Shown: positions 1-64,000 of the stretch, in pieces | Numbering within the stretch: the first letter of the stretch is position 1 | Layout of the letters: each line of letters starts with the position of its first letter | Origin: a virus | Taxonomy: Duplodnaviria; Caudoviricetes | Length of the DNA: 64,000 nt | Reading direction: 5' to 3' (one strand) | Virus record (IMG/VR): IMGVR_UViG_3300027805_000006 | Program-made: the position numbers and the translations under genes | The notes under the pieces: generated by a model | Databases searched by the model: none | What the model saw: the letters and a program-made list of their open reading frames with translations, nothing else | Told to the model about the DNA's origin: nothing

Positions 1-317
1 TTTTTCTCTTCACGCTTAGTTGTTTTCTCAACAAATCCAATCTTCAAGAGTTTGGCATATTCTTCGCTTTCGCGCGCCTTCTTCATCGCAGGTGCAAGAT
101 CTTCAGTTGTTGCACCAATTTCTTCCAACCAATCTCCAGCGATACCAGTTATAATGCCCTGGCGGTTATAAATTCTATGGCCACCAGTGTCTGTCCATGC
201 GCTGGCTCTTTGTGAACCATACGATGGTTCAGCATACCCACGCCGATTAGGTATCTTTTTTCCCTGAGCATCTTTTTTAGATGTGTAAAGTTCTAGTAGA
301 AGTTCAGCAGCTTTCAT
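1..317 (-). CDS. hypothetical protein, runs off the window edge (MKAAELLLELYTSKK...)
   Basis: Translated by hand; ATG at 317, open to the window start; N-terminal LLLE motif. Confidence 0.7.
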   Translation of the reverse strand, partial: MKAAELLLELYTSKKDAQGKKIPNRRGYAEPSYGSQRASAWTDTGGHRIYNRQGIITGIAGDWLEEIGATTEDLAPAMKKARESEEYAKLLKIGFVEKTTKREEK

Positions 318-387
318 GTTATTTCCGGTCTGACCGGTCTGAATTAATTATAACTGTAGCCTGTCTATCAATTTCAGGTGCCTGACC

Positions 388-723
388 TTACGCCACACGG
401 GGCTTAGGATCGCGTGGGCTAGGTGCACTGATATATTTTGATTTCCTGTCGAGAGGAACTGCTTTACCTGTAATGTCTCTAGTTGCGTGACCTGCGATTG
501 CCTTTATTTTTCCTTGTTGAGCTAATTTTGATGCCGTACTTGCTAGTTCGGGGAATGTGATTGTGTCTACAACAAGTATTGCAACACCGTCACCTACCAT
601 TTCTACTTCGGCACCATCTTCATTTGATAACTCGTCGATTAAGTCTTGCCCTTTAACTCGATATGTATTAAGTCTAGTATGCACACCTTCCGCCACACCT
701 TGCATTAGTTCAAATATCTTCAT
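388..723 (-). CDS. hypothetical protein
   Basis: ORF track 388..744; likely start MKIFEL at 723, downstream of a TAAATA motif. Confidence 0.7.
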   Translation of the reverse strand: MKIFELMQGVAEGVHTRLNTYRVKGQDLIDELSNEDGAEVEMVGDGVAILVVDTITFPELASTASKLAQQGKIKAIAGHATRDITGKAVPLDRKSKYISAPSPRDPKPRVA

Positions 724-795
724 TTTGTTTCTTTCCTTTCTCACAAGACAGTTTAGTAAAGATATTTATTGTTTGCTGACTATTTTTGGTGATTT

Positions 796-1368
796 TTACT
801 GCTTCGGGCGTGAATAAACGCACTGATTAAACAGCGTGCAGTACTTTCCTTCAATTTCAGGAACTACAAAATTACCGGCTTTATCCTGCTCAGCAATTTG
901 TTCAAATAAGTATTTTTCTGGTTTTCCAGAAATCGGGTCGTCAATTTCAATCCATTCAAAAATATCCTTGCCTCTGTAAGCACCTACCTTTTGCTCCGAC
1001 GTTGACAAAATAACTGAAATGTTTAACCCCGCCTTTTCTATGAGAGCATCTAGGTCTTTTCCTGGCACAATATCACCTTCCTCAACTTTCTTGGTAATTT
1101 CTTGAAACGCTGCTAGTCGGTCTTTTGCGCTTTCAAGATTTACTAATTCTTCTGGAACGGTAAGAGCCAAGTAAAATCCGGTAAAAACGAGTATAAGTTG
1201 GTAGGAAAAAATCCAGAAGAATGGCAGTGCAATAATCCAAAAACCACCTAGATATGTGAAAACAAAAACAGAAATAAAAAAGTTTAGCACTAACCACAGC
1301 CACTGTGCCTTAGTTATTGCTCTCTCAACTATTTGTTCAATGTTCATTTGTTTGTTAGATGTTTCCAT
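796..1368 (-). CDS. hypothetical membrane protein
   Basis: Hydrophobic N-terminal segments (WLWLVLNFFISVFVFTYLGGFWIIALPFFWIF). Confidence 0.75.
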   Translation of the reverse strand: METSNKQMNIEQIVERAITKAQWLWLVLNFFISVFVFTYLGGFWIIALPFFWIFSYQLILVFTGFYLALTVPEELVNLESAKDRLAAFQEITKKVEEGDIVPGKDLDALIEKAGLNISVILSTSEQKVGAYRGKDIFEWIEIDDPISGKPEKYLFEQIAEQDKAGNFVVPEIEGKYCTLFNQCVYSRPKQ

Positions 1369-1403
1369 CTATAGGTTTCCATTAAGTTAATTTTATCACA
1401 CAT

Positions 1404-1982
1404 TCATTCAAAGTGTTTTAAAACACGTGAATGCTCAGGCAGATATGCCTTTAAGAACTGCATCTGGCAGGTCAAGATATTACGGTTTTCCAAAATTAGG
1501 GCTTCTGCTCTATTAGGGGTATATGGTAGATATAACAGTTCCATATCACAATCTTCAAGAAGATTATCATCCTTCTTTCGATTGCACTTGCCACAGGCAG
1601 TAACCACATTCATCCATTTATCTGCGCCACCTTTTGACCGAGGTATGATGTGGTCTCTCGTCAATTTCAAATCCTTGAAGATTTTTCCACAGTAGGCACA
1701 CATAAAATGATCGCGCCTGAATAATTCTTTATTGGTAAGCGCTGGGACAGAATTCATTCTTCTGATTGCTGCTGCTTCGGTCCTCTTTACTGCTATGATT
1801 GGAGCACTGTAAATTTTAGATTGCAGTCCAGTAATCTTGTTAATGCCGCCTCGATAAACAATCTTTTCTTTATCATCCTCTAGTTGCCAAGCAACTAACT
1901 TCTTAGCGTGATAAACGATTGCATCATCTTTTGAAATCCATCGATGTGGAGTTCCTTGATAATCAAGTGCTAGCACCCTCAT
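1404..1982 (-). CDS. HNH endonuclease
   Basis: CAYCG...TRDHIIPRSKGG...NVVTACGKCNRKK HNH/zinc-finger motif. Confidence 0.9.
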   Translation of the reverse strand: MRVLALDYQGTPHRWISKDDAIVYHAKKLVAWQLEDDKEKIVYRGGINKITGLQSKIYSAPIIAVKRTEAAAIRRMNSVPALTNKELFRRDHFMCAYCGKIFKDLKLTRDHIIPRSKGGADKWMNVVTACGKCNRKKDDNLLEDCDMELLYLPYTPNRAEALILENRNILTCQMQFLKAYLPEHSRVLKHFE

Positions 1983-2434
1983 TTCATATCCTTTACAATC
2001 TCTTCAAGTCTCTGAACAAATTTGACGTGGTCCCTCCTTCCATCTTCTTTAAATTGGTCAAGGGTCATCCATACGACATATTCAGTTTCTTCACACCACT
2101 TATCAAAGTCATAGCGATCCTGAATTTCAACACCAAATACTGCTAGGTTATATGCGCAAGAGTAAAGTTCTACTCTGCCGGCAAAGATGTGATGATATTC
2201 ACCCCTTGCATTTCTTTGCTTATATCCTAGTTCTTCTTCGGCTTCTCTAATTGCACATTGCAGTGCATCTTCATTTTCCTCAATCTTTCCCTTTGAAATC
2301 ATTGGACGTGGTCCGCCAAATTTGGGGTCAGATGAAATCATCATCATATACTGTATGATACCGTCTTCATTCCTAAGGAATGGTATCAGCCCAGAACGGG
2401 GACTTTTTTCGTAACCTTCTTCGCTTCTATGCAT
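1979..2434 (-). CDS. NUDIX hydrolase
   Basis: Nudix box GKIEENEDALQCAIREAEEELG. Confidence 0.9.
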   Translation of the reverse strand: MHRSEEGYEKSPRSGLIPFLRNEDGIIQYMMMISSDPKFGGPRPMISKGKIEENEDALQCAIREAEEELGYKQRNARGEYHHIFAGRVELYSCAYNLAVFGVEIQDRYDFDKWCEETEYVVWMTLDQFKEDGRRDHVKFVQRLEEIVKDMK

Positions 2435-2511
2435 AGTGGGAGTTTGTAAGATATACGAGAAGGGGATTAATCCCCCTCTCTGATTTTAAAAATTATTGTT
2501 AGAAATATGAA

Positions 2512-2655
2512 TTATTTCTCTGGAAATTCAAGTACGAGCCTGTATATTAACAGGTCAATTACTATACAGGAATGTTCTACTCCGTTATCTTCATGTTTCT
2601 GGACATATTCTATTCCAAGCGCTGCGCCTGTTATAAAACACCCAGATATAATCAT
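2512..2655 (-). CDS. small hypothetical protein (47 aa, MIISGCFITGAALGIEY...)
   Basis: Below the ORF-track cutoff; translated by hand; abuts the upstream small ORF. Confidence 0.6.
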   Translation of the reverse strand: MIISGCFITGAALGIEYVQKHEDNGVEHSCIVIDLLIYRLVLEFPEK

Positions 2656-2658
2656 AAC

Positions 2659-2763
2659 TTACTTCTTAAACCAAGCCAAAACAATAGGCTTGAACTTATT
2701 GTAAAGCATCATCCAAAATGGAGCGAATGCTGTTCCAATTGCAATTCCGATAATAAAATCCAT
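2659..2763 (-). CDS. small membrane peptide (34 aa, MDFIIGIAIGTAFAPFWMMLYNKFKPIVLAWFKK)
   Basis: GGAGG Shine-Dalgarno before ATG; hydrophobic. Confidence 0.65.
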   Translation of the reverse strand: MDFIIGIAIGTAFAPFWMMLYNKFKPIVLAWFKK

Positions 2764-2807
2764 ATTTCCTCCGTAAAAAGCAACGACCTTTGCTGCCTTA
2801 GCAATAT

Positions 2808-3896
2808 TTATTGATTACCGCGCGTATTTTTAAAAACAAAAGAGTATGCCGCTGTCTTCTTCAATTCACCATATGGAATATCAGATGGCTTCAAAATTCC
2901 TTTGTTTAGTTTTCCTTCAAGCAGCAACTCAATCACTGCAACTCCAGTACCAGAAGTTGTAAGTTCAAGAGCAGTCAAACCTAGTTCTTCTTCGGGCAGG
3001 AAGTGAATACCTGCAGAAGCCATTTTTCCATTGACATCTTTTGCTACTGCTGCTAGCACCACAGTGTCGTCACGGGTGGTAGGAAATTTTTTCTTTGCGT
3101 CCTCAACTGCTTCTTCAAAAGAAAAGTTTTCGTTATTCAAAAAATTCTTTAGCAGCGGTTTGATGGTATTTTCTAAATGACCTTGATGACGTAGAGTTTT
3201 ATATTCCACATTAGGAATATGTGGATACGCTGCTAGGTCACCTACGCCGCCCGATGTGGTAAAGCCTTCATAGATAATTCCATCAACAAGAAGTTCTTCT
3301 CTCTCGATAAGAGGATCGACTACCTGTAGGGCGCCGTTTCTTTTTCGCTTTGCGGGTTTAATATACTCGTTAATCAGACCTTCTGGCGACCAAGTAATAG
3401 CATAGTAGTCAGGACCAAATGCCACTCTAGGAAGAGCACCTACTCGCAGGTCAAGAGAATGAGGCGTTCCGAGATTTGAGAAGAGGTCTAGACCAATATA
3501 ACTTACCAGCCCAGGTGCTAGGCCTGTCTGAGGGACAAATGTTGAAGAAACGTCAAGTGATGAAATGAATTCAGTTACTTGATTATCCTCGGTAAAATCA
3601 ACGTAATCAACTGCCCTAGACGCAGCAATCTGAGCAACGGTGGTGTTAATGTTGAATGGAGTAGAGCAAACAACTACCTTCGGGCGAACTATGTCAAAGC
3701 ACTGTTCTAGTTCTTCTTTAGAAGAGGCAACAAATGTTTTGATGTCCTTAGAGTACTGCTTGACGCTTTCAATAGCAGCGGGTAGTGTATCTACTACATA
3801 GATTTCACCAATTTTTAGGGTGTTTGCAATTTTTATAAGCGCTAAACCAACTCTACCTGCACCAACTACAAGTATCCGTGCCATAATGGGCTCCAA
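2808..3896 (-). CDS. saccharopine dehydrogenase-like NAD(P)-dependent oxidoreductase
   Basis: GAGRVG Rossmann motif, GLAPG, ITWSPEGLINEY, YKTLRHQGH. Confidence 0.85.
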   Translation of the reverse strand: MEPIMARILVVGAGRVGLALIKIANTLKIGEIYVVDTLPAAIESVKQYSKDIKTFVASSKEELEQCFDIVRPKVVVCSTPFNINTTVAQIAASRAVDYVDFTEDNQVTEFISSLDVSSTFVPQTGLAPGLVSYIGLDLFSNLGTPHSLDLRVGALPRVAFGPDYYAITWSPEGLINEYIKPAKRKRNGALQVVDPLIEREELLVDGIIYEGFTTSGGVGDLAAYPHIPNVEYKTLRHQGHLENTIKPLLKNFLNNENFSFEEAVEDAKKKFPTTRDDTVVLAAVAKDVNGKMASAGIHFLPEEELGLTALELTTSGTGVAVIELLLEGKLNKGILKPSDIPYGELKKTAAYSFVFKNTRGNQ

Positions 3897-3947
3897 AAGA
3901 AATTCTACATTCCTTATTTACCCGGCACAAAAATACATTTCAACAGG

Positions 3948-4184
3948 TTAGAATTTCCACGTTGTCCCAATGAAGGAAGTTTCAGCAGATTTTACTGAAA
4001 ATTCAAGCATGCATAAAGCATGCACTTCATTTAAAACTCCTACGCGTTCCTCAAAGGAATATGTTGGCAAGTCAGTTAGGTAAGAATAGCCTGCAAGGTG
4101 ACGAAGCCTATCTTCTGTCGCACCACGAACCTTGATTTTTTCAACCTCTGTCATACGATTGAAAATTTGCTGGGCTTTCTGCAT
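3948..4184 (-). CDS. hypothetical protein
   Basis: ORF with upstream AGGAG SD. Confidence 0.65.
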   Translation of the reverse strand: MQKAQQIFNRMTEVEKIKVRGATEDRLRHLAGYSYLTDLPTYSFEERVGVLNEVHALCMLEFSVKSAETSFIGTTWKF

Positions 4185-4238
4185 TTCTTACTCCTGTAAA
4201 GTTCAGGAGTTATAGTAACACATTTTACGACCTGATTT

Positions 4239-4709
4239 TTACTTTTTTAGACCTTCAAAGTAGCGTGTGCTTCCATCAGGCATTCTCTTTGCCGTTAAGA
4301 CTTGCTGTCTGTTTCCGGCAATATTGTAAGAAATATGAACCCACCCGTCATTTGGTCCCTTTTCGTGGTCGTGAAACTCCAGAATAAGTTGATCAAATTC
4401 AAGTGTTTCTGAAATCCACTGTGCAAGAACGCAGTTATCAACATCATAGATCTCGATATCAGCAGCCTGCCCATTGCAGTGCTGGCTAGTGGCAGATCCA
4501 CCCACTGCCTTATTGAGGGCTGGGCTTCTGTAGCCAGAAGATACCATCACTGGCTTCTGCCAAACGTCCTTAATTTTTTCAAGAACATTTTCACATAGGG
4601 CGATCATATTTTGCAGGTGCTCTTCAGATGGTTGATTTGAAATGCCAAGTCTAGAAGCAGTTTGACTTTTAGTCATCTCTGAAAGGTGAAAATTGCTAGA
4701 AAGCCACAT
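4239..4709 (-). CDS. peptidase M15A-family peptidoglycan hydrolase (candidate endolysin)
   Basis: SSGYRSPALN..VGGSATSQH..GQAADI...WVHISY. Confidence 0.9.
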   Translation of the reverse strand: MWLSSNFHLSEMTKSQTASRLGISNQPSEEHLQNMIALCENVLEKIKDVWQKPVMVSSGYRSPALNKAVGGSATSQHCNGQAADIEIYDVDNCVLAQWISETLEFDQLILEFHDHEKGPNDGWVHISYNIAGNRQQVLTAKRMPDGSTRYFEGLKK

Positions 4710-4768
4710 AGTATTCTCCTTTAAACTATTCGAGATATTTAGTGTATCTGTAAGTTTTTTAAACTTCT

Positions 4769-5026
4769 CTACTTGTACAGAGATCTAAGTTTTTCCTTTG
4801 CACCCTCAAGGCGCTTAATATCATCAGAGGATAGGTTTATCCCGGCTCGATTGATATAAAAGTTTAGCCTTGACATTGCCTGTTTAAGATCTTTACTTTC
4901 AGCCTTTAGCCCTGTTGCGATTGCAGTAGAAGACTTGGTAAAAAATCCTTCAGGTGGGTGCCATTTTTCCTTGACGGATGCGCTCCATTTTTCCTCATTA
5001 AGCGCCAGTAGTTGCTTAAGCAGCAT
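4769..5026 (-). CDS. DUF3175-like protein
   Basis: AMSRLNFYINRAGINL...RLEGAKEKLR resembles the DUF3175 signature as recalled; not searched. Confidence 0.6.
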   Translation of the reverse strand: MLLKQLLALNEEKWSASVKEKWHPPEGFFTKSSTAIATGLKAESKDLKQAMSRLNFYINRAGINLSSDDIKRLEGAKEKLRSLYK

Positions 5027-5078
5027 AGTATTCTCCCTTTGTTTTTATTCTTTTAAGAAGAGTGGTTTAACCACAGAT

Positions 5079-5798
5079 CTATTTATCTGGCAACTGTCTC
5101 AGTTTTGCAAGTTTGAAAAATTGAAATACCTTAAACCACGCCCAGCCGGCGTCAAATTCCCACCACTTCCTGCTCAATTTTGGGTTTGCTGGATCTAGGT
5201 GGTGATTGTTATGCAGGCACTCTCCACCAATTAAAATGCCAAGTGGGAAAATATTTTTGCTGCTATCACCTGAACTGCCATTGGTGTATCCCCACTTATG
5301 GCCAATTCCATTGATAACGCCTGCTGCCCAGAATGGTATCCAGATCATTTGAACTGCCCACACAAGAACACCAAGAGTATCAAAAAGAACAACATCGATG
5401 AGCAGCATCAGTAAAATACCAAGGCAGTTGAACCTGGTGTAGATGTGTTGTTCTACCCAGTCATCAGGAGTTCCAACACCAAATGATTGAACAAGTCTCT
5501 TGTCTTCCGTTCCTTTTGCATACAGAAAAGCACCGCCAAACAGAACTTTCCAGATGCCAAAAACAACAGGGCTGTGGGGATCTCCAGGTTTATCGGTTGA
5601 ACTATGGTGCTTTCGGTGAATTGCTACCCATTCCTTTGTTACCATTCCTGTGGTAAGCCAAAGCCAGAAGCGCATAAAGTGAGCAAGAACTGGGTTAAAA
5701 ACAATTCCTTTGTGCGCCTGTGACCGGTGAAGGTAAAGAGTAACGCAGACTATCGTAATATGAGTTGCTATAAGAGTAAAAATAACGGCAGCAAGCAT
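5079..5798 (-). CDS. membrane fatty-acid (delta-9-type) desaturase
   Basis: Three His boxes HRSQAH, HRKHH, HNNHH, plus transmembrane segments. Confidence 0.92.
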   Translation of the reverse strand: MLAAVIFTLIATHITIVCVTLYLHRSQAHKGIVFNPVLAHFMRFWLWLTTGMVTKEWVAIHRKHHSSTDKPGDPHSPVVFGIWKVLFGGAFLYAKGTEDKRLVQSFGVGTPDDWVEQHIYTRFNCLGILLMLLIDVVLFDTLGVLVWAVQMIWIPFWAAGVINGIGHKWGYTNGSSGDSSKNIFPLGILIGGECLHNNHHLDPANPKLSRKWWEFDAGWAWFKVFQFFKLAKLRQLPDK

Positions 5799-6467
5799 TT
5801 ACTTTAGTCCTAACCGCACCAGCACTGCCTTGATAAACGGGTGGTGGGCTGAGAACTCTGGATCGTGACTAATGTTGGTAATGTACTCAAGAAACTGCGC
5901 GATGTGCTCCACGCTTTGGAAGCGATGGTACAGGTCGTATGAAGCAGTTGCTGCAGCGCCAATCATCTGAACCTTTTGCAGCGTTTCAGCAGAAAATAAT
6001 TCAGGGTCAAGATTTGAAATTTGATAATCAAATTTTGAGCAACTTTCATTTATACCTCTCAGGGCTCGCTGCATATCACCGAAAAAATGATTTGATAGAG
6101 AACCGCTGGCATCTGATAGAATAGCAACTGCATCTTCTACCTGCTCTTCGTGTTCTTGATTGCCTTCACGTAGATCAAGAGAAAGATGGAGAGGAGAATA
6201 GTCAAAATCATCAAAATTGCCATCGTCCAACTGGTCATTGAGGTACCTAGATATCTTCTTAAGAAGAGCAAGTTTACTTCCTACGCTTTCGCTGACAACA
6301 GTTGAGGTATCACCAGTAGATTGTTCTTGACCAATCTCTATACCAATAACACCTAACTTTAGTTTTGGTTCCTTTGCTGCAGCGACAGTTGCCTTATGTA
6401 CCTGCTTGGTTAATTTCTTTGTTGCCTTCATACCAGAAGGGGTAAGACCTAATTGATTAAGTTTCAT
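5799..6467 (-). CDS. hypothetical protein
   Basis: ORF track 5799..6578; likely start MKLNQ at 6467 after TAAATA at 6490-6495. Confidence 0.7.
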   Translation of the reverse strand: MKLNQLGLTPSGMKATKKLTKQVHKATVAAAKEPKLKLGVIGIEIGQEQSTGDTSTVVSESVGSKLALLKKISRYLNDQLDDGNFDDFDYSPLHLSLDLREGNQEHEEQVEDAVAILSDASGSLSNHFFGDMQRALRGINESCSKFDYQISNLDPELFSAETLQKVQMIGAAATASYDLYHRFQSVEHIAQFLEYITNISHDPEFSAHHPFIKAVLVRLGLK

Positions 6468-6489
6468 TTTATTACTCTTGCGAATAGAA

Positions 6490-6495
6490 TATTTA
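6490..6495 (-). promoter_or_regulatory. late promoter-like TAAATA (one of a divergent pair)
   Basis: Core of the T4 late consensus TATAAATA; recurs before many genes in the window. Confidence 0.6.
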
Positions 6496-6541
6496 TTGTG
6501 TAAATCTACCGTGGCGCAGTATTTGTGTGAAAACTGCAACA

Positions 6542-6547
6542 TAAATA
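6542..6547 (+). promoter_or_regulatory. late promoter-like TAAATA for the radical SAM operon
   Basis: 33 nt upstream of ATG 6580. Confidence 0.6.
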
Positions 6548-6579
6548 CAATATTCGCCACCCTAGTACCAAAGCGCACA

Positions 6580-7515
6580 ATGTATAATTTCCAAGAACTC
6601 CAGGAATTTTCTCACAAGAATGCCAATACGTTTAGTTATGGTGGCAGGATTTTGGGTGCAAAACAACTAGGAGAAACCATAGAATTTCACTACTCTCCTG
6701 TTTCAAGAATGGTTGGAACTTTCAAAGAAGAGTGTTTTAATGTAGCAAAACTGTGTCAGGAAAAAGCAAATTTAATGAACAGAACGCCTGCTGTTATGCT
6801 TTCTGGAGGAATGGATAGTCATGTAGTACTTTCATCATTTGTAGAACAGGGGTTGGAATGTGTTCCAGTTATGTCACTCATTAAATTGAATGGTCGTAAT
6901 TTGTCAGAACACGAACAGTTCTACGCTGAAAAGATTTGTAATTATTTTGGATTGAAGTTAGAAAAAACAGATGTTAATCTTGAATGGATTTCATCTAATG
7001 AAGCATTTTCAATTTATTCAAATGTCGGCGCTTTTGGGATAATGAGACTCGTGCATAACAAGGCTGATACGTTTGCTTGGAATGAACTGAATGGAATGGC
7101 GGTATATGGAAATGGAGATATAGTTATTGATAATAAACTACAGACTTGGTGCTTAAGACAACTGGGTCAATATCAAGTTCCTTTTAAATGTGGTCTATTA
7201 GAAAATAAAGTAAATGTCAGTATTTTCTTTCAACACACACCAGAGATACTTGCATCTTTTCTAAATGAGGGCATTATCAAAATGGTAACAAAATTAAAGT
7301 CGCCAGAAGAATTTACTGAATTTAGATTTGTAAAATACCAAGTGTATAGAAAACATTGGCCTTTTTTGGAAATGAGGCCTAAATTTTCAGGCATGGAAAA
7401 ATGCAAAATATTTTTTGATAAAGCAAGAGAAGATTTTTGCAGCAGACTGAATGTAATATATGATGACTTTTGGTATAAACCTATTGACCAAATTAACAAA
7501 ATTCTAATACCATAA
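6580..7515 (+). CDS. PP-loop (asparagine-synthase C-terminal-like) adenylating enzyme
   Basis: MLSGGMDS PP-loop; paralog of 9445..10359 (FFQHTPEI motif shared). Confidence 0.75.
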   Translation: MYNFQELQEFSHKNANTFSYGGRILGAKQLGETIEFHYSPVSRMVGTFKEECFNVAKLCQEKANLMNRTPAVMLSGGMDSHVVLSSFVEQGLECVPVMSLIKLNGRNLSEHEQFYAEKICNYFGLKLEKTDVNLEWISSNEAFSIYSNVGAFGIMRLVHNKADTFAWNELNGMAVYGNGDIVIDNKLQTWCLRQLGQYQVPFKCGLLENKVNVSIFFQHTPEILASFLNEGIIKMVTKLKSPEEFTEFRFVKYQVYRKHWPFLEMRPKFSGMEKCKIFFDKAREDFCSRLNVIYDDFWYKPIDQINKILIP

Positions 7516-7519
7516 ACAT

Positions 7520-8911
7520 ATGAGACACCTTATTATTTTAAATGGAATTTGGCCGTGGCCTGGTCAAAATTCTGCTTGGGCAATTAATCGATCGATGGGT
7601 GCATACCAAATCAGACACTGGCTTAAAAAATTTGGATTTAGCGTTCAAGTGATAGACTTTTGTCAAATTTTAACGGTAAGAGAAATTAAAACGCTACTAG
7701 AGCAGTTTATAGGAGATGAAACTTTTGCTGTTGGTTTTTCAACTACCTACTGGCCAAAAATTGGATCAGCACCATCAAATATGACTGAAACAATTAGTTG
7801 GCTACGAAGCAATTATAGTCAAATTAAATTAGTTGGTGGTGGGATGGGGAAAAAGACATTTGACTCTCTTTTTGATGTTGTTTTTGTGGGTCAGTCTGAG
7901 GACGCATTTGTTTCTTGGTGTCAGCAGCAAATTGGAAAATCAAATAAATCATTATTCAATAAAAAATTCAATATCACTGAACTTGATCATAAGTTTCAAC
8001 TAGAAGACTGTATTCTCCCGTTTGAAGTACTGCCAATAGAACTTGGTAGAGGCTGCATTTTTAAATGCAAGTTTTGCGCGCATCCAAATTTAGGAAAACC
8101 TAAATTTACCTATCAAAGGCATTTTGATCTAATTATTGATGAGATGAAGTATAACCATCAGCAGTTTGGCGTAACTCGTTATAACTTTATGGATGATACG
8201 GTAAATGAAGACATTGAAAAGGTAGAAAATCTTTCACGACTTCCTGATAGTTTAGGGTTTGAAATAATGTGGAATGGTTATCTTCGTGCCGATTTAATAT
8301 GGTCACGAAAGGGAACCGATGCTATGTTAAAACGCAGTGGGATGAAAACGTGTTATTTTGGTATTGAGACTTTTAATCCTGCAGCGGGCAAAGCAATTGA
8401 CAAAGGCTGGGGTGCAAAACACGGGAAAGAATACTTGCCTCACCTATATGAGAATGTATGGCAAAAAGACATCAACATTAGAATAAATTTTATAGTCGGG
8501 TTACCCGGTGAGAGTTTAGAAAGCAGCGAAGAAACATTTAACTGGTGTATGCATCAAGACTTTGGTATGTCTCAATTTACTGCTTTAGATATCTATGAGG
8601 CAAATGCGGGAGAAATAACTTCAGAATTTAGTAGAAATTATAAAGAACACGGGTATGTGCTTACTAATCCCGGTTGGAAAAATGAATTTATGACTTCACA
8701 ACAGGCTGCTGATGCCGCCCTAAGATTTAACAAAGAATTGGGAATGGTAAATAAAGTATCAAGTTGGCCGCTATTTAGTGTTATTTCTCTTGGAACAGAC
8801 TATGAAATTGCTAGGCAAATGAAAGTTGAAGAACTTTATAATTTTCCATTTGCTGTTGTACAAAAGTTTAAACAGCAATACATTAGTAAATTAAAGCAAC
8901 TAAAAGAGTAA
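7520..8911 (+). CDS. radical SAM protein with N-terminal cobalamin-binding-like domain
   Basis: IELGRGCIFKCKFC (CxxxCxxC), FMDDT, YLRADL, FGIETFN, FIVGLPGE. Confidence 0.88.
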   Translation: MRHLIILNGIWPWPGQNSAWAINRSMGAYQIRHWLKKFGFSVQVIDFCQILTVREIKTLLEQFIGDETFAVGFSTTYWPKIGSAPSNMTETISWLRSNYSQIKLVGGGMGKKTFDSLFDVVFVGQSEDAFVSWCQQQIGKSNKSLFNKKFNITELDHKFQLEDCILPFEVLPIELGRGCIFKCKFCAHPNLGKPKFTYQRHFDLIIDEMKYNHQQFGVTRYNFMDDTVNEDIEKVENLSRLPDSLGFEIMWNGYLRADLIWSRKGTDAMLKRSGMKTCYFGIETFNPAAGKAIDKGWGAKHGKEYLPHLYENVWQKDINIRINFIVGLPGESLESSEETFNWCMHQDFGMSQFTALDIYEANAGEITSEFSRNYKEHGYVLTNPGWKNEFMTSQQAADAALRFNKELGMVNKVSSWPLFSVISLGTDYEIARQMKVEELYNFPFAVVQKFKQQYISKLKQLKE

Positions 8912-8912
8912 T

Positions 8913-9452
8913 ATGGGAAAACATTTCCTGCATCTTAACTTTCCATTTGACATCGATATGTCGGAAATGGTGTATAGGGAAGCCGCTAATCAAAAAGATG
9001 AAATACAATTGTTTCCAATAAATGCAAGAAAAATAAACACCCAATTAATTGATGTTTTAAACAAAGTTGGAATTTTTGTGCCTCACGCAATTATATTTGT
9101 GACACAACCTAAAGCACATCTTTTCCCACACTCAGACCGGGCTGGAGCAAAATTAAATGTCATTTATGGAAAAAAGGGAAGTAGAATGTTTTGGTGGAAT
9201 ACTACAGCCACACCGAATTATCACAAGACAAAAGTTCATACTGATTATTGGCAGGTGCCTTTAGATCAATGTAAACTAATTGAATCAACAGAAATAGGTA
9301 TAACACTTGTTGATTCAGATGCTATACATTCTGTTATGAATAGCACAAATGAGCCAAGATACGCGCTGAGCATAAACTTAAGAGATAAAAATGGAAATAT
9401 GATACCTTTTTTAGATGCCGCAAAGAGACTAAAAGGATTTAAAAATGATTGA
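8913..9452 (+). CDS. putative Fe(II)/2OG-type dioxygenase (cupin fold)
   Basis: PHSD...IHSV...PRYALS fits an HxD..H..R pattern. Confidence 0.6.
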   Translation: MGKHFLHLNFPFDIDMSEMVYREAANQKDEIQLFPINARKINTQLIDVLNKVGIFVPHAIIFVTQPKAHLFPHSDRAGAKLNVIYGKKGSRMFWWNTTATPNYHKTKVHTDYWQVPLDQCKLIESTEIGITLVDSDAIHSVMNSTNEPRYALSINLRDKNGNMIPFLDAAKRLKGFKND

Positions 9453-10359
9453 ATACACGCAAAACAATAAAATAAATTTTGACTATGGCGGAGAAATGTT
9501 TGGAGATAAGACGTTAGGCTCTACACTAAAATTTAATCTGGCACAATGCACACGACGTCCTAAATCTTTTAAAGAGGAATGCTATGACGTTGCCCGTATT
9601 TTAAATGAAAAAGCAAAACACCAAGGAAGGGTTCCAACGATCTTGCTTTCTGGTGGGTTAGACAGCGAGGTTGTGTGCAAGGCATTTATTGAACAGGATA
9701 TACCCTTTGAGGCTGTAACTTTTAGGTTTGAAAATGAACTAAATCGGCACGAAATTCATTTCGTTAATAAATTTTGCGAAAGACACGGAATAAAGACAAG
9801 ATTTTTTGATATGGATGCCGTGTCTTTTATCAACTCAAGTGCTGCTCTTGAATTATACCTAAAGACCCGTTGTGCAAGAACTATTATGCTGCCGCATATG
9901 CTACTAATATCTGAAGTGTGGAATAATGGCGGAATGCCAATAGTTGGTGGTGGAGATATTGTTATTCACAATAGTAATGGGTGGAAATTTTGCAAATATG
10001 AGTATATGCTTTCTTGGTTTATCCACTCATTAAATGAAAGTATAGATGGGGGAGTAGCATTTTTTCAGCATACTCCAGAAATAATACTAGCAATGCTAAA
10101 CGAAAAAGAGATTATGTGGGCAACAGATCCAAAAAACATAAATGCAAGAATACTAAAGGATGTGCGGTTAGAAAAATATAAAACGTATCATCGTATTTGG
10201 CCAGATTTTGAAAAGCGGCCAAAATACTATGGAATTGAACTTGTATTTGATTTGTATATGCGAAAAATGTTTGAGTTTGATAAGCACCGGCAAATTCAGT
10301 ATGATGGAACTTGGGAAATAGATTTAGCAGAAGCCAGAAAAATTGTTGAACCTATCTAA
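9445..10359 (+). CDS. PP-loop (asparagine-synthase C-terminal-like) adenylating enzyme
   Basis: LLSGGLDSEVV; paralog of 6580..7515. Confidence 0.75.
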   Translation: MIEYTQNNKINFDYGGEMFGDKTLGSTLKFNLAQCTRRPKSFKEECYDVARILNEKAKHQGRVPTILLSGGLDSEVVCKAFIEQDIPFEAVTFRFENELNRHEIHFVNKFCERHGIKTRFFDMDAVSFINSSAALELYLKTRCARTIMLPHMLLISEVWNNGGMPIVGGGDIVIHNSNGWKFCKYEYMLSWFIHSLNESIDGGVAFFQHTPEIILAMLNEKEIMWATDPKNINARILKDVRLEKYKTYHRIWPDFEKRPKYYGIELVFDLYMRKMFEFDKHRQIQYDGTWEIDLAEARKIVEPI

Positions 10360-11833
10360 CTGTTGTGACTAGACTAATATTGTCCATTAGGTGAGGTAAG
10401 TTAAAGTGTTTAGAGAACTGTGTTATGTACTTCAACTTGAATTTGTTTGTCTCTATTAGATCTACATCTGGCATCTCGCGTTTCTTCGTGCTTAACACTG
10501 TTTGCATATCATAGCCCATATTAATACCATTAGCAACACTCCACGATGAAACTCTACATCTTGGATTTGTTGCAAGCATTGCCGTATCAGAAAGTTGTTT
10601 TGCAATATGTGATGTTGCATATGGTGATTTCCAGTGCCAATATCCATCTTCTGTTTTTTCAGTTAAGAAAAAACCCAGTTCATTTGCATTTTTTGAAATA
10701 TCTGATCGGTGATCTTTTTTCCCATCTGTTGGAGGTGGCATAACAACAAAACTTCTAAAGGTTATTCTTCCCATTGCGTGTTGGTTCCACCAGCGTATGT
10801 TATCATACACGTCGGTAACTGGATCATGTGGAAGTCCAATTATCATACTGACACACAAATTTATTTTTTTGCCCCAAATATCAGAATAAAGTTTGGGTAG
10901 CCAGTCCTTTGCGTGTTTTGCTGACCACCCCTTTCCAATGTATTGCGCCGCCTTTTTATTAAAAGTTTCTATCCCTAAGAATGGTGAAACTAGACCGCTC
11001 TGCTGTAGGTGTTCGGCGCTTTCTGGTTTTGACCAAATTAAATCCGCGCGGCAGTACCCAACCCACTGTATTGGAAATCCAAGATCTTTTTCAAAATTTG
11101 CAAACCTTGCAACCTTATCGTAGTCTTCATTCGCTGTGTCATCCATAAACATATATTTGTCAGTGCCAAACATATCTTTATTGTACTTCATTTCATCAAC
11201 AAGCAACTGATGCTGTCTTAGGTATGAACCTTTTTCCTTGCCAATTAAAGAATAACTACAAAATTTGCACTTAAAAATACATCCTCTTCCAAGTTCGATT
11301 GGCAGCATTTCACCAGAAATAATCACATCATCGGGTATAAATCGATGATTTAAATCTTTAATGTCAAATGACGGATTAAGTAAAGAAACCCCATGCTTCT
11401 TTTCTTGACACCATTTTAAAAATTCATCTTCTCCATATCCAACAAATGATGCGGCAACAGGAACTCTTGGATCTTCTAAACCGGAGTATTGATATTGTCC
11501 TCCTGTCACTATTTTCAATTTTGGAAATTTTTCTTTTAACTTTTGTATTGCTAGAACAATGTTATCTGACCAAAGTGCCGTTGGTCCCAAAAATGTTCTG
11601 CTAAGTCCTAAGCATATTGTTTTTTCTGATATGAAAGGCTCTGTTAGTGCCACAAGTTCATCATCTTCCATAAGGTGGGCGAACTCAATAACCTGAACCT
11701 TGAAGCCATGTTTTCTCAACCAATATGCAAGTTGATATGCTCCCATTGGACGGGAAAGAACTGGGTGTCTGTCCTTGTAACCATACCTAGTTGCTGCTTT
11801 TATTCCAGACCATAAAATGATATCGCGGTGCAA
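10352..11833 (-). CDS. radical SAM protein with N-terminal cobalamin-binding-like domain
   Basis: IELGRGCIFKCKFC, FMDDT, YCRADL, LGIETFN; probable TTG start at 11833 with GGAG SD (ORF track extends to 11905). Confidence 0.88.
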   Translation of the reverse strand: MHRDIILWSGIKAATRYGYKDRHPVLSRPMGAYQLAYWLRKHGFKVQVIEFAHLMEDDELVALTEPFISEKTICLGLSRTFLGPTALWSDNIVLAIQKLKEKFPKLKIVTGGQYQYSGLEDPRVPVAASFVGYGEDEFLKWCQEKKHGVSLLNPSFDIKDLNHRFIPDDVIISGEMLPIELGRGCIFKCKFCSYSLIGKEKGSYLRQHQLLVDEMKYNKDMFGTDKYMFMDDTANEDYDKVARFANFEKDLGFPIQWVGYCRADLIWSKPESAEHLQQSGLVSPFLGIETFNKKAAQYIGKGWSAKHAKDWLPKLYSDIWGKKINLCVSMIIGLPHDPVTDVYDNIRWWNQHAMGRITFRSFVVMPPPTDGKKDHRSDISKNANELGFFLTEKTEDGYWHWKSPYATSHIAKQLSDTAMLATNPRCRVSSWSVANGINMGYDMQTVLSTKKREMPDVDLIETNKFKLKYITQFSKHFNLPHLMDNISLVTTVR

Positions 11834-11858
11834 AATTATCTCCACATTATTATGCAGG

Positions 11859-11884
11859 TATTTATCTGCTGTTTTTAGTAAATA
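11859..11884. promoter_or_regulatory. divergent pair of late TAAATA motifs
   Basis: TATTTA at 11859-11864 (minus strand) and TAAATA at 11879-11884 (plus strand). Confidence 0.6.
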
Positions 11885-11905
11885 TTTCGTAAAAGGAAAA
11901 AACAA

Positions 11906-12679
11906 ATGTCCTATAATACAATTTCAAAAAATGAACTGCTTAGTGTTCTGCAGCGAAATAGAAAGAAACTATTTTTAGATAAGTCAGTTTGGTGCAGAAC
12001 TCTTCAATTGCTAAAACTGGAACAGCAACTTGGAAATATACTCTACTTACCTTTAGATATTGAGCCGCTTCTTGATGATAAGGAAGAACAACTTTTCAAA
12101 GAATGGTTTTTTGAAGTATCAAAACCTATTAAAAAGTACAACTCAACTACAGGGCTTCAATGGGGAGAAAACAATAATCCATATGACGCTATTACAACAC
12201 CGGATTTATCTGACAATGTTTATCATCAAAATCCTGTAGAAATTGATAAATTTTTTCCTGGAATAAAAAAGAAACTAAAGCAACTTCCATTTAAAGAAGT
12301 TCCAGAATACAGGATATGGAGTTCTAGAACAGAAATTCCAATTCACCGAGATGCTTGGTATCCGCTTGACGTTCCAAGCAGTTTTAGATTTATGCTCTTT
12401 GATGAAAATCCAGAAAGCACTTTCTGGCTTCAGGAAGATTTTAGGGATGGCAGTAATGAAAGATTTTTTATTCCAAAGCACAAGTGTTTTTCTTGGAATA
12501 ATCTAAGAACTACTCACGGCTCTGTATTCTCACCGCAATACAGGAAAGCACTTCTTATACCTGCACCCGTTGAATTTGATTTAAGGGAGTTTCGAAAGTT
12601 AATTATTAGGAGTGTAAAAAAATATGAAAATCAAATTGTTTATAGCAGTAAAAAAATAAATGATTTTATTGATGCTTAG
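11906..12679 (+). CDS. putative dioxygenase-like protein
   Basis: IPIHRDAW...THGS...RKALL fits HxD..H. Confidence 0.55.
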   Translation: MSYNTISKNELLSVLQRNRKKLFLDKSVWCRTLQLLKLEQQLGNILYLPLDIEPLLDDKEEQLFKEWFFEVSKPIKKYNSTTGLQWGENNNPYDAITTPDLSDNVYHQNPVEIDKFFPGIKKKLKQLPFKEVPEYRIWSSRTEIPIHRDAWYPLDVPSSFRFMLFDENPESTFWLQEDFRDGSNERFFIPKHKCFSWNNLRTTHGSVFSPQYRKALLIPAPVEFDLREFRKLIIRSVKKYENQIVYSSKKINDFIDA

Positions 12680-13221
12680 ATGAACCCATATTTTTCAAAT
12701 TTTTTTGCTACTAAATTAAATGGGATGGAAAACCAACTGAACTGAATAAAAGAACGAGTTTCGCCTTCTGGTATATCAACGCTGTGTATTTTTGAAATGT
12801 TTAAAAGATATGCATCATCTTTTTCAGCGGTAAAACTAGAAATTTCTTCAAGGTCTTTTGGATCATACTGGTTAGGAACTTTATGATGATCAGCAAGATT
12901 TTCAGAATAGTACTTGCTCATTACAGGTTTTGCCTTTGGTTTTATTTTCCAAAATCTAGTTATTCCCTTTCCTGGTCCTATGTAGATATTAAGTTTTGCT
13001 GAAGCATCTACATCAAAATGTGGAACAAAAGAATTATATGCTTCTGACAAACAAATCTGCTCTGGAGAAAGAATTCTCAGTTGCTCTGGAGAAAAGAGTG
13101 TATAAAGCCTTTTTATTTTAAACTTATGAATTGAACTCCCGCGCCAAAGAAATTCGCCTTTATAGGCATCTACACTTTCAGACTGTATTTTAAATTTTGT
13201 TTTTATAAATGAAGGATACAT
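12676..13221 (-). CDS. putative Fe(II)/2OG-type dioxygenase (cupin fold)
   Basis: PHFD..AKLNIY...IHSV...RSFIQ. Confidence 0.6.
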   Translation of the reverse strand: MYPSFIKTKFKIQSESVDAYKGEFLWRGSSIHKFKIKRLYTLFSPEQLRILSPEQICLSEAYNSFVPHFDVDASAKLNIYIGPGKGITRFWKIKPKAKPVMSKYYSENLADHHKVPNQYDPKDLEEISSFTAEKDDAYLLNISKIHSVDIPEGETRSFIQFSWFSIPFNLVAKKFEKYGFI

Positions 13222-13228
13222 CCAATTT

Positions 13229-13738
13229 TCAATCCTTTATTAAGCGCTGCTGCTGTCTTGTAAGTCCTTCAGATAACTCCTTAAGATTTTTTGGTTTTTC
13301 AATAGGTTGCTTACTTAGATCTGGTTTTATATTTACTGGTGCTGGAGGAGGTGGTTTTACCTCTGCTTTAGGAGTAGCCTTTTCACCAACACTTGGCACA
13401 GGTACTACAGGTGCAGGAGTGGGTGCTGGAACCGGAGTTAGTTCTGGAACTGCAGCGACTGGAGGTGACGGCATAATCAGCGCTCTTGGTCTTTCAACTG
13501 GAACAGTCTTCATTCTGTCCTGAAGAATTACAAGCATTGCCTGCTGAAATCCTACCAACTGTGCGAGTTCTTTTTGGAGATCAGCGTTCCTCTGTTCTAA
13601 TTTTTTAATTTCTTCTGTTAGGCGCTCATCCTTTGCGTACCGCTCATCTATTTTGAAAAGAAGGGGTATTGAGACGGTCAAAGATGAAATGACAGCCGCC
13701 AGCGTTGCTGGAATTCCTATTTTTCTTAATAGTTCCAT
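13229..13738 (-). CDS. membrane-anchored coiled-coil, Pro-rich protein
   Basis: N-terminal hydrophobic helix, coiled coil, then PAPTPAPVVPVP tract. Confidence 0.7.
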   Translation of the reverse strand: MELLRKIGIPATLAAVISSLTVSIPLLFKIDERYAKDERLTEEIKKLEQRNADLQKELAQLVGFQQAMLVILQDRMKTVPVERPRALIMPSPPVAAVPELTPVPAPTPAPVVPVPSVGEKATPKAEVKPPPPAPVNIKPDLSKQPIEKPKNLKELSEGLTRQQQRLIKD

Positions 13739-13747
13739 ATTGTTGTC

Positions 13748-14080
13748 TCACACTGAAAAACTAGAACCACAGCCGCAAGTAGTAGAAGCATTTGGGTTAT
13801 TGATGGTAAAACTACTTCCCAGCAGTTCTTCCTTGTAGTCAATCTCAGCACCTGCAAGGTAGGTTTCGCTCATCGCATCAACTACTACCTTTATTTCCCC
13901 AAGATCGACTTCAAAATCGTCTTCGTGCTGCTCTTCATCAAGGGTAAAGCCAAACTGAAATCCTGCGCAGCCACCACCCTGTACGAATGCCCTTAGTTTT
14001 AGGTTAGGGTTTCCTTCAGATGTGATGATGTCAAAGATTTTTTGCTTTGCTTCAGGGGAAACTGTTAATTGAGACTGCAT
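13748..14080 (-). CDS. erpA: A-type Fe-S cluster insertion protein (ErpA/IscA family)
   Basis: [17 protein letters not shown] ... [14 protein letters not shown]. Confidence 0.93.
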
Positions 14081-14115
14081 TTGTTGGTCCTCTAATATGG
14101 TTATGGGTTTAGAAA

Positions 14116-14550
14116 TTACTTATTCAGTGAAAAAACTACATCATATTCATATCGCAATGGCTTAATAATTTGAATTAAATTACAACTGTAGTCAAGTGCA
14201 ACTCTTAGGGTTATATCTCCAACTAGTGGGCCATACGATAATGGTAAAACTTGATCAACTATATCTGGTTTTACTTGATTCATTTTTTGCACTTGGCCTG
14301 CAGTAACATGGACTGCTGGAAGTGTCTCTACCTGCCCTTCATGAATGACTTGGCGATAAATGTCGACGTCGCAGAAGCGGTGACGTTTAAATCCATATGT
14401 TAGCATAATTCGGTTATTATGTATTTTTGCTGTAGCCTCACCAGTATATTCTCCAGGCAGAGATGTATCAAGCAACATGTAGACAATGCTTATCACAAGC
14501 GCAAGGCTTGGTACCCAAATTAATTTGTAGAGATAATCTAAGCGTGACAT
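14116..14550 (-). CDS. hypothetical membrane-anchored protein
   Basis: N-terminal transmembrane helix; two Cys. Confidence 0.7.
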
Positions 14551-14552
14551 TG

Positions 14553-14828
14553 TTATTGACCACCAGCCCTAATAACATTCTTTAGTGTATCCCATACCGT
14601 AGTAATGCCGATTAAAATCGCTGCTATCCACGTTACGACTGAAAGTGTTTGCTTTGCTAACCATTTGCGGCGGCCATCCTCTTCAATCATCTTACGAATA
14701 TATTTCATCTCATCGGCAGTTAACATATTTTCGGAATGATCTAGTTGGCGGCGGCGCTCGGGGCCATTATAATTGTCTGAGTCTTTGCGGACTCGGCGTT
14801 CTATAAATTCTTTTTCGTCTCTTGACAT
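14553..14828 (-). CDS. hypothetical membrane protein, possibly lysis-related
   Basis: PERRR motif and C-terminal transmembrane helix; ORF track extends to 14933. Confidence 0.6.
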   Translation of the reverse strand: MSRDEKEFIERRVRKDSDNYNGPERRRQLDHSENMLTADEMKYIRKMIEEDGRRKWLAKQTLSVVTWIAAILIGITTVWDTLKNVIRAGGQ

Positions 14829-14963
14829 TTTAATGCTACCTTTCAGCGTGCGGTTAATTATGGGTTTATTCCATATTTTGAAAGCACCTTTAAAAGGCGG
14901 CTGGTGTCTAGATCGCTTGAATTCTTTTTTCAAGAGTTTTTACGTAGTCGTAAAAGATGCTCT

Positions 14964-15008
14964 TTTAAAGTATTATTTAAAGTATTATTTAAAGTATTAT
15001 TTAAAGTA
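14964..15008. repeat. 12-bp tandem repeat TTTAAAGTATTA x3.75
   Basis: Read directly from the sequence. Confidence 0.95.
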
Positions 15009-15010
15009 CT

Positions 15011-15829
15011 TCACTTATTTTCATCTAAAACACAAAGATGATTTAGTATATTTATTACTTTGCTATCATTTGCAATGGTATAGCGAGGCTTAAATGTACC
15101 CAGTTGAACTGAAATATGAACAGAAGTTAGTTGATGATCCTCTACTTCTCGGTTTAAAGGATTAATTTTAGATAGTTCAATTGCTACCTTGCGGTATCGT
15201 GAAACGTTTGATGGGCAAAGATAGTTGGCATTGGTATCTACGATTGCGGCTGCAAACTTGCGTGCCAACTGCTTATCAAGTGAAACAATCAGGTGTGAAA
15301 CAATAACACTTGGGGAACTTGACTTGCCAACCTCTGGAGAAACAATTAGACGTATGTTAAGACACATTGTTGTAAGTGCCATACCTGTCACCGGTGTTGA
15401 AATTTTCCAAGATACGCTAAGGTCACGAGAATTTGTTTTCCCGTCCGGGAGTGGGAAAACCGATTGAATTAGTTGCTCAGCAACATTTCCCTTTTCAATA
15501 TGCTTATGTAGAATAATTACTTCTCTGCCTGCGTCAATTAGTTGTTCAAGTTCAGTTGCAACTTCCTTCAAAAACCACTTTGTTCGGGTTTCAAGAGGAA
15601 TAAGTCTATTCTTTTCTAACCGCCCTCCGCCGCGCGGTACTATTTCTCCGCCGTGCCAGATTGCTTTCTTGTTGTTTGGATATGGTTGCATCTGAAAGAA
15701 ATTATCAATGATGACACTTGCCTTAAAGGTCAAGTCATACTTCTTAGCTGCGAGAGTCTTAAAGTACTGAAGAAAGCGATTGCCCTCAAGAAGAGGTGCT
15801 TCTTTGTCAGTGAGTGTTTTTGCTAGCAT
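15011..15829 (-). CDS. hypothetical protein
   Basis: 272-aa ORF. Confidence 0.75.
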   Translation of the reverse strand: MLAKTLTDKEAPLLEGNRFLQYFKTLAAKKYDLTFKASVIIDNFFQMQPYPNNKKAIWHGGEIVPRGGGRLEKNRLIPLETRTKWFLKEVATELEQLIDAGREVIILHKHIEKGNVAEQLIQSVFPLPDGKTNSRDLSVSWKISTPVTGMALTTMCLNIRLIVSPEVGKSSSPSVIVSHLIVSLDKQLARKFAAAIVDTNANYLCPSNVSRYRKVAIELSKINPLNREVEDHQLTSVHISVQLGTFKPRYTIANDSKVINILNHLCVLDENK

Positions 15830-15843
15830 ATCACCCTTCTAAG

Positions 15844-15872
15844 CAAGTACTGGGCCATTTGGCCCAGTACTT
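15844..15872 (-). terminator. intrinsic terminator-like hairpin
   Basis: AAGTACTGGGCC-ATTT-GGCCCAGTACTT downstream of the lipoprotein gene. Confidence 0.7.
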
Positions 15873-15886
15873 TATTCATTTAGTTA

Positions 15887-17401
15887 TTAACCTCCAACCA
15901 CCACCAGTTCGGTAACCTTTCGATCACCCGTCTTGATGGTGCCGTGATCAACAACATTACCAGTATCAAAGTTCAACTCAATGATCTTGGTATCGCTGTT
16001 CGCAGTAGAGACTGCTCCCCAAAGCATTGCCTTGTCCTTGAACATTTCAAACTTGCGGCCAGCACTAAAGAAGTATCCAATGCTGTCAGTATTGAAGTGC
16101 TTCATGGTGTTGGTAGCAACGTTCAGGCGGGAGAAGATGTTGCCAGAACCATTTACACAGAAGGCGTTTTCTCCTTCGAGGCGGGCGTATGTAGCACCTT
16201 CAGCAACTGCAACTGAAGCACTGGCACTTTCGCCGGGTCGGGTAAGAAGATTGTAGGCACCAGTGGTGGTGTTCCAAACCAGGCAACGATCAGACATTAC
16301 CCACTCCCCAAACCGGCCACGAACACCGTAGGAACCAGGAACGCGAAGTTGCGCAGGTGTCCATTCAGTGTAGGAGTTGGTGCTGAGGTTAAGTTGGCGC
16401 ATATACTGCGAGTATTCAAGCCATACAAAATTGCCTGCGGCATCAAGCATAACACCAGAACCGGGGTACTTTGAAGCAGGAATTTCAGGGCTACCCATCG
16501 CGGTGCTGATGATCTTGAATGCCTTCGAGTTTGCGTCGAGTGCCAGCACTACATCTGAACGCTGGGTAGAGGTAGCAACCAACCAATTTCCATTGTAGGC
16601 GAGGAAGCCAACGCCTGTCTTGATTGGGAGGCTTTCCTCAGTTAGCGTCTTGAGAGTAACCTTGCCATCATCAGCCACGGCAAGCGTGCGTACATGGCCA
16701 GACTTGAAGACTAGAACTGCAGTATCAGAACTGTTGAATGCTTGATCGCCTGCTTCAAGCACGTGGGAAATCTGATCCCCATCCACTTGGACTTCTACAG
16801 TTGCGCCGGATGAAGTAATGACATACATAGCATCCTTGTACGTAACCGTGCAGTTAGCATTAATGACAGAAGGAACCGTCAACTTGCCCAGCATGTGGCC
16901 CTTACCAGGATGCACGTCCCACAGACGGTGAATTCGTGCTTCAGCAGTTGAAGTATCACAGTGGGTAATCAAAGCGCCATTTGCATCACGAAGGTCAAGA
17001 TTTAGCGTAACCAACTTGCCGCCTTGAATCTTGTTGGTAAAACCAAAGTTCGAGCCAGGATTGACCTTTACTGAGGTGTTGGCATATGCCGTACCTGCAA
17101 AAGTGCTGGTGGCATCAAACATAAAGCGCTTCAGGAAACTATCCAGGAAGCCGACAACAGTGGATGAAGTAGCAGTCTGGGCAAGAACGTCATTCGTCTT
17201 GATGTCCATACCAACCAGACTGACATTGACTGCAGTAGGAGAAGGGGCGGCGGCGGTAGCAGGAGGAGTGCTAGTGCCACCTGAAGTGCCACCTGAAGAA
17301 GTTGCGGGTGCAGGGGCAGATCCACCACCACCGCCACAGGCAGAAAGGATGGCAACTGACATTGCAGCCAGAGCAAAACGAGCGGTGCGAGAAGTCTTCA
17401 T
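15887..17401 (-). CDS. large lipoprotein
   Basis: Signal peptide with lipobox LSAC, Gly/Ser/Pro linker, beta-rich body. Confidence 0.85.
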   Translation of the reverse strand: MKTSRTARFALAAMSVAILSACGGGGGSAPAPATSSGGTSGGTSTPPATAAAPSPTAVNVSLVGMDIKTNDVLAQTATSSTVVGFLDSFLKRFMFDATSTFAGTAYANTSVKVNPGSNFGFTNKIQGGKLVTLNLDLRDANGALITHCDTSTAEARIHRLWDVHPGKGHMLGKLTVPSVINANCTVTYKDAMYVITSSGATVEVQVDGDQISHVLEAGDQAFNSSDTAVLVFKSGHVRTLAVADDGKVTLKTLTEESLPIKTGVGFLAYNGNWLVATSTQRSDVVLALDANSKAFKIISTAMGSPEIPASKYPGSGVMLDAAGNFVWLEYSQYMRQLNLSTNSYTEWTPAQLRVPGSYGVRGRFGEWVMSDRCLVWNTTTGAYNLLTRPGESASASVAVAEGATYARLEGENAFCVNGSGNIFSRLNVATNTMKHFNTDSIGYFFSAGRKFEMFKDKAMLWGAVSTANSDTKIIELNFDTGNVVDHGTIKTGDRKVTELVVVGG

Positions 17402-17558
17402 TTGGTATTTCTCCAGTTTTCCAGTTTTTCCTGAGGGATTACCCCTCCTGTGATTGCTGCAGACCCGCTGCAGCGACGGTAAAGATATTATAACCTGAAT
17501 TCAGAAAAAGAACATCATTGAATTGTAACTGTTTCATTGGTGTAACAAGTTTCTTGTA

Positions 17559-17882
17559 TCAGGCGGTGTTAAGGGTGGCACCGATGGTCTTGGTTATTTC
17601 ACGCTCACGGGCGTGGGCTTCAGCCTTTCCACGTACTTTCTCGAGGACCTCAGTCGAGAATGCCTCTGGTCCAAAGGTACGAATGGCTTCACACAGTTTC
17701 CAGCCTTTGTTATGCCGAAGGGCTCGGGTTACGTGCCTTTGCCAGCGACCTTCGACTGCCTTCTTCGGGGTATTCCCGGCACAGACGGTCAAACCAATGT
17801 AGATTTCATCTGTTGGAATGCAGGTAACTTGGTAGATAACGTGCATTCTGTCTGACCGGAGTTTTCTCTTTGTCTGTCGCAT
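17559..17882 (-). CDS. GIY-YIG nuclease-family protein
   Basis: HVIYQV...EIYIGLT...RWQRH...EAHARE...LN. Confidence 0.8.
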   Translation of the reverse strand: MRQTKRKLRSDRMHVIYQVTCIPTDEIYIGLTVCAGNTPKKAVEGRWQRHVTRALRHNKGWKLCEAIRTFGPEAFSTEVLEKVRGKAEAHAREREITKTIGATLNTA

Positions 17883-17888
17883 GAATGC

Positions 17889-17918
17889 ATTATACATCAA
17901 CCTGGGGGAAGATGTAAG
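17889..17918 (-). promoter_or_regulatory. sigma70-type early promoter
   Basis: CTTACA-18 nt-TATAAT. Confidence 0.55.
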
Positions 17919-17923
17919 AAAGA

Positions 17924-17949
17924 TTGTAACAATCCTTAGATTGTTACAA
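17924..17949 (-). terminator. perfect inverted repeat, terminator or operator
   Basis: TTGTAACAATC-CTTA-GATTGTTACAA, followed by TCTTTCTT on the minus strand. Confidence 0.6.
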
Positions 17950-17971
17950 CCAAAAGTAATAAATTTGTAAT

Positions 17972-18304
17972 TTACTCGGGGGTATCTTGACCTTCAGCAA
18001 CTTGCTTGACCATAATTTCGGCTTCAAGCATGAGTTTATCCATTGCTGATTTGTATTCCTTGGTCATTTTGCCAATCTTGTCAAAGACGGTGAGACCTTC
18101 TTTATCCTTGACAGTATCCAACTTCATTGCACCAGTCTTCTTCGCAAGTTTAGTAAGTGCTTCAACCTTATCTTCAAGGTCTGCAAGGCTGTCATTGACA
18201 ACAGAAAGAATTCCATCAAAATCAGAAGATGCTGACTTTGCTTCAGCAATATCCTGCTGACTGTTAGATGTGATTGCAGTGAGGTCTGCAAGTGCTTGAA
18301 ACAT
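17972..18304 (-). CDS. hypothetical coiled-coil protein
   Basis: ORF preceded by a full TATAAATA. Confidence 0.75.
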   Translation of the reverse strand: MFQALADLTAITSNSQQDIAEAKSASSDFDGILSVVNDSLADLEDKVEALTKLAKKTGAMKLDTVKDKEGLTVFDKIGKMTKEYKSAMDKLMLEAEIMVKQVAEGQDTPE

Positions 18305-18329
18305 TTTTGTGCTCCTAGTTGCTTAGGGA

Positions 18330-18337
18330 TATTTATA
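18330..18337 (-). promoter_or_regulatory. T4-type late promoter TATAAATA
   Basis: Exact consensus, 26 nt before ATG 18304. Confidence 0.7.
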
Positions 18338-19034
18338 AGGCGCTGTCTGGGCGCTTCAACTTCATGCTAGCGAATTCTGTGGTAAGTTGCTGCTGAGCGT
18401 CTTTTAATTTCCCAGAAACATTCATCAGTAATTGGAAAACTGCTAGAATTGCCTCGCGCTGCTTCATTGCGGGGGTCTTTGAAATTGCAGAAAGAAGATT
18501 TGACAAAGAGACGGGTATGTCAATTTTTGGAAGACCATCGCCACATTTCACCATACCAGTGATGTGCTTTCCATGTGCCTTTGCAAATTCACGTACAGAG
18601 ATGGTGCTAAGGTCGTATAAGTTACCCCTGATTGCGGCTTCAACGTCGCTGTCTGAAAGCACCGCTTCATTCTTTGCTTGTGCTCTTCTTATAAAAGCCC
18701 TTGCTACATGCTCAAGGCTCTTTGACAAATTCAAAAGACCTATCGTAATTGCTACTGCTTCTGCCTTATCAGATGGAATGAAACTCTTGGTGTTTGCTGG
18801 TGATTCTGGAGATGCAAGTAGTTTTTGCAGAAGGACAGACATAAGGCTGCATAGGTCATTTTGCTGCTCTGGACTAAGTTTCTTCCAGCAGCGCTTTGCT
18901 TGCTTTTCTACTGTTTCAAGAGGAGATGCCCATCCTTTTCTTACGCCAGAAACTATTGACTTTACTTCAAGGTCGTCGCCTTGAGATAAGTCTTCACCCA
19001 GCAGCAGTTGAATAGTGCGAAATTGTGTACTCAT
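18333..19034 (-). CDS. hypothetical protein, paralog of 19031..19750
   Basis: SFIPSDKAEA vs SFTPSSKKEA; AVFQLLMNVS vs AAFYILMNFS. Confidence 0.75.
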   Translation of the reverse strand: MSTQFRTIQLLLGEDLSQGDDLEVKSIVSGVRKGWASPLETVEKQAKRCWKKLSPEQQNDLCSLMSVLLQKLLASPESPANTKSFIPSDKAEAVAITIGLLNLSKSLEHVARAFIRRAQAKNEAVLSDSDVEAAIRGNLYDLSTISVREFAKAHGKHITGMVKCGDGLPKIDIPVSLSNLLSAISKTPAMKQREAILAVFQLLMNVSGKLKDAQQQLTTEFASMKLKRPDSAL

Positions 19035-19750
19035 TCTGGTAAGGTCATTTTTAAGAAGCGTTTTTGAAGTCTAATGAACCCATCATGCATATTGACAGAG
19101 AAATTCATAAGAATATAAAATGCAGCAATGATAAATGCGCGCCTTTCAGCCTCAGGGTGTTTACCTGCTGTTGAAATAATGGAAGATACAGTAGAAGATA
19201 TGTTTATCTTAGTTGGTCCAGTAGTATATTTGATGTTCTTAACAACATCAGCACCATGCTTTAAAATAAACTGACTTACTTCTGGGCTAATGCTTAATGA
19301 TAGCAATTTTCCTGCCATTGCTTTTTTTGAAACTGCATTGGCTTGCGATAAATCAGTTGAACTTAGAGCAGTACGAAATTTAGTGCTTGCCTCTTTAATT
19401 ACGTAGGCAGCGGCATGAGATGCTTGCTTTGAAAGAGCCATCGCGTGTCCCAAAACTGCACTTGCTTCTTTTTTGCTAGAAGGTGTAAAAGAAGCAACAT
19501 TGAGATGTGCACTAATGTCTGAAAGAATCTTACGCATGTTCACAAACATTTCACGCTCACTCTCATTGGCTTCCTTAGGCTCCAACTGATTTGCAACTTT
19601 GTCGTATTCTTTAGAAATGGTAGATGTATCTTTACTCCAATTCCAATTGTAGAAGATAGAACTAGCAATTTTTGAAACACCGAAGAACAGGTCGTCCTCT
19701 TCAGGTCCTTCATATAGAAGTTTTTGGATGACTGGAAATTTTTGGTTCAT
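19031..19750 (-). CDS. hypothetical protein, paralog of 18333..19034
   Basis: Shared motifs as above. Confidence 0.75.
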   Translation of the reverse strand: MNQKFPVIQKLLYEGPEEDDLFFGVSKIASSIFYNWNWSKDTSTISKEYDKVANQLEPKEANESEREMFVNMRKILSDISAHLNVASFTPSSKKEASAVLGHAMALSKQASHAAAYVIKEASTKFRTALSSTDLSQANAVSKKAMAGKLLSLSISPEVSQFILKHGADVVKNIKYTTGPTKINISSTVSSIISTAGKHPEAERRAFIIAAFYILMNFSVNMHDGFIRLQKRFLKMTLPE

Positions 19751-19919
19751 TTCTAAAGCCTTTCAAGATTACATCTAACCTGTGTTAATACATAACTAGA
19801 TATGTTTCAACTTATAAATTTCTCTGTATATTTATGTCAAACAAGCAAAGAAAAAGGGAACTTAATAAGTTCCCTTCTGCGAGCGCTATTTGTGCGCTAA
19901 TGCTATAATTCCGCCGCCT

Positions 19920-20609
19920 CTACTGCTTTAAGCAGTAGAAGTAGTTTAAGAAGTCATCATATACCTTGATTGGTTCTCTTGGTTCTTCAAAAAGTTGAAG
20001 AGTTGTCATATCAAGTTTGATTGTTCGTGACCAGTTTGAGCCTCGACTTTTTATCAGGTGATAGGCTTCGATGGTCAGGGCTACCTGGTCAGCCCACTTT
20101 ATGAAAAGTTCATAGACCGGCTTTTGATCCGGCATATTAAAACTGCTTCTGATGGCTGTCATCATCTTATCTTCAAGTTGAAGATAGACATTCCTGAAGG
20201 CTTCAGCCATCTTAAGAGGTGTTGGAACATCTACAATGTAGGCTTCAGTAGCATCGTGAAGCAGTGTTTCGAGCAGAAGGTCATTTGGGCAGTGCTTCTT
20301 GAGAAGCGAGTATGCTTCTTCCTGAAGGCTATCATTTGCCCGCTGTGTTATGAACTGGTCAAATGAGGTTTTAAGCCCCTGAGGGGAGACCTTTGCTTCT
20401 GTTGTTGGCAGAAATAGTTTTGTAACTAAGTCTGCCGTGTAGATTGAATGCTGACCAATCGTGTAGGGAATGGCTGATACTGTATGACCGACATACCTTG
20501 GCATTCGACTTATTGCCCAGGCAATATCCTCGATGCAAATAGTTTTTGGGTCTGGATTTACCAAATCAACGAAGTACCCAGATACAGTTTCAATTGCGGT
20601 TGCTGACAT
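19920..20609 (-). CDS. HD-domain phosphohydrolase (YfbR/YfdR-like deoxynucleotidase)
   Basis: IEDIA..ISR..RY.GHT...QHS...LLHDATEAYIVDVPTPLK. Confidence 0.85.
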   Translation of the reverse strand: MSATAIETVSGYFVDLVNPDPKTICIEDIAWAISRMPRYVGHTVSAIPYTIGQHSIYTADLVTKLFLPTTEAKVSPQGLKTSFDQFITQRANDSLQEEAYSLLKKHCPNDLLLETLLHDATEAYIVDVPTPLKMAEAFRNVYLQLEDKMMTAIRSSFNMPDQKPVYELFIKWADQVALTIEAYHLIKSRGSNWSRTIKLDMTTLQLFEEPREPIKVYDDFLNYFYCLKQ

Positions 20610-21144
20610 TTTTGATTGCTAGAAAACGAATATCTGTTTTGGCACTTTCACGTGAAGAAGACTTTGAATAGATCGGGAGATCACTTTCAATTGCATCTTC
20701 TTCAACGCTATACTCTACTAAACTAACGCTGGAAAGATTTTTAAAGTCTTGTGCCCAAACGTTGAAAAGTTTCTTCTTTAGAAAGTTTTTCCAAAGTGCC
20801 TGTGAATATTGAGTGTGCAGATTTCCAGAGGCAAGCAGGATGCCATCATCATTAATTGCTGCCTTGTAAAGTTGCTTTGCTAGACCTTTTCCACGATGCT
20901 CGGGGAAAGTCCAAATTTGATAGACTTCCCAAGCCTTCCAGTTTGGCTTTCGATAAAGATATAGCCAAGAAATTGGCTCTTTGTTTTCATCAAGAACGAA
21001 ATAGATCTTATAACTCTTTCCCGAGTTTATAAGTTGAACTTTATTCTTTAACTTGATTGATTTTAACCGTTTAATTCGGTTGCAAACATAATGGTACATT
21101 GACGTCCAATGAGGACGAGTAACTGCATTTCTTAATACTAGCAT
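20590..21144 (-). CDS. GNAT-family acetyltransferase
   Basis: IWTFPEHRGKGLAKQLY (acetyl-CoA motif A). Confidence 0.8.
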   Translation of the reverse strand: MLVLRNAVTRPHWTSMYHYVCNRIKRLKSIKLKNKVQLINSGKSYKIYFVLDENKEPISWLYLYRKPNWKAWEVYQIWTFPEHRGKGLAKQLYKAAINDDGILLASGNLHTQYSQALWKNFLKKKLFNVWAQDFKNLSSVSLVEYSVEEDAIESDLPIYSKSSSRESAKTDIRFLAIKNVSNRN

Positions 21145-21187
21145 TTCTCAATGGGAGGGGATTATCCCCTCCCGTGTGTTTAAAGCC

Positions 21188-21634
21188 TTACTTGACTGAA
21201 ATCAGAAGAGGCTTATCCTCTTCACGTTCAACCACCTCAAGCGCAATAGACAAAAGCCCATCTTGCATTTCTGCTGATTTTACCACAACATTGTCTGCTA
21301 CAGTAAAGTTTCGGATGAATGAGCGCTTCGCAATTCCAATTCTTACGAGTTCACGACCATCAGGCTGCGGATAGTCTTCTTGACTACCTTCGGAAGAAAT
21401 TGATAGAACATTATTCTTACGATCATGGGAGATCTTAATGTCTTCCTTTCGATAACCTGCAAGAGCTATTTCGATGGTATATCCATCCTTTTCCTTGAAT
21501 AGGTTAAATGGAGGAAATCCATTTACTTGGTGCGTGGAATGGTTGGTTTCAAGCAGCCTTTCAATATCGCTGAAAAGGCGGTCAAAACCTAGGAAAGAAG
21601 TTTCAAGGGGCTTGTAAAAAGCAACACGGTTCAT
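21188..21634 (-). CDS. small heat-shock protein (Hsp20/IbpA family)
   Basis: LGFDRLF, FPPFNL, IEIALAGY, GIAKRSF.RNFTVAD, DGLLSI. Confidence 0.92.
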   Translation of the reverse strand: MNRVAFYKPLETSFLGFDRLFSDIERLLETNHSTHQVNGFPPFNLFKEKDGYTIEIALAGYRKEDIKISHDRKNNVLSISSEGSQEDYPQPDGRELVRIGIAKRSFIRNFTVADNVVVKSAEMQDGLLSIALEVVEREEDKPLLISVK

Positions 21635-21729
21635 AGTCATCTCCTTCAATAGAAGCAAGTTGATAAAAAGGGTTCCTAACGGCAACCCACTAAATTGAAG
21701 ACCCGTATGGCATCTTCAAATCTTATATA

Positions 21730-21933
21730 TTAATTTTCAGAAAATTCCTGCATCCACTTTTCAGGATATTCACCAGTATCAATAAACTTTACCTCTTCTT
21801 CTGTGAGGTCTGGGGCAAGTTTGGCTAAGTCTGCTCCCATGTTCCATGCAGCGAGTTGCTGCCGAGTCACGGCTATTTCCCGTGCATTTATGCTACCAGT
21901 TTTTAAGCAGCGTCTAATAACTTTCATGAGCAT
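21730..21933 (-). CDS. hypothetical protein
   Basis: ORF in operon context. Confidence 0.65.
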   Translation of the reverse strand: MLMKVIRRCLKTGSINAREIAVTRQQLAAWNMGADLAKLAPDLTEEEVKFIDTGEYPEKWMQEFSEN

Positions 21934-21939
21934 CTTTCA

Positions 21940-22356
21940 TCAATTTCTACGACGAGTCGCACCGCTTTGGATATCCTTTAACGCTTCTTCAGTAATAAGT
22001 TGCGACCCACCTTTATTATATAGCGGCGCCGATATGAACTTACGATCTCGTGCCCGCAATTCGCGCTCAAGCATCTCAGGATTTTCACGATAGGTATGTT
22101 CAGGTCTAATAACAGACTTTGTACCACCGCCCTTGAATGCATCAAATGATTTCTTGATAAATGCACTTGATACCCCTGCCGAAGATGTTGTCTTTTCAGG
22201 CGCCTTCACTACTTTGGTACGATTCTTGCTGCTAAAATTGGTACTCATGGAGTTTATATTATTAAGCCACTGCTGATATTCTTGTGCCTTCTTTTGCCAA
22301 CCTGGCTTGTTCTTTGTTTTAGAGCGTTGATGTGTGTAAATGATAGCCATATTCAC
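21940..22356 (-). CDS. conserved phage hypothetical protein
   Basis: Basic protein with APLYNKGG motif. Confidence 0.7.
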   Translation of the reverse strand: MNMAIIYTHQRSKTKNKPGWQKKAQEYQQWLNNINSMSTNFSSKNRTKVVKAPEKTTSSAGVSSAFIKKSFDAFKGGGTKSVIRPEHTYRENPEMLERELRARDRKFISAPLYNKGGSQLITEEALKDIQSGATRRRN

Positions 22357-22500
22357 CTCGTAGATGAAATAATAACCTTTTTAGGCTCGAGAGTACACCG
22401 TCAAATACAGGTTAGATGTATGGATTGTTCTTCTTAACAATCTTCCAGAAGCAAAAAAACACTGCTGGAAGTAAAACTAGAATAAACAGAAAAAATGCAA

Positions 22501-23538
22501 TCATCTAATTATTAGATATGCTATTACAAGAACACACAATACTTCAGCCAGAAAGTAGATAAACTTCTTATTTTTTACGGCAGTATCAAATAATGTATTT
22601 TGCACCGGCTCAGGCTCTTCAGGTGGTGGAGATACGTCATCACTTATCTGTGCGGGAGCAGTGGATGGTGCAGACCATGTTCCAGGCGCAGGTGCTTCTG
22701 TTAGAGTACCTGCGTTAAACCCCCATGGCTTCAAGAATGATTGGTCATATAGTGAAGGATGTCCATCAAGTTGAGGACGCTGTGTAAAACCGTTCGCAGC
22801 CATAAACTTATTCATATATGTTGCAACATCACGATAAGAAGAAAGACCAAGAGATAGGGACTTTAACAGTGAATATGTAGCGGCGCCCTGAAACTGGTTA
22901 TTAATGAATGCATCTGCTGATGTTTGGTGTGACTGGCAACCAGAGATTAGAAGAGCAGAACGATTTACGTCGCGTGATGTCTTAAATTCTCTGACTTGCA
23001 GTTTATTTTCTGTAATTTCAGTTTGGATGTATTCTGGCATTGGAAGAAATCGATTTCCCTGCTTTTGACTAGATTCAACAAGCGGCGCAGTAATTTCACG
23101 CGTTAACTCAAGAGAATCTTCTTGATCTAGTGCATTTCCGGAGTGGCAGCAATCTAGGACAACTGTAACGTTTACTCCATTTGGCACTTTATTAAATACC
23201 TGCTTCATGTAATCGTCTGTCACTACATTATCACGCCAATCTAAGTCAATAGGACAGATAATTTCGTCCAGACCGTCTGGCTCTACTGTTGAGCGCATTT
23301 GGGATCCATGACCAGAGAAGTGGAAAAAAATAACATCTCCCGGAATAGCACCTGTTACGAGCCATTCAAGACCCCTCTTGATTCCAGCAGCAGTTGCATC
23401 CTTTTCTAGGATGACTTTAATTTCATCAAAACCTTCTTTTGATAGAAGATTTTGTACATTATTCACGTCATTTATGCAACCACGCAGATCATTTCCAGTG
23501 CCTGCATAGTTTATTCCAACCAAAAGTGCCTTTTTCAT
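22501..23538 (-). CDS. metacaspase (peptidase C14) with C-terminal membrane anchor
   Basis: KKALLVGINY, LRGCINDV, FHFSGHG (His), LDCCHSG (Cys), SGCQSHQTSADA; terminal hydrophobic helix. Confidence 0.92.
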   Translation of the reverse strand: MKKALLVGINYAGTGNDLRGCINDVNNVQNLLSKEGFDEIKVILEKDATAAGIKRGLEWLVTGAIPGDVIFFHFSGHGSQMRSTVEPDGLDEIICPIDLDWRDNVVTDDYMKQVFNKVPNGVNVTVVLDCCHSGNALDQEDSLELTREITAPLVESSQKQGNRFLPMPEYIQTEITENKLQVREFKTSRDVNRSALLISGCQSHQTSADAFINNQFQGAATYSLLKSLSLGLSSYRDVATYMNKFMAANGFTQRPQLDGHPSLYDQSFLKPWGFNAGTLTEAPAPGTWSAPSTAPAQISDDVSPPPEEPEPVQNTLFDTAVKNKKFIYFLAEVLCVLVIAYLIIR

Positions 23539-23567
23539 TTTCTGTCTCCAGCATATTCAACCTGCTT

Positions 23568-23573
23568 TATTTA
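23568..23573 (-). promoter_or_regulatory. late TAAATA motif upstream of the metacaspase
   Basis: 30 nt before ATG 23538. Confidence 0.55.
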
Positions 23574-23625
23574 CAGGTTGAGTGACCGGAGACAGATTAA
23601 ATGTTTGGCACTCTATTGGATTATG

Positions 23626-23820
23626 TTACGTGCCTTCAGCCTCTTTCTGCTTCTTGTTGCCTCGCATAAATGCTCCGTAAGTTGTAAATTTCTGCCACCA
23701 AGCATTCTTCTTTTCATGCTTAGGTGTGGTCTTTGCTGGACCAGCACCTCCGCCTTGACGCATCTTGGACATTTCCTTCCGGCGGGCGATGTTGCGGGCA
23801 TTCTTTGATTGGCGTGACAT
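23626..23820 (-). CDS. small basic protein
   Basis: Lys/Arg-rich; AAGGA SD. Confidence 0.65.
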   Translation of the reverse strand: MSRQSKNARNIARRKEMSKMRQGGGAGPAKTTPKHEKKNAWWQKFTTYGAFMRGNKKQKEAEGT

Positions 23821-23843
23821 ATAGTTCCTTTCTATTACGGGTG

Positions 23844-24956
23844 TTAAACATTAACTTGATTGACTAGAATATGCTTGATTGTGCTCAAGCGATACTTATT
23901 GATTTTCTTTTTTATTTTTTCACCATCATCATTATCAACTAGTTCTCGTGGAACTGATTGAAGCGCAGAATTTATTTGCTTAAGGGTGGTGCTGCTCACA
24001 CACATACTATTACCAGCAAGTTCTTGAATCTTTACCAGCATAATTAATTCACCTAGGTGATAGTTTTTATGCTCAAATGCTCTAGCAGATGAGAGTACAT
24101 TCAGTAGTTTGACAGGAGTAATTTTCTTTGCATCCTTCAGTTTGCAGAAGGCAGAATGAAGATTCTTAGATGCAAATGTGTGCAGACTCTTTGAGTCTTC
24201 TGGACAAATAGACATGGTAAAATAAATTACCTTTGATGATTCCATGTAATATTCACATACTTGATTTACGGCGCTTGCAACATCAACAAGACGAAGAATA
24301 TCACTCTTCTTTTTAATAAGACCAGAGAAAAACTTTGAGTGCGAAAAAACACCAAGATCCTTTAAACACTTGATAAAAATATTGAAATTAGGCTCTTCAA
24401 CAGTTTTTGCAAGTATTAGCCAGAAGCGAACATACTGAAGTTCGTCAAGCATCTTTTGCTTTACCATCTTTTTACACAACTTGAAAGTTTTTGTATGGAT
24501 AGTAAAACCAAATTGGCTAAGTCTAGCATACAGATTCGCCACACGAATTACACGCAGGGCATCTTCTGAAAAAGCACTAGACGTGTGGCGTAGCACTTTG
24601 TCTTCAATGTCTCTCTTACCGCCAAATGGATCAATGACTTCACCTGTAGAGAGGTCTTTAGCCATGCTATTGATAGTTAAATCTCTGCGTCTAAGGTCAT
24701 CAACGAGTGAAATTTTTGAATCAGCATCTACAGTAAATCCAGAATATCCTTTTCCAGATTTTACCTCAGTACGTGCGAGAGCATACTGCTCATATGTTTC
24801 TGGGTGAATAAAAATTGGAAATGAAAGACCTACCTTTTCAAATCCTTGTGCTAGCATTTCTTCTTCTGAAGAACCTACAACTACGTAGTCTCTATCCTTC
24901 GGCTCAATGCCAAGAATTTCGTCTCTTACTGCCCCGCCGACCAAATAAATCTGCAT
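23844..24956 (-). CDS. cca: tRNA nucleotidyltransferase (CCA-adding enzyme family)
   Basis: YLVGGAVRD..LG...KDRDYVV, EQYALARTE, DLRRRDLTIN, EDALRVIR. Confidence 0.9.
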   Translation of the reverse strand: MQIYLVGGAVRDEILGIEPKDRDYVVVGSSEEEMLAQGFEKVGLSFPIFIHPETYEQYALARTEVKSGKGYSGFTVDADSKISLVDDLRRRDLTINSMAKDLSTGEVIDPFGGKRDIEDKVLRHTSSAFSEDALRVIRVANLYARLSQFGFTIHTKTFKLCKKMVKQKMLDELQYVRFWLILAKTVEEPNFNIFIKCLKDLGVFSHSKFFSGLIKKKSDILRLVDVASAVNQVCEYYMESSKVIYFTMSICPEDSKSLHTFASKNLHSAFCKLKDAKKITPVKLLNVLSSARAFEHKNYHLGELIMLVKIQELAGNSMCVSSTTLKQINSALQSVPRELVDNDDGEKIKKKINKYRLSTIKHILVNQVNV

Positions 24957-24961
24957 TCAGA

Positions 24962-25360
24962 TTACCATGCCAGCAGTTGTTGTACATCCACATTGAATGA
25001 AATATAGTCCTTACCCTGCAAACTCAATTTTGCATTTGTGAGTGTATCCTTGGCAATTTCTTGTTCCTTTAGCAACTGCTCTATGTTAATCTGCAGGTTC
25101 ATGTCAGTGATGGCATGTCCTGTTACTTCAGAATTATAGTTGTCTAGAAAAATTCTAAAGACCGCTATAATTTCACAAGCATCATCGCTAAAAGCCTCAA
25201 ACTCAAGGTCATAGCACGTGATCCTGCATGTAATGGGATAAACGCACTGACCGTACTTTCCATTGCCATCCTCACCAAAAAAGGTAAGTGACTTGCCATA
25301 AAACGCCCTGTCTAGCAGTACTAGACATTCATCCTTGACGTAATCAGCAGTTCCCTTCAT
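24962..25360 (-). CDS. hypothetical protein
   Basis: Start at 25360 overlaps the upstream stop (ATGA). Confidence 0.7.
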   Translation of the reverse strand: MKGTADYVKDECLVLLDRAFYGKSLTFFGEDGNGKYGQCVYPITCRITCYDLEFEAFSDDACEIIAVFRIFLDNYNSEVTGHAITDMNLQINIEQLLKEQEIAKDTLTNAKLSLQGKDYISFNVDVQQLLAW

Positions 25361-25512
25361 CGGAACATCTCTTCCCCGGCTTCTTTCCAACGCACCTGAG
25401 CCAACTTGCGCTTTCGCGTATCCCGCTTGTCATGCTCTCCTGCTTTCCTAAGCATAGAAGGAACAACAAAAGGGTTACGCGGCTTACGAGTACGAACAGT
25501 AATCTTTTCCAT
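25357..25512 (-). CDS. small basic protein (51 aa, MEKITVRTRKPRNPF...)
   Basis: Translated by hand; ATGA coupling to the next gene. Confidence 0.65.
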   Translation of the reverse strand: MEKITVRTRKPRNPFVVPSMLRKAGEHDKRDTRKRKLAQVRWKEAGEEMFR

Positions 25513-25586
25513 TTTAGAAAGTCACAGAAAGTTGTTTAGATGATGGTATTATACACTGCGGCTGGTAAATGTACACTAAAAGTGTG

Positions 25587-25808
25587 TTATAAATGTAACA
25601 GTTCAGGAGAAATATCTACATCTATTTCCCACCGTGTATTTTCCATATCAAGGTTAACGCTTTTAATTTTGGCGCCGGGATACTTTTTAGAAACAAAATT
25701 TACTATTCTGCTCTTCTCAGTTGGCACCATTACTAGTTGTTTTTCTAGCAGCAAATGGTCGGCAATAATTTCTTCCTGCTCAATTGAGCATTCCAAAAAC
25801 TGCATCAT
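25587..25808 (-). CDS. hypothetical protein
   Basis: ORF track; coupled to upstream ORF. Confidence 0.6.
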   Translation of the reverse strand: MMQFLECSIEQEEIIADHLLLEKQLVMVPTEKSRIVNFVSKKYPGAKIKSVNLDMENTRWEIDVDISPELLHL

Positions 25809-26038
25809 AGTTTATTTTGGTCCCTCAAAATCTGTATCTTGTCATAGATTGAAAGTAGATCTCTTGATGCCTGATTTACTTGAGAAACTTGTGACACGAC
25901 TGGAATATGACCTAAGTCCCTAAAATCTTCTAGAAGTGAATTCAAGTCAATTATGCTTTTCTGCATTTTGCCTAAGGTCTTTGCAAACTTGTCATCAAGT
26001 TGAATTCCGCGGTGTAGTTTCTTATCTCTTTCATCCAT
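25805..26038 (-). CDS. hypothetical protein
   Basis: ORF track. Confidence 0.65.
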   Translation of the reverse strand: MDERDKKLHRGIQLDDKFAKTLGKMQKSIIDLNSLLEDFRDLGHIPVVSQVSQVNQASRDLLSIYDKIQILRDQNKL

Positions 26039-26040
26039 TT

Positions 26041-26412
26041 TTATTCTCCGTCTGAAATACTATTTATTTTGCAGGATCGCGTCAGGCACTTTCCGCCACT
26101 TAGAACTACAAAGTTACTCGTATAAATTGGTTCTCCGTCTAACATAAAACAATTATTCTTGTAAGGATTATACTTTACTTCGGTGAGTGGCTGACCAGAA
26201 ATATCAATATCTGCCTTCAATACGTCACGTGCAACTGCAAATGCATGCACATTTTTTACATTTTCAGAAATTACACGTTGCCTTCCCTTTTCATTTACCA
26301 CAAATTTCACACCGAAAAGGACAGCTTCCTGTACTCGGTCAATTACTTTTCCTCGATACCTAACACTAAATCCCTTTGTTCTTAGATTTCTATATATGAA
26401 ATAGTTTGCCAT
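26041..26412 (-). CDS. conserved phage hypothetical protein
   Basis: YRNLR..GFSVR, GRQRV..E..KNVHAF, YNPYK. Confidence 0.75.
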   Translation of the reverse strand: MANYFIYRNLRTKGFSVRYRGKVIDRVQEAVLFGVKFVVNEKGRQRVISENVKNVHAFAVARDVLKADIDISGQPLTEVKYNPYKNNCFMLDGEPIYTSNFVVLSGGKCLTRSCKINSISDGE

Positions 26413-26487
26413 TTTTATCCCTTTTGATGTATTTTACACATTTTTTGCTTATCTTAATCTAAATAGATTGGTTGAATGGAGACCCAT

Positions 26488-27537
26488 ATGTCAAAAAGCA
26501 TCTTTTTGCTCAAAAGAAGAGACGATTACAATCAGGATCCCAGTTATAGCGGATCATATCAGATTGCCACTGGTATGTGGAATTCTGCCAACTTTGTCAG
26601 CGAAATGCTGGTAGAAAATAATCGAGATTCATTTGTGGAGATGGTAATTGACTCTAATGCAATTGATGCATCAGTTACATCATATAACCCAAACTTTGTT
26701 TTTATTGAGGGGCTGTGGGTTACACCAGCAAAGATGCTTGAATTGATTTCAATTCCACGTCACTCTACTCGCACCTGGGTAGTACGAATCCACTCTGAGA
26801 TTCCATTTCTTTCAACAGAAGGAATTGCAATGGAGTGGATTGCAGAATATCTAAGACTTGGGATTGTTGTTGCACCAAATGCTCCTAGGGCTCATCAGCA
26901 GTTGAAGTGGTTTGCGGAAAGACTGGGTCTTTCCTCTTTGCAAGTAGAACAGCAGGTAGTCTACCTACCAAATTCATATCCAACAGATTTTGACCCTATT
27001 TCTGGTCTCAATACCTCTTCAAAGTCACACATCGACGTTGCATGCTTTGGTGCATTTAGACCACTTAAGAATCACCTTCAGCAGGTCTTTATCGCTAGTA
27101 GATTTGCTGATTCCATTGGAAAGCCACTAAGATTCCATGTCAATAATCGACTCGACAGTGGCGGGTCACCTATCTCAAAGAACGTCAAAGAGACAGTTGA
27201 GGAAATGGGTCACATAGTCGTAGAACATCCATGGGAAGATAGAAGTACCTTTCTGCAGAGCCTAAGAGATTGTGACCTTCTACTTCAAGTATCAATGTCA
27301 GAAACGTTTAACATTGTGGCTGCAGATGCTACCTATGTCGGGCGCCCCATACTTGTTTCAAATGAGATTCCTTGGGTACATCCACTATTTGCAGACCCAC
27401 AGAATGTAGATAAGTCTTTGAAGGCACTAGAAGCCATCTGGTCAAACAAGTCATACTATGTGCAAAACAACCGAAGAGGTCTGCAGAAGTACGTAACATC
27501 AAGCAAAGTTGTCTGGACAAACTACATCCCACAGTAA
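26488..27537 (+). CDS. putative glycosyltransferase (GT-B-like)
   Basis: FGAFRPLKNH, LQVSMSETFNIVAADA; TAAATA at 26460-26465; GGAG SD. Confidence 0.65.
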   Translation: MSKSIFLLKRRDDYNQDPSYSGSYQIATGMWNSANFVSEMLVENNRDSFVEMVIDSNAIDASVTSYNPNFVFIEGLWVTPAKMLELISIPRHSTRTWVVRIHSEIPFLSTEGIAMEWIAEYLRLGIVVAPNAPRAHQQLKWFAERLGLSSLQVEQQVVYLPNSYPTDFDPISGLNTSSKSHIDVACFGAFRPLKNHLQQVFIASRFADSIGKPLRFHVNNRLDSGGSPISKNVKETVEEMGHIVVEHPWEDRSTFLQSLRDCDLLLQVSMSETFNIVAADATYVGRPILVSNEIPWVHPLFADPQNVDKSLKALEAIWSNKSYYVQNNRRGLQKYVTSSKVVWTNYIPQ

Positions 27538-27540
27538 AAA

Positions 27541-27566
27541 TAAAGGGCTCTTTAAGAGCCCTTTTC
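27541..27566. terminator. bidirectional terminator between convergent genes
   Basis: AAAGGGCTCT-TTA-AGAGCCCTTTT. Confidence 0.75.
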
Positions 27567-27581
27567 GTTATTGTTAAAAGA

Positions 27582-27836
27582 TTAGCGAATAACCTTCAAC
27601 TTTGGATCAAGGTGCGAGAGGGCAAAATTTCCCATTCCAAGCACCAACTGGCGGATGCTGTTGGAGCCCATAATCATTGCCATTGCCTTTCGCACATTTT
27701 CGGGGCGGGCACCTTCAGTTGCATTCACACGGTCAATTGCCATACCCTTGGCAACCATAAGATTGGCGGCCTTTTCAATCTGACCCATAAAAGCAAAATC
27801 AAAGAAACCAGTTCCACGATCAACAGCCATTTTCAC
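27582..27836 (-). CDS. hypothetical protein
   Basis: ORF with AGGAG SD and upstream sigma70-like promoter. Confidence 0.7.
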   Translation of the reverse strand: MKMAVDRGTGFFDFAFMGQIEKAANLMVAKGMAIDRVNATEGARPENVRKAMAMIMGSNSIRQLVLGMGNFALSHLDPKLKVIR

Positions 27837-27875
27837 TTCTCCTTTAGCGTGTCTAGTTATTTAGACAACTTTTAT

Positions 27876-27904
27876 ATCTTAACACCATCTAGATTAAATG
27901 TACA
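27876..27904 (-). promoter_or_regulatory. sigma70-type early promoter
   Basis: TGTACA-17 nt-TAAGAT with extended TG. Confidence 0.5.
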
Positions 27905-27949
27905 CCGCCAAATTGTAACAAATTGTATCATTAATGTTACACGGTGTAA

Positions 27950-28024
27950 TACTAAGTAACATTTATGTTACTTTTACTAAGTAACATTTATGTTACTTTT
28001 ACTAAGTAACATTTATGTTACTTT
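27950..28024. repeat. 25-bp palindromic tandem repeat x3
   Basis: TACTAAGTAACATTTATGTTACTTT x3; each unit contains AAGTAACAT-TT-ATGTTACTT. Confidence 0.95.
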
Positions 28025-28776
28025 TTTCTTTGTTTTACTACTTTTGTCACTTTTACTGGCACATAAAAGTTGGTATCTCCCAGCATCTTTCTCAGTTTGA
28101 TTAGGTCATTCCAACGTTCTCTAGTATTCTGAGATCCTAGAATTACTATTGTTACCATATTGTAGTTGACTTCCATCACCGTAACTAGACAGCCACCCGC
28201 CCTTTTAATAAATCCTGTCTTTGAAAGGTAGAACTTCCAGCCCTCTTTGTTTAAGAACGGATTGGTGTTTATTCTTTCGCCTATGGTTGTTTTATCCCGA
28301 ACTGAGATGCTTGCGAGTTCTGTTCGATAAAGTTCTCTTGCGCTTTCAGCAATCTTTCTAGCGGTTGATTGGTTCAATTCATCTAGACCACTTCCTTCAA
28401 CGAGCGTAGCATTTGCAACCGATGAAAGTTCAGTAACACGCCCAAGTGCCTTGGCAGCGGCATTGTCAGAAGAAACTAAAGACAATTCAGTAAGTTCTCT
28501 TCGCGTATAAAACTGACCTGCTTTAAGAGGTGTAAATGTTCTTCCACCATTTCTTATATCTTCTTTAGTGACCTCGATCATTTCATTTTGGTCAAGAGAG
28601 GCGCTCTGCTGCGCAACAAACATCTTGGTGATGCTTGCGATAGGGCGAACATCATCGATATTTTTCTGCAGCAGAATATTTCCCTGCATATCCGTCACAA
28701 TAAACGATGATGCAGAAATTGAAAAAGCAGAACTGGAAAATATTAGGCAGAAGAGCCAGAAGATGGCTTTGAACAC
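28018..28776 (-). CDS. peptidase S11 family D-Ala-D-Ala peptidase (PbpG/DacA-like), exported
   Basis: SITK (SxxK), SDN (SxN), KTG motifs; signal peptide. Confidence 0.88.
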   Translation of the reverse strand: MFKAIFWLFCLIFSSSAFSISASSFIVTDMQGNILLQKNIDDVRPIASITKMFVAQQSASLDQNEMIEVTKEDIRNGGRTFTPLKAGQFYTRRELTELSLVSSDNAAAKALGRVTELSSVANATLVEGSGLDELNQSTARKIAESARELYRTELASISVRDKTTIGERINTNPFLNKEGWKFYLSKTGFIKRAGGCLVTVMEVNYNMVTIVILGSQNTRERWNDLIKLRKMLGDTNFYVPVKVTKVVKQRKK

Positions 28777-28916
28777 TTTTCTTGTTGTGGTTTAGACTTT
28801 TCAGTAGAAGAAGGTTCCTGCTTCTTTGCAAAAATTCTTTCCCAGCCAGTTCTATATTGGTCTGTGCTCTGTTTTGTTTTTAAAGCATCACCGGTAATGT
28901 CATTTTTTGCAGTCAT
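28743..28916 (-). CDS. small phage protein (57 aa, MTAKNDITGDALKTK...WERIF)
   Basis: Translated by hand; fills the gap between larger genes. Confidence 0.65.
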   Translation of the reverse strand: MTAKNDITGDALKTKQSTDQYRTGWERIFAKKQEPSSTEKSKPQQEKCSKPSSGSSA

Positions 28917-29673
28917 TCGACTTTACTAGTTTTTCATTGTACTTAAGAAGGGCATTTGTTGCTTCAGGATTTATTCCAACACTTTCTGCCCAAGCACACC
29001 ACGCGTATACATCCTTTGGAATACACTTGCTATTTGCACCTCTTTTATCAGGGTAAACGAATGTCCACCATAAATTCATTCTAGGATCGTCTCCATACAC
29101 TGCGTCGCGTACGGTGTAATAATCAACTCCTGCGGCCTCACACGCGTCATACAGTTCCTGACACTGCATTACTTTGTAGAAAATTGCACGATTTTCACTA
29201 AACTTGATTACTTCTGCTTCAAGTCTAGATACCTGTCTAATTCTAACATTCGCATTATAAACTGTAGCATAGCAATCAATTACTTTACGTCTATCTTCAG
29301 GATCTCCGCCTAAAATCATAAATTGACGGCTGTCCATCTGCAGCATTGGATGTGCAGGGGTTTCTCCCAAATATTCAGGCTGAACAACTATTCTCTTGTT
29401 ATACTTTTTTGCCATCTTGTCTGCAAAGCCAGGTTGAGTTGCAGATCTAATAACAACAAAGTCACAATTACAGTTTGCAATTGCATCTTCTACAGCAGAA
29501 CAATCAAGTTCTGGACCACCAGTCCAGGGCGTAGGAACAGCCAAAAAGCAAATATCACAATTTTCTAGCGGTCTAGAATATTCATCAATAAACTTATCAT
29601 AAATCTGTGCATGTGGAAAAAGCCGTTCTGTTGCTTTACCAATCCATCCATAACCAACAATTCCTACTTTCAT
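28900..29673 (-). CDS. UDP-glucose/GDP-mannose dehydrogenase-family protein
   Basis: GIVGYGWIG, FLAVPTP, QPEYLGE, EVIKFSEN, SKCIPKD. Confidence 0.85.
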   Translation of the reverse strand: MKVGIVGYGWIGKATERLFPHAQIYDKFIDEYSRPLENCDICFLAVPTPWTGGPELDCSAVEDAIANCNCDFVVIRSATQPGFADKMAKKYNKRIVVQPEYLGETPAHPMLQMDSRQFMILGGDPEDRRKVIDCYATVYNANVRIRQVSRLEAEVIKFSENRAIFYKVMQCQELYDACEAAGVDYYTVRDAVYGDDPRMNLWWTFVYPDKRGANSKCIPKDVYAWCAWAESVGINPEATNALLKYNEKLVKSNDCKK

Positions 29674-29694
29674 AGTGGTAACCTATCTATGTGT

Positions 29695-30999
29695 TTATTT
29701 TTTGGGTGAAAAACCGATTTTTTCTCCAGGAACAAATGGAAAATTATTCTTTTCAAGATATTCATGAAGAACGCTTTTATATTTACTATTCTTAACTGAG
29801 GCTTTCAACCATAAAAATTCCTGTACGAGAGCAGTATCTAAAAATGGATATCGCGTTTCTATTCCATAATGACCCGCAACATATTCCTCTTTGTTTAGAT
29901 ATTGAATTTGCGTTCCATCCCAAAAACTGTGCCAAGGAAAAAAGCCTTCCAAACGCTCTGGAAATAATCCGCCAAATGAACTATGATCATATATTTTTCT
30001 GCCCGCAAAACCATAATCGCTAATAATTTCATCAGCACCTTGTCCAGAAAAATATATTCTCCTCTTTTCATTATTTGCTCTTGTACAAATTGCTGCTAGA
30101 CCAACTGATGCATTGTCCGCTTTTATGTCATAGTCCTTAAACCTATCTTTATACTTAAAGTCTTCACAGTATGACATTAATTCAGAAAGATGAAAATTGT
30201 ATTCTTCCCTACTTATATCAATTAATTCTGTATCCTCTAAAATATGAGTTCTTTGTTCAAGTATATTCATATTTTCTTTATTGATAATAGAATATGCTTT
30301 AAATGGAACTTTTTGTTTATGAAGTTCACAAGATATTGCACCGCTATCATAACCAGAACTTAATCCCAAGAACATAGTGTACGGGGTATTTGCTGTTCTT
30401 TTTCTGATACTTTCTGAAAAAGCAACTAACCAGTCATCACAATTTGACTTGTGCTGATTTAAATCAAAAGAAATATTTTTTATTTCTTGCTTTAACCTAA
30501 GGGTTTTTAAATCATAGATCCTCGTGGTATTAGCGCTTAACTTTTTTGAATTTTCAAATCCAAGTCCAGTTAATTGACTTTGATAAGAAGAAACACCAAA
30601 GTGATCTTGGTCAAAAGCATACCATAATGGTTTACAGGAAAAAGTATCTGTCGCTATCAACACTATATTATTTGTAAAGTCTATTAAACAAAGAGCAAAT
30701 TCACCATCGAGGTGTTTTACGAACGAAATACCCTTATCTTTGTACTGATCAATTATGCAAAATCCATCACTCTTATAATCACCAAATTTTTTATAATTGT
30801 ATATCTCGCCATTAAACACACATACTATATCACCATCAATGAATGGTTGCGGGGTAATTTCTCCGGTAATATGCAGAAGATTGTGCAGAAATTCTACATT
30901 GTTTACAACTTTTACAGAAGTTAAATCTGGCCCCCGCTTTATGCAGAAGCGATTTGTCTTTTCAAGACCGATCTTATTCGTTACTCCAAAACCACACAT
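29695..30999 (-). CDS. glutamine-dependent amidotransferase, asparagine synthase family
   Basis: N-terminal MCG, FNGEIYN, GLSSGYDS, SGQGADEI, ETRYPFLD. Confidence 0.88.
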   Translation of the reverse strand: MCGFGVTNKIGLEKTNRFCIKRGPDLTSVKVVNNVEFLHNLLHITGEITPQPFIDGDIVCVFNGEIYNYKKFGDYKSDGFCIIDQYKDKGISFVKHLDGEFALCLIDFTNNIVLIATDTFSCKPLWYAFDQDHFGVSSYQSQLTGLGFENSKKLSANTTRIYDLKTLRLKQEIKNISFDLNQHKSNCDDWLVAFSESIRKRTANTPYTMFLGLSSGYDSGAISCELHKQKVPFKAYSIINKENMNILEQRTHILEDTELIDISREEYNFHLSELMSYCEDFKYKDRFKDYDIKADNASVGLAAICTRANNEKRRIYFSGQGADEIISDYGFAGRKIYDHSSFGGLFPERLEGFFPWHSFWDGTQIQYLNKEEYVAGHYGIETRYPFLDTALVQEFLWLKASVKNSKYKSVLHEYLEKNNFPFVPGEKIGFSPKK

Positions 31000-31006
31000 A
31001 TTTTTC

Positions 31007-31957
31007 CTAATAACAACCTGAATAGATTTTATGTCTACTCAACGTGTTCTCAAGTTCATTAATAACAAAAGGTTTGAAATCATCTGTAGAAAAATCTAAC
31101 ATTTTTCCAGCAATTTTTTGACCTTCACCACTTAAAAAACCGCCTAACGGGAAAAAGGTAAGTTCACCCACAAAAATTCTAGAATGTGTTTGGTACATAT
31201 CAACACGCAAATACTTCCAACCGGCTGAAAGTTTTTCCGCAATATCCTTCATTTCTTCCCACTTGTGTGGAATATTAAATTCATTTGTTCTGCCAAGAAG
31301 TGTATTGAAATGAAAATCCAGATTTTTTCCGTTAATATCTACGTTTATTTCCTTTGATACCGAGTTACCTCTTCCTTCAATATATTGAATCCATTTTATT
31401 TTACCATTCACACAGTGAAATTTAAAATCAGCAGGTGGGATATTTGAAACAGGTCCGATATATTCTTCTGCGAATATCTGTGGTTGAATGTAAGAATACA
31501 TCCATTCTCCATATTTCCAACCATACGCAAGGTTTATTGCCTGTTCAAGTTGACTTTTTATGCTTGATAAATTGAACATACTTCCGTCTTTAATTAAAAA
31601 AACGGTGCCTGAATTATTATTAACTTTTAAAACATAAGACGTTGGTAGGTTACAATTAGCAATTTCACTTGCCCTTTTAAATTTTGCAAAAATTGTTGGG
31701 GTAAAACCTGCACCAATTCTGGTTTCAATATAGTGTCTAACAACAACTTTATCAGATAGACTTACGTGAAGTTTAGACTGATCAAATAATTTTAACCACT
31801 GTATTTTAGAATTAAAATCTTGAGGTTTAACTAAATCGGGAAAGCATTTTAGTTTTGAGAAATAGAAAGTATGAATATTTTCATATATTTCCTGAATTTC
31901 GCCAGTTAATGGTACAATTTTACTATCTTCTTGCCATTTTTCTTTAAGTTTAGTCAT
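31007..31957 (-). CDS. TupA-like ATP-grasp enzyme
   Basis: FNSKIQWLKL, LSDKVVVRHYI, YVLKVNN.SG, DFKFHC.NG, LRVDMY, GELTFFP.GG. Confidence 0.85.
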   Translation of the reverse strand: MTKLKEKWQEDSKIVPLTGEIQEIYENIHTFYFSKLKCFPDLVKPQDFNSKIQWLKLFDQSKLHVSLSDKVVVRHYIETRIGAGFTPTIFAKFKRASEIANCNLPTSYVLKVNNNSGTVFLIKDGSMFNLSSIKSQLEQAINLAYGWKYGEWMYSYIQPQIFAEEYIGPVSNIPPADFKFHCVNGKIKWIQYIEGRGNSVSKEINVDINGKNLDFHFNTLLGRTNEFNIPHKWEEMKDIAEKLSAGWKYLRVDMYQTHSRIFVGELTFFPLGGFLSGEGQKIAGKMLDFSTDDFKPFVINELENTLSRHKIYSGCY

Positions 31958-31958
31958 A

Positions 31959-32762
31959 TCAATTCTTTTTCAGAATCATTATGAAATTACCACCCTCATT
32001 CCAATCTTTAAAATAGACGGAAGAAAAATCTGGCAAGAATGAAACAAGTTGCTTGGGGTCACAAACTTCATATGGTAGACCGCCAAGCCAATCAAGAGCA
32101 TCATGAAAAATATTCATCCCTCTTTCATCAGTATCTTTTGACAAAATATTTCTACCATGATTTCTGAGCATATATTCATAAAGCATTTTGATCTTATCAT
32201 CACGATCCAAAGATGCGAATTTTTGTTTCTCTGCTAGATGTCTTGGGAAACTCGGGCCGGAACGATAAAGCGCTATATGAAAATAACCACCTGACTTTAC
32301 ATAAGCAGCGGCGTTTTTAATTGCTTTCCACATATCACCAGTATGATGTAGAACACCCCAAGAATAAACAAAATCATGTTGCTGAATTTCTGTTTGCTCT
32401 AAAATAGAAGCCTTTTTAATTTCCCAGTCAATTTCATTAAAGAAGAACTTTTGTTTTGTTAATGCCGTAGCCTGCACAGAATATTCATCAATATCAAATG
32501 ATGTTAACTTTGAAGCACCTAATTTAGCAAAAGACAAAGATGACAAACCTGAACCACAACCAATATCTAAAACGCTCTTCCCTTGAATATCGATATTTAT
32601 CGATGAATATAGTCGTTCAAGATTTTGTTTATGTTTTTCTATAATTTCTTCATTAAGTCGTGTTTTGACGTAATCAAACCAATTAAACCCAAACGAAAAA
32701 TTTCCACTCTCATTTAAGTTATTAAGATGCTCTTTGAACTGATCTAATGTTACGATTGACAT
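31959..32762 (-). CDS. class I SAM-dependent methyltransferase
   Basis: VLDIGCGSG, VYSWGVLHHTG. Confidence 0.9.
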   Translation of the reverse strand: MSIVTLDQFKEHLNNLNESGNFSFGFNWFDYVKTRLNEEIIEKHKQNLERLYSSINIDIQGKSVLDIGCGSGLSSLSFAKLGASKLTSFDIDEYSVQATALTKQKFFFNEIDWEIKKASILEQTEIQQHDFVYSWGVLHHTGDMWKAIKNAAAYVKSGGYFHIALYRSGPSFPRHLAEKQKFASLDRDDKIKMLYEYMLRNHGRNILSKDTDERGMNIFHDALDWLGGLPYEVCDPKQLVSFLPDFSSVYFKDWNEGGNFIMILKKN

Positions 32763-32771
32763 ATTATTTCC

Positions 32772-33485
32772 TTATTTCCAGTTATCTTTTACCCAGCTAA
32801 CAGATGAGTGCCAAGGTTTATGATTACCATTGAATTGAATTATTTTTGCGTTAGCAGGATTTTTACCGTCATATCTGTTAAACAAGTAAATCCCATCTTC
32901 GTGTTTAAACTTCTCTTCTTTTTTAAAAAGTTTATAACTTATCCATGCCTGATCACTTCCTCTAAAACCTGCGCCTCGAGCGTCAGAAATTGCCTTTTTT
33001 GGATCTTTTACAAAATCATCCCACACTTGCGTTCTTGATCCAGTTCTAAGTTGCCATAGACAACCAACGAAAAAATTAGAACCCCAAGAATTTGAACCAC
33101 CAGGCGCCTGCCACCCAACAAAATCTGAATTTTTATTAAACACAGAGTCAACATTGTTAACAAGCACTATATCTAGATCAGTAAGAAAAATTCTGCTGCC
33201 TAATACTCTTGCCTGTTCGCTAAAGAGCCACAATCTTCTATAGCACGTTGGAAAACCATTTCCTTCTGGTGTTTGCAGATCATTTAATTTTCTAGCTTCA
33301 TCTGGAGTAGGTAATATTATCACATTTGATGTAAATGAAGAAGCAGGTTCATCGGTTATGCAAACAATTTGATGTGGTATAGTCAAGTGCCTTTTAAACA
33401 TTGACGTCAAGACATCAACATACTCTGGTTTATATGTATAGGAAAGTTTTGAATTTTTCCATAGCCAGCAAACTATAGTTATCAT
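32772..33485 (-). CDS. putative glycosyltransferase (GT-A-like)
   Basis: DLDIV DxD motif, SDQAWIS, FNGNHKPW. Confidence 0.75.
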   Translation of the reverse strand: MITIVCWLWKNSKLSYTYKPEYVDVLTSMFKRHLTIPHQIVCITDEPASSFTSNVIILPTPDEARKLNDLQTPEGNGFPTCYRRLWLFSEQARVLGSRIFLTDLDIVLVNNVDSVFNKNSDFVGWQAPGGSNSWGSNFFVGCLWQLRTGSRTQVWDDFVKDPKKAISDARGAGFRGSDQAWISYKLFKKEEKFKHEDGIYLFNRYDGKNPANAKIIQFNGNHKPWHSSVSWVKDNWK

Positions 33486-34181
33486 TTATTTCAACAATTT
33501 TGAAATTAGCGAATTAGGAGGGAATTTTCCAGAAATATCTACACCTGCCCTTTTCCATGTTTCATTGTAAAGATGTACAAATCTTGTATTTGCCGGAATT
33601 TCACCATCAGCAATAAACTTCGCTGGACTTTCTTGCCAACCTATTGGATTTGCAAATTCAGGAGCAAATACTGTAAAGCCGTGATTCGGATTCATTGTTA
33701 CGAGACCTGTCAAAAGCCAAGGACCAATTTCTGACCAAGTAATTTTATCCTTTGGGAATTTTTCTGTATATGCTAATGCTAGACTTATCAAATTTCCTTC
33801 AGATGGTGTAGGATTAAAAAGAACATTTCCGTTAATCTGAACCGCATTACCATTTTTTTCAGTTACTAAAAACGGTGTGGTGGGAAGTTTATCAGGAGAT
33901 ACTAAACAAACGACATCGGTGTCTGAATATAAACCGCCAATTTTATCCAATACAACATATCTAAAGAGATCTGAAAAGCCAGCATATGATCCTTGTTTAT
34001 TAAGAAAGATCTTGTCTTCTGACAGCATTTCTCTTGCATCTCTAACCATACTAGAAGGTAAGTCCTGTATTGTTCCATATGTCCATACATTACAATCATA
34101 CCCTTTTTCAGCAAATGACAGAATACATTTGCTGAAAGCAGTTCCTACATTTCCATATGCCCAGAAAAAATGTGTTTTCAT
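33486..34181 (-). CDS. glycosyltransferase with DxD sugar-binding region (GT32-like)
   Basis: FSDLFRY.VL...GGLYSDTDV, IGPWLLT. Confidence 0.85.
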   Translation of the reverse strand: MKTHFFWAYGNVGTAFSKCILSFAEKGYDCNVWTYGTIQDLPSSMVRDAREMLSEDKIFLNKQGSYAGFSDLFRYVVLDKIGGLYSDTDVVCLVSPDKLPTTPFLVTEKNGNAVQINGNVLFNPTPSEGNLISLALAYTEKFPKDKITWSEIGPWLLTGLVTMNPNHGFTVFAPEFANPIGWQESPAKFIADGEIPANTRFVHLYNETWKRAGVDISGKFPPNSLISKLLK

Positions 34182-34182
34182 A

Positions 34183-35655
34183 TTACTTCCAATTTTCCTT
34201 TATCCACGGATAGTTAAGAGACCAGGGTTTATCTGGTCCATTAAACTGAATCAATTTTGCATTTGCCGGTATTTTTGTTTTATGGTCAAGAATTGAATAA
34301 ATTCCATCTTCACCAGAGAACATCTTTTCTTTGCCATACAGATTATAACTTATCCATGCTTGGTCACTACCTCTGAAACCAGCGCTGCGAGCATCTGAAA
34401 TTGCTTTTTCTGGATTAGTAATAAAATTGTCCCATAGGTGCGTTCTGGTGCCTGTTCTGTGAAGCCACAAACAGCCGATAAAATAGTTTGTGCCCCAAGC
34501 CCAAGGAGTTGGATTTTGCCAACCGACAAAGTCATCTGTGTAACCAACTATATGATCAATATTTCCAGTAATAACGAAGTCAATATCAATCATCAGAATT
34601 TTACTTCCCAGTGATTTAGCCTCTTCACTAAACAGCCACAATCTTCTGTAGCACGATGGTTTTTCTTTACCTTCAGGCGTTTTTACAGAAAGAAAAGGCT
34701 TAACAGATTCTGGTATTGGAATAACTTTTACATCAGAATTGAATCCAGAAGCATCTATATCAGTAATACACACTAACTGATGTGGTACAGTTAAATTTCT
34801 ACTTAGCATTGAAGCCAAGGTATTAACGTATTCTGGCTTAAAAGCATATGGTAAATTAGGATCATTCCATAACCAACACACAACAGTTACCGGTTCTTTA
34901 GATTCTGATCTCATAGCAATCTCTTGTTTTTTTGCTGCCTTGTTCTTCTCCTGTTCAACGAGAATTCTTTTATACGCCTCATATGGAATTGCGCGTGTTT
35001 CATTGTTGATGGTAATGAAGATTTTAGACATTGGTGGTGGCTCTTCGCCAATACCAATATAGTGATTTGCAAAAGTCGTAACGTAATTTACGGTTGCTCT
35101 AATGCTTCTTCCGCGTGGTACCTTCGCCTTAACAATGAAATCCCAAAGCGCACGGTCTCCAAACATTGCCTGCTTCTTTGTTTTGAACAACCACAGGCGA
35201 AGGAACGTAAATGCCTGAGCAATGAAAAGGTAGCAGTTCGTGTCACAGAAATTTTCACCATCCGATTCATCATCTACCCGCATAAACAGGTTATTGGGTC
35301 GGTATAGGTTTCGAGCACAGGTGATGACAGGAGCACCGGTCCGCTTTTGTGCGGCAATCATTTCTTCGAGGTGATCCGGATCGTACCAGCAGTCGGCATC
35401 CAGGAAGCAGATAGCATCATAGCCCTGGATTGATGCGATTGCAGCACCAATACCACGAGGTGTATCACCATAGTCACCGCTGTTAGGGATCTTAATGTGG
35501 TCGCAGTCCCACGTATCCACGTCAGCATTCGGGTGACCGTCAGATACAATTATGTGACGAACCTCCTTGTGTGTCTGGTTTAAAACGCTGCGGTGGCACT
35601 GCAGTAGTTGCTTGGTTGTTTCCTTGTAGTAAGGGGTGATTACTGCTACTCTCAC
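34183..35655 (-). CDS. two-domain glycosyltransferase (GT2 fused to a paralog of 32772..33485)
   Basis: VAVITPYY, FLDADC; C-terminal half repeats VCWLW...CYRRLWLFSE...RGSDQAWISY. Confidence 0.85.
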   Translation of the reverse strand: MRVAVITPYYKETTKQLLQCHRSVLNQTHKEVRHIIVSDGHPNADVDTWDCDHIKIPNSGDYGDTPRGIGAAIASIQGYDAICFLDADCWYDPDHLEEMIAAQKRTGAPVITCARNLYRPNNLFMRVDDESDGENFCDTNCYLFIAQAFTFLRLWLFKTKKQAMFGDRALWDFIVKAKVPRGRSIRATVNYVTTFANHYIGIGEEPPPMSKIFITINNETRAIPYEAYKRILVEQEKNKAAKKQEIAMRSESKEPVTVVCWLWNDPNLPYAFKPEYVNTLASMLSRNLTVPHQLVCITDIDASGFNSDVKVIPIPESVKPFLSVKTPEGKEKPSCYRRLWLFSEEAKSLGSKILMIDIDFVITGNIDHIVGYTDDFVGWQNPTPWAWGTNYFIGCLWLHRTGTRTHLWDNFITNPEKAISDARSAGFRGSDQAWISYNLYGKEKMFSGEDGIYSILDHKTKIPANAKLIQFNGPDKPWSLNYPWIKENWK

Positions 35656-36803
35656 TCTGTTCTCTCTTCCTTTGAAGTTTCTGGTTTTACGGCACTTTCA
35701 GCAGCCTGACCAAATTTTGACTTGAACACCCCCAAATTTTTCTTCAGGCGCTCAATGGTTTCTGGCTTTTCGCTGTGCTTAAGAGCAGTCTCAAGCGCTA
35801 GTTCTCCATACTTCAGAGCATCTTCCTTGAAGCCAATGAAGTGCGCACCGACAGCAGCGTAGTCATAGGGGCCAAAGCCCCAGGCGGTAGGATCAGCAAT
35901 GTACCTCTCGCCCTGCTTTCCGTTTGAGAGCGCGTTTGTGGCGGCGAAGTAAAGCGTTCGATAGTCCTTTGAGGTGTGGGCAACATTTGCCAGTTCCCAC
36001 CAGGGTTCTCTTTCAAAAGGAGTTTCAGCGCAAGCCTTTAGCGCCCATACTCGTGCCTCATAGAAGTTCTTGAGGCGAAGATTGCTTCGCGCAATGTAAC
36101 GCATAGAAGCGGCTCGCTCAACGTCCCATATTGCAGATGGAAGGGTAAGGTGACGCTTAAGTTCAGCAATCGCCTCTTCATTCTTCCCGTACAACATATA
36201 CTCTCTTCCGAGGTAGTGACTATTACGGTCATTCTCGGGTGTTTCTTTTACTGCAAGTTCAAGCAGCGGCAGGTATGATTTGCGGCTCTTCGTATTATCA
36301 GGATAGTGATGAACCTCAAGTGTCTCACAGCGAGTAACATAAGGATCCATTCCGGTAACTTCAATGATTTCATGAACTGGGTGGATCCAGCGAACATTGT
36401 GACGCTGGTGGATCTTGCTTATCCAGAAACTAACTGCGGCAGAACCATCGGAGTTGTGGCTCCAGATGTAGTTGTAGTGGAGGTTGGTAGTTTTTTCTGT
36501 CCAGGTTTTCTCTACTGCGGCTCTCCAACCTGGTGTAATAACCTCGTCGATATCAATACAGACGCAGATATCAACATCTTCAGGAACCATTTGCAGCGAT
36601 AGGTTTCTAGCAACATCAAAGCGCCAGGGATCCACGATTTTGGTCTGAACAATGGCTCCTAAGCCTTCAAGTAGTTCTACAGTTTTATCAGTGGATCCAG
36701 TATCAAGCACATAAACTGCGTCTGCTTCACCCTTAACGGAGTTCATAAAGCGCTCAACGTGCTTTTCTTCATTCTTTGCGATTGTGTATATAATTACTTT
36801 CAT
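35652..36803 (-). CDS. GT2 glycosyltransferase with TPR-like tail
   Basis: IAKNEE, VLDTGSTD, FDVARN, IDIDE, HPVHE, YLGREY. Confidence 0.88.
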   Translation of the reverse strand: MKVIIYTIAKNEEKHVERFMNSVKGEADAVYVLDTGSTDKTVELLEGLGAIVQTKIVDPWRFDVARNLSLQMVPEDVDICVCIDIDEVITPGWRAAVEKTWTEKTTNLHYNYIWSHNSDGSAAVSFWISKIHQRHNVRWIHPVHEIIEVTGMDPYVTRCETLEVHHYPDNTKSRKSYLPLLELAVKETPENDRNSHYLGREYMLYGKNEEAIAELKRHLTLPSAIWDVERAASMRYIARSNLRLKNFYEARVWALKACAETPFEREPWWELANVAHTSKDYRTLYFAATNALSNGKQGERYIADPTAWGFGPYDYAAVGAHFIGFKEDALKYGELALETALKHSEKPETIERLKKNLGVFKSKFGQAAESAVKPETSKEERTE

Positions 36804-36843
36804 CTTTTATATCTGTATAAGAATACTGGTGCTATAGCACCAG

Positions 36844-36849
36844 TATTTA
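36844..36849 (-). promoter_or_regulatory. late TAAATA motif heading the glycosylation operon
   Basis: About 40 nt before ATG 36803. Confidence 0.55.
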
Positions 36850-36869
36850 GTGTTTCTAATAACCTGTTT

Positions 36870-37160
36870 TTACCTAACCTTCAGGTGCCAAAACGCCTCA
36901 ACAATTCTTTTTTCCTTTTCCTGAAGCGGAATAGGTGCATTTGAATGTGCGTTGCTCCATGCTCTAATTTTTTCATTTAGCACAGTAACTGCCTGACTGT
37001 TCCATGTGACTGTACGGTGATAGTTCAGGTCGTGTAGAAGTTGCTCATATACTTCTACTTTTTGTTTCAGCGTTGGCTTCTTAGACTGATTGATCACTGG
37101 CTGCCTTTTTACGTTCTTCGTACGTGGTGTTGATGATTTGCGAACTGCCTGCATCTTCAT
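36870..37160 (-). CDS. hypothetical protein
   Basis: ORF track; true start may be internal. Confidence 0.6.
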   Translation of the reverse strand: MKMQAVRKSSTPRTKNVKRQPVINQSKKPTLKQKVEVYEQLLHDLNYHRTVTWNSQAVTVLNEKIRAWSNAHSNAPIPLQEKEKRIVEAFWHLKVR

Positions 37161-37338
37161 TTATCTCAAATCGAAGCACATCACCAGCCTGCCAATCTGA
37201 TTCTTCGAGCCACTTGTCGCTAAAGGAAATAATTAAATCTCCGTTACTTGCTTCATGCATTTGGATGTCATTGCCATCAGGGTCATGCTGAGGAATATCA
37301 TCTCCGCATTTGTCAAGTGATAAATGAAAAGTTTTCAT
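37081..37338 (-). CDS. AbrB/MazE-like small DNA-binding protein
   Basis: GDLIISFSDKWLEESDWQAGDVLRFEI pattern. Confidence 0.55.
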   Translation of the reverse strand: MKTFHLSLDKCGDDIPQHDPDGNDIQMHEASNGDLIISFSDKWLEESDWQAGDVLRFEINEDAGSSQIINTTYEERKKAASDQSV

Positions 37339-37425
37339 CTTATTTCCTTCTATAAGTATAGATGTATTTTATTTCTATAGTAAGCAGCGCCAAATAAAAA
37401 TTAAGGTTGAGTGTACATTTTCAAT

Positions 37426-37797
37426 CTACCAGCGATCAATGAATAGCCTCCAATGATCTGCGTGTTTTTTAAGAAATACTTTTTTGTTCTCAATTAGTTT
37501 AGGTTCAACTTTAGAAGTTGCTTTCTTCTGGCTTTGGGTATATACTATCCAAAGATCGCGGCCGGTGTGGCCCAAATACTTAGATTCTAAAAGATCACCA
37601 GCGTAGCGCCAGCTAAACTCACTGTCAATCTCTATGATCTCTTCAGGTGGTATGTCGGCTATCTCTTCAGAGGCTCGCAATAAATTTGTATTTGATTTAA
37701 ACCAGACCTGTACAGTTTTTTGCTTATCAAGAAGCTTATTAAGCAGCGTACTTAATAATTCTGTTTCGTCAGAATGATTTATTTCATCGAGTCTCAT
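37426..37797 (-). CDS. hypothetical protein, one copy of a repeated module
   Basis: TLLNKLLDKQKTVQV. Confidence 0.7.
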   Translation of the reverse strand: MRLDEINHSDETELLSTLLNKLLDKQKTVQVWFKSNTNLLRASEEIADIPPEEIIEIDSEFSWRYAGDLLESKYLGHTGRDLWIVYTQSQKKATSKVEPKLIENKKVFLKKHADHWRLFIDRW

Positions 37798-47339: not shown

Positions 47340-47966
47340 TTAGCGAACGTTATTGCTTGTGCTAGATTGACCAACGCCGGCCATTGTGCCGAAATTGACC
47401 ATGCCTTGACGAGTTTCTTGCAGTTGGCTTTGGAAGGCTTGTAGTTGGCTTGTTACGGCTGACCACTGACCTTGTTCTGCCATATGACGCCAGTGACGAC
47501 GTCCAAAACGCTCATCGACTAGTTCAGCATTACGCTCAACTAGCGCGCGATTTAGATCATGATACTTGAGATCATTGATTAGATCGCGGGTCTTTTGACC
47601 ATCAGCAAAGATTTCTTTGCTTAGGGTTGCTTGACCAAGAGCAACTGCTGTAGCAACCTTTTGGCTTTCTAGCGCCGCGGCTGCGGCTCCTGCTGCAACC
47701 GCCGCCTGAATCTCGTTTGTTGTACGAGACATATTGGCATCTGTCAAGACTTTTAGACTTGCTAGATCACGCGCAGCCTCATTGGCATTTTGTTGTGATG
47801 CAATATAAAATGCTACTGCTTGACCATCTAATCTATCTGCTTGACGATCAACTTCTGAAATGACGTCATGACGTGTGTCTTTGACATCACCACGCGTTGC
47901 GTAGAAATGAGCATCTGCATTTCGCTCGAATGAATTTAGATCGACTTGTGTTACTGGATCTGCCAT
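47340..47966 (-). CDS. hypothetical Ala/Gln-rich coiled-coil protein
   Basis: AAGGGGA SD before MADPV; ORF track extends to 48035. Confidence 0.75.
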   Translation of the reverse strand: MADPVTQVDLNSFERNADAHFYATRGDVKDTRHDVISEVDRQADRLDGQAVAFYIASQQNANEAARDLASLKVLTDANMSRTTNEIQAAVAAGAAAAALESQKVATAVALGQATLSKEIFADGQKTRDLINDLKYHDLNRALVERNAELVDERFGRRHWRHMAEQGQWSAVTSQLQAFQSQLQETRQGMVNFGTMAGVGQSSTSNNVR

Positions 47967-48183
47967 TTTAATTTCCCCTTTTTCTTTTTCTTTTTGGAAA
48001 TAAATGGCGGTGAGCATATTGAAACGTATATTCACCGCCTGCTCTTACGCTCATCTAGTATTTCTAGATAAGACTAACGGTGTTCGTCGCCGCTACCGAT
48101 ACGGGTTGGTTCCCATATTCATTGTGGTTCTCTTTGGAACCTTTTGCTTATTACTATTTATAGAGAATTGTGCAATTTCATCT

Positions 48184-48384
48184 TTATTCAGATTCAACTT
48201 TTGTAAGGTCCTCAACTGGATAACAATTGCCTTCTCGCGTATAAACCCTTAAATCGTGGTTTTTTACACTTGTATAATCTACAGTTTCAAGAGTTCCTTT
48301 CCGAACATTATGAACCTTACTGCCTGGAAAAAAGATAATTACCTTCTGAAGTTCGCTGAGTGCCTTCTCTCGCATACTATCCAT
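48184..48384 (-). CDS. hypothetical protein
   Basis: AAGGAG SD. Confidence 0.6.
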   Translation of the reverse strand: MDSMREKALSELQKVIIFFPGSKVHNVRKGTLETVDYTSVKNHDLRVYTREGNCYPVEDLTKVESE

Positions 48385-48421
48385 CTTATACTCCTTGAAA
48401 GGGTTATAGAGACATTATATA

Positions 48422-48571
48422 CTAATCATCAACCCTCGTATAATTTAAAACATTTCCAGTACCATACTGTGCCTCGCCCAACATCTTTGCTTCTAGGTCA
48501 TTGCTTGCCCAGATAATGGTATGTGCTGTTTGATAATTTCCAATTTTTACCCACAGTTCATACTTGTACAT
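48422..48571 (-). CDS. small phage protein (49 aa, MYKYELWVKIGNYQ...EAQYG)
   Basis: Translated by hand; abuts the stop of the barrel gene. Confidence 0.65.
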   Translation of the reverse strand: MYKYELWVKIGNYQTAHTIIWASNDLEAKMLGEAQYGTGNVLNYTRVDD

Positions 48572-48572
48572 T

Positions 48573-49427
48573 TTAAAACTCCATTTTCAATTTTAACTCT
48601 GCAAAACGATACTCAAACCCGCCGGCTAATCCATAGTCTCTTCCGACGTTTACTGACATAGATGTTGTCTTTGCTAGTTTAGTGTCTGCCTGTAGTTTCC
48701 AAGCAACTGCATCTTCAATGCTTCCACCTGAATCAATTTTAGTATTTTCAACTGTTGCTGATACCCGTGTATTACCAAAGGTTTGACGGATCAAAATACC
48801 AAGTCCTCGACGGCTGTATTCATCAGGAGAAAAATAGTTTGGTGAAAATGATATAGAATTGGTATATCCATGATACTTTGCAAAAACTATAACGCCGTTA
48901 GCAATTGATGTCCACGCCCTTACCCTATATCCTTGCTGTGTGTTGTTATCAGCATAGCGAATACTTCTAGCCCCAATAACAATTCCTGTGACGTCGTTTG
49001 ACAATTCAGTATTCGTCATTATGCCATAGTATGGAGTCTTTACAGGTGAAGAATTTGAAATAATTGTATCTCCAAAAACTGTTATCTCTGTAGTTATATC
49101 CTTAAGAGGAGAGAAGCGCGCGGTGGTATCTCCAACAAAATATGTCCTACCGTCAATTTCGCCAACTCCAAGATTTCCTGTAAATGACACATTGCTTATA
49201 CCATAATCAAGTACAAGAAATGCTTCCTTTGAATCAACTTTCCCAAATGCGGTTCGATGTGTTGAGTATGCTATTCCAACACCCAGCGGCGAACCTAAAA
49301 ACAATACTGAATTTTTTCGCGTCAAAATGCCATCATCATCTGCTTGAAATGATTTATATTCAACTGTTTCTGCAGATGCAACAGAAAAAACAAATATAAG
49401 TGCCAATAATGTAAAGATCTTTTTCAT
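48573..49427 (-). CDS. putative outer-membrane beta-barrel protein
   Basis: Signal peptide, alternating amphipathic beta strands, C-terminal Phe (LKLKMEF). Confidence 0.7.
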   Translation of the reverse strand: MKKIFTLLALIFVFSVASAETVEYKSFQADDDGILTRKNSVLFLGSPLGVGIAYSTHRTAFGKVDSKEAFLVLDYGISNVSFTGNLGVGEIDGRTYFVGDTTARFSPLKDITTEITVFGDTIISNSSPVKTPYYGIMTNTELSNDVTGIVIGARSIRYADNNTQQGYRVRAWTSIANGVIVFAKYHGYTNSISFSPNYFSPDEYSRRGLGILIRQTFGNTRVSATVENTKIDSGGSIEDAVAWKLQADTKLAKTTSMSVNVGRDYGLAGGFEYRFAELKLKMEF

Positions 49428-50893
49428 TTAGTTCCCCATGTTTTTTTGCTACCAACAACAAGTTCCTTTAGATAACCAAGCACACACGCTGGTTGAAGTA
49501 TCATTCCATATAGCAGTGAGTAAAACATAAACCCAATTAGGTTCTTTCTTACTCTTAATCCCTGCTTTCTAAACATCTCAGCCTGTGCGTCATACATTAT
49601 ATAATTGACAATCATCGCAAGTGGCAGCACGAACAGCGTAAGTGGGCCTGCAATCCAGTAAATTCCAAACAACGCAAGAATAATTCCTGGAATAAACACA
49701 AACGTGTATGTCAAGTCAAGTAGGAAGAATAGAGCATTCCACCAGATAAACAGAGTGGTCATCCGCACCTTGAATAGAAGTTGCCAATTTTCCTTGAATG
49801 CCTCCACAAGACCACGGCTCCACCTTTGACGCTGTCTAATAAATTGCTTCCAGGTATCTGGTGCATTTGTGAATAGACAGGCGTCTTCAGCAAAGCCAAT
49901 GCGGTAGCCCTTATTGAGCATTGACCACGTCAAAACAATATCCTCACCGACACACGCCGGCCATTGACATATCTCCTTTAGAACACGAGTTTCATATAGG
50001 CTAAAGGCGCCCTGCGCAACAAGTGTTCCCTGGTATAGACTTTGAATTCTCTTTACCGCAGCAATACCATGGAAGTAGTCCCATTCCTGTGTCTTCGTTA
50101 CCAGATTTTTTCTTGAGTTTCGCACAAGAACAGCACCAGCAACTGCAGCAGTGTTTTGGGGGTCGCTGAGGTAGCGCTCTACAATGTGCTTCAGCGCGTC
50201 CTTGAAGAGGTAACTATCAGCATCGATAGTAATCGTGAGCGCCGATTTTACCTTCGTCATACCAAGATTTAGAGCGCTACTCTTCCCGCGGTTCATACTT
50301 TCATTAATGAAGTACAGCCACGGGTATTGGTGCATTACTCCCATCACGCGCTGTGCAGTTCGGTCCTTGCTGCCGTCATTTATCAAGATAGTGGTCATCT
50401 GACCTGGATAATCTTGCCTATCGATACTTTCGAGCGTACTGAGGATATTGTCCTCTTCGTTATACGCTGCAACCAGTATTGTAATTGCTGGGTATTCATC
50501 TACCTTAGGTCGACGCGTAGGTCTCCTATCTAGAAGAAGGCTGCTAACCATGAACGCGTTCATGAAGCCAGGAAGAATTGCAATTCCGAATATAGAGATA
50601 AGAGAGATAGGATAGGTGACAATCTGCGCAAACTCATCGATCCACCGCTCAGCAACAATGTATGAGAATATCATCCATGCTGTAGCCGCAGAAAGTGAGA
50701 TGATGAACTTTTCTCGTGTTGTGATGTAGAAGTTTGTAAAGACAACGCAGAGAATAAAGAAGGTAAAGATTGCTACAGTCACGGCAGAAGTAACTACTTC
50801 TGCCTTAAAGATATAAACAAGCAGTACCGTGATAAATGCCAGCACTGCTCCAATCTTTATCTTATACTTCAAATTTTCATCAGAAAACAACAT
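49424..50893 (-). CDS. processive membrane GT2 polysaccharide synthase (PgaC/IcaA/hyaluronan-synthase-like)
   Basis: AAYNEE, INDGSKD, GKSSALN, IDADS, VGED, QRQRW (QxxRW); N- and C-terminal transmembrane helices. Confidence 0.9.
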   Translation of the reverse strand: MLFSDENLKYKIKIGAVLAFITVLLVYIFKAEVVTSAVTVAIFTFFILCVVFTNFYITTREKFIISLSAATAWMIFSYIVAERWIDEFAQIVTYPISLISIFGIAILPGFMNAFMVSSLLLDRRPTRRPKVDEYPAITILVAAYNEEDNILSTLESIDRQDYPGQMTTILINDGSKDRTAQRVMGVMHQYPWLYFINESMNRGKSSALNLGMTKVKSALTITIDADSYLFKDALKHIVERYLSDPQNTAAVAGAVLVRNSRKNLVTKTQEWDYFHGIAAVKRIQSLYQGTLVAQGAFSLYETRVLKEICQWPACVGEDIVLTWSMLNKGYRIGFAEDACLFTNAPDTWKQFIRQRQRWSRGLVEAFKENWQLLFKVRMTTLFIWWNALFFLLDLTYTFVFIPGIILALFGIYWIAGPLTLFVLPLAMIVNYIMYDAQAEMFRKQGLRVRKNLIGFMFYSLLYGMILQPACVLGYLKELVVGSKKTWGTK

Positions 50894-50994
50894 AATGTGC
50901 CAACCAACGGGCTATTTTCCATTAGTCTAATAACAGTCTAATATAACACGCCAGACTAACTTAAATAATTCTTATTTTGATTGAAGGCGGGTTG

Positions 50995-51402
50995 TTATTG
51001 AAGTGCTAGAAGCCTAGCAGTGGCAGAAAATTTCCCTGCAAGTGTATTTAGCCCATTAAGGTGAAACTTGCGTTCATCTTCTGGCAAACCATTTAGTTGC
51101 CCAAGCAGTTGCTCAATCTTCACTGCATCGGTTATCCATAAAACTATCTGCTGCTTTTGCTGCTCAGAGATCTTTCCATTTAGAAAAGTTTCAAGCGCTT
51201 GCATGTAGATTTCCATCTGTGCGCACTTATTTGCAGGATACATACCACTGCTTAGATCTAGCGCTACCTCTTTCAGCAGGTCACCAATGTCCTTAAGAAG
51301 GGCACACATATTTTCTCTTTCTTCTTGATTTAGTTTTTTTGCTAAATCAAAGCACTTTGAGAAAATGTTTATAAGCGCTGAAATTGTTGCAAGTGCTTCC
51401 AT
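50995..51402 (-). CDS. hypothetical protein
   Basis: Start MEALAT; the longer ORF-track call overlaps tRNA-Thr. Confidence 0.7.
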   Translation of the reverse strand: MEALATISALINIFSKCFDLAKKLNQEERENMCALLKDIGDLLKEVALDLSSGMYPANKCAQMEIYMQALETFLNGKISEQQKQQIVLWITDAVKIEQLLGQLNGLPEDERKFHLNGLNTLAGKFSATARLLALQ

Positions 51403-51423
51403 AATTAAAATACCTAGGAAAGG

Positions 51424-51499
51424 TGGTGCTGGATGTCGGATTCGAACTGACGACCCCCGCATTACAAGTGCGGTGCTCTACCAACTGAGCTAATCCAGC
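51424..51499 (-). tRNA. tRNA-Thr(TGT)
   Basis: Canonical cloverleaf, CCA. Confidence 0.95.
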
Positions 51500-51505
51500 G
51501 TATTC

Positions 51506-51581
51506 TGGTGGAGGTGAACGGGATCGAACCGATGACCCCCTGCTTGCAAAGCAGGTGCTCTCCCAGCTGAGCTACACCCCC
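51506..51581 (-). tRNA. tRNA-Ala(TGC)
   Basis: Canonical; G3:U70; CCA. Confidence 0.95.
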
Positions 51582-51631
51582 ATAAATTTATTTATGACCA
51601 AAAAAGCGCTGTTTTTCAACCACTGCGAGGT

Positions 51632-52057
51632 TCAGTGATATGGTGCAGTCCAGATATTAGTGGTCTCAGTAATAGCAAGTTCGAGTGCTTCCTGCAAAAC
51701 CTCCCGTGATATTACTTGACACGCATTATCTGCTAAGACCCACTCTATTGTTGCCAATGGCTGTAGTGCTGAAATTGCTCTTACCATACGATCTTGTGAA
51801 ACTTCATCTGCGTCAAACACGAGACCTCCCGCGGTAGTCACTTTTAGAACGGCAATTTGTGCCGGGCGCACCGCCTTTGCTTCATTTACTATGACTTCTT
51901 GCGGCTTAGTGCTATCAATGCTAGGAGAGTTTCCAGCCTCACACCACTGCTTATACGCAGTAACGTCGGCGCTGGTAGCACTTTGAGAAGGCAAGATTTG
52001 AACGCTGTCACTTACACGAATGACAGTGCCTGTGTAAAGATTAATAGTGTAGCTCAT
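51632..52057 (-). CDS. tail-fibre-associated protein (DUF4376-like)
   Basis: FDADEVSQDRM..A...WVLADN; follows the fibre gene. Confidence 0.7.
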   Translation of the reverse strand: MSYTINLYTGTVIRVSDSVQILPSQSATSADVTAYKQWCEAGNSPSIDSTKPQEVIVNEAKAVRPAQIAVLKVTTAGGLVFDADEVSQDRMVRAISALQPLATIEWVLADNACQVISREVLQEALELAITETTNIWTAPYH

Positions 52058-53964
52058 TCATCTGTCTCTATGTAAATTGACGAAATATCAATGCCTACGC
52101 GCTGAGCCGTAGTGTTATTACAGCGCCATAGCGATGGCGCCAATAATATTGTTTTTGCTGGTGTTATAGTACTACCACCAGTTACCGTACCATCAACAGA
52201 CGCGTTAGACGTTAAATTAGTGGCCTTCCAATACATAATTCCCTCAGCACCTTGCGGAGCAAATATTGCGAATTCAAATGCAGCTCCGATGGTGGGAGCA
52301 AAATTAGTTGCACCAAGTGCAACAGGAGTTTGTGGAATTGTTCCACCAAATACGACATAGAGCTGCGTATTACTAGACGCAAGTTGTGCCATCCCCAAGC
52401 AATTCGTCAGCGTACTTGGTTCAACGTTAGTGGGAGATATAACGCTTGACGATATACCTACAAATTGACGAGCATCAGTTATTACGGCTTCATCTGATAT
52501 GCCAAATCGAGCAACAAAGAAAAAACCGCCGGGGCCAGTTGCGTCACCTGTGGTAAACTGCGCTGCTGTTGAAAAGACTCCTGCAAAGCTCGATGTAGCG
52601 CTGTTGCCGCGATATCCTAATCGGCGCATTCTACCTAGGTACGTGGCAGCAGTTACATTTCGGGTTGTAGGACTACCAAGGTCAGAGAATGAGCCAAGAC
52701 CAAAAAGTGCGCCTGTTGCTGTATTGTTTCCAGGTGGGCTCCAAAGACCCGTTTTGTTTCTAGCAAGTAGAGGTTGAAGCGCTGTTTCAACGCCGACAGG
52801 ACCAACGAAGGTTGGCATAAAACGGTTTGCAATGTCATCACAGAACAGACGAGCAGTGTCGGCAATCGGCGCACCTGCTGCATCTGTGAAACCTAGGTCA
52901 AGGTAGTCGACCTTAAATCTGGCTGGTGCATAGTCACGGTCAATTGCAACTACAGCCTCTAGTGAAACTTTTCCAGTTGTCGTATAGGTTGAATTAACTG
53001 CAAATGTTAGGCGATAAATTGGGGCAGCTTCTAAAACTGGAAATCCAGTAAATGACATATTAGAAAATGGTTCATACAGTGCATCACCAAGTTCATTGTG
53101 CAGAGTTTGACCAACAACAAGGAAAGTTCTATTTGCTTCAACCAATGCAGTTGTTGCAAATAACCAATAATTTACGAATTTTCCTGATACTGCCTCAGTA
53201 GGAGTTCCAGCATCATCATACTTGATATAAGTGGTTGCAATCTCATACGGCTCAGTCCTAGTAGTAGAATATGTCCAAGCTGAACCATTTCTACACCATA
53301 TCATATATGGTCCACCAGAAGTTACTGCTGGAATACTTACCGCGATGTCTTCATCATTTACAGTACCTGAAGAAAGCGCGTATCGTACATAAGTATTATC
53401 TGTACCGTTTTCAATGGTATATCCTGAAATATTTAGACCGACGTTTGCCTTTCGTGTTCCTCGTGTTGAGTGCAGATAGGCATGGTACTTTGGGTCTCTC
53501 TGAGATGCGTGTCTCTCTTCCCAAGCCACTCCCTTTGTTCCGTCCCAGTAAATGTACGCAACGCACACGTGGTCCTCAAGGCTCCACGGTGTTGTAGTTA
53601 TGGTAAATGTTGGTGTGGTACTATTGAAGTAGAAAAAGTATGACCCTGCAGTTGTTCCGTGAGTGGCAGTAATTGTCGCAGCACCAGTTACTTGAATTCC
53701 ATTGTACCAGTACTTCACACCACCGGTCTGAGACAGCGTGACTGTTCTGGTGGCGCTATCATAGGTAAGAGTTGAATCGGTTCTATTGTCAAAACCTTGA
53801 AGTTCTTGAGTACCAGTCTTGAATGATTTTATTTCATCAGCAGAATTTTTGTAGTACAGTTGACCATCAAGGTAGTTGATTGCCAGTTCACCATAACTTA
53901 GGTCATTTGTTGTTGGTGCTCTATCTGCAACGGCTGATTTTTTAAGAAGAATTTTATTTGACAT
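52054..53964 (-). CDS. putative tail fibre / virion appendage protein
   Basis: N-terminal ILLKKS.VADRAPTT.DLSYGELAINY.DG; Thr/Gly-rich beta structure. Confidence 0.7.
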   Translation of the reverse strand: MSNKILLKKSAVADRAPTTNDLSYGELAINYLDGQLYYKNSADEIKSFKTGTQELQGFDNRTDSTLTYDSATRTVTLSQTGGVKYWYNGIQVTGAATITATHGTTAGSYFFYFNSTTPTFTITTTPWSLEDHVCVAYIYWDGTKGVAWEERHASQRDPKYHAYLHSTRGTRKANVGLNISGYTIENGTDNTYVRYALSSGTVNDEDIAVSIPAVTSGGPYMIWCRNGSAWTYSTTRTEPYEIATTYIKYDDAGTPTEAVSGKFVNYWLFATTALVEANRTFLVVGQTLHNELGDALYEPFSNMSFTGFPVLEAAPIYRLTFAVNSTYTTTGKVSLEAVVAIDRDYAPARFKVDYLDLGFTDAAGAPIADTARLFCDDIANRFMPTFVGPVGVETALQPLLARNKTGLWSPPGNNTATGALFGLGSFSDLGSPTTRNVTAATYLGRMRRLGYRGNSATSSFAGVFSTAAQFTTGDATGPGGFFFVARFGISDEAVITDARQFVGISSSVISPTNVEPSTLTNCLGMAQLASSNTQLYVVFGGTIPQTPVALGATNFAPTIGAAFEFAIFAPQGAEGIMYWKATNLTSNASVDGTVTGGSTITPAKTILLAPSLWRCNNTTAQRVGIDISSIYIETDE

Positions 53965-53972
53965 ACATCACC

Positions 53973-54884
53973 TTAGTATGTTCCACCATCAATGTCGGCG
54001 TAAACAAGCGTAGTACCATTTGATTGAAGAATTTTTCCATCTGCCCCAATTGTCAACTTATTGAGGCTTGTTGAAGCGTTGCCGATGAGGATATCACCTT
54101 GCGCATATGTTGATTGACCAGTACCACCAACAGATACAGCAACATCTCCATAAACAAGAGTTGTTCCATTTGATTGGAGTACTTGGTTTGTCGTGCCCCT
54201 AGTAAGTTTGCTAAGACCACTCGATACATTTCCAATAAGGATATCACCTTGGGCGTAGGTTATTTGTCCTGTTCCGCCAGCAGATGCAACTACCGCACCA
54301 TATACCAGTGTATTTCCATTTGACTGAAGTACATACCCATTTTGACCAATTGCTATCTTTGAAAGAGATGACGTATTATTGCCAACTATCAAATCACCCT
54401 CTGTGTATGATGTAAAACCAGTACCGCCCACATTCACTGCAACATTGCCATATACCAGTGTGTTGCCATTTGACTGAAGAACTTGGTTTTGGGTACCTCT
54501 TGAAAGTCTAGAAAGACCCACGCCTGTCGTACCAACAAGCAAGTCACCTGAAGAATATGTTGTCTGACCAGTACCTCCATTTGCAACTGCTAAAGTTCCA
54601 CTAAGTGTAATTGTTCCAGTTGACGTAATAGGGCTACCAGAAACCGTTAAACCTGTAGTGCCAGTTGAGAAAGCAACTGATGTAACGCCACCACCCTCAG
54701 AGGAGGATACTGCTATCCAACTTGAAGTTTTATAGACATAAAGTATGTCATTTGACGTATTAAAAAATAGTTCGCCTTTGTCAGGCTGGCTAGGGAATTG
54801 TGAGCCAGATGCAATAACTAAATTAGATAGTGCTGTACCTTCTGTTAGCTGAGGCGAGGCGAGTTCTGCAGAGTAAATGCGCAT
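53973..54884 (-). CDS. putative fibre protein with four ~39-aa repeats
   Basis: GGTGQTTY..GDLLVG....LSRL..G...QVLQSNG.TLVYG repeated; TAAATA at 54910-54915. Confidence 0.75.
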   Translation of the reverse strand: MRIYSAELASPQLTEGTALSNLVIASGSQFPSQPDKGELFFNTSNDILYVYKTSSWIAVSSSEGGGVTSVAFSTGTTGLTVSGSPITSTGTITLSGTLAVANGGTGQTTYSSGDLLVGTTGVGLSRLSRGTQNQVLQSNGNTLVYGNVAVNVGGTGFTSYTEGDLIVGNNTSSLSKIAIGQNGYVLQSNGNTLVYGAVVASAGGTGQITYAQGDILIGNVSSGLSKLTRGTTNQVLQSNGTTLVYGDVAVSVGGTGQSTYAQGDILIGNASTSLNKLTIGADGKILQSNGTTLVYADIDGGTY

Positions 54885-54962
54885 AGCAGTTTTTAGAATT
54901 ACTACTGGCTATTTATGAGTATACAACTATTATGGCAGCAAAACAACTGGTACTCTTAGGAA

Positions 54963-55037
54963 TGGTTGCGGACCCTGGAGTCGCACCAGGTATCTCTTGG
55001 TTATGAGCCAAGCGGATTACTGTCTTCCTCGCCCGCA
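54963..55037 (-). tRNA. tRNA-Met(CAT), T-loop TGCGACT
   Basis: Acceptor TGCGGGC/GTCCGCA-A-CCA; CTTGG-CTCATAA-CCAAG. Confidence 0.85.
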
Positions 55038-55041
55038 CTTG

Positions 55042-55049
55042 TATTTATA
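55042..55049 (-). promoter_or_regulatory. T4-type late promoter TATAAATA
   Basis: Exact consensus. Confidence 0.6.
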
Positions 55050-55051
55050 CT

Positions 55052-55585
55052 CTAATCCTCAAGGTACTTTACAGGGTCTTCCTCTAGATTAAGTGTCAAT
55101 GATATTCTAGGAAAAACACCCCCACAGAATACGGTATGTGGTGATGAAACTCTTAGTATGGTAGGTTTGTCAAGCACCACTGAATCTACAGGTGTAAAAA
55201 ACTCTCTGTTCTGCCACACTCGAGTTCCATCTTTGTTCACAGAGGTTAAATGGAAAAAGTGCGAAGGTATCTTAAAGAAGGTAGTGGTAGATGATTCACA
55301 ATTGAGAATTGGGATGTTGAGTCGAGCCTTCTGCCCCCTCTGCCCCACGATATGATCTGTATGCAGCGTAGAACTATCGCGAGTAAGCACAAGTGCTGCT
55401 GCTAACCATATTTTTGTGCCAAGTGCTTTCTCAACCGCCTCATTAAGTTCTGGAACAAGTGCATTGTCAAACTCATTCCAAAAAACCCCGCTGTAAATGA
55501 AGTGCTTCTCAATGCACAGGGCATGAAGTTTCTTTTGAATAATTCGAATATCACCAAGATCAACTTGACGGTAGTAGGCGCTCAT
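55052..55585 (-). CDS. putative Fe(II)/2OG-type dioxygenase (cupin fold)
   Basis: LHTDH...ARLNIPI...PHTV...PRISLT. Confidence 0.6.
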   Translation of the reverse strand: MSAYYRQVDLGDIRIIQKKLHALCIEKHFIYSGVFWNEFDNALVPELNEAVEKALGTKIWLAAALVLTRDSSTLHTDHIVGQRGQKARLNIPILNCESSTTTFFKIPSHFFHLTSVNKDGTRVWQNREFFTPVDSVVLDKPTILRVSSPHTVFCGGVFPRISLTLNLEEDPVKYLED

Positions 55586-55633
55586 CTAAAGGTAGGTATG
55601 AGTAGGGATAAGTTATTTACACGACATAAAATT

Positions 55634-55709
55634 TGGTCAGCCCACCCTGAGTCGAACAGGGAACACAAATTTAGAAGAATTGTATCATTTCCAGTTTCAC
55701 CATGGGCTG
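55634..55709 (-). tRNA. tRNA-Arg(TCT), degenerate D arm (possible pseudogene)
   Basis: Acceptor CAGCCCA/TGGGCTG-A-CCA; loop CT-TCT-AA; weak D and anticodon stems. Confidence 0.65.
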
Positions 55710-55725
55710 ATGAAGAATTACATAA

Positions 55726-55763
55726 TAGAAGCCGCTGCTCTAACCAACGTGAGCTACCGGGCC
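55726..55763 (-). pseudogene. 5' half of a tRNA ending at an anticodon-like CTTCTA
   Basis: GGCCCGG-TA-GCTC-ACGTTGGTTA-GAGC-A-GCGG-CTTCTA; no matching 3' half seen. Confidence 0.7.
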
Positions 55764-55768
55764 GTAAT

Positions 55769-55844
55769 TGGTCTCCCTGCCCAGATTCGAACTGGGACCC
55801 CATGAACCCAAATCATGAATGCCACCTGGTAACACTTCAGAGAG
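55769..55844 (-). tRNA. tRNA-Pro(TGG)
   Basis: CATGA-TTTGGGT-TCATG; acceptor CTCTCTG/CAGGGAG-A-CCA. Confidence 0.85.
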
Positions 55845-55906
55845 ACTGTATTTTGTAATTATATATTGACCACCAAGCAAGTAAACTATAGACTTGCTTG
55901 TAATTC

Positions 55907-55981
55907 TGGTCAGAGCACCTGGAGTTGAACCCGGACGACTCCGCTCCAAACGGAATTGGCTACAATACGCCTCCTACCCTG
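55907..55981 (-). tRNA. second tRNA-Pro(TGG), more divergent
   Basis: TTCCG-TTTGGAG-CGGAG; acceptor CAGGGTA/TGCTCTG-A-CCA. Confidence 0.75.
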
Positions 55982-56063
55982 TTGATAAATATGGGCCCCA
56001 AGTACTTATAGACGGTGTCTATGTTCCCATTCACGTTCCAAGCTTTCGCTCCGAAATTTTGTG

Positions 56064-56150
56064 CTCCGTCCCGAGGTTACGATCCTCGCATGCATTCCTG
56101 CATCCTTCCGGTTAACAGCCGGAGGCCTTCACCAAGCCAGCCCGGACGGA
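56064..56150 (-). tRNA. tRNA-Asn(GTT) with long variable arm and ATCGTAA T-loop
   Basis: TCCGTCC/GGACGGA-G; TCCGG-CTGTTAA-CCGGA; extra ATGCA-GGAA-TGCAT hairpin; no CCA. Confidence 0.8.
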
Positions 56151-56183
56151 ATAACTTTATATTTCAACAAAAATAGAACCGTG

Positions 56184-56254
56184 AGCGGGATACCGGGAAC
56201 GATCCGGTCTCACTAGCTTGGAAGGCTAGGGCACAGCCACTATACCAATCCCGC
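56184..56254 (-). tRNA. tRNA-Gly(TCC)
   Basis: CTAGC-CTTCCAA-GCTAG; T-loop ATCGTTC; no CCA. Confidence 0.88.
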
Positions 56255-56301
56255 GTGTATTGGCGGCTAAGCCGCCAATAGTACTGCTTCAACTGATTTT
56301 A

Positions 56302-56469
56302 TCAGTCTCCACCGCCAGCCTTCTTCTGCTTGCACTCTTCCTTTTCAGGATTCTTTGCGCAGTCCTTGTTGGCCTGAATTGCTTCCTTTTGGGCTGGTGT
56401 TTCTTGGCAGCCAGCTAGACCTAGGGTTGCAAAAGCTGCGATGACGATTGCTACATAAAGCTTTGACAT
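56302..56469 (-). CDS. small lipoprotein (55 aa)
   Basis: MSKLYVAIVIAAFATLGLAGC lipobox; AGGAGG SD; absent from the ORF track. Confidence 0.8.
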   Translation of the reverse strand: MSKLYVAIVIAAFATLGLAGCQETPAQKEAIQANKDCAKNPEKEECKQKKAGGGD

Positions 56470-56627
56470 AATAACCTCCTTTTGAGTAAAAACTGGGCTT
56501 TTGTAAAACCCATATTATTTAGGTATTTCAATGCAATGTTAGATGCATTGTGAATATTTAGCGTTCCTGCACAGCACAGCAGCGGTGCCTCGACCTGGAC
56601 GCTGACCAAGTGTGCAAAAATGAATAG

Positions 56628-56707
56628 TGGTAGGCGCACTGGGACTCGAACCCCTGGCCTTCTGCGTGACAGGCAGACGATCTAACCAACTGATCTAACG
56701 GTGCCCT
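56628..56707 (-). tRNA. tRNA-Asp(GTC) with disrupted acceptor and T stems (possible pseudogene)
   Basis: D and anticodon arms canonical (TCTGC-CTGTCAC-GCAGA); acceptor pairs only with bulges. Confidence 0.65.
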
Positions 56708-56736
56708 TATAAAGGAATAGTTTAAACCAACTCCAA

Positions 56737-56742
56737 TAAATA
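56737..56742 (+). promoter_or_regulatory. late TAAATA motif for the plus-strand cassette
   Basis: 28 nt before ATG 56770. Confidence 0.6.
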
Positions 56743-56769
56743 CTTATATCTAACAGGCGAGAGTTTGCT

Positions 56770-57273
56770 ATGATTTTTGATGGAATTTCTCTAAGTGAAG
56801 GTTCAGTGTTTCAGAACCCAACTATTATTTCTGGCACGTCATTTCCAGGAAGTGCATCTGCGGGTGAATTGTTCTACAAGTCTGATACTGAAGCGCTAAG
56901 CATCTACACCGGTACTGCGTGGAAAGAAATAAGCAGCGCTAATCTGTATGACATCGCGCTGACGATTGAAGGAAAACCAACTGCCGACTCGGTGGTATTC
57001 TACTTCCCAGTGCCAAGAGGATTTGTAATTCCAAGTTCATTTACTGGTTCTCTTGCAAAGGCAGCAGTTGCCTCAGGTGATTCAGCACAGTTTGTAGTAA
57101 GCAAGAATGGAACGCAGATAGGAACAATTACCTTCAGCACCAGCGCAACAGGAACCTTCTCAGGAGCAGGTGGTTCTTTCGCTGCAAGTGATGTTCTTTC
57201 AATTCGTGCACCTGTTACTCAGGACTCTACGCTTGAGACCGTAGGCATCACGATTGTAACAGTTATTTCATAA
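56770..57273 (+). CDS. putative virion structural or fibre-related protein
   Basis: SGTSFPGSASAGELFYKSD resembles SGSQFPSQPDKGELFFNTS in 53973..54884. Confidence 0.65.
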   Translation: MIFDGISLSEGSVFQNPTIISGTSFPGSASAGELFYKSDTEALSIYTGTAWKEISSANLYDIALTIEGKPTADSVVFYFPVPRGFVIPSSFTGSLAKAAVASGDSAQFVVSKNGTQIGTITFSTSATGTFSGAGGSFAASDVLSIRAPVTQDSTLETVGITIVTVIS

Positions 57274-57282
57274 GGAAATTGT

Positions 57283-57741
57283 ATGGCTATTTCTTTTCAC
57301 CAAAGTATACGCGTTCCATTTGCAGAGCAAGTAGTGCGCCAGGGTTTAGGAGGCGGTATTTCAGTTTACAGCGGTGCCCAGCCCTCTCCACAGACAATCA
57401 TTGACAACTGGTCAACAACTTACAACGCCAATCAGTCTGCATTTCTATGGACAAGCACTGGTGCAGTATGGTCCATATTTTCAAACATTACGGTATATGC
57501 AAGCACCCTGCCAACATCTGCTCTTCCGGTAAGAAACGGTACTGCAGCTTGGGCAATCCTTTGGTCAACAGCGCCGACTCTTGCAAACCAACAGACATCT
57601 ACAATCCCTACTACAAAGTTCATAGTAGTGAATGTATCTTCAAGCACCGGTACAGGTGTTGTACGGTTCTTAAACAATGTTCTGAGTACCGCAACCTCTG
57701 TTACACCACAAGACATTGGTATTACTATTACTGTTATCTAA
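57283..57741 (+). CDS. putative structural protein
   Basis: VYSGAQP...GTAAWAIL; related to the next gene. Confidence 0.6.
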   Translation: MAISFHQSIRVPFAEQVVRQGLGGGISVYSGAQPSPQTIIDNWSTTYNANQSAFLWTSTGAVWSIFSNITVYASTLPTSALPVRNGTAAWAILWSTAPTLANQQTSTIPTTKFIVVNVSSSTGTGVVRFLNNVLSTATSVTPQDIGITITVI

Positions 57742-57750
57742 GGAACGACT

Positions 57751-58284
57751 ATGCCAACAATTAGCTTAAGCAACGATTTTATGTTTGGTGCAACGCCAAA
57801 TGGTTTATCGCGTTTCACTCAGATTGGTTCTAACTCCTTCGTCATCACCAACCCGTCATGCCCAATTATTGGTCGAGTCAGCTCGTCAGGCATTAATGCA
57901 AGTTCATCTGACATTACCCTTATGGGCGGAACTATGCCAGCAGTTTCATCATTGTCAACAACTGGGAACCCCGTTGGTACTACCATCTTGGCAACTTTTT
58001 CAGCATATGATGGCAATACATTCGGTGCATCTATTTCTGGATCTACACTAACTTTCTCAGGCACATATGTTGCTGCGACAGCATCAGGAACTGCAACTTG
58101 GTTCTGGTTTAAAACACGAAGCGCAGTCCTTTCTACCTTCATTGCTTACAATCATACAATTGGTACCGTCGGGCTCCCTGGATCGGGAGCCGATCTGGAA
58201 ATTGCTACAACATCTATTGTGTCTGGAAATTTATACAAGATAGCACGCTTAAGATTTACTCTTCCAACAACATTTACATATTGA
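57751..58284 (+). CDS. putative structural protein
   Basis: ATASGTATWFWF...GTVGLPGSGADLEIATTSI. Confidence 0.6.
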   Translation: MPTISLSNDFMFGATPNGLSRFTQIGSNSFVITNPSCPIIGRVSSSGINASSSDITLMGGTMPAVSSLSTTGNPVGTTILATFSAYDGNTFGASISGSTLTFSGTYVAATASGTATWFWFKTRSAVLSTFIAYNHTIGTVGLPGSGADLEIATTSIVSGNLYKIARLRFTLPTTFTY

Positions 58285-58285
58285 T

Positions 58286-58600
58286 ATGGCACTCATAAGT
58301 GTTTTCATAAAAAAATCCGCAAGTGTTGTACAGACATTTGACGCCGAAGACACGCAAATAACAACTTTTGGTGTCTTCGCAACAAATGCAGTTACATCAG
58401 ATACATTATTAGGTTCCGGAACTACACCCTTCGGTGTAGGTGCAACCACACAATCTAATGTCTACACGATTGAAGCAGAAAATACGCCAGAAGCAACATT
58501 CACTCTAGGTGCAACAACAAATACATCTGTCTACACCCTTGACGGAGAAACAATAGGTGTTGCTACCTTCGGCGTAGGAGCACAGGCTCAATACGCGTAA
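58286..58600 (+). CDS. Thr/Gly-rich hypothetical protein with short internal repeats
   Basis: FGVGATTQSNVYT / FTLGATTNTSVYT / FGVGA. Confidence 0.65.
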   Translation: MALISVFIKKSASVVQTFDAEDTQITTFGVFATNAVTSDTLLGSGTTPFGVGATTQSNVYTIEAENTPEATFTLGATTNTSVYTLDGETIGVATFGVGAQAQYA

Positions 58601-58606
58601 TTAATG

Positions 58607-58644
58607 TAGGCCGTGTTGGTTTCGAACCAACGACCAAGATTTTA
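58607..58644 (-). pseudogene. 3' half of an interrupted tRNA
   Basis: TAAAATCTT-GGTC-GTTGG-TTCGAAA-CCAAC-ACGGCCT-A; acceptor strand complements GGGCCGT at 59090-59084. Confidence 0.8.
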
Positions 58645-58662
58645 CACTAGTAAAAATAATTT

Positions 58663-58737
58663 TGGTAGGCCCAGTTGGAATCGAACCAACACTCCGGGCA
58701 TTATGAGTACCACGCTTTACCATTAAGCTATAGGCCC
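58663..58737 (-). tRNA. tRNA(CAT), Ile2-like or elongator Met, nested inside the split tRNA
   Basis: GGGCCTA/TGGGCCT-A-CCA; loop CT-CAT-AA. Confidence 0.88.
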
Positions 58738-59052
58738 ACAAAAATTATCTCTACGAATACTTTCGATATGCTCTTTACGAATTACTATCAGTTTTTTTGG
58801 AAAATACTTCCATTTTGCTTTATCTCGTTCTGTTTCGTATCCTTTTACTTCAATGTAAGCATCTAAATTGGGCAAATAGAAATCTGGAAAATATTTACGA
58901 ATGCCATTCCATTCATATTCAAACCATTCGTTTGAACGAATTATTGGTATTGATTTTTGAACACAATATTGATAGAATTCAAGTTCCCATTTTCCTTGAA
59001 ATTTTATTCCATCGTATATTATTTGTTTAGTTCTACCTCTATTAGATGAGGT
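58723..59052 (-). CDS. PD-(D/E)xK-type endonuclease, probably lacking its N-terminus
   Basis: KYFPDFYLPNLDAYIEVKG; the only in-frame ATG (59130) lies inside tRNA-Arg; the stop lies inside tRNA(CAT). Confidence 0.75.
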   Translation of the reverse strand, partial: TSSNRGRTKQIIYDGIKFQGKWELEFYQYCVQKSIPIIRSNEWFEYEWNGIRKYFPDFYLPNLDAYIEVKGYETERDKAKWKYFPKKLIVIRKEHIESIRRDNFCGPIA

Positions 59053-59090
59053 TTTTAGAGTCCTCTGCTCTCCCACTGAGCTAACGGCCC
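59053..59090 (-). pseudogene. 5' half of an interrupted tRNA (anticodon reads CTA)
   Basis: GGGCCGT-TA-GCTC-AGTGGGA-GAGC-A-GAGGA-CTCTAAAA. Confidence 0.8.
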
Positions 59091-59097
59091 GAAATAA

Positions 59098-59173
59098 TGG
59101 CGCGACTGGAGCGATTCGAACGCCCGACATACCGGGTAGAAGCCGGTTATTCTATCCCCTGAATTACAGTCGC
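59098..59173 (-). tRNA. tRNA-Arg(TCT)
   Basis: ACCGG-CTTCTAC-CCGGT; CCA. Confidence 0.92.
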
Positions 59174-59180
59174 GTTGTGA

Positions 59181-59255
59181 TGGTAGGACCAGAGGGATTC
59201 GAACCCTCGACCAACGGATTAAAAGTCCGCTGCGCTACCGCTGCGCCATAGTCCC
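59181..59255 (-). tRNA. tRNA-Lys(TTT)
   Basis: GCGGA-CTTTTAA-TCCGT; CCA. Confidence 0.95.
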
Positions 59256-59263
59256 GTTTATTC

Positions 59264-59737
59264 TTACCGCAGCAGCATCTTTAACGCATCTACTGCTACC
59301 TCAAAAAACTCAGTTTCTACTGCCACTGCCTTCGAGATCATTAGGTTCTGCTTTAGTCCAAATGGCTCAGGAAGAAAGTCGCTTCCTTCAGCCGGGTACT
59401 TATCTAGGAACTCCTCTATTCGCTGTTTGTACGAAGAGAAGACAGGATTTGAATATGTCACAATAATTTTGTTAAGTGCCTTAGCGTATCCAATTTCAAA
59501 TACTGTTCCACTGTCGGGCTCGGTGCCGTGAAATGGAGAGACATTTGCAAGAACAGCATCGCACCTTTGGATGAGTTCAATATTTGCAGCGTAAATTTCT
59601 CCTGCATCAGATAAGGCAGTATCGAGCGGGCTGAGAGGAATCATCCCGTGTGCACGTACCACCTTGGCTTTCTTTGCGAGCACCTCTGCTGCATTTTCAA
59701 GAAAGACATCCGGGCCAGCGAGATAAACAGTCTTCAA
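59264..59737 (-). CDS. nucleoside 2-deoxyribosyltransferase family protein
   Basis: VYLAGPDVF, CDAVLAN..PF.G.EPDSGTVFEIGYA, NLMI; TTG start with AAGGAG SD. Confidence 0.9.
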   Translation of the reverse strand: MKTVYLAGPDVFLENAAEVLAKKAKVVRAHGMIPLSPLDTALSDAGEIYAANIELIQRCDAVLANVSPFHGTEPDSGTVFEIGYAKALNKIIVTYSNPVFSSYKQRIEEFLDKYPAEGSDFLPEPFGLKQNLMISKAVAVETEFFEVAVDALKMLLR

Positions 59738-59817
59738 TTTATTCTCCTTCAGGGGTGCAAAAACAGAGTACTACCTGCTGCAGGCAGAACTGACGAGAGT
59801 AGTTTGACTTAGATAAC

Positions 59818-60084
59818 TTATTTGGTATCTTTTAGGTCAGATGGCTTGCTTTCTCTGTTAGAAGAATTTGCTCGGCTGTTTAGAGAAAGACCACCTAGAA
59901 GACCAACGAAGGCACCTACGATGGTGTTGAATGCGGGTGAGATAACTTCAAAAATGTCCTTGTTGTCAACTCCTTCATTGAAGAGTCCAACTAGCAGAAC
60001 ACAAACAGTAGCAAAACAGATGGTGGCAAGAGTGCCTACTGTTATCTTTAAAATCCAAGTAATAAGTTTTTCATAGTCACTCAT
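59818..60084 (-). CDS. two-TM small membrane protein (holin-like)
   Basis: Two hydrophobic helices, charged C-terminus. Confidence 0.65.
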   Translation of the reverse strand: MSDYEKLITWILKITVGTLATICFATVCVLLVGLFNEGVDNKDIFEVISPAFNTIVGAFVGLLGGLSLNSRANSSNRESKPSDLKDTK

Positions 60085-60128
60085 CTTAGACTCCTCGGCT
60101 TCAATATATTTAGCAAAAGTTCGTAAAA

Positions 60129-60215
60129 TGGAGTGAGCGACAGGGCTCGAACCTGCATTACCTTTCGGTTTTTACGGATTTGCAATCCGTTGCGTAACCA
60201 TTCCGCCACGCTCAC
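60129..60215 (-). tRNA. tRNA-Cys(GCA) with long variable arm
   Basis: ACGGA-TTGCAAA-TCCGT, then an extra ACC-GAAA-GGT hairpin; U73; CCA. Confidence 0.88.
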
Positions 60216-60239
60216 ATTGGACCGCTCTGCCACCTGTGC
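60216..60239 (-). pseudogene. 5' tRNA fragment (acceptor strand plus D arm) fused directly to tRNA-Cys
   Basis: GCACAGG-TG-GCAGAGCGGTCCAAT. Confidence 0.6.
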
Positions 60240-60241
60240 GA

Positions 60242-60318
60242 TGGTACCCACGGTTGGATTTGAACCAACGACTTCCACCTTATCAAGATGGCACTCTAAC
60301 CAACTGAGTTACGCGGGT
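60242..60318 (-). tRNA. tRNA-Ile(GAT)
   Basis: CCATC-TTGATAA-GGTGG; CCA. Confidence 0.93.
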
Positions 60319-60334
60319 ATAATTGAAATTTGTG

Positions 60335-60412
60335 TGCCCTAGGCGAGACTCGAACTCGCACCCGAAGACTGGCTTCTAAGACCAGCGTGTCTACCAATTC
60401 CACCACCAGGGC
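60335..60412 (-). tRNA. tRNA-Leu(TAG)
   Basis: CTGGT-CTTAGAA-GCCAG; short variable arm; no CCA. Confidence 0.9.
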
Positions 60413-60420
60413 TTGTAAAT

Positions 60421-60664
60421 GCCGGTTACGTAGTTCCGGCACCCTCCATTCGCCAAGGGCCGTCAGCGGCCAGTTACGCATCTGGCTTGCTGGGATTAAG
60501 CAACGCCTGCCTTGCGGCTAGTCTTCCCCCAGGTCCCACTGGGTATATCGCCGGTTACGCGATCCGGCTTAGGGTACATCACCATATGGACTGATCAGGT
60601 CCGCCCCGGTCACCTAACGCTTATATACGGGATGGTGGATTGACATACCTGGCCAATCAGCAGG
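60421..60664 (-). ncRNA. unidentified GC-rich structured RNA
   Basis: No convincing ORF; at least 7 hairpins, three closing CGUAA-ending loops. Confidence 0.7.
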
Positions 60665-60683
60665 TTATTAAATTTATCTATAC

Positions 60684-60747
60684 CATATTGAAGCACACTG
60701 GGGGATTCGAACCACCTATCTGTCGGCATCAATCATTTAGTGCCTCA
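60684..60747 (-). ncRNA. small tRNA-like RNA with T arm and closing stem
   Basis: UGAGGCAC/GUGCUUCA stem; GGUGG-UUCGAAU-CCCCC; 3' end AGUGUGCUUCAAUAUG. Confidence 0.55.
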
Positions 60748-61155
60748 TGATTCTTCTCTATTGCTAGTCATGCTATGATTACCCTTGTTTACTGTTACCT
60801 TGTCTTTATCGACAACAACAGTCATGGGTTCATTCGCCTCGTCTAGACGCTGAATAAGTTCATTTATAACCTTAAATTCAGGTTTTTCTTCTTTTTCTTT
60901 TGATCCAGTAATGCTTGCTAACATTGTAATCAATGCCATTACCGCGGTAGAAACTAATCCTATAACAGCAGGCAAACTATCGCTTGGAAGAAACGCACTA
61001 GAAACAACACCTACAATGACTAGTAATACTATCCATGGTATAGCAGTTTTGCCTATAATTTTGCTACTTACTTCCTTAGCAGTGTTTTGCTGCTCCATCT
61101 TCCTAAGTTCTATTATTGCTTGTGTTTTTAATAATTGCAATTCTTTGTCAGCCAT
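60745..61155 (-). CDS. two-TM membrane protein (holin-like)
   Basis: IPWIVLLVIVGVVSSAFL and LPAVIGLVSTAVMALITML. Confidence 0.7.
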   Translation of the reverse strand: MADKELQLLKTQAIIELRKMEQQNTAKEVSSKIIGKTAIPWIVLLVIVGVVSSAFLPSDSLPAVIGLVSTAVMALITMLASITGSKEKEEKPEFKVINELIQRLDEANEPMTVVVDKDKVTVNKGNHSMTSNREES

Positions 61156-61219
61156 AATAAACTCCTAAATACTCTCTTATATTTATTTAGTTTTTAGGAA
61201 AATTATCTACTGATATAAA

Positions 61220-61292
61220 CATATTGAAACACACTACCGCAAACTTCCAATGCACGATGCAGTCTATGGCATCCGTAATGTGCGTCAATATT
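61220..61292 (-). ncRNA. small three-way-junction RNA related to 60684..60747
   Basis: ~15-bp closing stem AUAUUGACGCACAUU/AGUGUGUUUCAAUAU; inner GAUGC/GCAUC hairpin. Confidence 0.55.
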
Positions 61293-61293
61293 G

Positions 61294-61366
61294 CGCCCCA
61301 GACCGGATTCGAACCGATGTGAACGCCGTGAAAGGGCGCTATCCTTGGCCACTAGATGACTGGGGC
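61294..61366 (-). tRNA. tRNA-Glu(TTC)
   Basis: GCGCC-CTTTCAC-GGCGT; no CCA. Confidence 0.92.
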
Positions 61367-61424
61367 AATATTGTATGTTTATTTTTAAAGAGCGTGCAGA
61401 CTTTTTAAATCTGCGTTAGAGGCT

Positions 61425-61453
61425 ATTATACAACAACCTCTAACTAATGTAAA
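61425..61453 (-). promoter_or_regulatory. strong sigma70/T4-early-type promoter for the tRNA array
   Basis: (G)TTTACA-17 nt-TATAAT. Confidence 0.8.
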
Positions 61454-61615
61454 CAACTTTCAGAAAGAATTTGCAGTCTCGGTGCCTACTTCATTTCTGA
61501 AGAGCACGTTTGTGGTCTCATCAATCTGAAAGTTTTACTATAATATCACAGTGGTAGCAAATATACACACCTGAAGGTGTAACAGTTGTAATGGTTTACA
61601 ACTTGCTGTCGGGAG

Positions 61616-62002
61616 TTAGTCTCTCAAGACCTCGGCTAGATTTTCTAGGTCTGACGTTCTAATCTGGTGTGCAGCATCTATGTCGATGGTTCTTGTTACT
61701 ACTCGTGGAAAGCGGAGCCCGCCGCCAACGTCGTGCCAGGTTCTGAAGAAAAGCACCTTTGAGTAGTGTTGTTTGTCCCACCAAACCTGAGGTGGGTCAA
61801 TTCGAAAGTCTCCCTGAAAAGAAGATACTCTAAAGGAATTTCCTGAAAAAGTCCAGCCTTCCTTGAAGAGCCGCTTACAAAAAGTCCGTAGAACTTCATT
61901 GTGCTCTTCTGGAACAGGACAGGACTGTAGGAACACAAAGAAATCAGACAACTGGCTTCCCATATTTTCCTGCTTGGGTGGGAAGCCAGTTGGATGTAGC
62001 AC
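61616..62002 (-). CDS. hypothetical protein
   Basis: ORF track. Confidence 0.6.
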   Translation of the reverse strand: MLHPTGFPPKQENMGSQLSDFFVFLQSCPVPEEHNEVLRTFCKRLFKEGWTFSGNSFRVSSFQGDFRIDPPQVWWDKQHYSKVLFFRTWHDVGGGLRFPRVVTRTIDIDAAHQIRTSDLENLAEVLRD

Positions 62003-62010
62003 GCTAATCG

Positions 62011-62238
62011 TCAGAAAAGTTCAGAGGCGGTCGAGGGCAGTTGGTCAAGTAGCGCCTCTTCATCAGGCTTTAGGTCACCAGTGCGCTGAAGTTCTTGTTT
62101 TACCTGTTGAACAACTGCATTCATCGCTTCGGTAATTTCCTCCGGAGTGGGTGAAGGAGAAATATCATAAGCATCTAGCACCTGATAAACTAGGTCCTTA
62201 GTTCCTTCTGAAAGTTGGCTAACGATTTTATGAAACAT
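62011..62238 (-). CDS. hypothetical protein
   Basis: ORF track. Confidence 0.7.
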   Translation of the reverse strand: MFHKIVSQLSEGTKDLVYQVLDAYDISPSPTPEEITEAMNAVVQQVKQELQRTGDLKPDEEALLDQLPSTASELF

Positions 62239-62240
62239 TT

Positions 62241-62555
62241 TTACCCCTGAAGAATTTGACCAGAAGACGCAGATGGGAGAGCAATCCCAGTCACCTGCTG
62301 CATATAGCTAGTTGCAACTTGTTCAATGACCTTAGCTGGTGCAGTCAAAAGTGCATGTGGAAGAAGCATAATTTCATGATCAGTATCAACGATCATTGAC
62401 CAAAACCCAAACCCAATGTGCGGTTGACCATCTGCTCCTCGCATTGGTGCAACTAGCAATGGGCGCTTAATCACATGCTCTCCAGTTTTACTGATACGAA
62501 CTAATTCAGCAACTAATTCGCTGCCATCGGATAATTTAAAGGAGCGGACGTCCAT
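62241..62555 (-). CDS. conserved T4-like phage protein (Sm-like fold suspected)
   Basis: FKLSDGSELVAEL...IKRPLLV...Y.QQVTGIALP. Confidence 0.65.
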   Translation of the reverse strand: MDVRSFKLSDGSELVAELVRISKTGEHVIKRPLLVAPMRGADGQPHIGFGFWSMIVDTDHEIMLLPHALLTAPAKVIEQVATSYMQQVTGIALPSASSGQILQG

Positions 62556-62558
62556 AAT

Positions 62559-63146
62559 TTAAAACTTGTAGTTAATGCTAGAAACTAGACCATTAAAAGT
62601 TTGGTCTGCCTGGCGAGTGTGTGAGTAACCTAGGCGAACACTGGTGTTCTTGCCTAGAGCCATTTGACCACCGATGGCATAGCGGTTAGCGTATGCAGGA
62701 GCATCTGCATTTAGACCGTTACGGTGACGGAAACTTACAAAGCCGGTCACATTCTTCATAATAGCCGTAGAGGCTTCAGCAGAAAGGCTGTAGTACTGCG
62801 CATTGCCAGCGAAGCCGCCGCCAGTTGTATCAACTTGGTTCATGCGACCGAAGGCAGCACGACCAACAACATTGATTTTACCGAGATTCATTCCATTGCT
62901 GTAGCCTACCTCAAAACCAACAGTGTCGTCACGCCCAATGGAATTGAGTTGAGTACCCATCAAAGCAGCATCAAATGCACCAAGCTTCGTTGGCAGCGAG
63001 GCACCAACAGTTAGTTCGTACTGTGACTGAAACGCCTGACCGCTGTTTGCACGGTCATAGTTTAGACCAGTAAACGCAGTGACGTTACCAGCAACGGCTG
63101 AATAAGATGCCGCTGCAAAAATGGTTGCTACTAGAACTTTCTTCAT
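62559..63146 (-). CDS. exported outer-membrane beta-barrel (porin-like)
   Basis: Signal peptide, amphipathic strands, C-terminal INYKF. Confidence 0.75.
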   Translation of the reverse strand: MKKVLVATIFAAASYSAVAGNVTAFTGLNYDRANSGQAFQSQYELTVGASLPTKLGAFDAALMGTQLNSIGRDDTVGFEVGYSNGMNLGKINVVGRAAFGRMNQVDTTGGGFAGNAQYYSLSAEASTAIMKNVTGFVSFRHRNGLNADAPAYANRYAIGGQMALGKNTSVRLGYSHTRQADQTFNGLVSSINYKF

Positions 63147-63226
63147 ATTCTTCCTTATCTATTTTTGATGCCTATCTCTAGGCGGTTACGAATTATAGAA
63201 TTTTCTGCCCGTCTTGGTACCAGAAT

Positions 63227-63484
63227 TTACAGGTTATCTGGTGAACGGTACAGTTTGATAACATTGGCAACCCGAAAGGAGCGCCAACCTTGTCGGTCAA
63301 GTGAATACACCCGCAGAGTGCCTTCATTGTCCGCAATCCTACTCTTCTCTTGCTTTTCTTCAGACACCGGAATGAACTTAGAATCAAGTGTGCATTCCAT
63401 CGTGGATTTAGAACCATCTACCTTGGTGAATTCTACCATCCACTTGCCAAAGGAAATCTTTTCACGAACTTCTTGCTTTTGCAT
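63227..63484 (-). CDS. WYL_2/DUF2693-like phage protein
   Basis: FTKVDGS...MECTL...VYSLDRQGWRSFRVANV. Confidence 0.75.
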   Translation of the reverse strand: MQKQEVREKISFGKWMVEFTKVDGSKSTMECTLDSKFIPVSEEKQEKSRIADNEGTLRVYSLDRQGWRSFRVANVIKLYRSPDNL

Positions 63485-63485
63485 A

Positions 63486-63791
63486 TTACATCTTCAGTTT
63501 AGTTGCGAGAACATTTAGCATTTGCATATCTGCCTTAGATGCCTTGTTTAGTGGTATTAGACATTTCTGTGCAAGTTCCTGTGTCATCATCCGTAATCCA
63601 TTTTCAGCCATCTTAGATGCGATGATAACTTTACGCGCAGACGGTGTAACATCTTCCTGTGTAAAGAAAACATACTGTGCGCCAGTTCGCTTCTTCGGGT
63701 CAGGATAAAATGCCTCAGTAAAAATACCTTGAGCCATCGGTGATAATAGTGCTTTATACCAAAGTCGTTGTGTTGTTTTTTGTGGTGTCAT
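63486..63791 (-). CDS. hypothetical protein
   Basis: Likely start MTPQK; the longer track call crosses a terminator hairpin at ~63872-63899. Confidence 0.6.
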   Translation of the reverse strand: MTPQKTTQRLWYKALLSPMAQGIFTEAFYPDPKKRTGAQYVFFTQEDVTPSARKVIIASKMAENGLRMMTQELAQKCLIPLNKASKADMQMLNVLATKLKM

Positions 63792-63900
63792 TTTATTAAA
63801 GCCATAGGTTAGTGGGCTTCTTGGCACCAATGATGTTATTATAGCACCAACAAGAAAATAAGGATACGTATAAAACAGGTTGAAATTGAACCTGTTTTGT

Positions 63901-64000
63901 TTATACGAGCTTTGCAACTGCAGTCATTACAGCCGCAATTCTTCCAACGTCCTGAAGTTGCTTCACTGTCCAACCATGACCTTTGAGAATGTCATAGTGG
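63901..64000 (-). CDS. AhpD/carboxymuconolactone-decarboxylase-like protein, C-terminal end only
   Basis: HYDILKGHGWTVKQLQDVGRIAAVMTAVAKLV*. Confidence 0.65.
   Translation of the reverse strand, partial: HYDILKGHGWTVKQLQDVGRIAAVMTAVAKLV

Follow-up and report, generated by a model that had tools for sequence, protein, structure and literature searches.

Iron-dependent and radical enzymes clustered in an uncultured freshwater giant phage: one case of a possible modular accessory island

Cyanomyophage Syn9 carries ten tandem 2OG/JmjC dioxygenases, and the dioxygenase arrays of cyanomyophages have been proposed to serve secondary-metabolite modification or the modification of collagen/tail-collar proteins (Iyer et al. 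2010, PMC2938197). The published description of these arrays includes no PP-loop ligase, radical SAM enzyme, desaturase or Fe-S carrier (PMC2938197). In pelagimyophages, radical SAM cassettes are found beside glycosyltransferases in a 'host recognition cluster', the core genes of those phages include an Asp/Asn beta-hydroxylase, and a stearoyl-CoA desaturase has been reported in their freshwater members (PMC7029224). Outside phages, Cpz10 is a stand-alone alpha-KG beta-hydroxylase of caprazamycin biosynthesis that acts on an aminoacyl-nucleoside (PDB 7V4F; PMC9814697).

Here, we analyzed a stretch of 64,000 nucleotides (hereafter the window) from an uncultured freshwater giant phage (IMG/VR record IMGVR_UViG_3300027805_000006), which holds a tight set of iron-dependent and radical enzymes. 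Besides a lipid desaturase and an iron-sulfur carrier, the block comprises three small hydroxylases and two each of B12-type radical SAM enzymes and asparagine-synthetase-like ATPases. The open reading frames of the region 6490-14080 were found at the coordinates given by an earlier note on this DNA, and the enzyme classes named there were right: B12-type radical SAM architecture, AsnB/beta-lactam-synthetase-like PP-loop proteins and, for cup1 and cup3, AspH-like Fe/2OG cupins. The block is wider than first described, however. While all genes listed earlier are present, a DesA-type desaturase (5079-5798) had been overlooked, and together with a 222-aa open reading frame (5799-6467) it makes up the transcription unit of the promoter box at 6490.

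The two radical SAM proteins, rSAM1 (7520-8911, + strand, 463 aa) and rSAM2 (10352-11833, - strand), form one of two paralog pairs recognized from the outset. They are of the B12-domain (class B) type, with 37% identity across 458 aa and the motif LPIELGRGCIFKCKFC in common. Both exceed the PF04055 cut-off of 29.5 bits (39.3 bits for rSAM1, 44.6 bits for rSAM2), and the cysteines of the CX3CX2C cluster motif (C179, C183 and C186) are kept throughout the family, being invariant in 64 sequences. Matches to the Pfam B12-binding profile are weak, rSAM1 reaching 20.2 bits (E 5.6e-4) and rSAM2 13 bits against a threshold of 32.1. In the AF2 model of rSAM1 (pLDDT 94.2), a Rossmann-type B12-binding domain is predicted N-terminal to the radical SAM barrel, and all of the 17 best PDB matches have B12-type radical SAM architecture, the nearest folds being TsrM, MgmA, OxsB, CysS, AprD4 and TokK. 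The whole rSAM1 model shares with these enzymes the N-terminal Rossmann-type domain and the CX3CX2C barrel (TM 0.51-0.61), whereas the phage proteins are only 12-17% identical to them and score far under all NCBIfam cut-offs (best 71.9 bits vs 600). The family is almost wholly viral. AprD4, though among the best rSAM1 fold matches, is to our knowledge cobalamin-independent, and there is no universal sequence motif for cobalamin binding in class B radical SAM enzymes. The phage proteins may use cobalamin, cobalamin binding itself being a property that sequence cannot reveal. Five related records contained no CobS_N. The rSAM2 gene was reported as the open reading frame 10352-11905, which is present; its start is more likely TTG 11833 than TTG 11905, since the latter would place the promoter box at 11859 within rSAM2. 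TTG 11833 is preceded by GGAG and aligns with the N-terminus of rSAM1.

The second pair consists of the stand-alone AsnB-type PP-loop synthetases PP1 (6580-7515, + strand, 311 aa, SGGMDS) and PP2 (9445-10359, + strand, 304 aa, SGGLDS), which share 32% identity across 307 aa. An alignment of 49 family sequences shows G71 and D73 of the PP-loop motif to be invariant, with S69, G70 and S74 almost invariant. Profile matches of PP1 are weak (QueC, tRNA_Me_trans and PP-loop), and PP2 scores 29.1 bits against QueC. A QueC identity was rejected, with 28.2 and 15.8 bits against the TIGR00364 cut-off of 150.3 and only the PP-loop region aligning. The AF2 model of PP2 (pLDDT 96.7) has its closest folds in beta-lactam synthetase, carbapenam synthetase and AsnB, matching their synthetase domain (Foldseek E 7e-6; Atlas TM 0.65-0.71). 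The shared SGGxDS motif and overall adenylating-domain fold imply that a carboxylate is adenylated and then turned into an amide or lactam. In contrast to these enzymes, the PP proteins are ~300 aa long, only 12-16% identical and devoid of the N-terminal glutaminase domain; on this ground, and with an Asn_synthase score of just 21.3 bits for PP2, full AsnB or beta-lactam synthetase membership was rejected. The PP proteins would work like the synthetase half of AsnB but are not members of its family. They belong to a virus-specific family of their own, with at least 911 representative clusters and almost exclusively viral, whose members nearly always adjoin AspH or desaturase-like genes and often have GNAT or SAM-methyltransferase domains fused to or flanking them. 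Queries with PP2, rSAM1 and a marine PP homologue returned no match in any of 50,697 GenBank phage records.

Each of the three cupins contains one HxD...H triad, as the earlier note had it. cup1 (8913-9452, + strand, 179 aa) and cup3 (12676-13221, - strand, 181 aa) belong to one family, in which H73, D75, H139 and a downstream R149 are invariant. With a PF05118 score for cup1 just under the cut-off (20.4 bits, E 5e-4; cut-off 22.6) and a cup1/cup3 profile that aligns with the PF05118-bearing phage AspH family (hhalign 95.7%, E 1e-8), both are assigned by sequence as AspH-like Fe/2OG cupins of the PF05118 type. That phage AspH family, a companion of PP and rSAM genes in related phages, matches Cpz10 (7V4F) with E 9e-33. 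cup1 and cup3 resemble Cpz10 as small (~180 aa) stand-alone PF05118-type cupins; they differ in being only remote relatives of the Cpz10-matching family, and their own profile found no match among PDB sequences. cup2 (11906-12679, + strand, 257 aa) is a probable double-stranded beta-helix oxygenase with H147, D149 and H204 invariant in its family alignment. Its likeness to AspH is weak in profile comparison (18%, E 1.3e-3), and its structural similarity to AspH and 2OG families in the Atlas (TM 0.45-0.52) derives from a model with pLDDT 0.57. A fourth AspH-like gene lies at 43492-43989.

The desaturase (5079-5798, - strand, 239 aa) is a DesA-type membrane fatty-acyl desaturase (PF00487, E 3.9e-14) with hydrophobic segments and, like bacterial DesA phospholipid desaturases, three His boxes (HRSQAH, HRKHH and HNNHH). 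It is close to bacterial DesA, reaching 390.5 bits against NF049918 DesA over model positions 9-243 of 385, just below the cut-off of 400; compared with bacterial DesA, the phage protein is ~140 residues shorter at the C-terminus, and the last third of the model is absent. Such a gene could work alone as a membrane-fluidity gene. Unlike other DesA or phage-borne desaturases, it is co-regulated here with the PP/rSAM operon via the divergent promoter region. Its start abuts the stop of the 222-aa open reading frame (- strand, ATG at 6467), the first gene of the leftward unit, which gave zero matches in Pfam, PHROG and NCBIfam.

At the other end of the block, the identification of ErpA, an A-type iron-sulfur carrier (13748-14080, - strand, 110 aa), is borne out by an NF010147 score of 150.6 bits (cut-off 117), a PF01521 score of 64.6 bits and the C38...C102-G-C104 signature. 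The idea of a cassette with its own Fe-S carrier fared less well: an ErpA homologue was found within 10 kb in 0 of 20 other radical-SAM locus groups, and in the window ErpA shares its transcription unit with the hydroxylase gene cup3, not with a radical SAM gene. Between ErpA and cup3, a 169-aa protein (13229-13738, - strand) combines an N-terminal membrane helix (hydrophobic segment 7-32), a coiled-coil and a Pro-rich tail; its Pfam search returned coiled-coil noise only. Upstream of ErpA, on the same strand, two small membrane proteins with hydrophobic segments (14116-14550 and 14553-14933) were assigned to no family in Pfam or NCBIfam searches.

All four TAAATA boxes described previously were confirmed, at 6542 (+), 6490-6495 (-), 11879 (+) and 11859-11864 (-). 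In the divergent pair at 6490-6547, the box at 6495-6490 (-) is located 22 nt before ATG 6467 and that at 6542-6547 (+) 32 nt before ATG 6580; in the pair at 11859-11884, the corresponding distances are 25 nt from 11864-11859 (-) to TTG 11833 and 21 nt from 11879-11884 (+) to ATG 11906. Furthermore, a tandem TACTTTAAATAA repeat of ~3.5 copies (14963-15009, - strand) places three TAAATA boxes in front of the unit that contains ErpA. Across the 60-nt upstream regions of the 90 genes called in the window, TAAATA occurs 22 times in sense and 3 times in antisense orientation, compared with 6.2 +/- 2.5 in composition-matched shuffles (maximum 16 across 1000). The boxes act like real promoter elements, enriched and orientation-specific, and no enrichment was seen for sigma-70-like sites. 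T4-type late promoters have a TATAAATA box ~20-40 nt upstream of late genes, and their timing depends on gp55/gp33. In the window, the TAAATA core alone is conserved, also upstream of fibre-like genes, and the full TATAAATA octamer occurs 3 times, which equals chance level. Because the core is enriched and orientation-specific, late timing of block expression is plausible. Expression from T4 late-promoter-type TAAATA boxes would involve five units, with leftward units proposed from 6467 to 5079, from 11833 to 10352 and from about 14933 to 12676, and rightward units from 6580 to 10359 and from 11906 to 12679. Along the longer rightward unit, PP1 is followed by rSAM1 after 4 nt and rSAM1 by cup1 after 1 nt, while cup1 and PP2 overlap by 8 nt, so that the four genes form a translationally coupled operon; PP2 also overlaps rSAM2 by 8 nt.

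To place the block in context, 21 radical-SAM-seeded and 46 PP-loop-seeded locus groups were surveyed, along with whole phage records. Among the radical-SAM-seeded groups, the PP family was present in 8, the AspH family in 12 and desaturase-like proteins in 8, and PP and rSAM genes share one strand in operon-like blocks. The PP-seeded groups contained AspH in 28 cases, desaturase-like proteins in 25 and a second radical SAM family in 16. In whole records, 10 of the 11 matches of the four families in a 229-kb record fall inside 104.5-124.1 kb, and all nine in a 193-kb record inside 116.5-144.8 kb. By these raw counts, the toolkit is strongly clustered yet shuffled, with no fixed operon, in many uncultured aquatic phages. 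Its core unites an AsnB-like PP-loop ligase with AspH-like cupins and desaturase-like proteins; the B12-type radical SAM enzyme is common as well, but optional. Gene order, orientation, copy number and membership differ among phages. A functional linkage of the genes, as suggested earlier, is borne out by translational coupling in the window and by family clustering in other phages. The expectation that homologous clusters co-occur as a unit is not: they are modular, and B12-type rSAM lies near PP in just 8 of the 46 PP-seeded groups. A conserved marine block has an SDR gene placed between PP and a pair of AspH genes, and the islands also carry Rieske, haem-oxygenase-like, TauD, aminotransferase and carbamoyltransferase genes.

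Our preferred reading, held tentatively and with slightly less than even confidence, is that the block is one case of a modular accessory island of uncultured aquatic T4-like/jumbo phages, whose enzymes jointly act on a small molecule, lipid or glycan. The block probably decorates one molecule. The earlier note preferred a virion protein or peptide as substrate, but no conserved substrate gene was found; a small molecule, lipid or glycan is favored by the SDR, the GNAT and methyltransferase fusions, the Cpz10-like hydroxylase family and the desaturase, companions typical of such chemistry. We infer a substrate that would bear a carboxylate and an aliphatic part and belong to the envelope or metabolism of the infected cell. 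PP1 and PP2 would adenylate the carboxylate to give an amide or lactam, cup1-3 would hydroxylate C-H bonds with Fe(II), 2-oxoglutarate and O2, and the two B12-domain radical SAM enzymes would act on unactivated carbons by alkylation or rearrangement. The DesA-type enzyme would desaturate acyl chains, and ErpA would assist the loading of [4Fe-4S] clusters. Several points speak against this reading. The rSAM and PP families are not close to characterized enzymes, with NCBIfam scores far under equivalog cut-offs. Variable regions of T4-like phages gather accessory genes, and radical SAM enzymes are usually oxygen-sensitive, whereas cupins and the desaturase require O2. As membership varies and B12-type rSAM is mostly absent from PP-seeded loci, the combination in the window may not be one linear pathway. 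That the shuffled toolkit of virus-specific ligase, AspH-like hydroxylases, desaturase-like di-iron enzymes and optional B12-type radical SAM enzymes builds or remodels a host-envelope lipid, glycolipid or other small molecule during late infection is a further proposal that we regard as doubtful. If true, phages would run natural-product-like chemistry that diversifies under host-range or superinfection pressure and depends on host cobalamin and a phage Fe-S carrier.

Protein or peptide tailoring appears unlikely. Here, the cupins would beta-hydroxylate Asp, Asn or other residues of a virion fibre, collagen-like, packaged or host protein, the rSAM enzymes would C-methylate side chains, and the AsnB-like proteins would amidate or cyclize Asp/Glu carboxylates. 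PF05118 relatives do include protein Asp/Asn hydroxylases, the best rSAM1 fold matches include MgmA, which C-methylates glutamine in a protein, several related loci adjoin tail-fibre or very large genes, and the end of a gene for a 548-aa Ala/Gly/Lys-rich protein overlaps with the AspH-like gene at 43492-43989. Collagen-like/tail-collar proteins have been proposed as substrates of phage and bacterial beta-hydroxylases (Iyer et al., PMC2938197), and the radical SAM cassettes of pelagimyophages lie in a tail-fibre-rich variable region (PMC7029224). However, the enzymes have no conserved partner or precursor-like gene, and gene maps of related loci contain no recurrent small open reading frame. 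The substrates suggested previously are not supported: the Pro-rich protein, like the 222-aa one, has no homologue in the related loci compared, and the nearest fibre-like genes in the window are ~40 kb from the block. A RiPP or proteusin-like cluster was rejected, as no non-enzyme open reading frame of the block has a homologue in those loci. SDR, desaturase, GNAT and methyltransferase companions would be atypical of protein tailoring, and among proteins of solved structure the one most closely related to the phage AspH family hydroxylates a small molecule.

Equally improbable in our view is that there is no pathway, i.e., that independent auxiliary metabolic genes piled up in a hyperplastic, insertion-tolerant region, with paralogs arising by local duplication for separate targets, the desaturase serving, for example, membrane fluidity and ErpA host Fe-S supply. 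This would agree with the shuffled order, orientation and copy number, with unrelated island genes (e.g., a porin, a sigma factor, HNH nucleases and a TctC receptor), with a record in which rSAM lies 29 kb away from the PP/AspH/desaturase group, and with the lack of an adjacent ErpA in other loci. It accounts poorly for the coupled PP1-rSAM1-cup1-PP2 operon, the recurrence of the same three or four families in phages with just 25-35% protein identity, the confinement of nearly all copies to a single 20-28-kb stretch in 190-230-kb records, and an almost only viral PP family nearly always beside AspH or desaturase-like genes. Very unlikely, finally, is hypermodification of phage DNA bases or of phage or host tRNA, with PP-loop enzymes acting like TilS/QueC/MnmA-type modifiers and the base being elaborated further by the radical SAM enzymes and the oxygenases. 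The best PP1/PP2 sequence matches are indeed PP-loop regions of QueC, MnmA and TilS, but they span the generic motif only, far under family cut-offs, and the fold over the whole protein comes closest to AsnB-type synthetases. The islands repeatedly carry a QueC-like 206-aa family and a radical SAM family resembling viperin/MoaA/QueE, one PP-GNAT locus is near RtcB and PTH2 genes, and the phage has a tRNA cluster and a tRNA nucleotidyltransferase. Yet no transglycosylase, FolE or QueD partners were found in the window, and desaturase and SDR have no role in base or tRNA modification pathways.

Returning to the modular island and its closest described counterparts, the block has in common with pelagimyophages that cassettes of radical SAM genes appear and disappear in a hypervariable region of aquatic T4-like phages, a comparison made by description, as the paper speaks of 'radical SAM proteins' only, without family, partners or function (PMC7029224). 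With the cyanomyophage arrays it shares the layout of a T4-like aquatic phage accessory island in which several Fe(II)/2OG oxygenases that are not orthologous to one another lie together, some of them from the beta-hydroxylase family. What sets the block apart from those arrays is that its oxygenases alternate with other genes, namely for AsnB-like PP-loop ligases, for B12-domain radical SAM enzymes, for a desaturase and for an A-type Fe-S carrier. The block is a variant of the already known phage oxygenase arrays.

The enzyme block in the window is compact, with a size of about 9-10 kb, and the gene positions given in the earlier note were all borne out. The block contains two stand-alone AsnB-type PP-loop proteins (PP1, 6580-7515, +; PP2, 9445-10359, +), two B12-domain radical SAM proteins (rSAM1, 7520-8911, +; rSAM2, 10352-11833, -), three small HxD...H cupin-type proteins (cup1, 8913-9452, +; cup2, 11906-12679, +; cup3, 12676-13221, -) and the A-type Fe-S carrier ErpA (13748-14080, -). 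As had been noted before, both radical SAM proteins share LPIELGRGCIFKCKFC; they are 37% identical over 458 residues, pass PF04055, and match a B12-binding profile weakly. PP1 and PP2 are paralogs with 32% identity over 307 residues, and ErpA carries the C...CGC signature and passes the NCBIfam equivalog model (150.6 bits vs 117).

The start of rSAM2 is most likely TTG 11833, because a start at TTG 11905 would put the TAAATA box at 11859 inside rSAM2. TTG 11833 has GGAG just upstream, lies at the usual spacing of 25 nt from the box, and gives an N-terminus, (M)HRDIILWSG, that matches MRHLIILNG of rSAM1. The extent of the block was also revised, as the unit of the 6490 box had been left out. 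This unit comprises a 222-aa ORF with no family (5799-6467) and, abutting it, a DesA-type desaturase of 239 aa (5079-5798) with three His boxes (PF00487, E 3.9e-14; DesA equivalog model, 390.5 bits). On the minus strand, the ErpA unit is made up of two small membrane proteins, ErpA, a membrane-anchored Pro-rich protein (13229-13738) and cup3, with three tandem TAAATA boxes ahead.

All four boxes described earlier as divergent TAAATA pairs (6490/6542 and 11859/11879) were found. In the 60 nt upstream of the 90 called genes, the motif occurs 22 times in sense vs 3 times in antisense orientation, and composition-matched shuffles of these stretches yield 6.2 ± 2.5 occurrences (maximum 16 in 1000); the enrichment is therefore not due to chance. 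The full T4 octamer TATAAATA occurs at chance level only. Between 4 and 16 kb, sigma-70-type promoters are not enriched, and no clear terminator was found within the block. The 12-nt TACTTTAAATAA is repeated about 3.5 times in tandem at 14963-15009 (-), which creates three evenly spaced TAAATA boxes; this unusual, promoter-like array lies in the 77 nt preceding the 14553-14933 gene. Assembled contigs of one freshwater metatranscriptome, compared with window positions 1-20000, cover the block thinly and patchily; DNA carry-over is possible, and timing, strand and transcript ends are not readable from this coverage.

The window is part of an 85.8-kb IMG/VR virus record with an estimated completeness of 24%, and the same rSAM protein is present on a 330-kb contig as well. 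Accessory genes at 0.8-4.7 kb encode a peptidase M15, a NUDIX hydrolase, an HNH nuclease and a saccharopine-dehydrogenase-like protein. The last of these (2808-3896, -) and a DUF3175 gene (4769-5026, -) lie immediately left of the block, each with a TAAATA box ahead. To the right, a 504-aa protein (15.9-17.4 kb), a lipoprotein by the earlier call, is followed by a glycan-type block (26476-36803). Its genes encode several glycosyltransferases, a SAM methyltransferase, a TupA-type ATP-grasp enzyme, a complete AsnB with both glutaminase and synthetase, and proteins resembling UDP-glucose dehydrogenase and, at 28018-28776, D-Ala-D-Ala carboxypeptidase. The window's lowest G+C (32-35% at 30-34 kb) falls in this region. 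Fibre-like genes are located at 52-55 kb.

To assign the enzymes, we combined structure prediction with profile searches. The rSAM1 model (64-sequence alignment, pLDDT 94.2) has its best 17 PDB matches among TsrM, MgmA, OxsB, CysS, AprD4 and TokK, with TM-scores of 0.51-0.61, and the predicted architecture is B12-type. The three radical SAM cysteines are the only invariant cysteines of the family, so that an auxiliary cluster appears unlikely from the alignment. Longer fused forms were limited to two distant giant multi-domain proteins, and no CobS_N was found in five related records. The PP2 model (49 sequences, pLDDT 96.7) lacks a glutaminase domain and most resembles beta-lactam synthetase, carbapenam synthetase and AsnB in their synthetase domains; the Atlas structure search agrees (TM-scores 0.65-0.71) and places PP2 in an almost wholly viral family. 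Matches to QueC, TilS and MnmA span the PP-loop motif alone, with scores far below the cut-offs. Searches of PHROGs returned weak QueC-like matches for the PP proteins, an unnamed family for ErpA and nothing more, and PDB sequence searches with rSAM1, PP2 and the cup1/cup3 profile gave no significant match. Cup1 and cup3 belong to a single family, in which H, D, H and R are invariant and which matches the PF05118-bearing phage cupin family (AspH) at 95.7% profile probability. Cup2 retains the triad, with weak profile and structural support.

The earlier description of the cassette as having its own Fe-S carrier holds for the layout of the window phage only. In the 20 other rSAM locus groups, no ErpA homologue lies within 10 kb of rSAM; a PF01521 protein is found 25-80 kb away in three of five large rSAM-bearing records (four at a weaker threshold). 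Few GenBank phages carry such a gene: in 50,697 records, the genuine cases are two huge uncultured phages, and the remaining matches look like bacterial sequence. Support of Fe-S loading by ErpA is a reasonable inference.

For rSAM, over 600 relatives were found, almost all from metagenomes, and the PP family comprises at least 911 representative clusters. Among 185,579 species, each represented by one genome, rSAM has two close matches only, both on MAG contigs, one of them island-like, and this search gave no informative cellular context. In the 50,697 GenBank phage records, tblastn with PP2, rSAM1 and a marine PP homologue and blastn with the block found no match; the ErpA control query did.

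To assess whether the genes travel together, we fetched 35 viral loci seeded on rSAM, corresponding to 21 non-redundant groups including the window, and scored them with family profiles. Many loci carry rSAM in multiple copies. Of the 21 groups, 8 contain the PP family, 12 AspH and 8 desaturase-like genes. A second radical SAM family, of viperin/MoaA/QueE-like type, is also found in 8, and a few groups carry TauD, QueC-like and metallophosphoesterase genes. In the reciprocal PP-seeded survey (80 loci, 46 groups), 28 groups carry AspH and 25 carry desaturase-like genes; the second rSAM family is present in 16, and the B12-type rSAM in just 8. Clustering is real in whole records: 10 of 11 family matches fall inside 20 kb of a 229-kb record, and all 9 inside 28 kb of a 193-kb record. 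PP and rSAM are 3.5 kb apart in a 524-kb record, and a 177-kb record holds PP, desaturase and AspH genes together with rSAM 29 kb off. PP and rSAM genes lie mostly on the same strand in operon-like blocks, with order and copy number varying everywhere. The idea of homologs co-occurring as a fixed unit thus fails on this shuffling and on the scarcity of B12-type rSAM in the PP-seeded groups. What recurs is a modular toolkit with a core of PP, AspH and desaturase-like genes, to which the B12-type rSAM is optional.

Local arrangements within this toolkit differ considerably. A marine block of desaturase-like, three to four other genes of 190-330 aa, PP, SDR and two AspH genes recurs in six groups (L064, L066, L072, L073, L074 and L077); among ten genes of this block, Pfam recognised the SDR alone. 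Locus L103 (IMGVR_UViG_3300032242_001655) shows an extreme local expansion, with eight PP paralogs in tandem, all on the same strand, and then a desaturase-like gene. In L050 (5256-8246) and L051 (7477-10467), a 662-aa PP-family protein sits between GNAT acetyltransferase genes, one on each side; RtcB, PTH2-like and cpYpsA genes lie in the same phage region.

No substrate gene is evident. Related loci contain no homologue of the Pro-rich protein (put forward earlier as a candidate substrate), of the 222-aa ORF or of the small membrane proteins, and the earlier candidates are not conserved alongside the enzymes. Several features point to small-molecule, lipid or glycan chemistry: PP-family proteins are fused to or neighboured by GNAT and SAM-methyltransferase domains, an SDR gene is part of the conserved marine block, the window desaturase is close to bacterial DesA, islands include Rieske, haem-oxygenase-like, aminotransferase and carbamoyltransferase genes, and the phage AspH profile strongly matches Cpz10 (E 9e-33), a stand-alone hydroxylase of an aminoacyl-nucleoside (PMC9814697). 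Protein tailoring is nevertheless a live rival, because several related islands border fibre genes and a fourth AspH-like cupin of the window (165 aa, 43492-43989, -; AspH and cup1 profile matches) shares 4 nt with the end of the gene for a 548-aa Ala/Gly/Lys-rich protein with no family (43986-45632, -; two TAAATA boxes ahead). These two are a possible enzyme-substrate pair.

Taken together, the earlier observation is confirmed and extended, and its interpretation as late tailoring of virion protein, peptide or small molecule is partly supported. In a small-molecule, lipid or glycan pathway, PP1 and PP2 would adenylate a carboxylate and turn it into an amide or lactam, the cupins would hydroxylate, the rSAM enzymes would alkylate or rearrange an unactivated carbon, and the DesA-type enzyme would desaturate. 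ErpA would supply clusters, and the whole set would be transcribed from late-type TAAATA boxes. If the product of the island is indeed a new or remodelled lipid, glycan or metabolite, this would represent widespread, unrecognised phage-driven chemistry in lakes and oceans and tie infection to the supply of cobalamin, iron and oxygen. The appeal of the window block lies mainly in its compactness, which makes direct testing by heterologous expression practical.

In the literature, only two reports were found that bear on this enzyme combination in phages. Cyanophage Syn9 carries ten tandem dioxygenases with collagen or tail-collar proteins as possible substrates (PMC2938197), and the variable host-recognition cluster of pelagimyophages holds 'radical SAM cassettes' together with an Asp/Asn hydroxylase that is core to these phages (PMC7029224); neither the dioxygenases nor the cassettes were assigned a function (PMC2938197, PMC7029224). 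What is new here is that such oxygenase arrays have a definable core, namely a virus-specific AsnB-like ligase, AspH-like cupins and desaturase-like enzymes, and that B12-type radical SAM enzymes plug into it. Compared with the known phage oxygenase arrays, the window block is a variant built from two virus-specific families without a characterised member.

Follow-up and report, generated by a model that had tools for sequence, protein, structure and literature searches.

A probable decayed homing cassette in the anticodon loop of a bacteriophage tRNA(CAU) gene

The locus analyzed in this work (positions 58,607 to 59,090) lies in a stretch of 64,000 nucleotides, hereafter the window, of the Caudoviricetes record IMGVR_UViG_3300027805_000006. 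It very probably represents a decayed homing cassette inserted inside the anticodon loop of a resident tRNA(CAU) gene, between C34 and A35, as suggested by the comparison with related phage loci. In its intact form, the cassette is composed of a ribosome-binding hairpin, a homing-endonuclease gene (NUMOD3 plus PD-(D/E)xK), a complete tRNA(CAT) and a short spacer, in this order.

Organization of the split tRNA gene

All the sequence statements of the original prediction on this locus were re-checked and confirmed. The following features were recognized, all of them on the minus strand:

59090-59053 (-): 5' tRNA half, GGGCCGT TA GCTC AGTGGGA GAGC A GAGGA CTCTAAAA
59058..59090 (-): within this half, the 5' remnant of the resident tRNA-Ile2-like tRNA(CAU), positions 1-34, with terminus C32-U33-C34 (CTC)
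59052-58640 (-): insert of 413 nt, filled by a reading frame, a tRNA and an 18-nt spacer
59045..59057 (-): left terminus of the cassette (TAAAAACCT), joined here directly to mid-nuclease sequence at the junction of an internal deletion of ~205 nt, from the alignment with loci L012 and L017
58723..59052 (-): 5'-truncated homing-endonuclease gene, 109 codons plus TAA, with the PD-(D/E)xK catalytic domain retained
58663..58737 (-): intact cassette-borne tRNA(CAT), called by ARAGORN (Rfam tRNA, 63.3 bits) and sharing 98.7% identity with its L012 counterpart
58645..58662 (-): cassette spacer AAATTATTTTTACTAGTG, conserved 3' of the cassette tRNA in many family members
58639-58605 (-): 3' tRNA half, TCTT GGTC GTTGG TTCGAAA CCAAC ACGGCCT A CA
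58605..58644 (-): 3' remnant of the resident tRNA, recognized by its sequence, its 7/7 pairing with the 5' remnant and the adjacent T arm; it comprises a degenerate loop and anticodon strand TAAAATCTT, the variable loop GGTC, the T arm GTTGG-TTCGAAA-CCAAC, the acceptor strand ACGGCCT, the discriminator A and CA

The acceptor strands of the two halves are complementary, as predicted, at all seven positions (G1.U72 plus six Watson-Crick pairs), and TAAAA does occur at both junctions (59057-59053 and 58644-58640). The halves joined in silico are called by ARAGORN as a 72-nt tRNA(cta), that is, the predicted cloverleaf with an amber anticodon and a weak anticodon stem (G.U, A-U, G-C, G.U, A x A); the split tRNA is not called by the intron mode of the same program. 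Both halves match at ~90% identity a single intact tRNA(CAT), that of locus L011, which in turn is a full-length match to E. coli tRNA-Ile(CAT). Exact-pattern scans of IMG/VR with either half retrieved no match.

The TAAAA repeat was considered as a general target-site duplication and rejected, because it is present in the window and in L012 only and the right-hand junctions differ among the other loci. Similarly, the missing C of the CCA end is uninformative as a sign of decay, since further tRNAs of the window phage also lack an encoded CCA.

The truncated nuclease gene and the cassette tRNA

The insert carries the predicted start-less PD-(D/E)xK frame, with its stop inside an intact tRNA(CAT). 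The frame, with the motifs WELEF...FPDFY...EVKG, matches DUF1064 (24.7 bits, exactly the cut-off) and phrog_15137 'endonuclease', covering only profile positions 117-223 of 236, and is 97% identical to residues 58-166 of an intact relative (P0002), whose NUMOD3 motif lies at residues 33-46 (22.1 bits; cut-off 20.4 bits). The residues E80, P113-D114, E125 and K127 do not vary among 104 relatives, and the window frame has all of them. The structural model (pLDDT 86.5) gave middling Z values with I-Bth0305I (7.7), Vsr (7.3), TnsA (6.9), Hjc (5.0) and I-Ssp6803I (4.3); at the sequence level no match was found with I-Ssp6803I or any solved structure, and the fold relation with I-Ssp6803I is weak. 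The catalytic motif is thus preserved in a PD-(D/E)xK-like fold, with the acidic and lysine residues placed on a restriction-endonuclease-like core, as expected for this superfamily.

The window copy is nevertheless not an intact, expressible gene: it has no start codon (a search for ATG, GTG or TTG found none within the insert), no ribosome-binding site and no NUMOD3 DNA-binding region. Compared to L012, ~205 nt are absent, corresponding to the ribosome-binding hairpin, the ATG and 57 codons, and it is because of this deletion that the frame lacks a start. The original prediction had left two possibilities for the start-less nuclease, i.e., a relic or a product of translation from tRNA-overlapping RNA; the deletion favors the former and speaks against the latter, so that the window nuclease is most likely a relic, dead, and the cassette immobile. 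The deletion is recent, given that what is left of the frame has remained open and retains 97% identity with the intact protein. The catalytic domain might still retain some residual activity from an unusual start.

The TAA stop of the nuclease (58725-58723) falls 15 nt into the tRNA(CAT); the first 15 nt of the tRNA are thus the last codons and the stop of the nuclease. This tRNA, which has no match among the E. coli tRNAs and for which Met and Ile2 are the candidate identities, is probably the only working part of the locus; its role as functional replacement for the lost tRNA is putative.

A sister copy in an unrelated phage

The same cassette was found in L012, a locus of a T4-like phage that is unrelated to the window phage and has unrelated flanking genes. 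The nuclease parts of the two copies share 96.0% identity (288/300), the cassette tRNAs 98.7% and the spacers 93.9%, whereas the 5' exons share 80.6% and the T arm plus acceptor 75%. In other words, the element is less diverged (~94-99%) than the exons embedding it (75-81%), and this mosaicism shows, at the level of sequence comparison, that the cassette moves between unrelated phages. Moreover, the changes between the exons of the two loci are compensatory (T7-A66 versus G7-C66; GTTGG/CCAAC versus GTGGG/CCCAC). The L012 nuclease is complete (166 aa, with the NUMOD3 motif) and its gene is preceded by TAAAAACCT and then by an 11-bp hairpin (-13.3 kcal/mol, z -5.0) sequestering the ribosome-binding site, which is followed by the ATG and the 57 codons absent from the window.

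Distribution of the cassette family and empty sites

The cassette family is large and common: the search for protein relatives of the nuclease retrieved 197 sequences, and at least 194 related loci were found in IMG/VR; the cultured carriers are Kuttervirus, Lazarusvirus, Karamvirus and Aeromonas phages. A tRNA(CAT) overlaps or abuts the nuclease stop in 50 out of 61 non-redundant loci, and in 26 of those 50 (26/61 non-redundant) the stop codon corresponds to U8-A9-G10 of the tRNA. A clear upstream remnant, AGCAnnnnACT[C/T], is present in 33 loci, and it terminates with ..ACTC (C34) at every readable junction of the family. Fully matched halves (7/7 complementary, with an adjacent T arm) were found in seven loci with six distinct acceptor pairs, the pair of L024 being repeated in L028:

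GGGCCGT/ACGGCCT
GGGCCGG/CCGGCCT
GGGCCTA/TGGGCCC
GCCCCTT/AGGGGGC
GGGCCTC/GGGGCCC
GCCCCCT/AGGGGGC

The same anatomy in seven loci with six different acceptor pairs implies that the split-tRNA pattern is more than chance; matched halves also occur in the phages CkP1, PX29 and Apostate. The length of the remnants varies widely across the family, down to 12 nt in L031 and L033. The alignments thus show that the cassette always enters at the same tRNA position, between C34 and A35, that the tRNA pieces are left as flanking scars eroded to a differing extent in each lineage, and that the cassette supplies an intact tRNA(CAT), with the nuclease frame running into this tRNA and stopping inside it.

The uninterrupted allele, whose anticodon the original prediction had proposed to read, was found in two phages and reads CAT, but in phages other than that of the window. 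SJ3 harbors an intact tRNA(CAT) where PhaxI harbors a nuclease and a new tRNA(CAT); the PhaxI flanks are 99.3% identical to SJ3 over the shared stretch, and PhaxI retains the first ~27 nt and the last ~6 nt of the SJ3-type tRNA around the insertion. In the second pair, Lazarus has an intact tRNA-Ile(CAT), and the nuclease of Apostate lies exactly between its C34 and A35. The outer parts of the Apostate exons are identical to those of Lazarus; the inner parts differ yet still pair, which indicates co-conversion. The PhaxI-type nuclease was found in 6 out of 327 related records and the Apostate-type in 9 out of 110; both pairs, therefore, show the sporadic presence and the uninterrupted empty site in relatives that are expected for homing. 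The Apostate-type has perfect exons, a nuclease stop formed by U36-A37-A38 and an insert without a replacement tRNA; for this subtype, therefore, the interpretation of the halves as scars is less secure.

No empty-site relative of the window phage itself was found, the nearest intact alleles being in other phages or organisms: locus L108 shares few genes with the window phage, and the neighboring deoxyribosyltransferase gene, used as a query, retrieved only two distant loci. In two metagenome runs (X1 and X5), loose ends continue the 5' half as CTC-ATAATCCTTTGGTCGT, that is, with an intact CAT loop and stem. A 95%-identical 'relative' in the run contigs corresponds to the T4-like phage of L016.

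Proposed mechanism

The original prediction had also proposed a selfish cut-and-replace cassette targeting a tRNA anticodon. The idea is supported by the near-identical cassette in different exons, the sporadic nuclease, the empty sites and the co-conversion; the target has to be read as CAU and not as amber, and we infer by analogy with other homing endonucleases that the target is cleaved, where the cut falls, and that the cassette tRNA is immune. When a cassette-bearing and a cassette-free phage infect the same cell, the nuclease would cleave the intact tRNA(CAU) gene of the latter, inside its anticodon stem-loop or close to it; repair would copy the genome of the former, and the tRNA halves would act as homology arms. 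The cassette tRNA would be spared owing to its different D arm and anticodon stem. In the window, the hairpin, the start codon and the N-terminal part for DNA binding were lost with the ~205-nt deletion.

Target anticodon and alternative explanations

The presence of an intact tRNA(CAU) at the empty sites of SJ3 and Lazarus implies that the target anticodon is CAU; judging from the alignments, the target is a tRNA-Ile2-like (lysidine type) tRNA(CAU) and not an amber suppressor. The apparent CUA is a junction artefact, generated by CTC (C32-U33-C34) followed by the first bases of the cassette, TAAAA, and the split tRNA of the window is most probably a non-functional scar. The original prediction had alternatively suggested that the halves are rejoined at the RNA level, with no need for a group I core, to give a tRNA(CUA) acting as amber suppressor, and this proposal is not supported by the comparison. 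ARAGORN does call a tRNA(cta) from the two halves once joined, the window halves have intact acceptor, D and T stems, an intact tRNA(CUA) with the same CTCTAAA loop is present in Apostate, TS3 and DLP_6, and the Apostate insertion is nucleotide-precise with perfect exons. However, 413 nt separate the two halves, and on joining them the anticodon stem gets only two Watson-Crick pairs in the window and none in L012; in L017, L024, L035, L056 and CkP1 the 3' piece begins only at the variable loop, so that no anticodon arm is possible. Furthermore, the left-junction TAAAA belongs to the cassette (L017 has it without the right-hand repeat), the empty alleles read CAT, and there is no room for a ribozyme core in the insert. 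The joint between the halves was not seen in the metatranscriptome and DNA contigs of the four runs, which, being all stored as contigs only, is a weak argument. A protein-spliced or split tRNA of the archaeal type would call for a bulge-helix-bulge at the junctions, a splicing endonuclease and an RNA ligase; neither RtcB nor T4 Rnl1 was found in the 86-kb fragment, although this is a weak argument too, the genome being 24% complete and the Rnl1 control having matched nothing anywhere. On the whole, we regard the rejoining as hardly credible.

Two related candidates were rejected as well. A group I intron is not recognizable: Intron_gpI gave no match at E<=1, either in the window region or in the six related loci L005, L006, L012, L017, L109 and L111; no P3-P9 core was found, and the 5' exon ends with C34, whereas that of a group I intron ends with U and the intron itself with G. 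A TAG recoding needing a suppressor was discarded too, since TAG ends 12 out of 99 long frames and coverage barely changes with TAG read-through, which does not lengthen the frames.

The halves might also be the leftovers of two neighboring paralogous tRNA genes, both shortened by deletions of their own, with paralogy accounting for the matching acceptors. The cassette tRNA does share GGGCC/GGCCT and the T stem GTTGG/CCAAC with the halves, so five of the seven acceptor pairs would match for any paralogue. This origin is very improbable, though: the six distinct acceptor sequences of the seven loci are all fully matched around the same cassette, PhaxI/SJ3 and Apostate/Lazarus directly show a single interrupted tRNA gene, both halves resemble one and the same intact tRNA (that of L011), and two independent deletions at the same anticodon position in many lineages would be unparsimonious. 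A different possibility is that the pieces and the truncated nuclease still work, the tRNA-shaped structure directing RNase P or 3' processing and the catalytic domain being made from an unusual start. The ..ACTC terminus is indeed kept even where only 12 nt of the 5' remnant are left (L031 and L033); in most loci the nuclease stop falls inside the downstream tRNA, so that RNase P cleavage would yield a stop-less message; the window frame extends upstream, with no stop, as far as an ATG at 59130 that lies in a tRNA-Arg; and identical pieces of the nuclease region are present in an RNA library. We still consider it unlikely, since the widely varying remnant lengths fit neutral decay, the window lacks the ribosome-binding hairpin and the NUMOD3 of the intact relatives, ~26 open upstream codons are expected by chance about one time in three (estimated as (61/64)^26 = 0.29), and contigs from an RNA library cannot demonstrate transcription. 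As for the intact members, it is a rather speculative and quite improbable idea that the pieces pair and close the cassette as a tRNA-shaped precursor recognized by the tRNA-processing enzymes of the host, and that the Apostate-type pieces are cut out and religated by proteins. If this were true, the Apostate-type would represent a tRNA intron of bacteriophages, located at 34/35 and devoid of a ribozyme. A related and equally speculative possibility is that loss of the sequence between short repeats, like the two TAAAA copies of the window, now and then turns a split tRNA(CAU) gene into a tRNA(CUA) gene; this would seed the amber-suppressor-like tRNAs that lie next to these nucleases. The decayed homing cassette inside a tRNA(CAU) gene remains the interpretation that we favor.

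Comparison with known systems

Homing endonuclease genes are known to survive in conserved genes by means of a self-splicing intron or an intein, or by standing beside their target. The cassette family appears to follow a third route, i.e., the entry into the anticodon of a tRNA(CAU) combined with a spare tRNA, on whose own conserved bases (U8-A9-G10, in 26 of the 61 loci) the nuclease frame ends. Our searches of the full-text literature retrieved no published description of this family.

Integrase-driven elements also insert in tRNA genes and restore the disrupted end. Like them, the cassette targets a tRNA gene, and the tRNA sequence it carries would keep a functional gene at the site; however, these elements rely on a site-specific recombinase and copy just the 3' portion of the tRNA they enter, while the cassette relies on a nuclease, enters at the anticodon and comes with an entire tRNA(CAT) that differs from the resident one. 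[quoted passage not shown] Both systems tie a PD-(D/E)xK-fold nuclease (for I-Ssp6803I, PMC3384342) to a tRNA(CAU) gene interrupted in its anticodon loop. On the other hand, the cassette nuclease has an N-terminal NUMOD3 module that I-Ssp6803I lacks, does not match it in sequence and resembles its fold (Z 4.3) less than those of I-Bth0305I, Vsr and TnsA. Moreover, the cassette lacks a group I ribozyme, so that the function would be restored, if at all, by the second tRNA gene and not by splicing.

In phage Aeh1, nrdA is split by mobE. The 'fractured genes' with split inteins are a further case of genes split by free-standing homing endonuclease genes (PMC2677866). In these cases, as with the cassette, a conserved host gene harbors a free-standing nuclease gene and is divided by it into two collinear pieces; their pieces, though, give a working product through trans-splicing inteins or subunit assembly, whereas the cassette carries a substitute gene and nothing indicates that the tRNA pieces are rejoined. 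Lastly, T4 SegB is a free-standing GIY-YIG homing endonuclease encoded in the T4 tRNA gene cluster, which recognizes the T-psi-C motif of tRNA genes and spreads with the neighboring tRNA genes in mixed infections (PMC2330249). The cassette shares with it the location of a homing endonuclease gene within a phage tRNA array, but its nuclease combines NUMOD3 and PD-(D/E)xK, its reading frame is fused to the replacement tRNA(CAT), and it lies inside a tRNA gene at 34/35, leaving halves, and not between tRNA genes as segB does.

The family bears on the turnover of phage tRNA arrays and is a source of nucleases that may recognize tRNA-gene sequences. It also affects annotation, in that isolated tRNA halves, as well as false suppressor or 'Pyl' predictions, can be expected near cassette nucleases, and published phage genomes contain an unannotated split tRNA-Ile. 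The phage pairs PhaxI/SJ3 and Apostate/Lazarus offer testable systems in which each cassette can be compared with its empty site.

The split tRNA gene and its insert in the window

The window harbors 16 tRNAs (ARAGORN) and is contained in an IMG/VR virus fragment of 85.8 kb, whose completeness of 24% (CheckV) suggests a very large phage. The split tRNA is part of a minus-strand tRNA array, where tRNA-Lys and tRNA-Arg precede its 5' half (minus-strand order), and is interrupted by what we call the cassette, i.e., in its complete form, a hairpin, a nuclease gene, a complete tRNA(CAT), and a spacer. The locus is organized as follows:

59090-59053, minus strand: tRNA 5' half, perfect, GGGCCGT TA GCTC AGTGGGA GAGC A GAGGA CTCTAAAA
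413 nt, minus strand: insert, after the 5' half and before the 3' half
58737-58663, minus strand: intact tRNA(CAT) of the cassette, holding the nuclease TAA stop 15 nt in
58639-58605, minus strand: tRNA 3' half, TCTT GGTC GTTGG-TTCGAAA-CCAAC ACGGCCT A CA

The acceptor strands of the two halves are paired 7/7, and TAAAA is present at both the left and the right junction. The insert embeds a 109-codon frame (motifs WELEF, FPDFY, and EVKG) for which no start codon was found within the insert; it matches DUF1064 at the DUF1064 cut-off and the 'endonuclease' profile phrog_15137 in its C-terminal half only (profile positions 117-223 of 236), the latter representing the first hint of a truncation. 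What the original prediction had read from the sequence, i.e., the halves, their acceptor pairing, the TAAAA copies, and the start-less nuclease frame stopping inside tRNA(CAT), was correct in every statement.

Some other tRNAs of the window are unusual. The minus-strand genes for tRNA-Ile(TAT), tRNA-Asn, and tRNA-Cys (43323-43412, 56063-56150, and 60129-60215, respectively) are 87-90 nt long owing to extra variable-region arms, and the 90-nt tRNA-Ile(TAT) has a 92% identical copy in an otherwise distant phage (L108:9824-9913), beside another cassette copy. A tRNA match at 56635-56704 (minus strand; Rfam, 38.4 bits, E 1.7e-5), not called by ARAGORN, may represent another unusual or decayed tRNA. 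Outside the window, on the same contig (G000:C1:3334-3750), ARAGORN called a permuted tmRNA with the tag ANDAFFGGELRLVA.

An intact sister copy in a T4-like phage

A protein search retrieved 197 relatives of the nuclease, most of them 160-190 aa long. The closest one (P0002, 166 aa, 97% identical) is encoded by a T4-like phage, where its gene separates the dCMP deaminase gene from those for the sliding clamp, the clamp loader, RegA, and HSP20. This locus (L012) starts with a tRNA 5' half (GGGCCGG...GCAGA CTC), followed by TAAAAACCT and by an 11-bp hairpin masking the Shine-Dalgarno sequence (-13.3 kcal/mol, z -5.0); then come an ATG and a 166-codon gene, the same tRNA(CAT) as in the window with the same 15-nt overlap, the same spacer, TAAAATCTTG, and the 3' half GTGGG-TTAGAAT-CCCAC CCGGCCT A CCA.

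The identity between the window and L012 is 96.0% (288/300) in the nuclease part, 98.7% in the cassette tRNA, and 93.9% in the spacer, whereas it is 80.6% in the 5' exon and 75% in the T arm plus acceptor, where pairing is preserved in spite of the differences (T7-A66 vs. G7-C66; GTTGG/CCAAC vs. GTGGG/CCCAC). Since the cassette is far more similar than the exons, it is much younger than the surrounding tRNA genes; as judged from these identities, the mosaic is the pattern expected of a mobile element.

Compared to L012, the window copy has undergone one internal deletion of about 205 nt, joining TAAAAACCT to codon ~58. The hairpin, the ATG, and 57 codons were removed, which accounts for the missing start codon; the deleted stretch also includes a NUMOD3 DNA-binding motif (22.1 bits, cut-off 20.4). 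Because its nuclease gene is truncated, the window cassette is probably immobile, fixed in place, and decaying; this copy is most likely dead, and tRNA(CAT) is probably its sole working part.

The nuclease

Residues E80, P113-D114, E125, and K127 are invariant in 104 relatives and are retained in the window frame. In the AlphaFold model (pLDDT 86.5), the N-terminal part is helical and the C-terminal part is an alpha/beta domain, which matches restriction-endonuclease-like folds: the I-Bth0305I catalytic domain (Z 7.7), Vsr (Z 7.3), TnsA (Z 6.9), Bax1 (Z 6.9), and Hjc (Z 5.0). The proposed assignment to the PD-(D/E)xK superfamily thus holds. A specific kinship with I-Ssp6803I was rejected, as the fold match reaches Z 4.3 only and no sequence match to solved structures was found.

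The target tRNA and the fate of its halves

The closest intact relative of the split tRNA (L011) is about 90% identical to it across both halves, has the loop CTCATAA, and aligns with E. coli tRNA-Ile(CAT) from end to end. In metagenome contigs from two runs, the 5' half continues as CTC-ATAATCCTTTGGTCGT, that is, the CAT loop with a stem complementary to GAGGA. As a target, tRNA-Ile(CAU) is suitably conserved, since a comparison of five T4-like genomes found it in every one (PMC1524935). In the uncultured huge phage LR756511 (L007:1501-1594), the anticodon loop of a CAT-anticodon tRNA that shares acceptor and D arm with the split tRNA is extended on its 5' side by a 21-nt hairpin-forming insertion (ACGGGTTTATCAACCCGCGAT); ARAGORN miscalled this tRNA as a 94-nt tRNA-Pro.

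The original prediction had also proposed that the halves are rejoined at the RNA level into an amber suppressor. ARAGORN indeed accepts the window halves, joined in silico, as a tRNA(cta); in its anticodon stem, two pairs are Watson-Crick, two are G.U, and one position is mismatched. Since the intact relatives read CAT, the joined 'CUA' corresponds to C34 of the target plus the first cassette bases, and the amber anticodon is a junction product; a further locus, L017, has the same left junction (CTC/TAAAAA) and no right-hand repeat. Moreover, the joined anticodon stem has zero Watson-Crick pairs in L012 and is impossible in L017, L024, L035, L056, and CkP1. Rfam comparison at E<=1 yielded no group I intron for the window or for any of six related loci, the window insert leaves no room for a ribozyme core, and TAG is an ordinary stop codon in the window contig. 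Sequences identical to parts of the window, some of them from the nuclease frame, occur in a freshwater metatranscriptome, in which no joined tRNA was seen; as these are contigs, this is weak evidence. That neither RtcB nor T4 Rnl1 was found in the 85.8-kb fragment is uninformative at 24% completeness. Taken together, the evidence is against a joining of the halves into a suppressor tRNA.

Empty sites and copies in cultured phages

Published phages carry more distant nuclease relatives (41-47% identical). The Kuttervirus PhaxI encodes a 213-aa nuclease with a 10-nt overlap with tRNA-Met, a type found in only 6 of 327 related records. The flanks in the Kuttervirus SJ3 are the same at 99.3% over the shared stretch, and they enclose an empty site, an intact tRNA(CAT) (GGCCCCG...GTCGA CTCATAA TCGAT...CAGGGTC ACCA). 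PhaxI retains its first ~27 nt and last ~6 nt and nothing between; the space is taken by a hairpin, the nuclease, a tRNA(CAT) other than that of SJ3, and a spacer of 62 nt.

The Acinetobacter phage Lazarus has an uninterrupted tRNA annotated as tRNA-Ile. In the Acinetobacter phage Apostate and eight relatives (9/110 records), a 209-aa nuclease separates this tRNA exactly between the anticodon bases C34 and A35. Apostate and Lazarus agree in their flanks and outer exon parts but differ, with pairing retained, in the D loop, the anticodon stem, the variable loop, and the T arm; co-conversion from a donor would leave such a pattern. Copies of this subtype lack a replacement tRNA in the insert and use U36-A37-A38 of the loop as the nuclease stop. 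The split tRNA-Ile(CAT) of Apostate (NC_049491, L005:1629-1664 and 2330-2371; perfect exons, nuclease stop TAA) is unannotated, and its immediate upstream neighbour, annotated as tRNA-Pyl, is an intact Ile2-like tRNA whose loop reads CTCTAAA.

In the Aeromonas phage PX29 (NC_023688, L006:1592-2360), the halves flank a nuclease gene that several stops and frameshifts disrupt and whose annotation covers the last 102 codons only; the exons are perfectly paired (acceptor GGCCCCG/CGGGGCC, anticodon stem AGCGG/CCGCT). In CkP1, both halves are present and the 3' anticodon strand is lost.

The family in IMG/VR and its junctions

An IMG/VR search with an alignment of 13 relatives revealed at least 194 loci, 80 of which were retrieved and 61, non-redundant, were analysed. 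The tRNA(CAT) overlaps or abuts the nuclease stop codon in 50 of the 61. The overlap is 10 nt in 26 loci, with tRNA U8-A9-G10 as the stop (TAG 23, TAA 3), 15 nt in eight, with the stop in the D loop, and 38-39 nt in four, with U36-A37-A38 as the stop.

A clear tRNA 5'-half remnant precedes the hairpin in 33 of these loci, ranging from the whole half to 12 nt (AGCAGTAGACTC, L031 and L033). It ends in ..ACT(C/T), i.e., C32-U33-C34 of the CAT loop, and is followed by T or C, in no case by the A of CAT. In many loci, a 3' tRNA piece comes after the cassette tRNA and a conserved spacer; its length varies, and as a rule only the variable loop, T arm, and acceptor strand are left. The left junction is fixed across the family and the right-hand one is not. 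In seven loci, the halves are complementary 7/7 with an adjacent T arm, and six of the seven have distinct acceptor sequences, implying that both halves of a locus derive from one tRNA gene. The TAAAA repeat was rejected as a general target-site duplication, being common to the window and L012 only, with different right junctions elsewhere.

In phage IME341 (NC_055742, L111:398-1094), the nuclease frame crosses the 5' half of tRNA-Arg(TCT) and stops at its U36-A37-A38, and a partial tRNA remnant (GGTAGAGCAGTCAACTTC) and an intact tRNA(CAT) are upstream of the nuclease; hence, the 3' side of the family is not strictly bound to tRNA(CAT).

Possible mechanism and known systems

At the level of sequence, comparison of the loci establishes that the cassette is mobile with an entry point fixed at 34/35, that it replaces or interrupts an Ile2-like tRNA(CAU) gene, and that there has been co-conversion as well as decay of the tRNA scars. 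Much as the original prediction's cut-and-replace reading had it, we infer that the nuclease would cut the uninterrupted tRNA gene within or close to the anticodon stem-loop; at the DNA level, this stem-loop is an inverted repeat and would suit a dimeric PD-(D/E)xK enzyme. The tRNA halves would serve as homology arms for repair. The cassette tRNA, differing in the D arm and anticodon stem, would thereby be immune to cutting, and nuclease expression might be kept low by the hairpin over the ribosome-binding site and by a stop codon removable by RNase P.

The site of I-Ssp6803I is the tRNA(CAU) anticodon loop and, differently from the cassette, its vehicle is a self-splicing intron. It shares the nuclease superfamily with the cassette enzyme (PMC3384342). 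The nearest working analogue is T4 SegB, a homing endonuclease of a tRNA cluster that recognises tRNA-gene sequence and takes tRNA genes along (PMC2330249); however, SegB is a GIY-YIG enzyme located between genes. Genes split by free-standing nuclease genes are already known (PMC2677866); a full-text literature search found no description of a nuclease-plus-tRNA cassette interrupting tRNA genes.

The distant phage L108 has a second, unrelated homing-endonuclease-like gene (L108:10873-11514; SegE-type GIY-YIG, faint Pfam match) about 300 nt downstream, in the tRNA array that holds the cassette copy; tRNA arrays of this sort seem to collect nuclease genes.

Follow-up and report, generated by a model that had tools for sequence, protein, structure and literature searches.

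Three tandem copies of a compact H-type pseudoknot in the leader of a phage tRNA cluster

Introduction

The tRNA operon of phage T4 yields, besides tRNAs, the stable structured RNAs species 1 and species 2 (RNA C and RNA D), and the phage RNAs GOLLD (RF01998) and ROOL (RF03087), single ornate folds of 500–800 nt, are often found near tRNA genes. In E. coli, 3'ETS-leuZ is the spacer RNA of the glyW-cysT-leuZ operon; it is freed by tRNA processing and works by base-pairing with sRNAs on Hfq. Among smaller structures, the put RNAs of HK022 (putL and putR) are cis-acting two-hairpin RNAs of phage operon leaders and have no entry in Rfam, while in the preQ1-I aptamer (RF00522) a 5-bp hairpin forms the basis of a very small H-type pseudoknot. 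The xrRNAs of flaviviruses and plant viruses, which stop the 5'-3' exonuclease Xrn1, an activity that most Proteobacteria lack, are small constrained pseudoknots with the 5' strand in a hairpin loop. Finally, REP/BIME hairpins and the RNase III sites of T7 lie at unit boundaries.

Here, we describe an element of a phage genome that we studied within a stretch of 64,000 nucleotides (the window). We are highly confident that it consists of three tandem copies of a compact and uncatalogued H-type pseudoknot and forms an internal leader of a phage tRNA cluster. Like T4 species 1 and species 2, it is a non-tRNA RNA of a phage tRNA operon, presumably freed by tRNA-processing enzymes, but it is modular and not tRNA-shaped, and its motif occurs mostly outside tRNA clusters; the two are likened by description only. 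It shares the vicinity of tRNA genes with GOLLD and ROOL, though it is a modular RNA of about 250 nt, and, as a spacer RNA of a tRNA operon, it also resembles 3'ETS-leuZ. The put RNAs are similar to the motif in their two hairpins and leader position, whereas the motif has a pseudoknot between loop and 5' end and is often distant from promoters or located at RNA 3' ends. The preQ1-I loop pairs with a 3' A-rich tail, while the partner of the motif's loop is a dinucleotide on the 5' side, beyond an inserted hairpin; moreover, the motif has no consistent que-gene context. The xrRNAs, as well as the REP/BIME and RNase III sites, to which no homology exists, are parallels in the way the motif may work. 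We found no account of the motif in the literature, which was searched by topic and by sequence string.

Results

The element is a GC-rich non-coding leader inside the tRNA cluster

The element occupies positions 60417..60667 of the minus strand and is a non-coding leader inside the phage tRNA cluster, composed of three tandem pseudoknot modules and accessory hairpins. On one side it borders a piece resembling the 3' half of a tRNA and on the other tRNA-Leu(TAG) (60412..60334, minus strand; detected by ARAGORN, and by the Rfam tRNA model with 57.7 bits), the first gene of a Leu-Ile-Cys cluster. The gap between the last hairpin, ending at 60421, and this tRNA is 8 nt (A60420 and a 7-nt linker). 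The G+C content of the element is 0.55–0.61 versus about 0.25–0.45 in the flanks, and no credible ORF was found in the region. The preliminary description, which had proposed a GC-rich, structured non-coding stretch of a tRNA operon with multivalent repeats abutting tRNA-Leu, is borne out in these respects.

The order of the operon is tRNA-Glu, a small RNA, a gene for a 136-aa membrane protein, the element, three tRNAs and a small ORF. Its start is likely at a promoter-like site (TTTACA-17-TATAAT, 11/12; 61425..61453, minus strand), and a terminator-like site at 59787-59771 is a candidate for its end, both sites coming from a consensus scan only. No intrinsic terminator was predicted within 60413-60700, and the GC-rich helices of the element (P2, see below) are unlike such a terminator, having 5 bp only and an 8–10-nt loop that is engaged in a pseudoknot.

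A search against Rfam, recommended in the preliminary description, returned only tRNAs from the window, both at the gathering score and at E ≤ 10 (Rfam 15). The element itself matched no family, including GOLLD, ROOL, PreQ1, HDV-like, Mu-gpT-DE, C4, tmRNA and RNase P, and no cloverleaf was found between 60413 and 60690 by ARAGORN or the Rfam tRNA model. A group I intron, a tmRNA (including the permuted form), RNase P, SRP and 6S RNA were all rejected, having no support from Rfam or ARAGORN. We also rejected a type III toxin-antitoxin array. ToxI-like arrays are built of near-identical 34–50-nt tandem repeats, with a terminator and then the gene of a ToxN/AbiQ-type toxin downstream, whereas the tandem units of the element (42, 50 and 78 nt) differ in length and sequence, and tRNAs instead of a toxin gene lie downstream.

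The single-sequence minimum free energy of the element was no better than that of shuffled sequences (z = −0.48). We also estimated how often such hairpins arise by chance, by counting stems of at least 5 bp with a loop ending in CGUAA on both strands of 349 kb of related phage DNA. There were 35 of them, so that about 0.0075 would be expected per 150 nt, and the probability of three on one strand is about 1e-7. A general scan over all 85.8 kb of the record located the full motif solely at the three sites of the element.

The motif is a covarying pseudoknot

Copies of the motif were gathered from IMG/VR with an exact 19-mer of hairpin 1 and with relaxed patterns. Each scan gave at least 100 loci, and at least 158 distinct copies were obtained. 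The module has about 45 nt and consists of 5'-C-N, a directly abutting variable hairpin (P1) and the hairpin GCCGG-A-N(1-6)-N'-G-UAA-CCGGC (P2), with A as the usual next base. The pseudoknot is formed between the 5' C-N and the N'-G of the P2 loop. In addition to CG/CG, the IMG/VR matches listed fall into the classes AG/CU (24), UG/CA (21) and GG/CC (13), the loop dinucleotide being given first, with about 10 exceptions to the pairing of loop and 5' dinucleotide (chance expectation 1/16). As this covariation is maintained across a variable hairpin, selection on a single-stranded fold is the sole explanation for it.

In the first relaxed scan, P1 was abutting and preceded by CG in 61 of the 109 unique matches listed. 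Among these 61 copies the first loop base was A in 56, the closing pair of P1 was G-C in 50, and the 3' neighbour of P2 was A in 44. Across the family the P2 loops vary in length between 8 and 13 nt, and A/U-rich sequence commonly lies 3' of the motif. Hairpin P1 lies between the 5' and loop strands of the 2-bp pseudoknot helix and probably stacks on it. Rfam was also scanned over 36 foreign loci, and no family matched the motif there (gathering score, or E ≤ 0.1 to 10).

These observations bear on the suggestion that the loops echo the AUCGUAA T-loop of the local tRNA-Asn and that the element mimics a tRNA elbow. The echo looks coincidental. A T loop has 7 nt and a 54-58 pair that leaves positions 55/56 free for the D loop or a partner, whereas the loops of the element have 8–10 nt. 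The dinucleotide preceding UAA shows four-way covariation with the 5' dinucleotide and is not free for an elbow-type contact; because it pairs intramolecularly, and because the copies are mostly not near tRNAs, the elbow reading is unsupported.

A model built from foreign copies recovers all three modules

A covariance model (R1) was constructed from 36 foreign copies, the window being left out. R1 ranked the three modules of the element first, second and third across the 64 kb, on both strands. The covariation that the preliminary description called for is strong. The three minus-strand hairpins reported there (60568-60550, 60486-60469 and 60440-60421) were confirmed exactly and are the P2 hairpins of modules 1, 2 and 3, respectively.

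Module 1 is the 3' part of a larger unit (unit A; 60546..60667, minus strand) that also contains a 5' leader, and was matched by R1 at 60623-60546 with 26.5 bits (E = 1.2e-4). The unit includes a GAUUG/CAAUC hairpin (60658-54 with 60642-38) and a CACCAU/AUGGUG helix (60637-32 with 60585-80). This helix, claimed earlier as a long-range pairing, is supported by two compensatory pairs in a related metagenome contig (L560). Within the module, C60619 and G60618 pair with C60559 and G60558 of the loop, P1 joins UUAGG (60617-13) to CCUAA (60573-69), and P2 joins GCCGG (60568-64) to CCGGC (60554-50), with the loop AUCGCGUAA. P1 contains a 39-nt insert (60612-60574), in which the GGAC-CUGAUCA-GUCC hairpin is located (60602-60588). 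A hairpin with the CUGAUCA loop accompanies the motif in just 3 of the 158 listed copies.

A spacer (60510..60545, minus strand) with two small hairpins read from the sequence, CCCAG-UGGGAC-CUGGG (60543-60528) and GCC-GCAA-GGC (60518-60509), separates modules 1 and 2, and no homolog of it was found. Both hairpins had been noted before, as had UUGCU/AGCAA and the GGAC-CUGAUCA-GUCC hairpin, and all are indeed present.

Module 2 (60468..60509, minus strand) is the third-best R1 match in the window, with 11.7 bits and E = 0.69. Its pseudoknot pairs C60505 and G60504 with C60478 and G60477, P1 is UUGCU/AGCAA (60503-499 and 60491-87), and P2 is GCCAG/CUGGC (60486-82 and 60473-69), with the loop AUGCGUAA. 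Compared with GCCGG/CCGGC, this P2 carries a compensatory change from G-C to A-U. The score is low because P2 is invariant in R1, which is the sole penalty. The same GCCAG/CUGGC variant is found in bona fide members of the family, the matching pseudoknot included, while exact searches of IMG/VR with the module 2 hairpin gave no match.

Module 3 (60417..60466, minus strand) is the top R1 match in the window (28.3 bits, E = 4.3e-5) and covers the full length of the model. Here, C60462 and G60461 pair with C60430 and G60429, P1 is formed by GCCCUU (60460-55) and GAGGGU (60446-41), and P2 by GCCGG (60440-36) and CCGGC (60425-21), enclosing the loop AACUACGUAA. The long-range ACCCU/AGGGU pairing proposed in the preliminary description had to be abandoned, as both of its strands are used in local helices fitting the family model; contig L560 keeps ACCCUAA, although its retrieved stretch lacks the second and third copies. 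An HDV-like ribozyme was likewise discarded: the GGCGAAUGG string is the P1 hairpin loop of module 3, and the ACCCU/AGGGU pair is unsupported.

In all three modules the pseudoknot pairs CG with CG, the loop has A as its first base and N'-G-U-A-A as its last bases, as in the family, and P1 extends up to the base preceding P2, leaving no linker. The modules depart from the consensus in the 3' base and in the closing pair of P1, which is U-A, U-A and G.U in modules 1 to 3, respectively, and mostly G-C in the family.

The first copy and its leader form a conserved unit

The first copy together with its leader is a conserved unit of about 120 nt. In L560, the one related contig found, the alignment with the homolog of unit A spans about 118 nt; a terminator-like hairpin with a U run comes next, as read from the sequence. 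Three diverged contigs from a freshwater metatranscriptome map to 60550-60667. The depth of one diverged unit A contig was 265, versus 8.8 for a contig identical to the ORF region of the window; such depth is no proof of transcription or stability, and the support for a transcript that comes from these relatives is indirect.

Near and distant BLAST searches of 50,697 GenBank phages, with the element and with its 1.3-kb surroundings, gave no match. Through the 136-aa membrane protein we found 65 relatives, none of which has the element or a copy of the motif within 3-kb flanks; in the closest of them, protein-coding DNA lies downstream of the gene. The element is therefore dispensable for that lineage.

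Copies of the motif lie at junctions of transcription units

We examined the surroundings of the 158 listed copies. An ORF ends on the same strand within 80 nt upstream of 52 of them (within 25 nt in 25 cases), and in about 20 a Shine-Dalgarno sequence and start codon are found 19–31 nt downstream. A terminator-like hairpin lies within 60 nt downstream of 15 copies. A tRNA starts 5–11 nt downstream of 7 copies and at 36–44 nt in 3 more, and the remaining copies adjoin ORFs, terminators or other non-coding modules. Copies at the head of a tRNA array lie 4–11 nt from its first tRNA. Among the 149 listed copies that have no tRNA start within 40 nt, about 100 also have no Shine-Dalgarno sequence and start codon within 80 nt, and other non-coding sequence follows.

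Phage P1 (NC_005856) has two copies of the motif, at 69305-69347 and about 69687-69730, and one copy ends right at trnA (tRNA-Asn) of the ban operon. At another locus (L568), a promoter-like site is followed by a leader of about 310 nt, the motif, 9 nt and then nine tRNAs; the P2 of this copy was flagged as a terminator by the consensus scan, owing to its U-rich tail. RNAs of about 190 nt upstream of terminase genes have the motif at their end. Phages mostly carry one or two copies, two clustered copies being found in several phages besides this one. Host genomes have one copy each, and bona fide genomic copies come mainly from Proteobacteria.

When bacterial genomes were scanned for the motif, chance matches in coding DNA overwhelmed the result. 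On 141 genomes of the order around a Pectobacterium match, R1 returned the seed only, few candidates being scored, and nothing useful came from a BLAST search of the E. coli genome that used a single enterobacterial copy as query. In a Verrucomicrobia MAG we came across a 48-nt "tandem array", which we rejected, as its composition looks like a protein-coding repeat and not like the motif.

Discussion

We tentatively favour, at somewhat less than even confidence, a role of the module in polycistronic phage transcripts, in which it would act in cis as a boundary or as a roadblock to nucleases. The positions of the copies, after ORF stops, before start codons, at the 3' ends of small RNAs and before tRNAs, speak for this role. 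The small and mechanically tight fold would halt exonucleolytic decay, fix endonuclease cut sites, or both, and would in this way insulate and stabilise the adjoining RNA unit. We infer that in the window RNase P may cut at the 5' end of tRNA-Leu, so that 8 nt would remain as a 3' tail of module 3. Three successive roadblocks would then form the end of the upstream RNA (the leader and perhaps also the mRNA of the membrane protein), which could persist as a stable RNA. On the other hand, the near-invariant P2 sequence and UAA are not obviously needed by a pure roadblock, and such conservation would be explained at least as well by a conserved protein or a ligand that recognises the motif. A 3' roadblock also seems redundant where a terminator follows within about 15 nt.

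The conservation of P2 leads to the first alternative, which we consider possible though rather unlikely: the motif could be a binding platform or decoy for a conserved proteobacterial host or phage protein, the triple array being a putative multivalent sponge or scaffold. Such a protein might be a defence nuclease, titrated by the sponge, or a ProQ/FinO-type 3'-end binder that is recruited, both of these being putative. P2, the first loop A and the UAA hardly vary between phages that differ greatly in G+C content and type, and this near-invariance in phage P1, in terminase-leader RNAs and in a tRNA-rich phage suggests sequence-specific recognition. The largely proteobacterial origin of the bona fide genomic copies, the three tandem copies described here and the paired clusters of other phages point in the same direction. 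However, no protein is common to the motif-bearing phages, most of them have too few copies for a sponge (just one or two), the pseudoknot contradicts the elbow form of this explanation, and the placement beside ORF ends and starts suggests a role in cis.

A small riboswitch-like aptamer, in which a metabolite or ion bound in the pseudoknot pocket tunes downstream translation, termination or processing, appears improbable. An H-type pseudoknot of about 45 nt with few invariant unpaired bases does resemble the smallest aptamers, one copy precedes a queC-like gene, and the loop of hairpin 1 is presumably similar to that of the preQ1-I aptamer (UCGC.GUAAC). Terminators follow some copies, and in one subfamily (L077, L086, L095, L120 and L130) the P1 loop carries an anti-Shine-Dalgarno sequence. 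Yet this pairing is not general (a mean of 3.9 versus 3.7 in shuffled sequences, on which grounds a general role was rejected), the downstream genes are mutually unrelated, and many copies before tRNAs or at RNA 3' ends have no apparent expression platform. The Rfam models of PreQ1 and other riboswitches also gave no match, even at E ≤ 10.

We regard as still more doubtful that the motif is a put-like element of processive antitermination or pausing, acting in cis on the transcribing RNA polymerase. The motif does consist of two hairpins and is found in leaders (of terminase genes, of the P1 ban operon and of tRNA arrays after promoter-like sites), and strong conservation would suit contact with conserved polymerase surfaces. 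Nevertheless, R1 found no match in the immunity/put region of HK022 (22–34 kb), and many copies are intercistronic, distant from promoters or the last structure before an apparently functional terminator. In the window itself, the distance between promoter-like site and element is about 800 nt, and the first predicted terminator is not reached before 59787.

We consider it very unlikely that the motif punctuates polycistronic transcripts as a small self-cleaving ribozyme of a new kind or as a site dedicated to an endonuclease. Hammerhead, twister and HDV-like (theta) ribozymes of phages are situated beside tRNAs and between cistrons, as is the motif, and a compact pseudoknot in which a few unpaired bases are invariant, with A/U-rich sequence commonly following it, would fit. 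The motif, however, is unlike any known ribozyme core, Rfam was negative, and no mark of a cleavage site was seen.

Hardly credible is a non-functional origin, from degenerate tRNA T-arm remnants or a horizontally spread REP-like DNA palindrome: a 5-bp GC stem with a CGUAA loop does occur in the local tRNA-Asn-like T arm, and P2, identical in unrelated phages, has a sequence that we take to resemble the start of E. coli REP elements, but the reading is largely refuted by pseudoknot covariation spanning a variable hairpin, by copy numbers (one or two per phage, one per host genome) that are not those of dispersed repeats, and by the lack of a cloverleaf in ARAGORN and Rfam searches.

For genome annotation, the motif accounts for gene-free GC-rich gaps in phage genomes and puts in doubt ORFs called over its copies, such as plp of phage P1. 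A pseudoknot of about 45 nt with textbook covariation is common in phages, with at least 158 copies, and absent from Rfam. Since one copy lies upstream of trnA in phage P1, its function can be tested in E. coli by standard genetics and RNA biochemistry. It is conceivable, though we would not count on it, that the module represents a new functional class of RNA fold and a portable part of proteobacterial phages, being either a bacterial counterpart of viral xrRNAs, with a knot-like fold that blocks nucleases or helicases, or an aptamer with high affinity for a conserved host factor; if the latter is true, the triple array would be a multivalent decoy protecting phage RNAs or tRNAs during infection. 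The motif is placed at junctions of transcription units and therefore probably encodes a general rule by which phages cut, protect or insulate the parts of their long transcripts.

A GC-rich element and probable leader abutting tRNA-Leu

The three hairpins lie on the minus strand, exactly where the preliminary description had placed them: hairpin 1 (GCCGG-AUCGCGUAA-CCGGC) at 60568-60550, hairpin 2 (GCCAG-AUGCGUAA-CUGGC) at 60486-60469 and hairpin 3 (GCCGG-AACUACGUAA-CCGGC) at 60440-60421. The GC-richness reported there was likewise confirmed (55-61% G+C vs ~25-45% in the surrounding genome region), as was the adjacency to tRNA-Leu(TAG), which follows the element end after 8 nt and precedes tRNA-Ile and tRNA-Cys; no credible ORF was found in the element. 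Related phage DNA (349 kb × 2 strands) contains 35 hairpins whose stem has 5 bp or more and whose loop terminates in CGUAA; at that rate, the chance of three in 150 nt of one strand is ~1e-7. Single-sequence folding of the element gave no signal (z = -0.48), as expected if the fold is pseudoknotted. Judging from consensus matches to a promoter (61453-61425, 11/12 positions) and a terminator (59787-59771), the element probably lies within an operon in which tRNA-Glu, a small RNA and the gene of a 136-aa membrane protein precede it, in this order, and three tRNAs and then a small ORF follow it.

The element matched no known RNA family. With Rfam 15, only tRNAs were obtained from the window at the gathering score and from 60300-61400 at E<=10, and no family was detected at the motif in the 36 foreign loci scanned. 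Similar DNA was not found among GenBank phages. The element also failed the tests for a tRNA/T-arm mimic, a ToxI-like array and a terminator, and its location most resembles that of the stable RNAs of the T4 tRNA cluster and of 3'ETS-leuZ. Our literature searches turned up no account of the motif; a 2023 catalogue of ~10,000 candidate viral RNAs (PMC10690425) may include it.

The source of the window, an 85.8-kb IMG/VR record estimated by CheckV to be 24% complete, is a large, tRNA-rich phage whose tRNA complement has several non-canonical members. The tRNA-Asn(GUU)-like gene at 56063-56150 (minus strand) has 88 nt, a long variable arm and the unusual T loop AUCGUAA. Five ARAGORN tRNAs (this gene, 55634-55709, 55769-55844, 55907-55981 and 43323-43412) fall below the Rfam tRNA gathering score, and two Rfam tRNA matches (56635-56704 and 54967-55036) were missed by ARAGORN. 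ORFs among the tRNAs, at 58723-59130 and 59264-59737 (minus strand), have PHROG matches to an endonuclease/resolvase-type family (E 2e-19) and to a nucleoside 2-deoxyribosyltransferase family (E 9e-9). On either side of the 136-aa membrane-protein gene lie two short RNAs (61282-61226 and 60745-60690, minus strand) whose 3' ends, AGUGUG(C/U)UUCAAUAUG, are able to pair with their own 5' ends; the latter encloses a T-arm-like GGUUCGAAUCC.

Covariation defines a compact pseudoknot

In an exact IMG/VR search, hairpin 1 was found, among the matches listed, at 10 loci otherwise dissimilar to the window. A relaxed-loop pattern (GCCGG-N3-8-CGUAACCGGC) gave at least 109 unique matches, and in 61 of the 109 listed this hairpin (P2) is abutted on its 5' side by a variable hairpin (P1), itself preceded by CG. 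Among these listed CG-P1-P2 copies, the loop opens with A in 56/61, the base 3' of P2 is A in 44/61 and the P1 closing pair is G-C in 50/61, while the remaining 48 listed matches show no enrichment of any of these features. When loops with AG, UG or GG replacing CG before UAA were searched, the dinucleotide 5' of P1 was CU (24 copies), CA (21) or CC (13), respectively, with ~10 exceptions among the matches listed (chance expectation 1/16). Since loop and 5' dinucleotide change in step, the 5' C-N pairs with loop N'-G. As judged from this covariation, the motif forms a compact H-type pseudoknot whose two pairing strands flank an inserted P1. The P2 sequence is almost invariant; GCCAG/CUGGC of hairpin 2 also occurs in other full-architecture copies.

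All three window modules show the CG/CG pseudoknot, therefore their loops are not free T-loop-like elbows, as had been proposed. The CGUAA T arm of the tRNA-Asn-like gene lacks the remaining motif features.

Three modules in the window and conservation of unit A

The covariance model R1, built from 36 foreign copies and run unfiltered over the 64-kb window, put its three best matches in the element, all on the minus strand: module 3 (60466-60417; 28.3 bits, E 4e-5), module 1 (60623-60546; 26.5 bits, E 1e-4), whose P1, UUAGG...CCUAA, has a 39-nt insert, and module 2 (60509-60468; 11.7 bits, E 0.7), whose score is lowered by its P2 variant. A structure-only scan revealed no further copies in the full 85.8-kb record, and neither element nor motif was present in the 3-kb flanks of the 136-aa gene in 65 relatives sharing it.

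Public freshwater data contain parts of the region. One metatranscriptome contig is identical to the window ORF region (depth 8.8), and three diverged contigs from the same metatranscriptome map to 60550-60667 (depths 265, 20 and 2.3); their presence in an RNA library is suggestive, but not proof, of transcription. A metagenome scan with a pattern from the conserved part gave one true homolog, L560, which aligns with unit A (the 5' leader plus module 1, 60667-60546) over ~118 nt, from UAACCUG through the P2 end, and scores 26.5 bits with R1. The GC-rich hairpin and U run 3' of the aligned stretch are read as a putative intrinsic terminator, and no second or third module was seen within the L560 stretch examined. 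The CACCAU/AUGGUG helix suggested previously becomes CACUAG/CUAGUG in L560, i.e., two compensatory pairs support it; L560 also preserves UUAGG(G)/(C)CCUAA and the loop of the CUGAUCA hairpin. The other long-range pairing, ACCCU/AGGGU, is unsupported, as both strands sit in local P1 helices and L560 retains ACCCUAA despite the lack of a second or third module in this stretch. Because P1 of module 1 crosses the CACCAU helix, unit A is multiply pseudoknotted. We conclude that unit A is a conserved putative small RNA.

A closing-stem unit analogous to the two short RNAs beside the 136-aa gene, ACACACUAG...CUAGUGUGUUUCG, stands directly 5' of unit A in L560 (1250-1350). The CUGAUCA loop of the hairpin at 60602-60588, which does not vary between unit A and its homologs, includes the palindromic hexamer UGAUCA (a GATC site) and could allow kissing-loop dimerisation. 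The same loop is found in an unrelated phage, in the leader of its tRNA array (L568:1443-1466), with no general linkage to the motif (3/158 compiled copies).

The motif prefers unit boundaries in phage genomes

At least 158 distinct full-architecture copies were compiled. In 52/158, an ORF on the same strand, with 80 codons or more, ends within 80 nt upstream (within 25 nt in 25). Downstream, a Shine-Dalgarno sequence with a start codon lies at 19-31 nt in ~20 of the 158, a terminator-like hairpin within 60 nt in 15 and a tRNA start at 5-11 nt in seven; the rest have other non-coding sequence. Phage genomes bear one or two copies, clustered on a single strand, and host genomes with a prophage copy bear one. 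In the bacterial-genome scan, bona fide copies came mostly from Proteobacteria, the other matches being chance ones in coding DNA.

In phage P1 (NC_005856.1), a copy in the ban operon ends immediately 5' of trnA (tRNA-Asn), and a second lies 3' of trnT, on the strand opposite to the annotated plp ORF. In L568, a promoter-like site is followed by a ~310-nt leader and the motif, and a nine-tRNA array begins 9 nt further on. Also 3' of trnT in the ban operon, phage P1 has at 69502-70200 (plus strand) a row of long hairpins closed by stems ACAACAGGUAAG.../...CUUACCGUUGUG; a T-arm-like GAGGGUUCGAAUCCCUAC lies inside one of them. As this region and the motif copy are antisense to plp ('putative lipoprotein') and upl, both ORF calls may be spurious.

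The motif is accompanied by recurrent partners. At 9/10 loci of the exact search (among the matches listed), hairpin 1 ends a conserved ~190-nt RNA (…ACAGCUUGGGC…GCCUCAGAUCGGA…CAUACAUCGGGCAUAACU…; IMG/VR loci L004:2990-3200, L008, L010, L007, L005 and L009) that has no Rfam match and, in these GC-rich phages, lies just upstream of terminase genes at 4/5 loci with flanking genes scanned. In another subfamily (L086, L120, L095, L130 and L077), which lies between a capsid-like gene and its downstream neighbour, 6-7 nt of the P1 loop are complementary to the downstream Shine-Dalgarno region (e.g., CCCAUCC/GGAUGGG, CUCACC/GGUGAG). This complementarity, which is not general beyond that one subfamily, suggests that lineage-specific translational control may have been grafted onto the motif.

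Enterobacterial-type phages often have ACACAACAGGUAAGAGCA… 3' of the motif. This sequence is the 5' strand of a long hairpin, whose 3' strand resembles a boxA-like UGCUCUUUCCGUUGUGGUGAA and precedes a small hairpin (GCGCAGGCUGAUGCGC); this region (L014, L028, L045, L060, L085, L277, L308, L386, L388 and L394) is a second recurrent uncatalogued module. The UG/CA-class copies at IMG/VR loci L321, L369, L376, L389, L402, L413, L415, L431 and L372 have the loop ACGCUGUAA in common. Downstream of them come a conserved GAAUGUCUCC and then a CCAGG…CCUGG hairpin, in what appears to be another fixed partner module.

Possible function of the motif

The fold, modularity, wide spread and unit-boundary preference of the motif are firm; the reading of it as a cis-acting boundary element is tentative, and we infer it with confidence somewhat short of an even chance. 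Its chief weak point is that the almost unchanging P2, together with UAA and the A that opens the loop, suggests recognition of a specific sequence, which makes binding of a conserved protein, possibly as a decoy, a serious if rather unlikely rival. An aptamer for a small ligand is improbable. Modification of RNA polymerase in the manner of put is more doubtful, as the element shows no homology to the HK022 region and fails put membership by homology, and a new ribozyme is less credible still. A non-functional remnant or mobile palindrome can be practically dismissed, being contradicted by the covariation of loop and 5' dinucleotide.

As a cis-acting boundary element, the motif would by function come closest to intercistronic stabilisers and xrRNAs. 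The tight pseudoknot would arrest exonucleases and/or position endonuclease cuts, and once RNase P had cut at tRNA-Leu, the RNA upstream would end in three such folds and an 8-nt tail.
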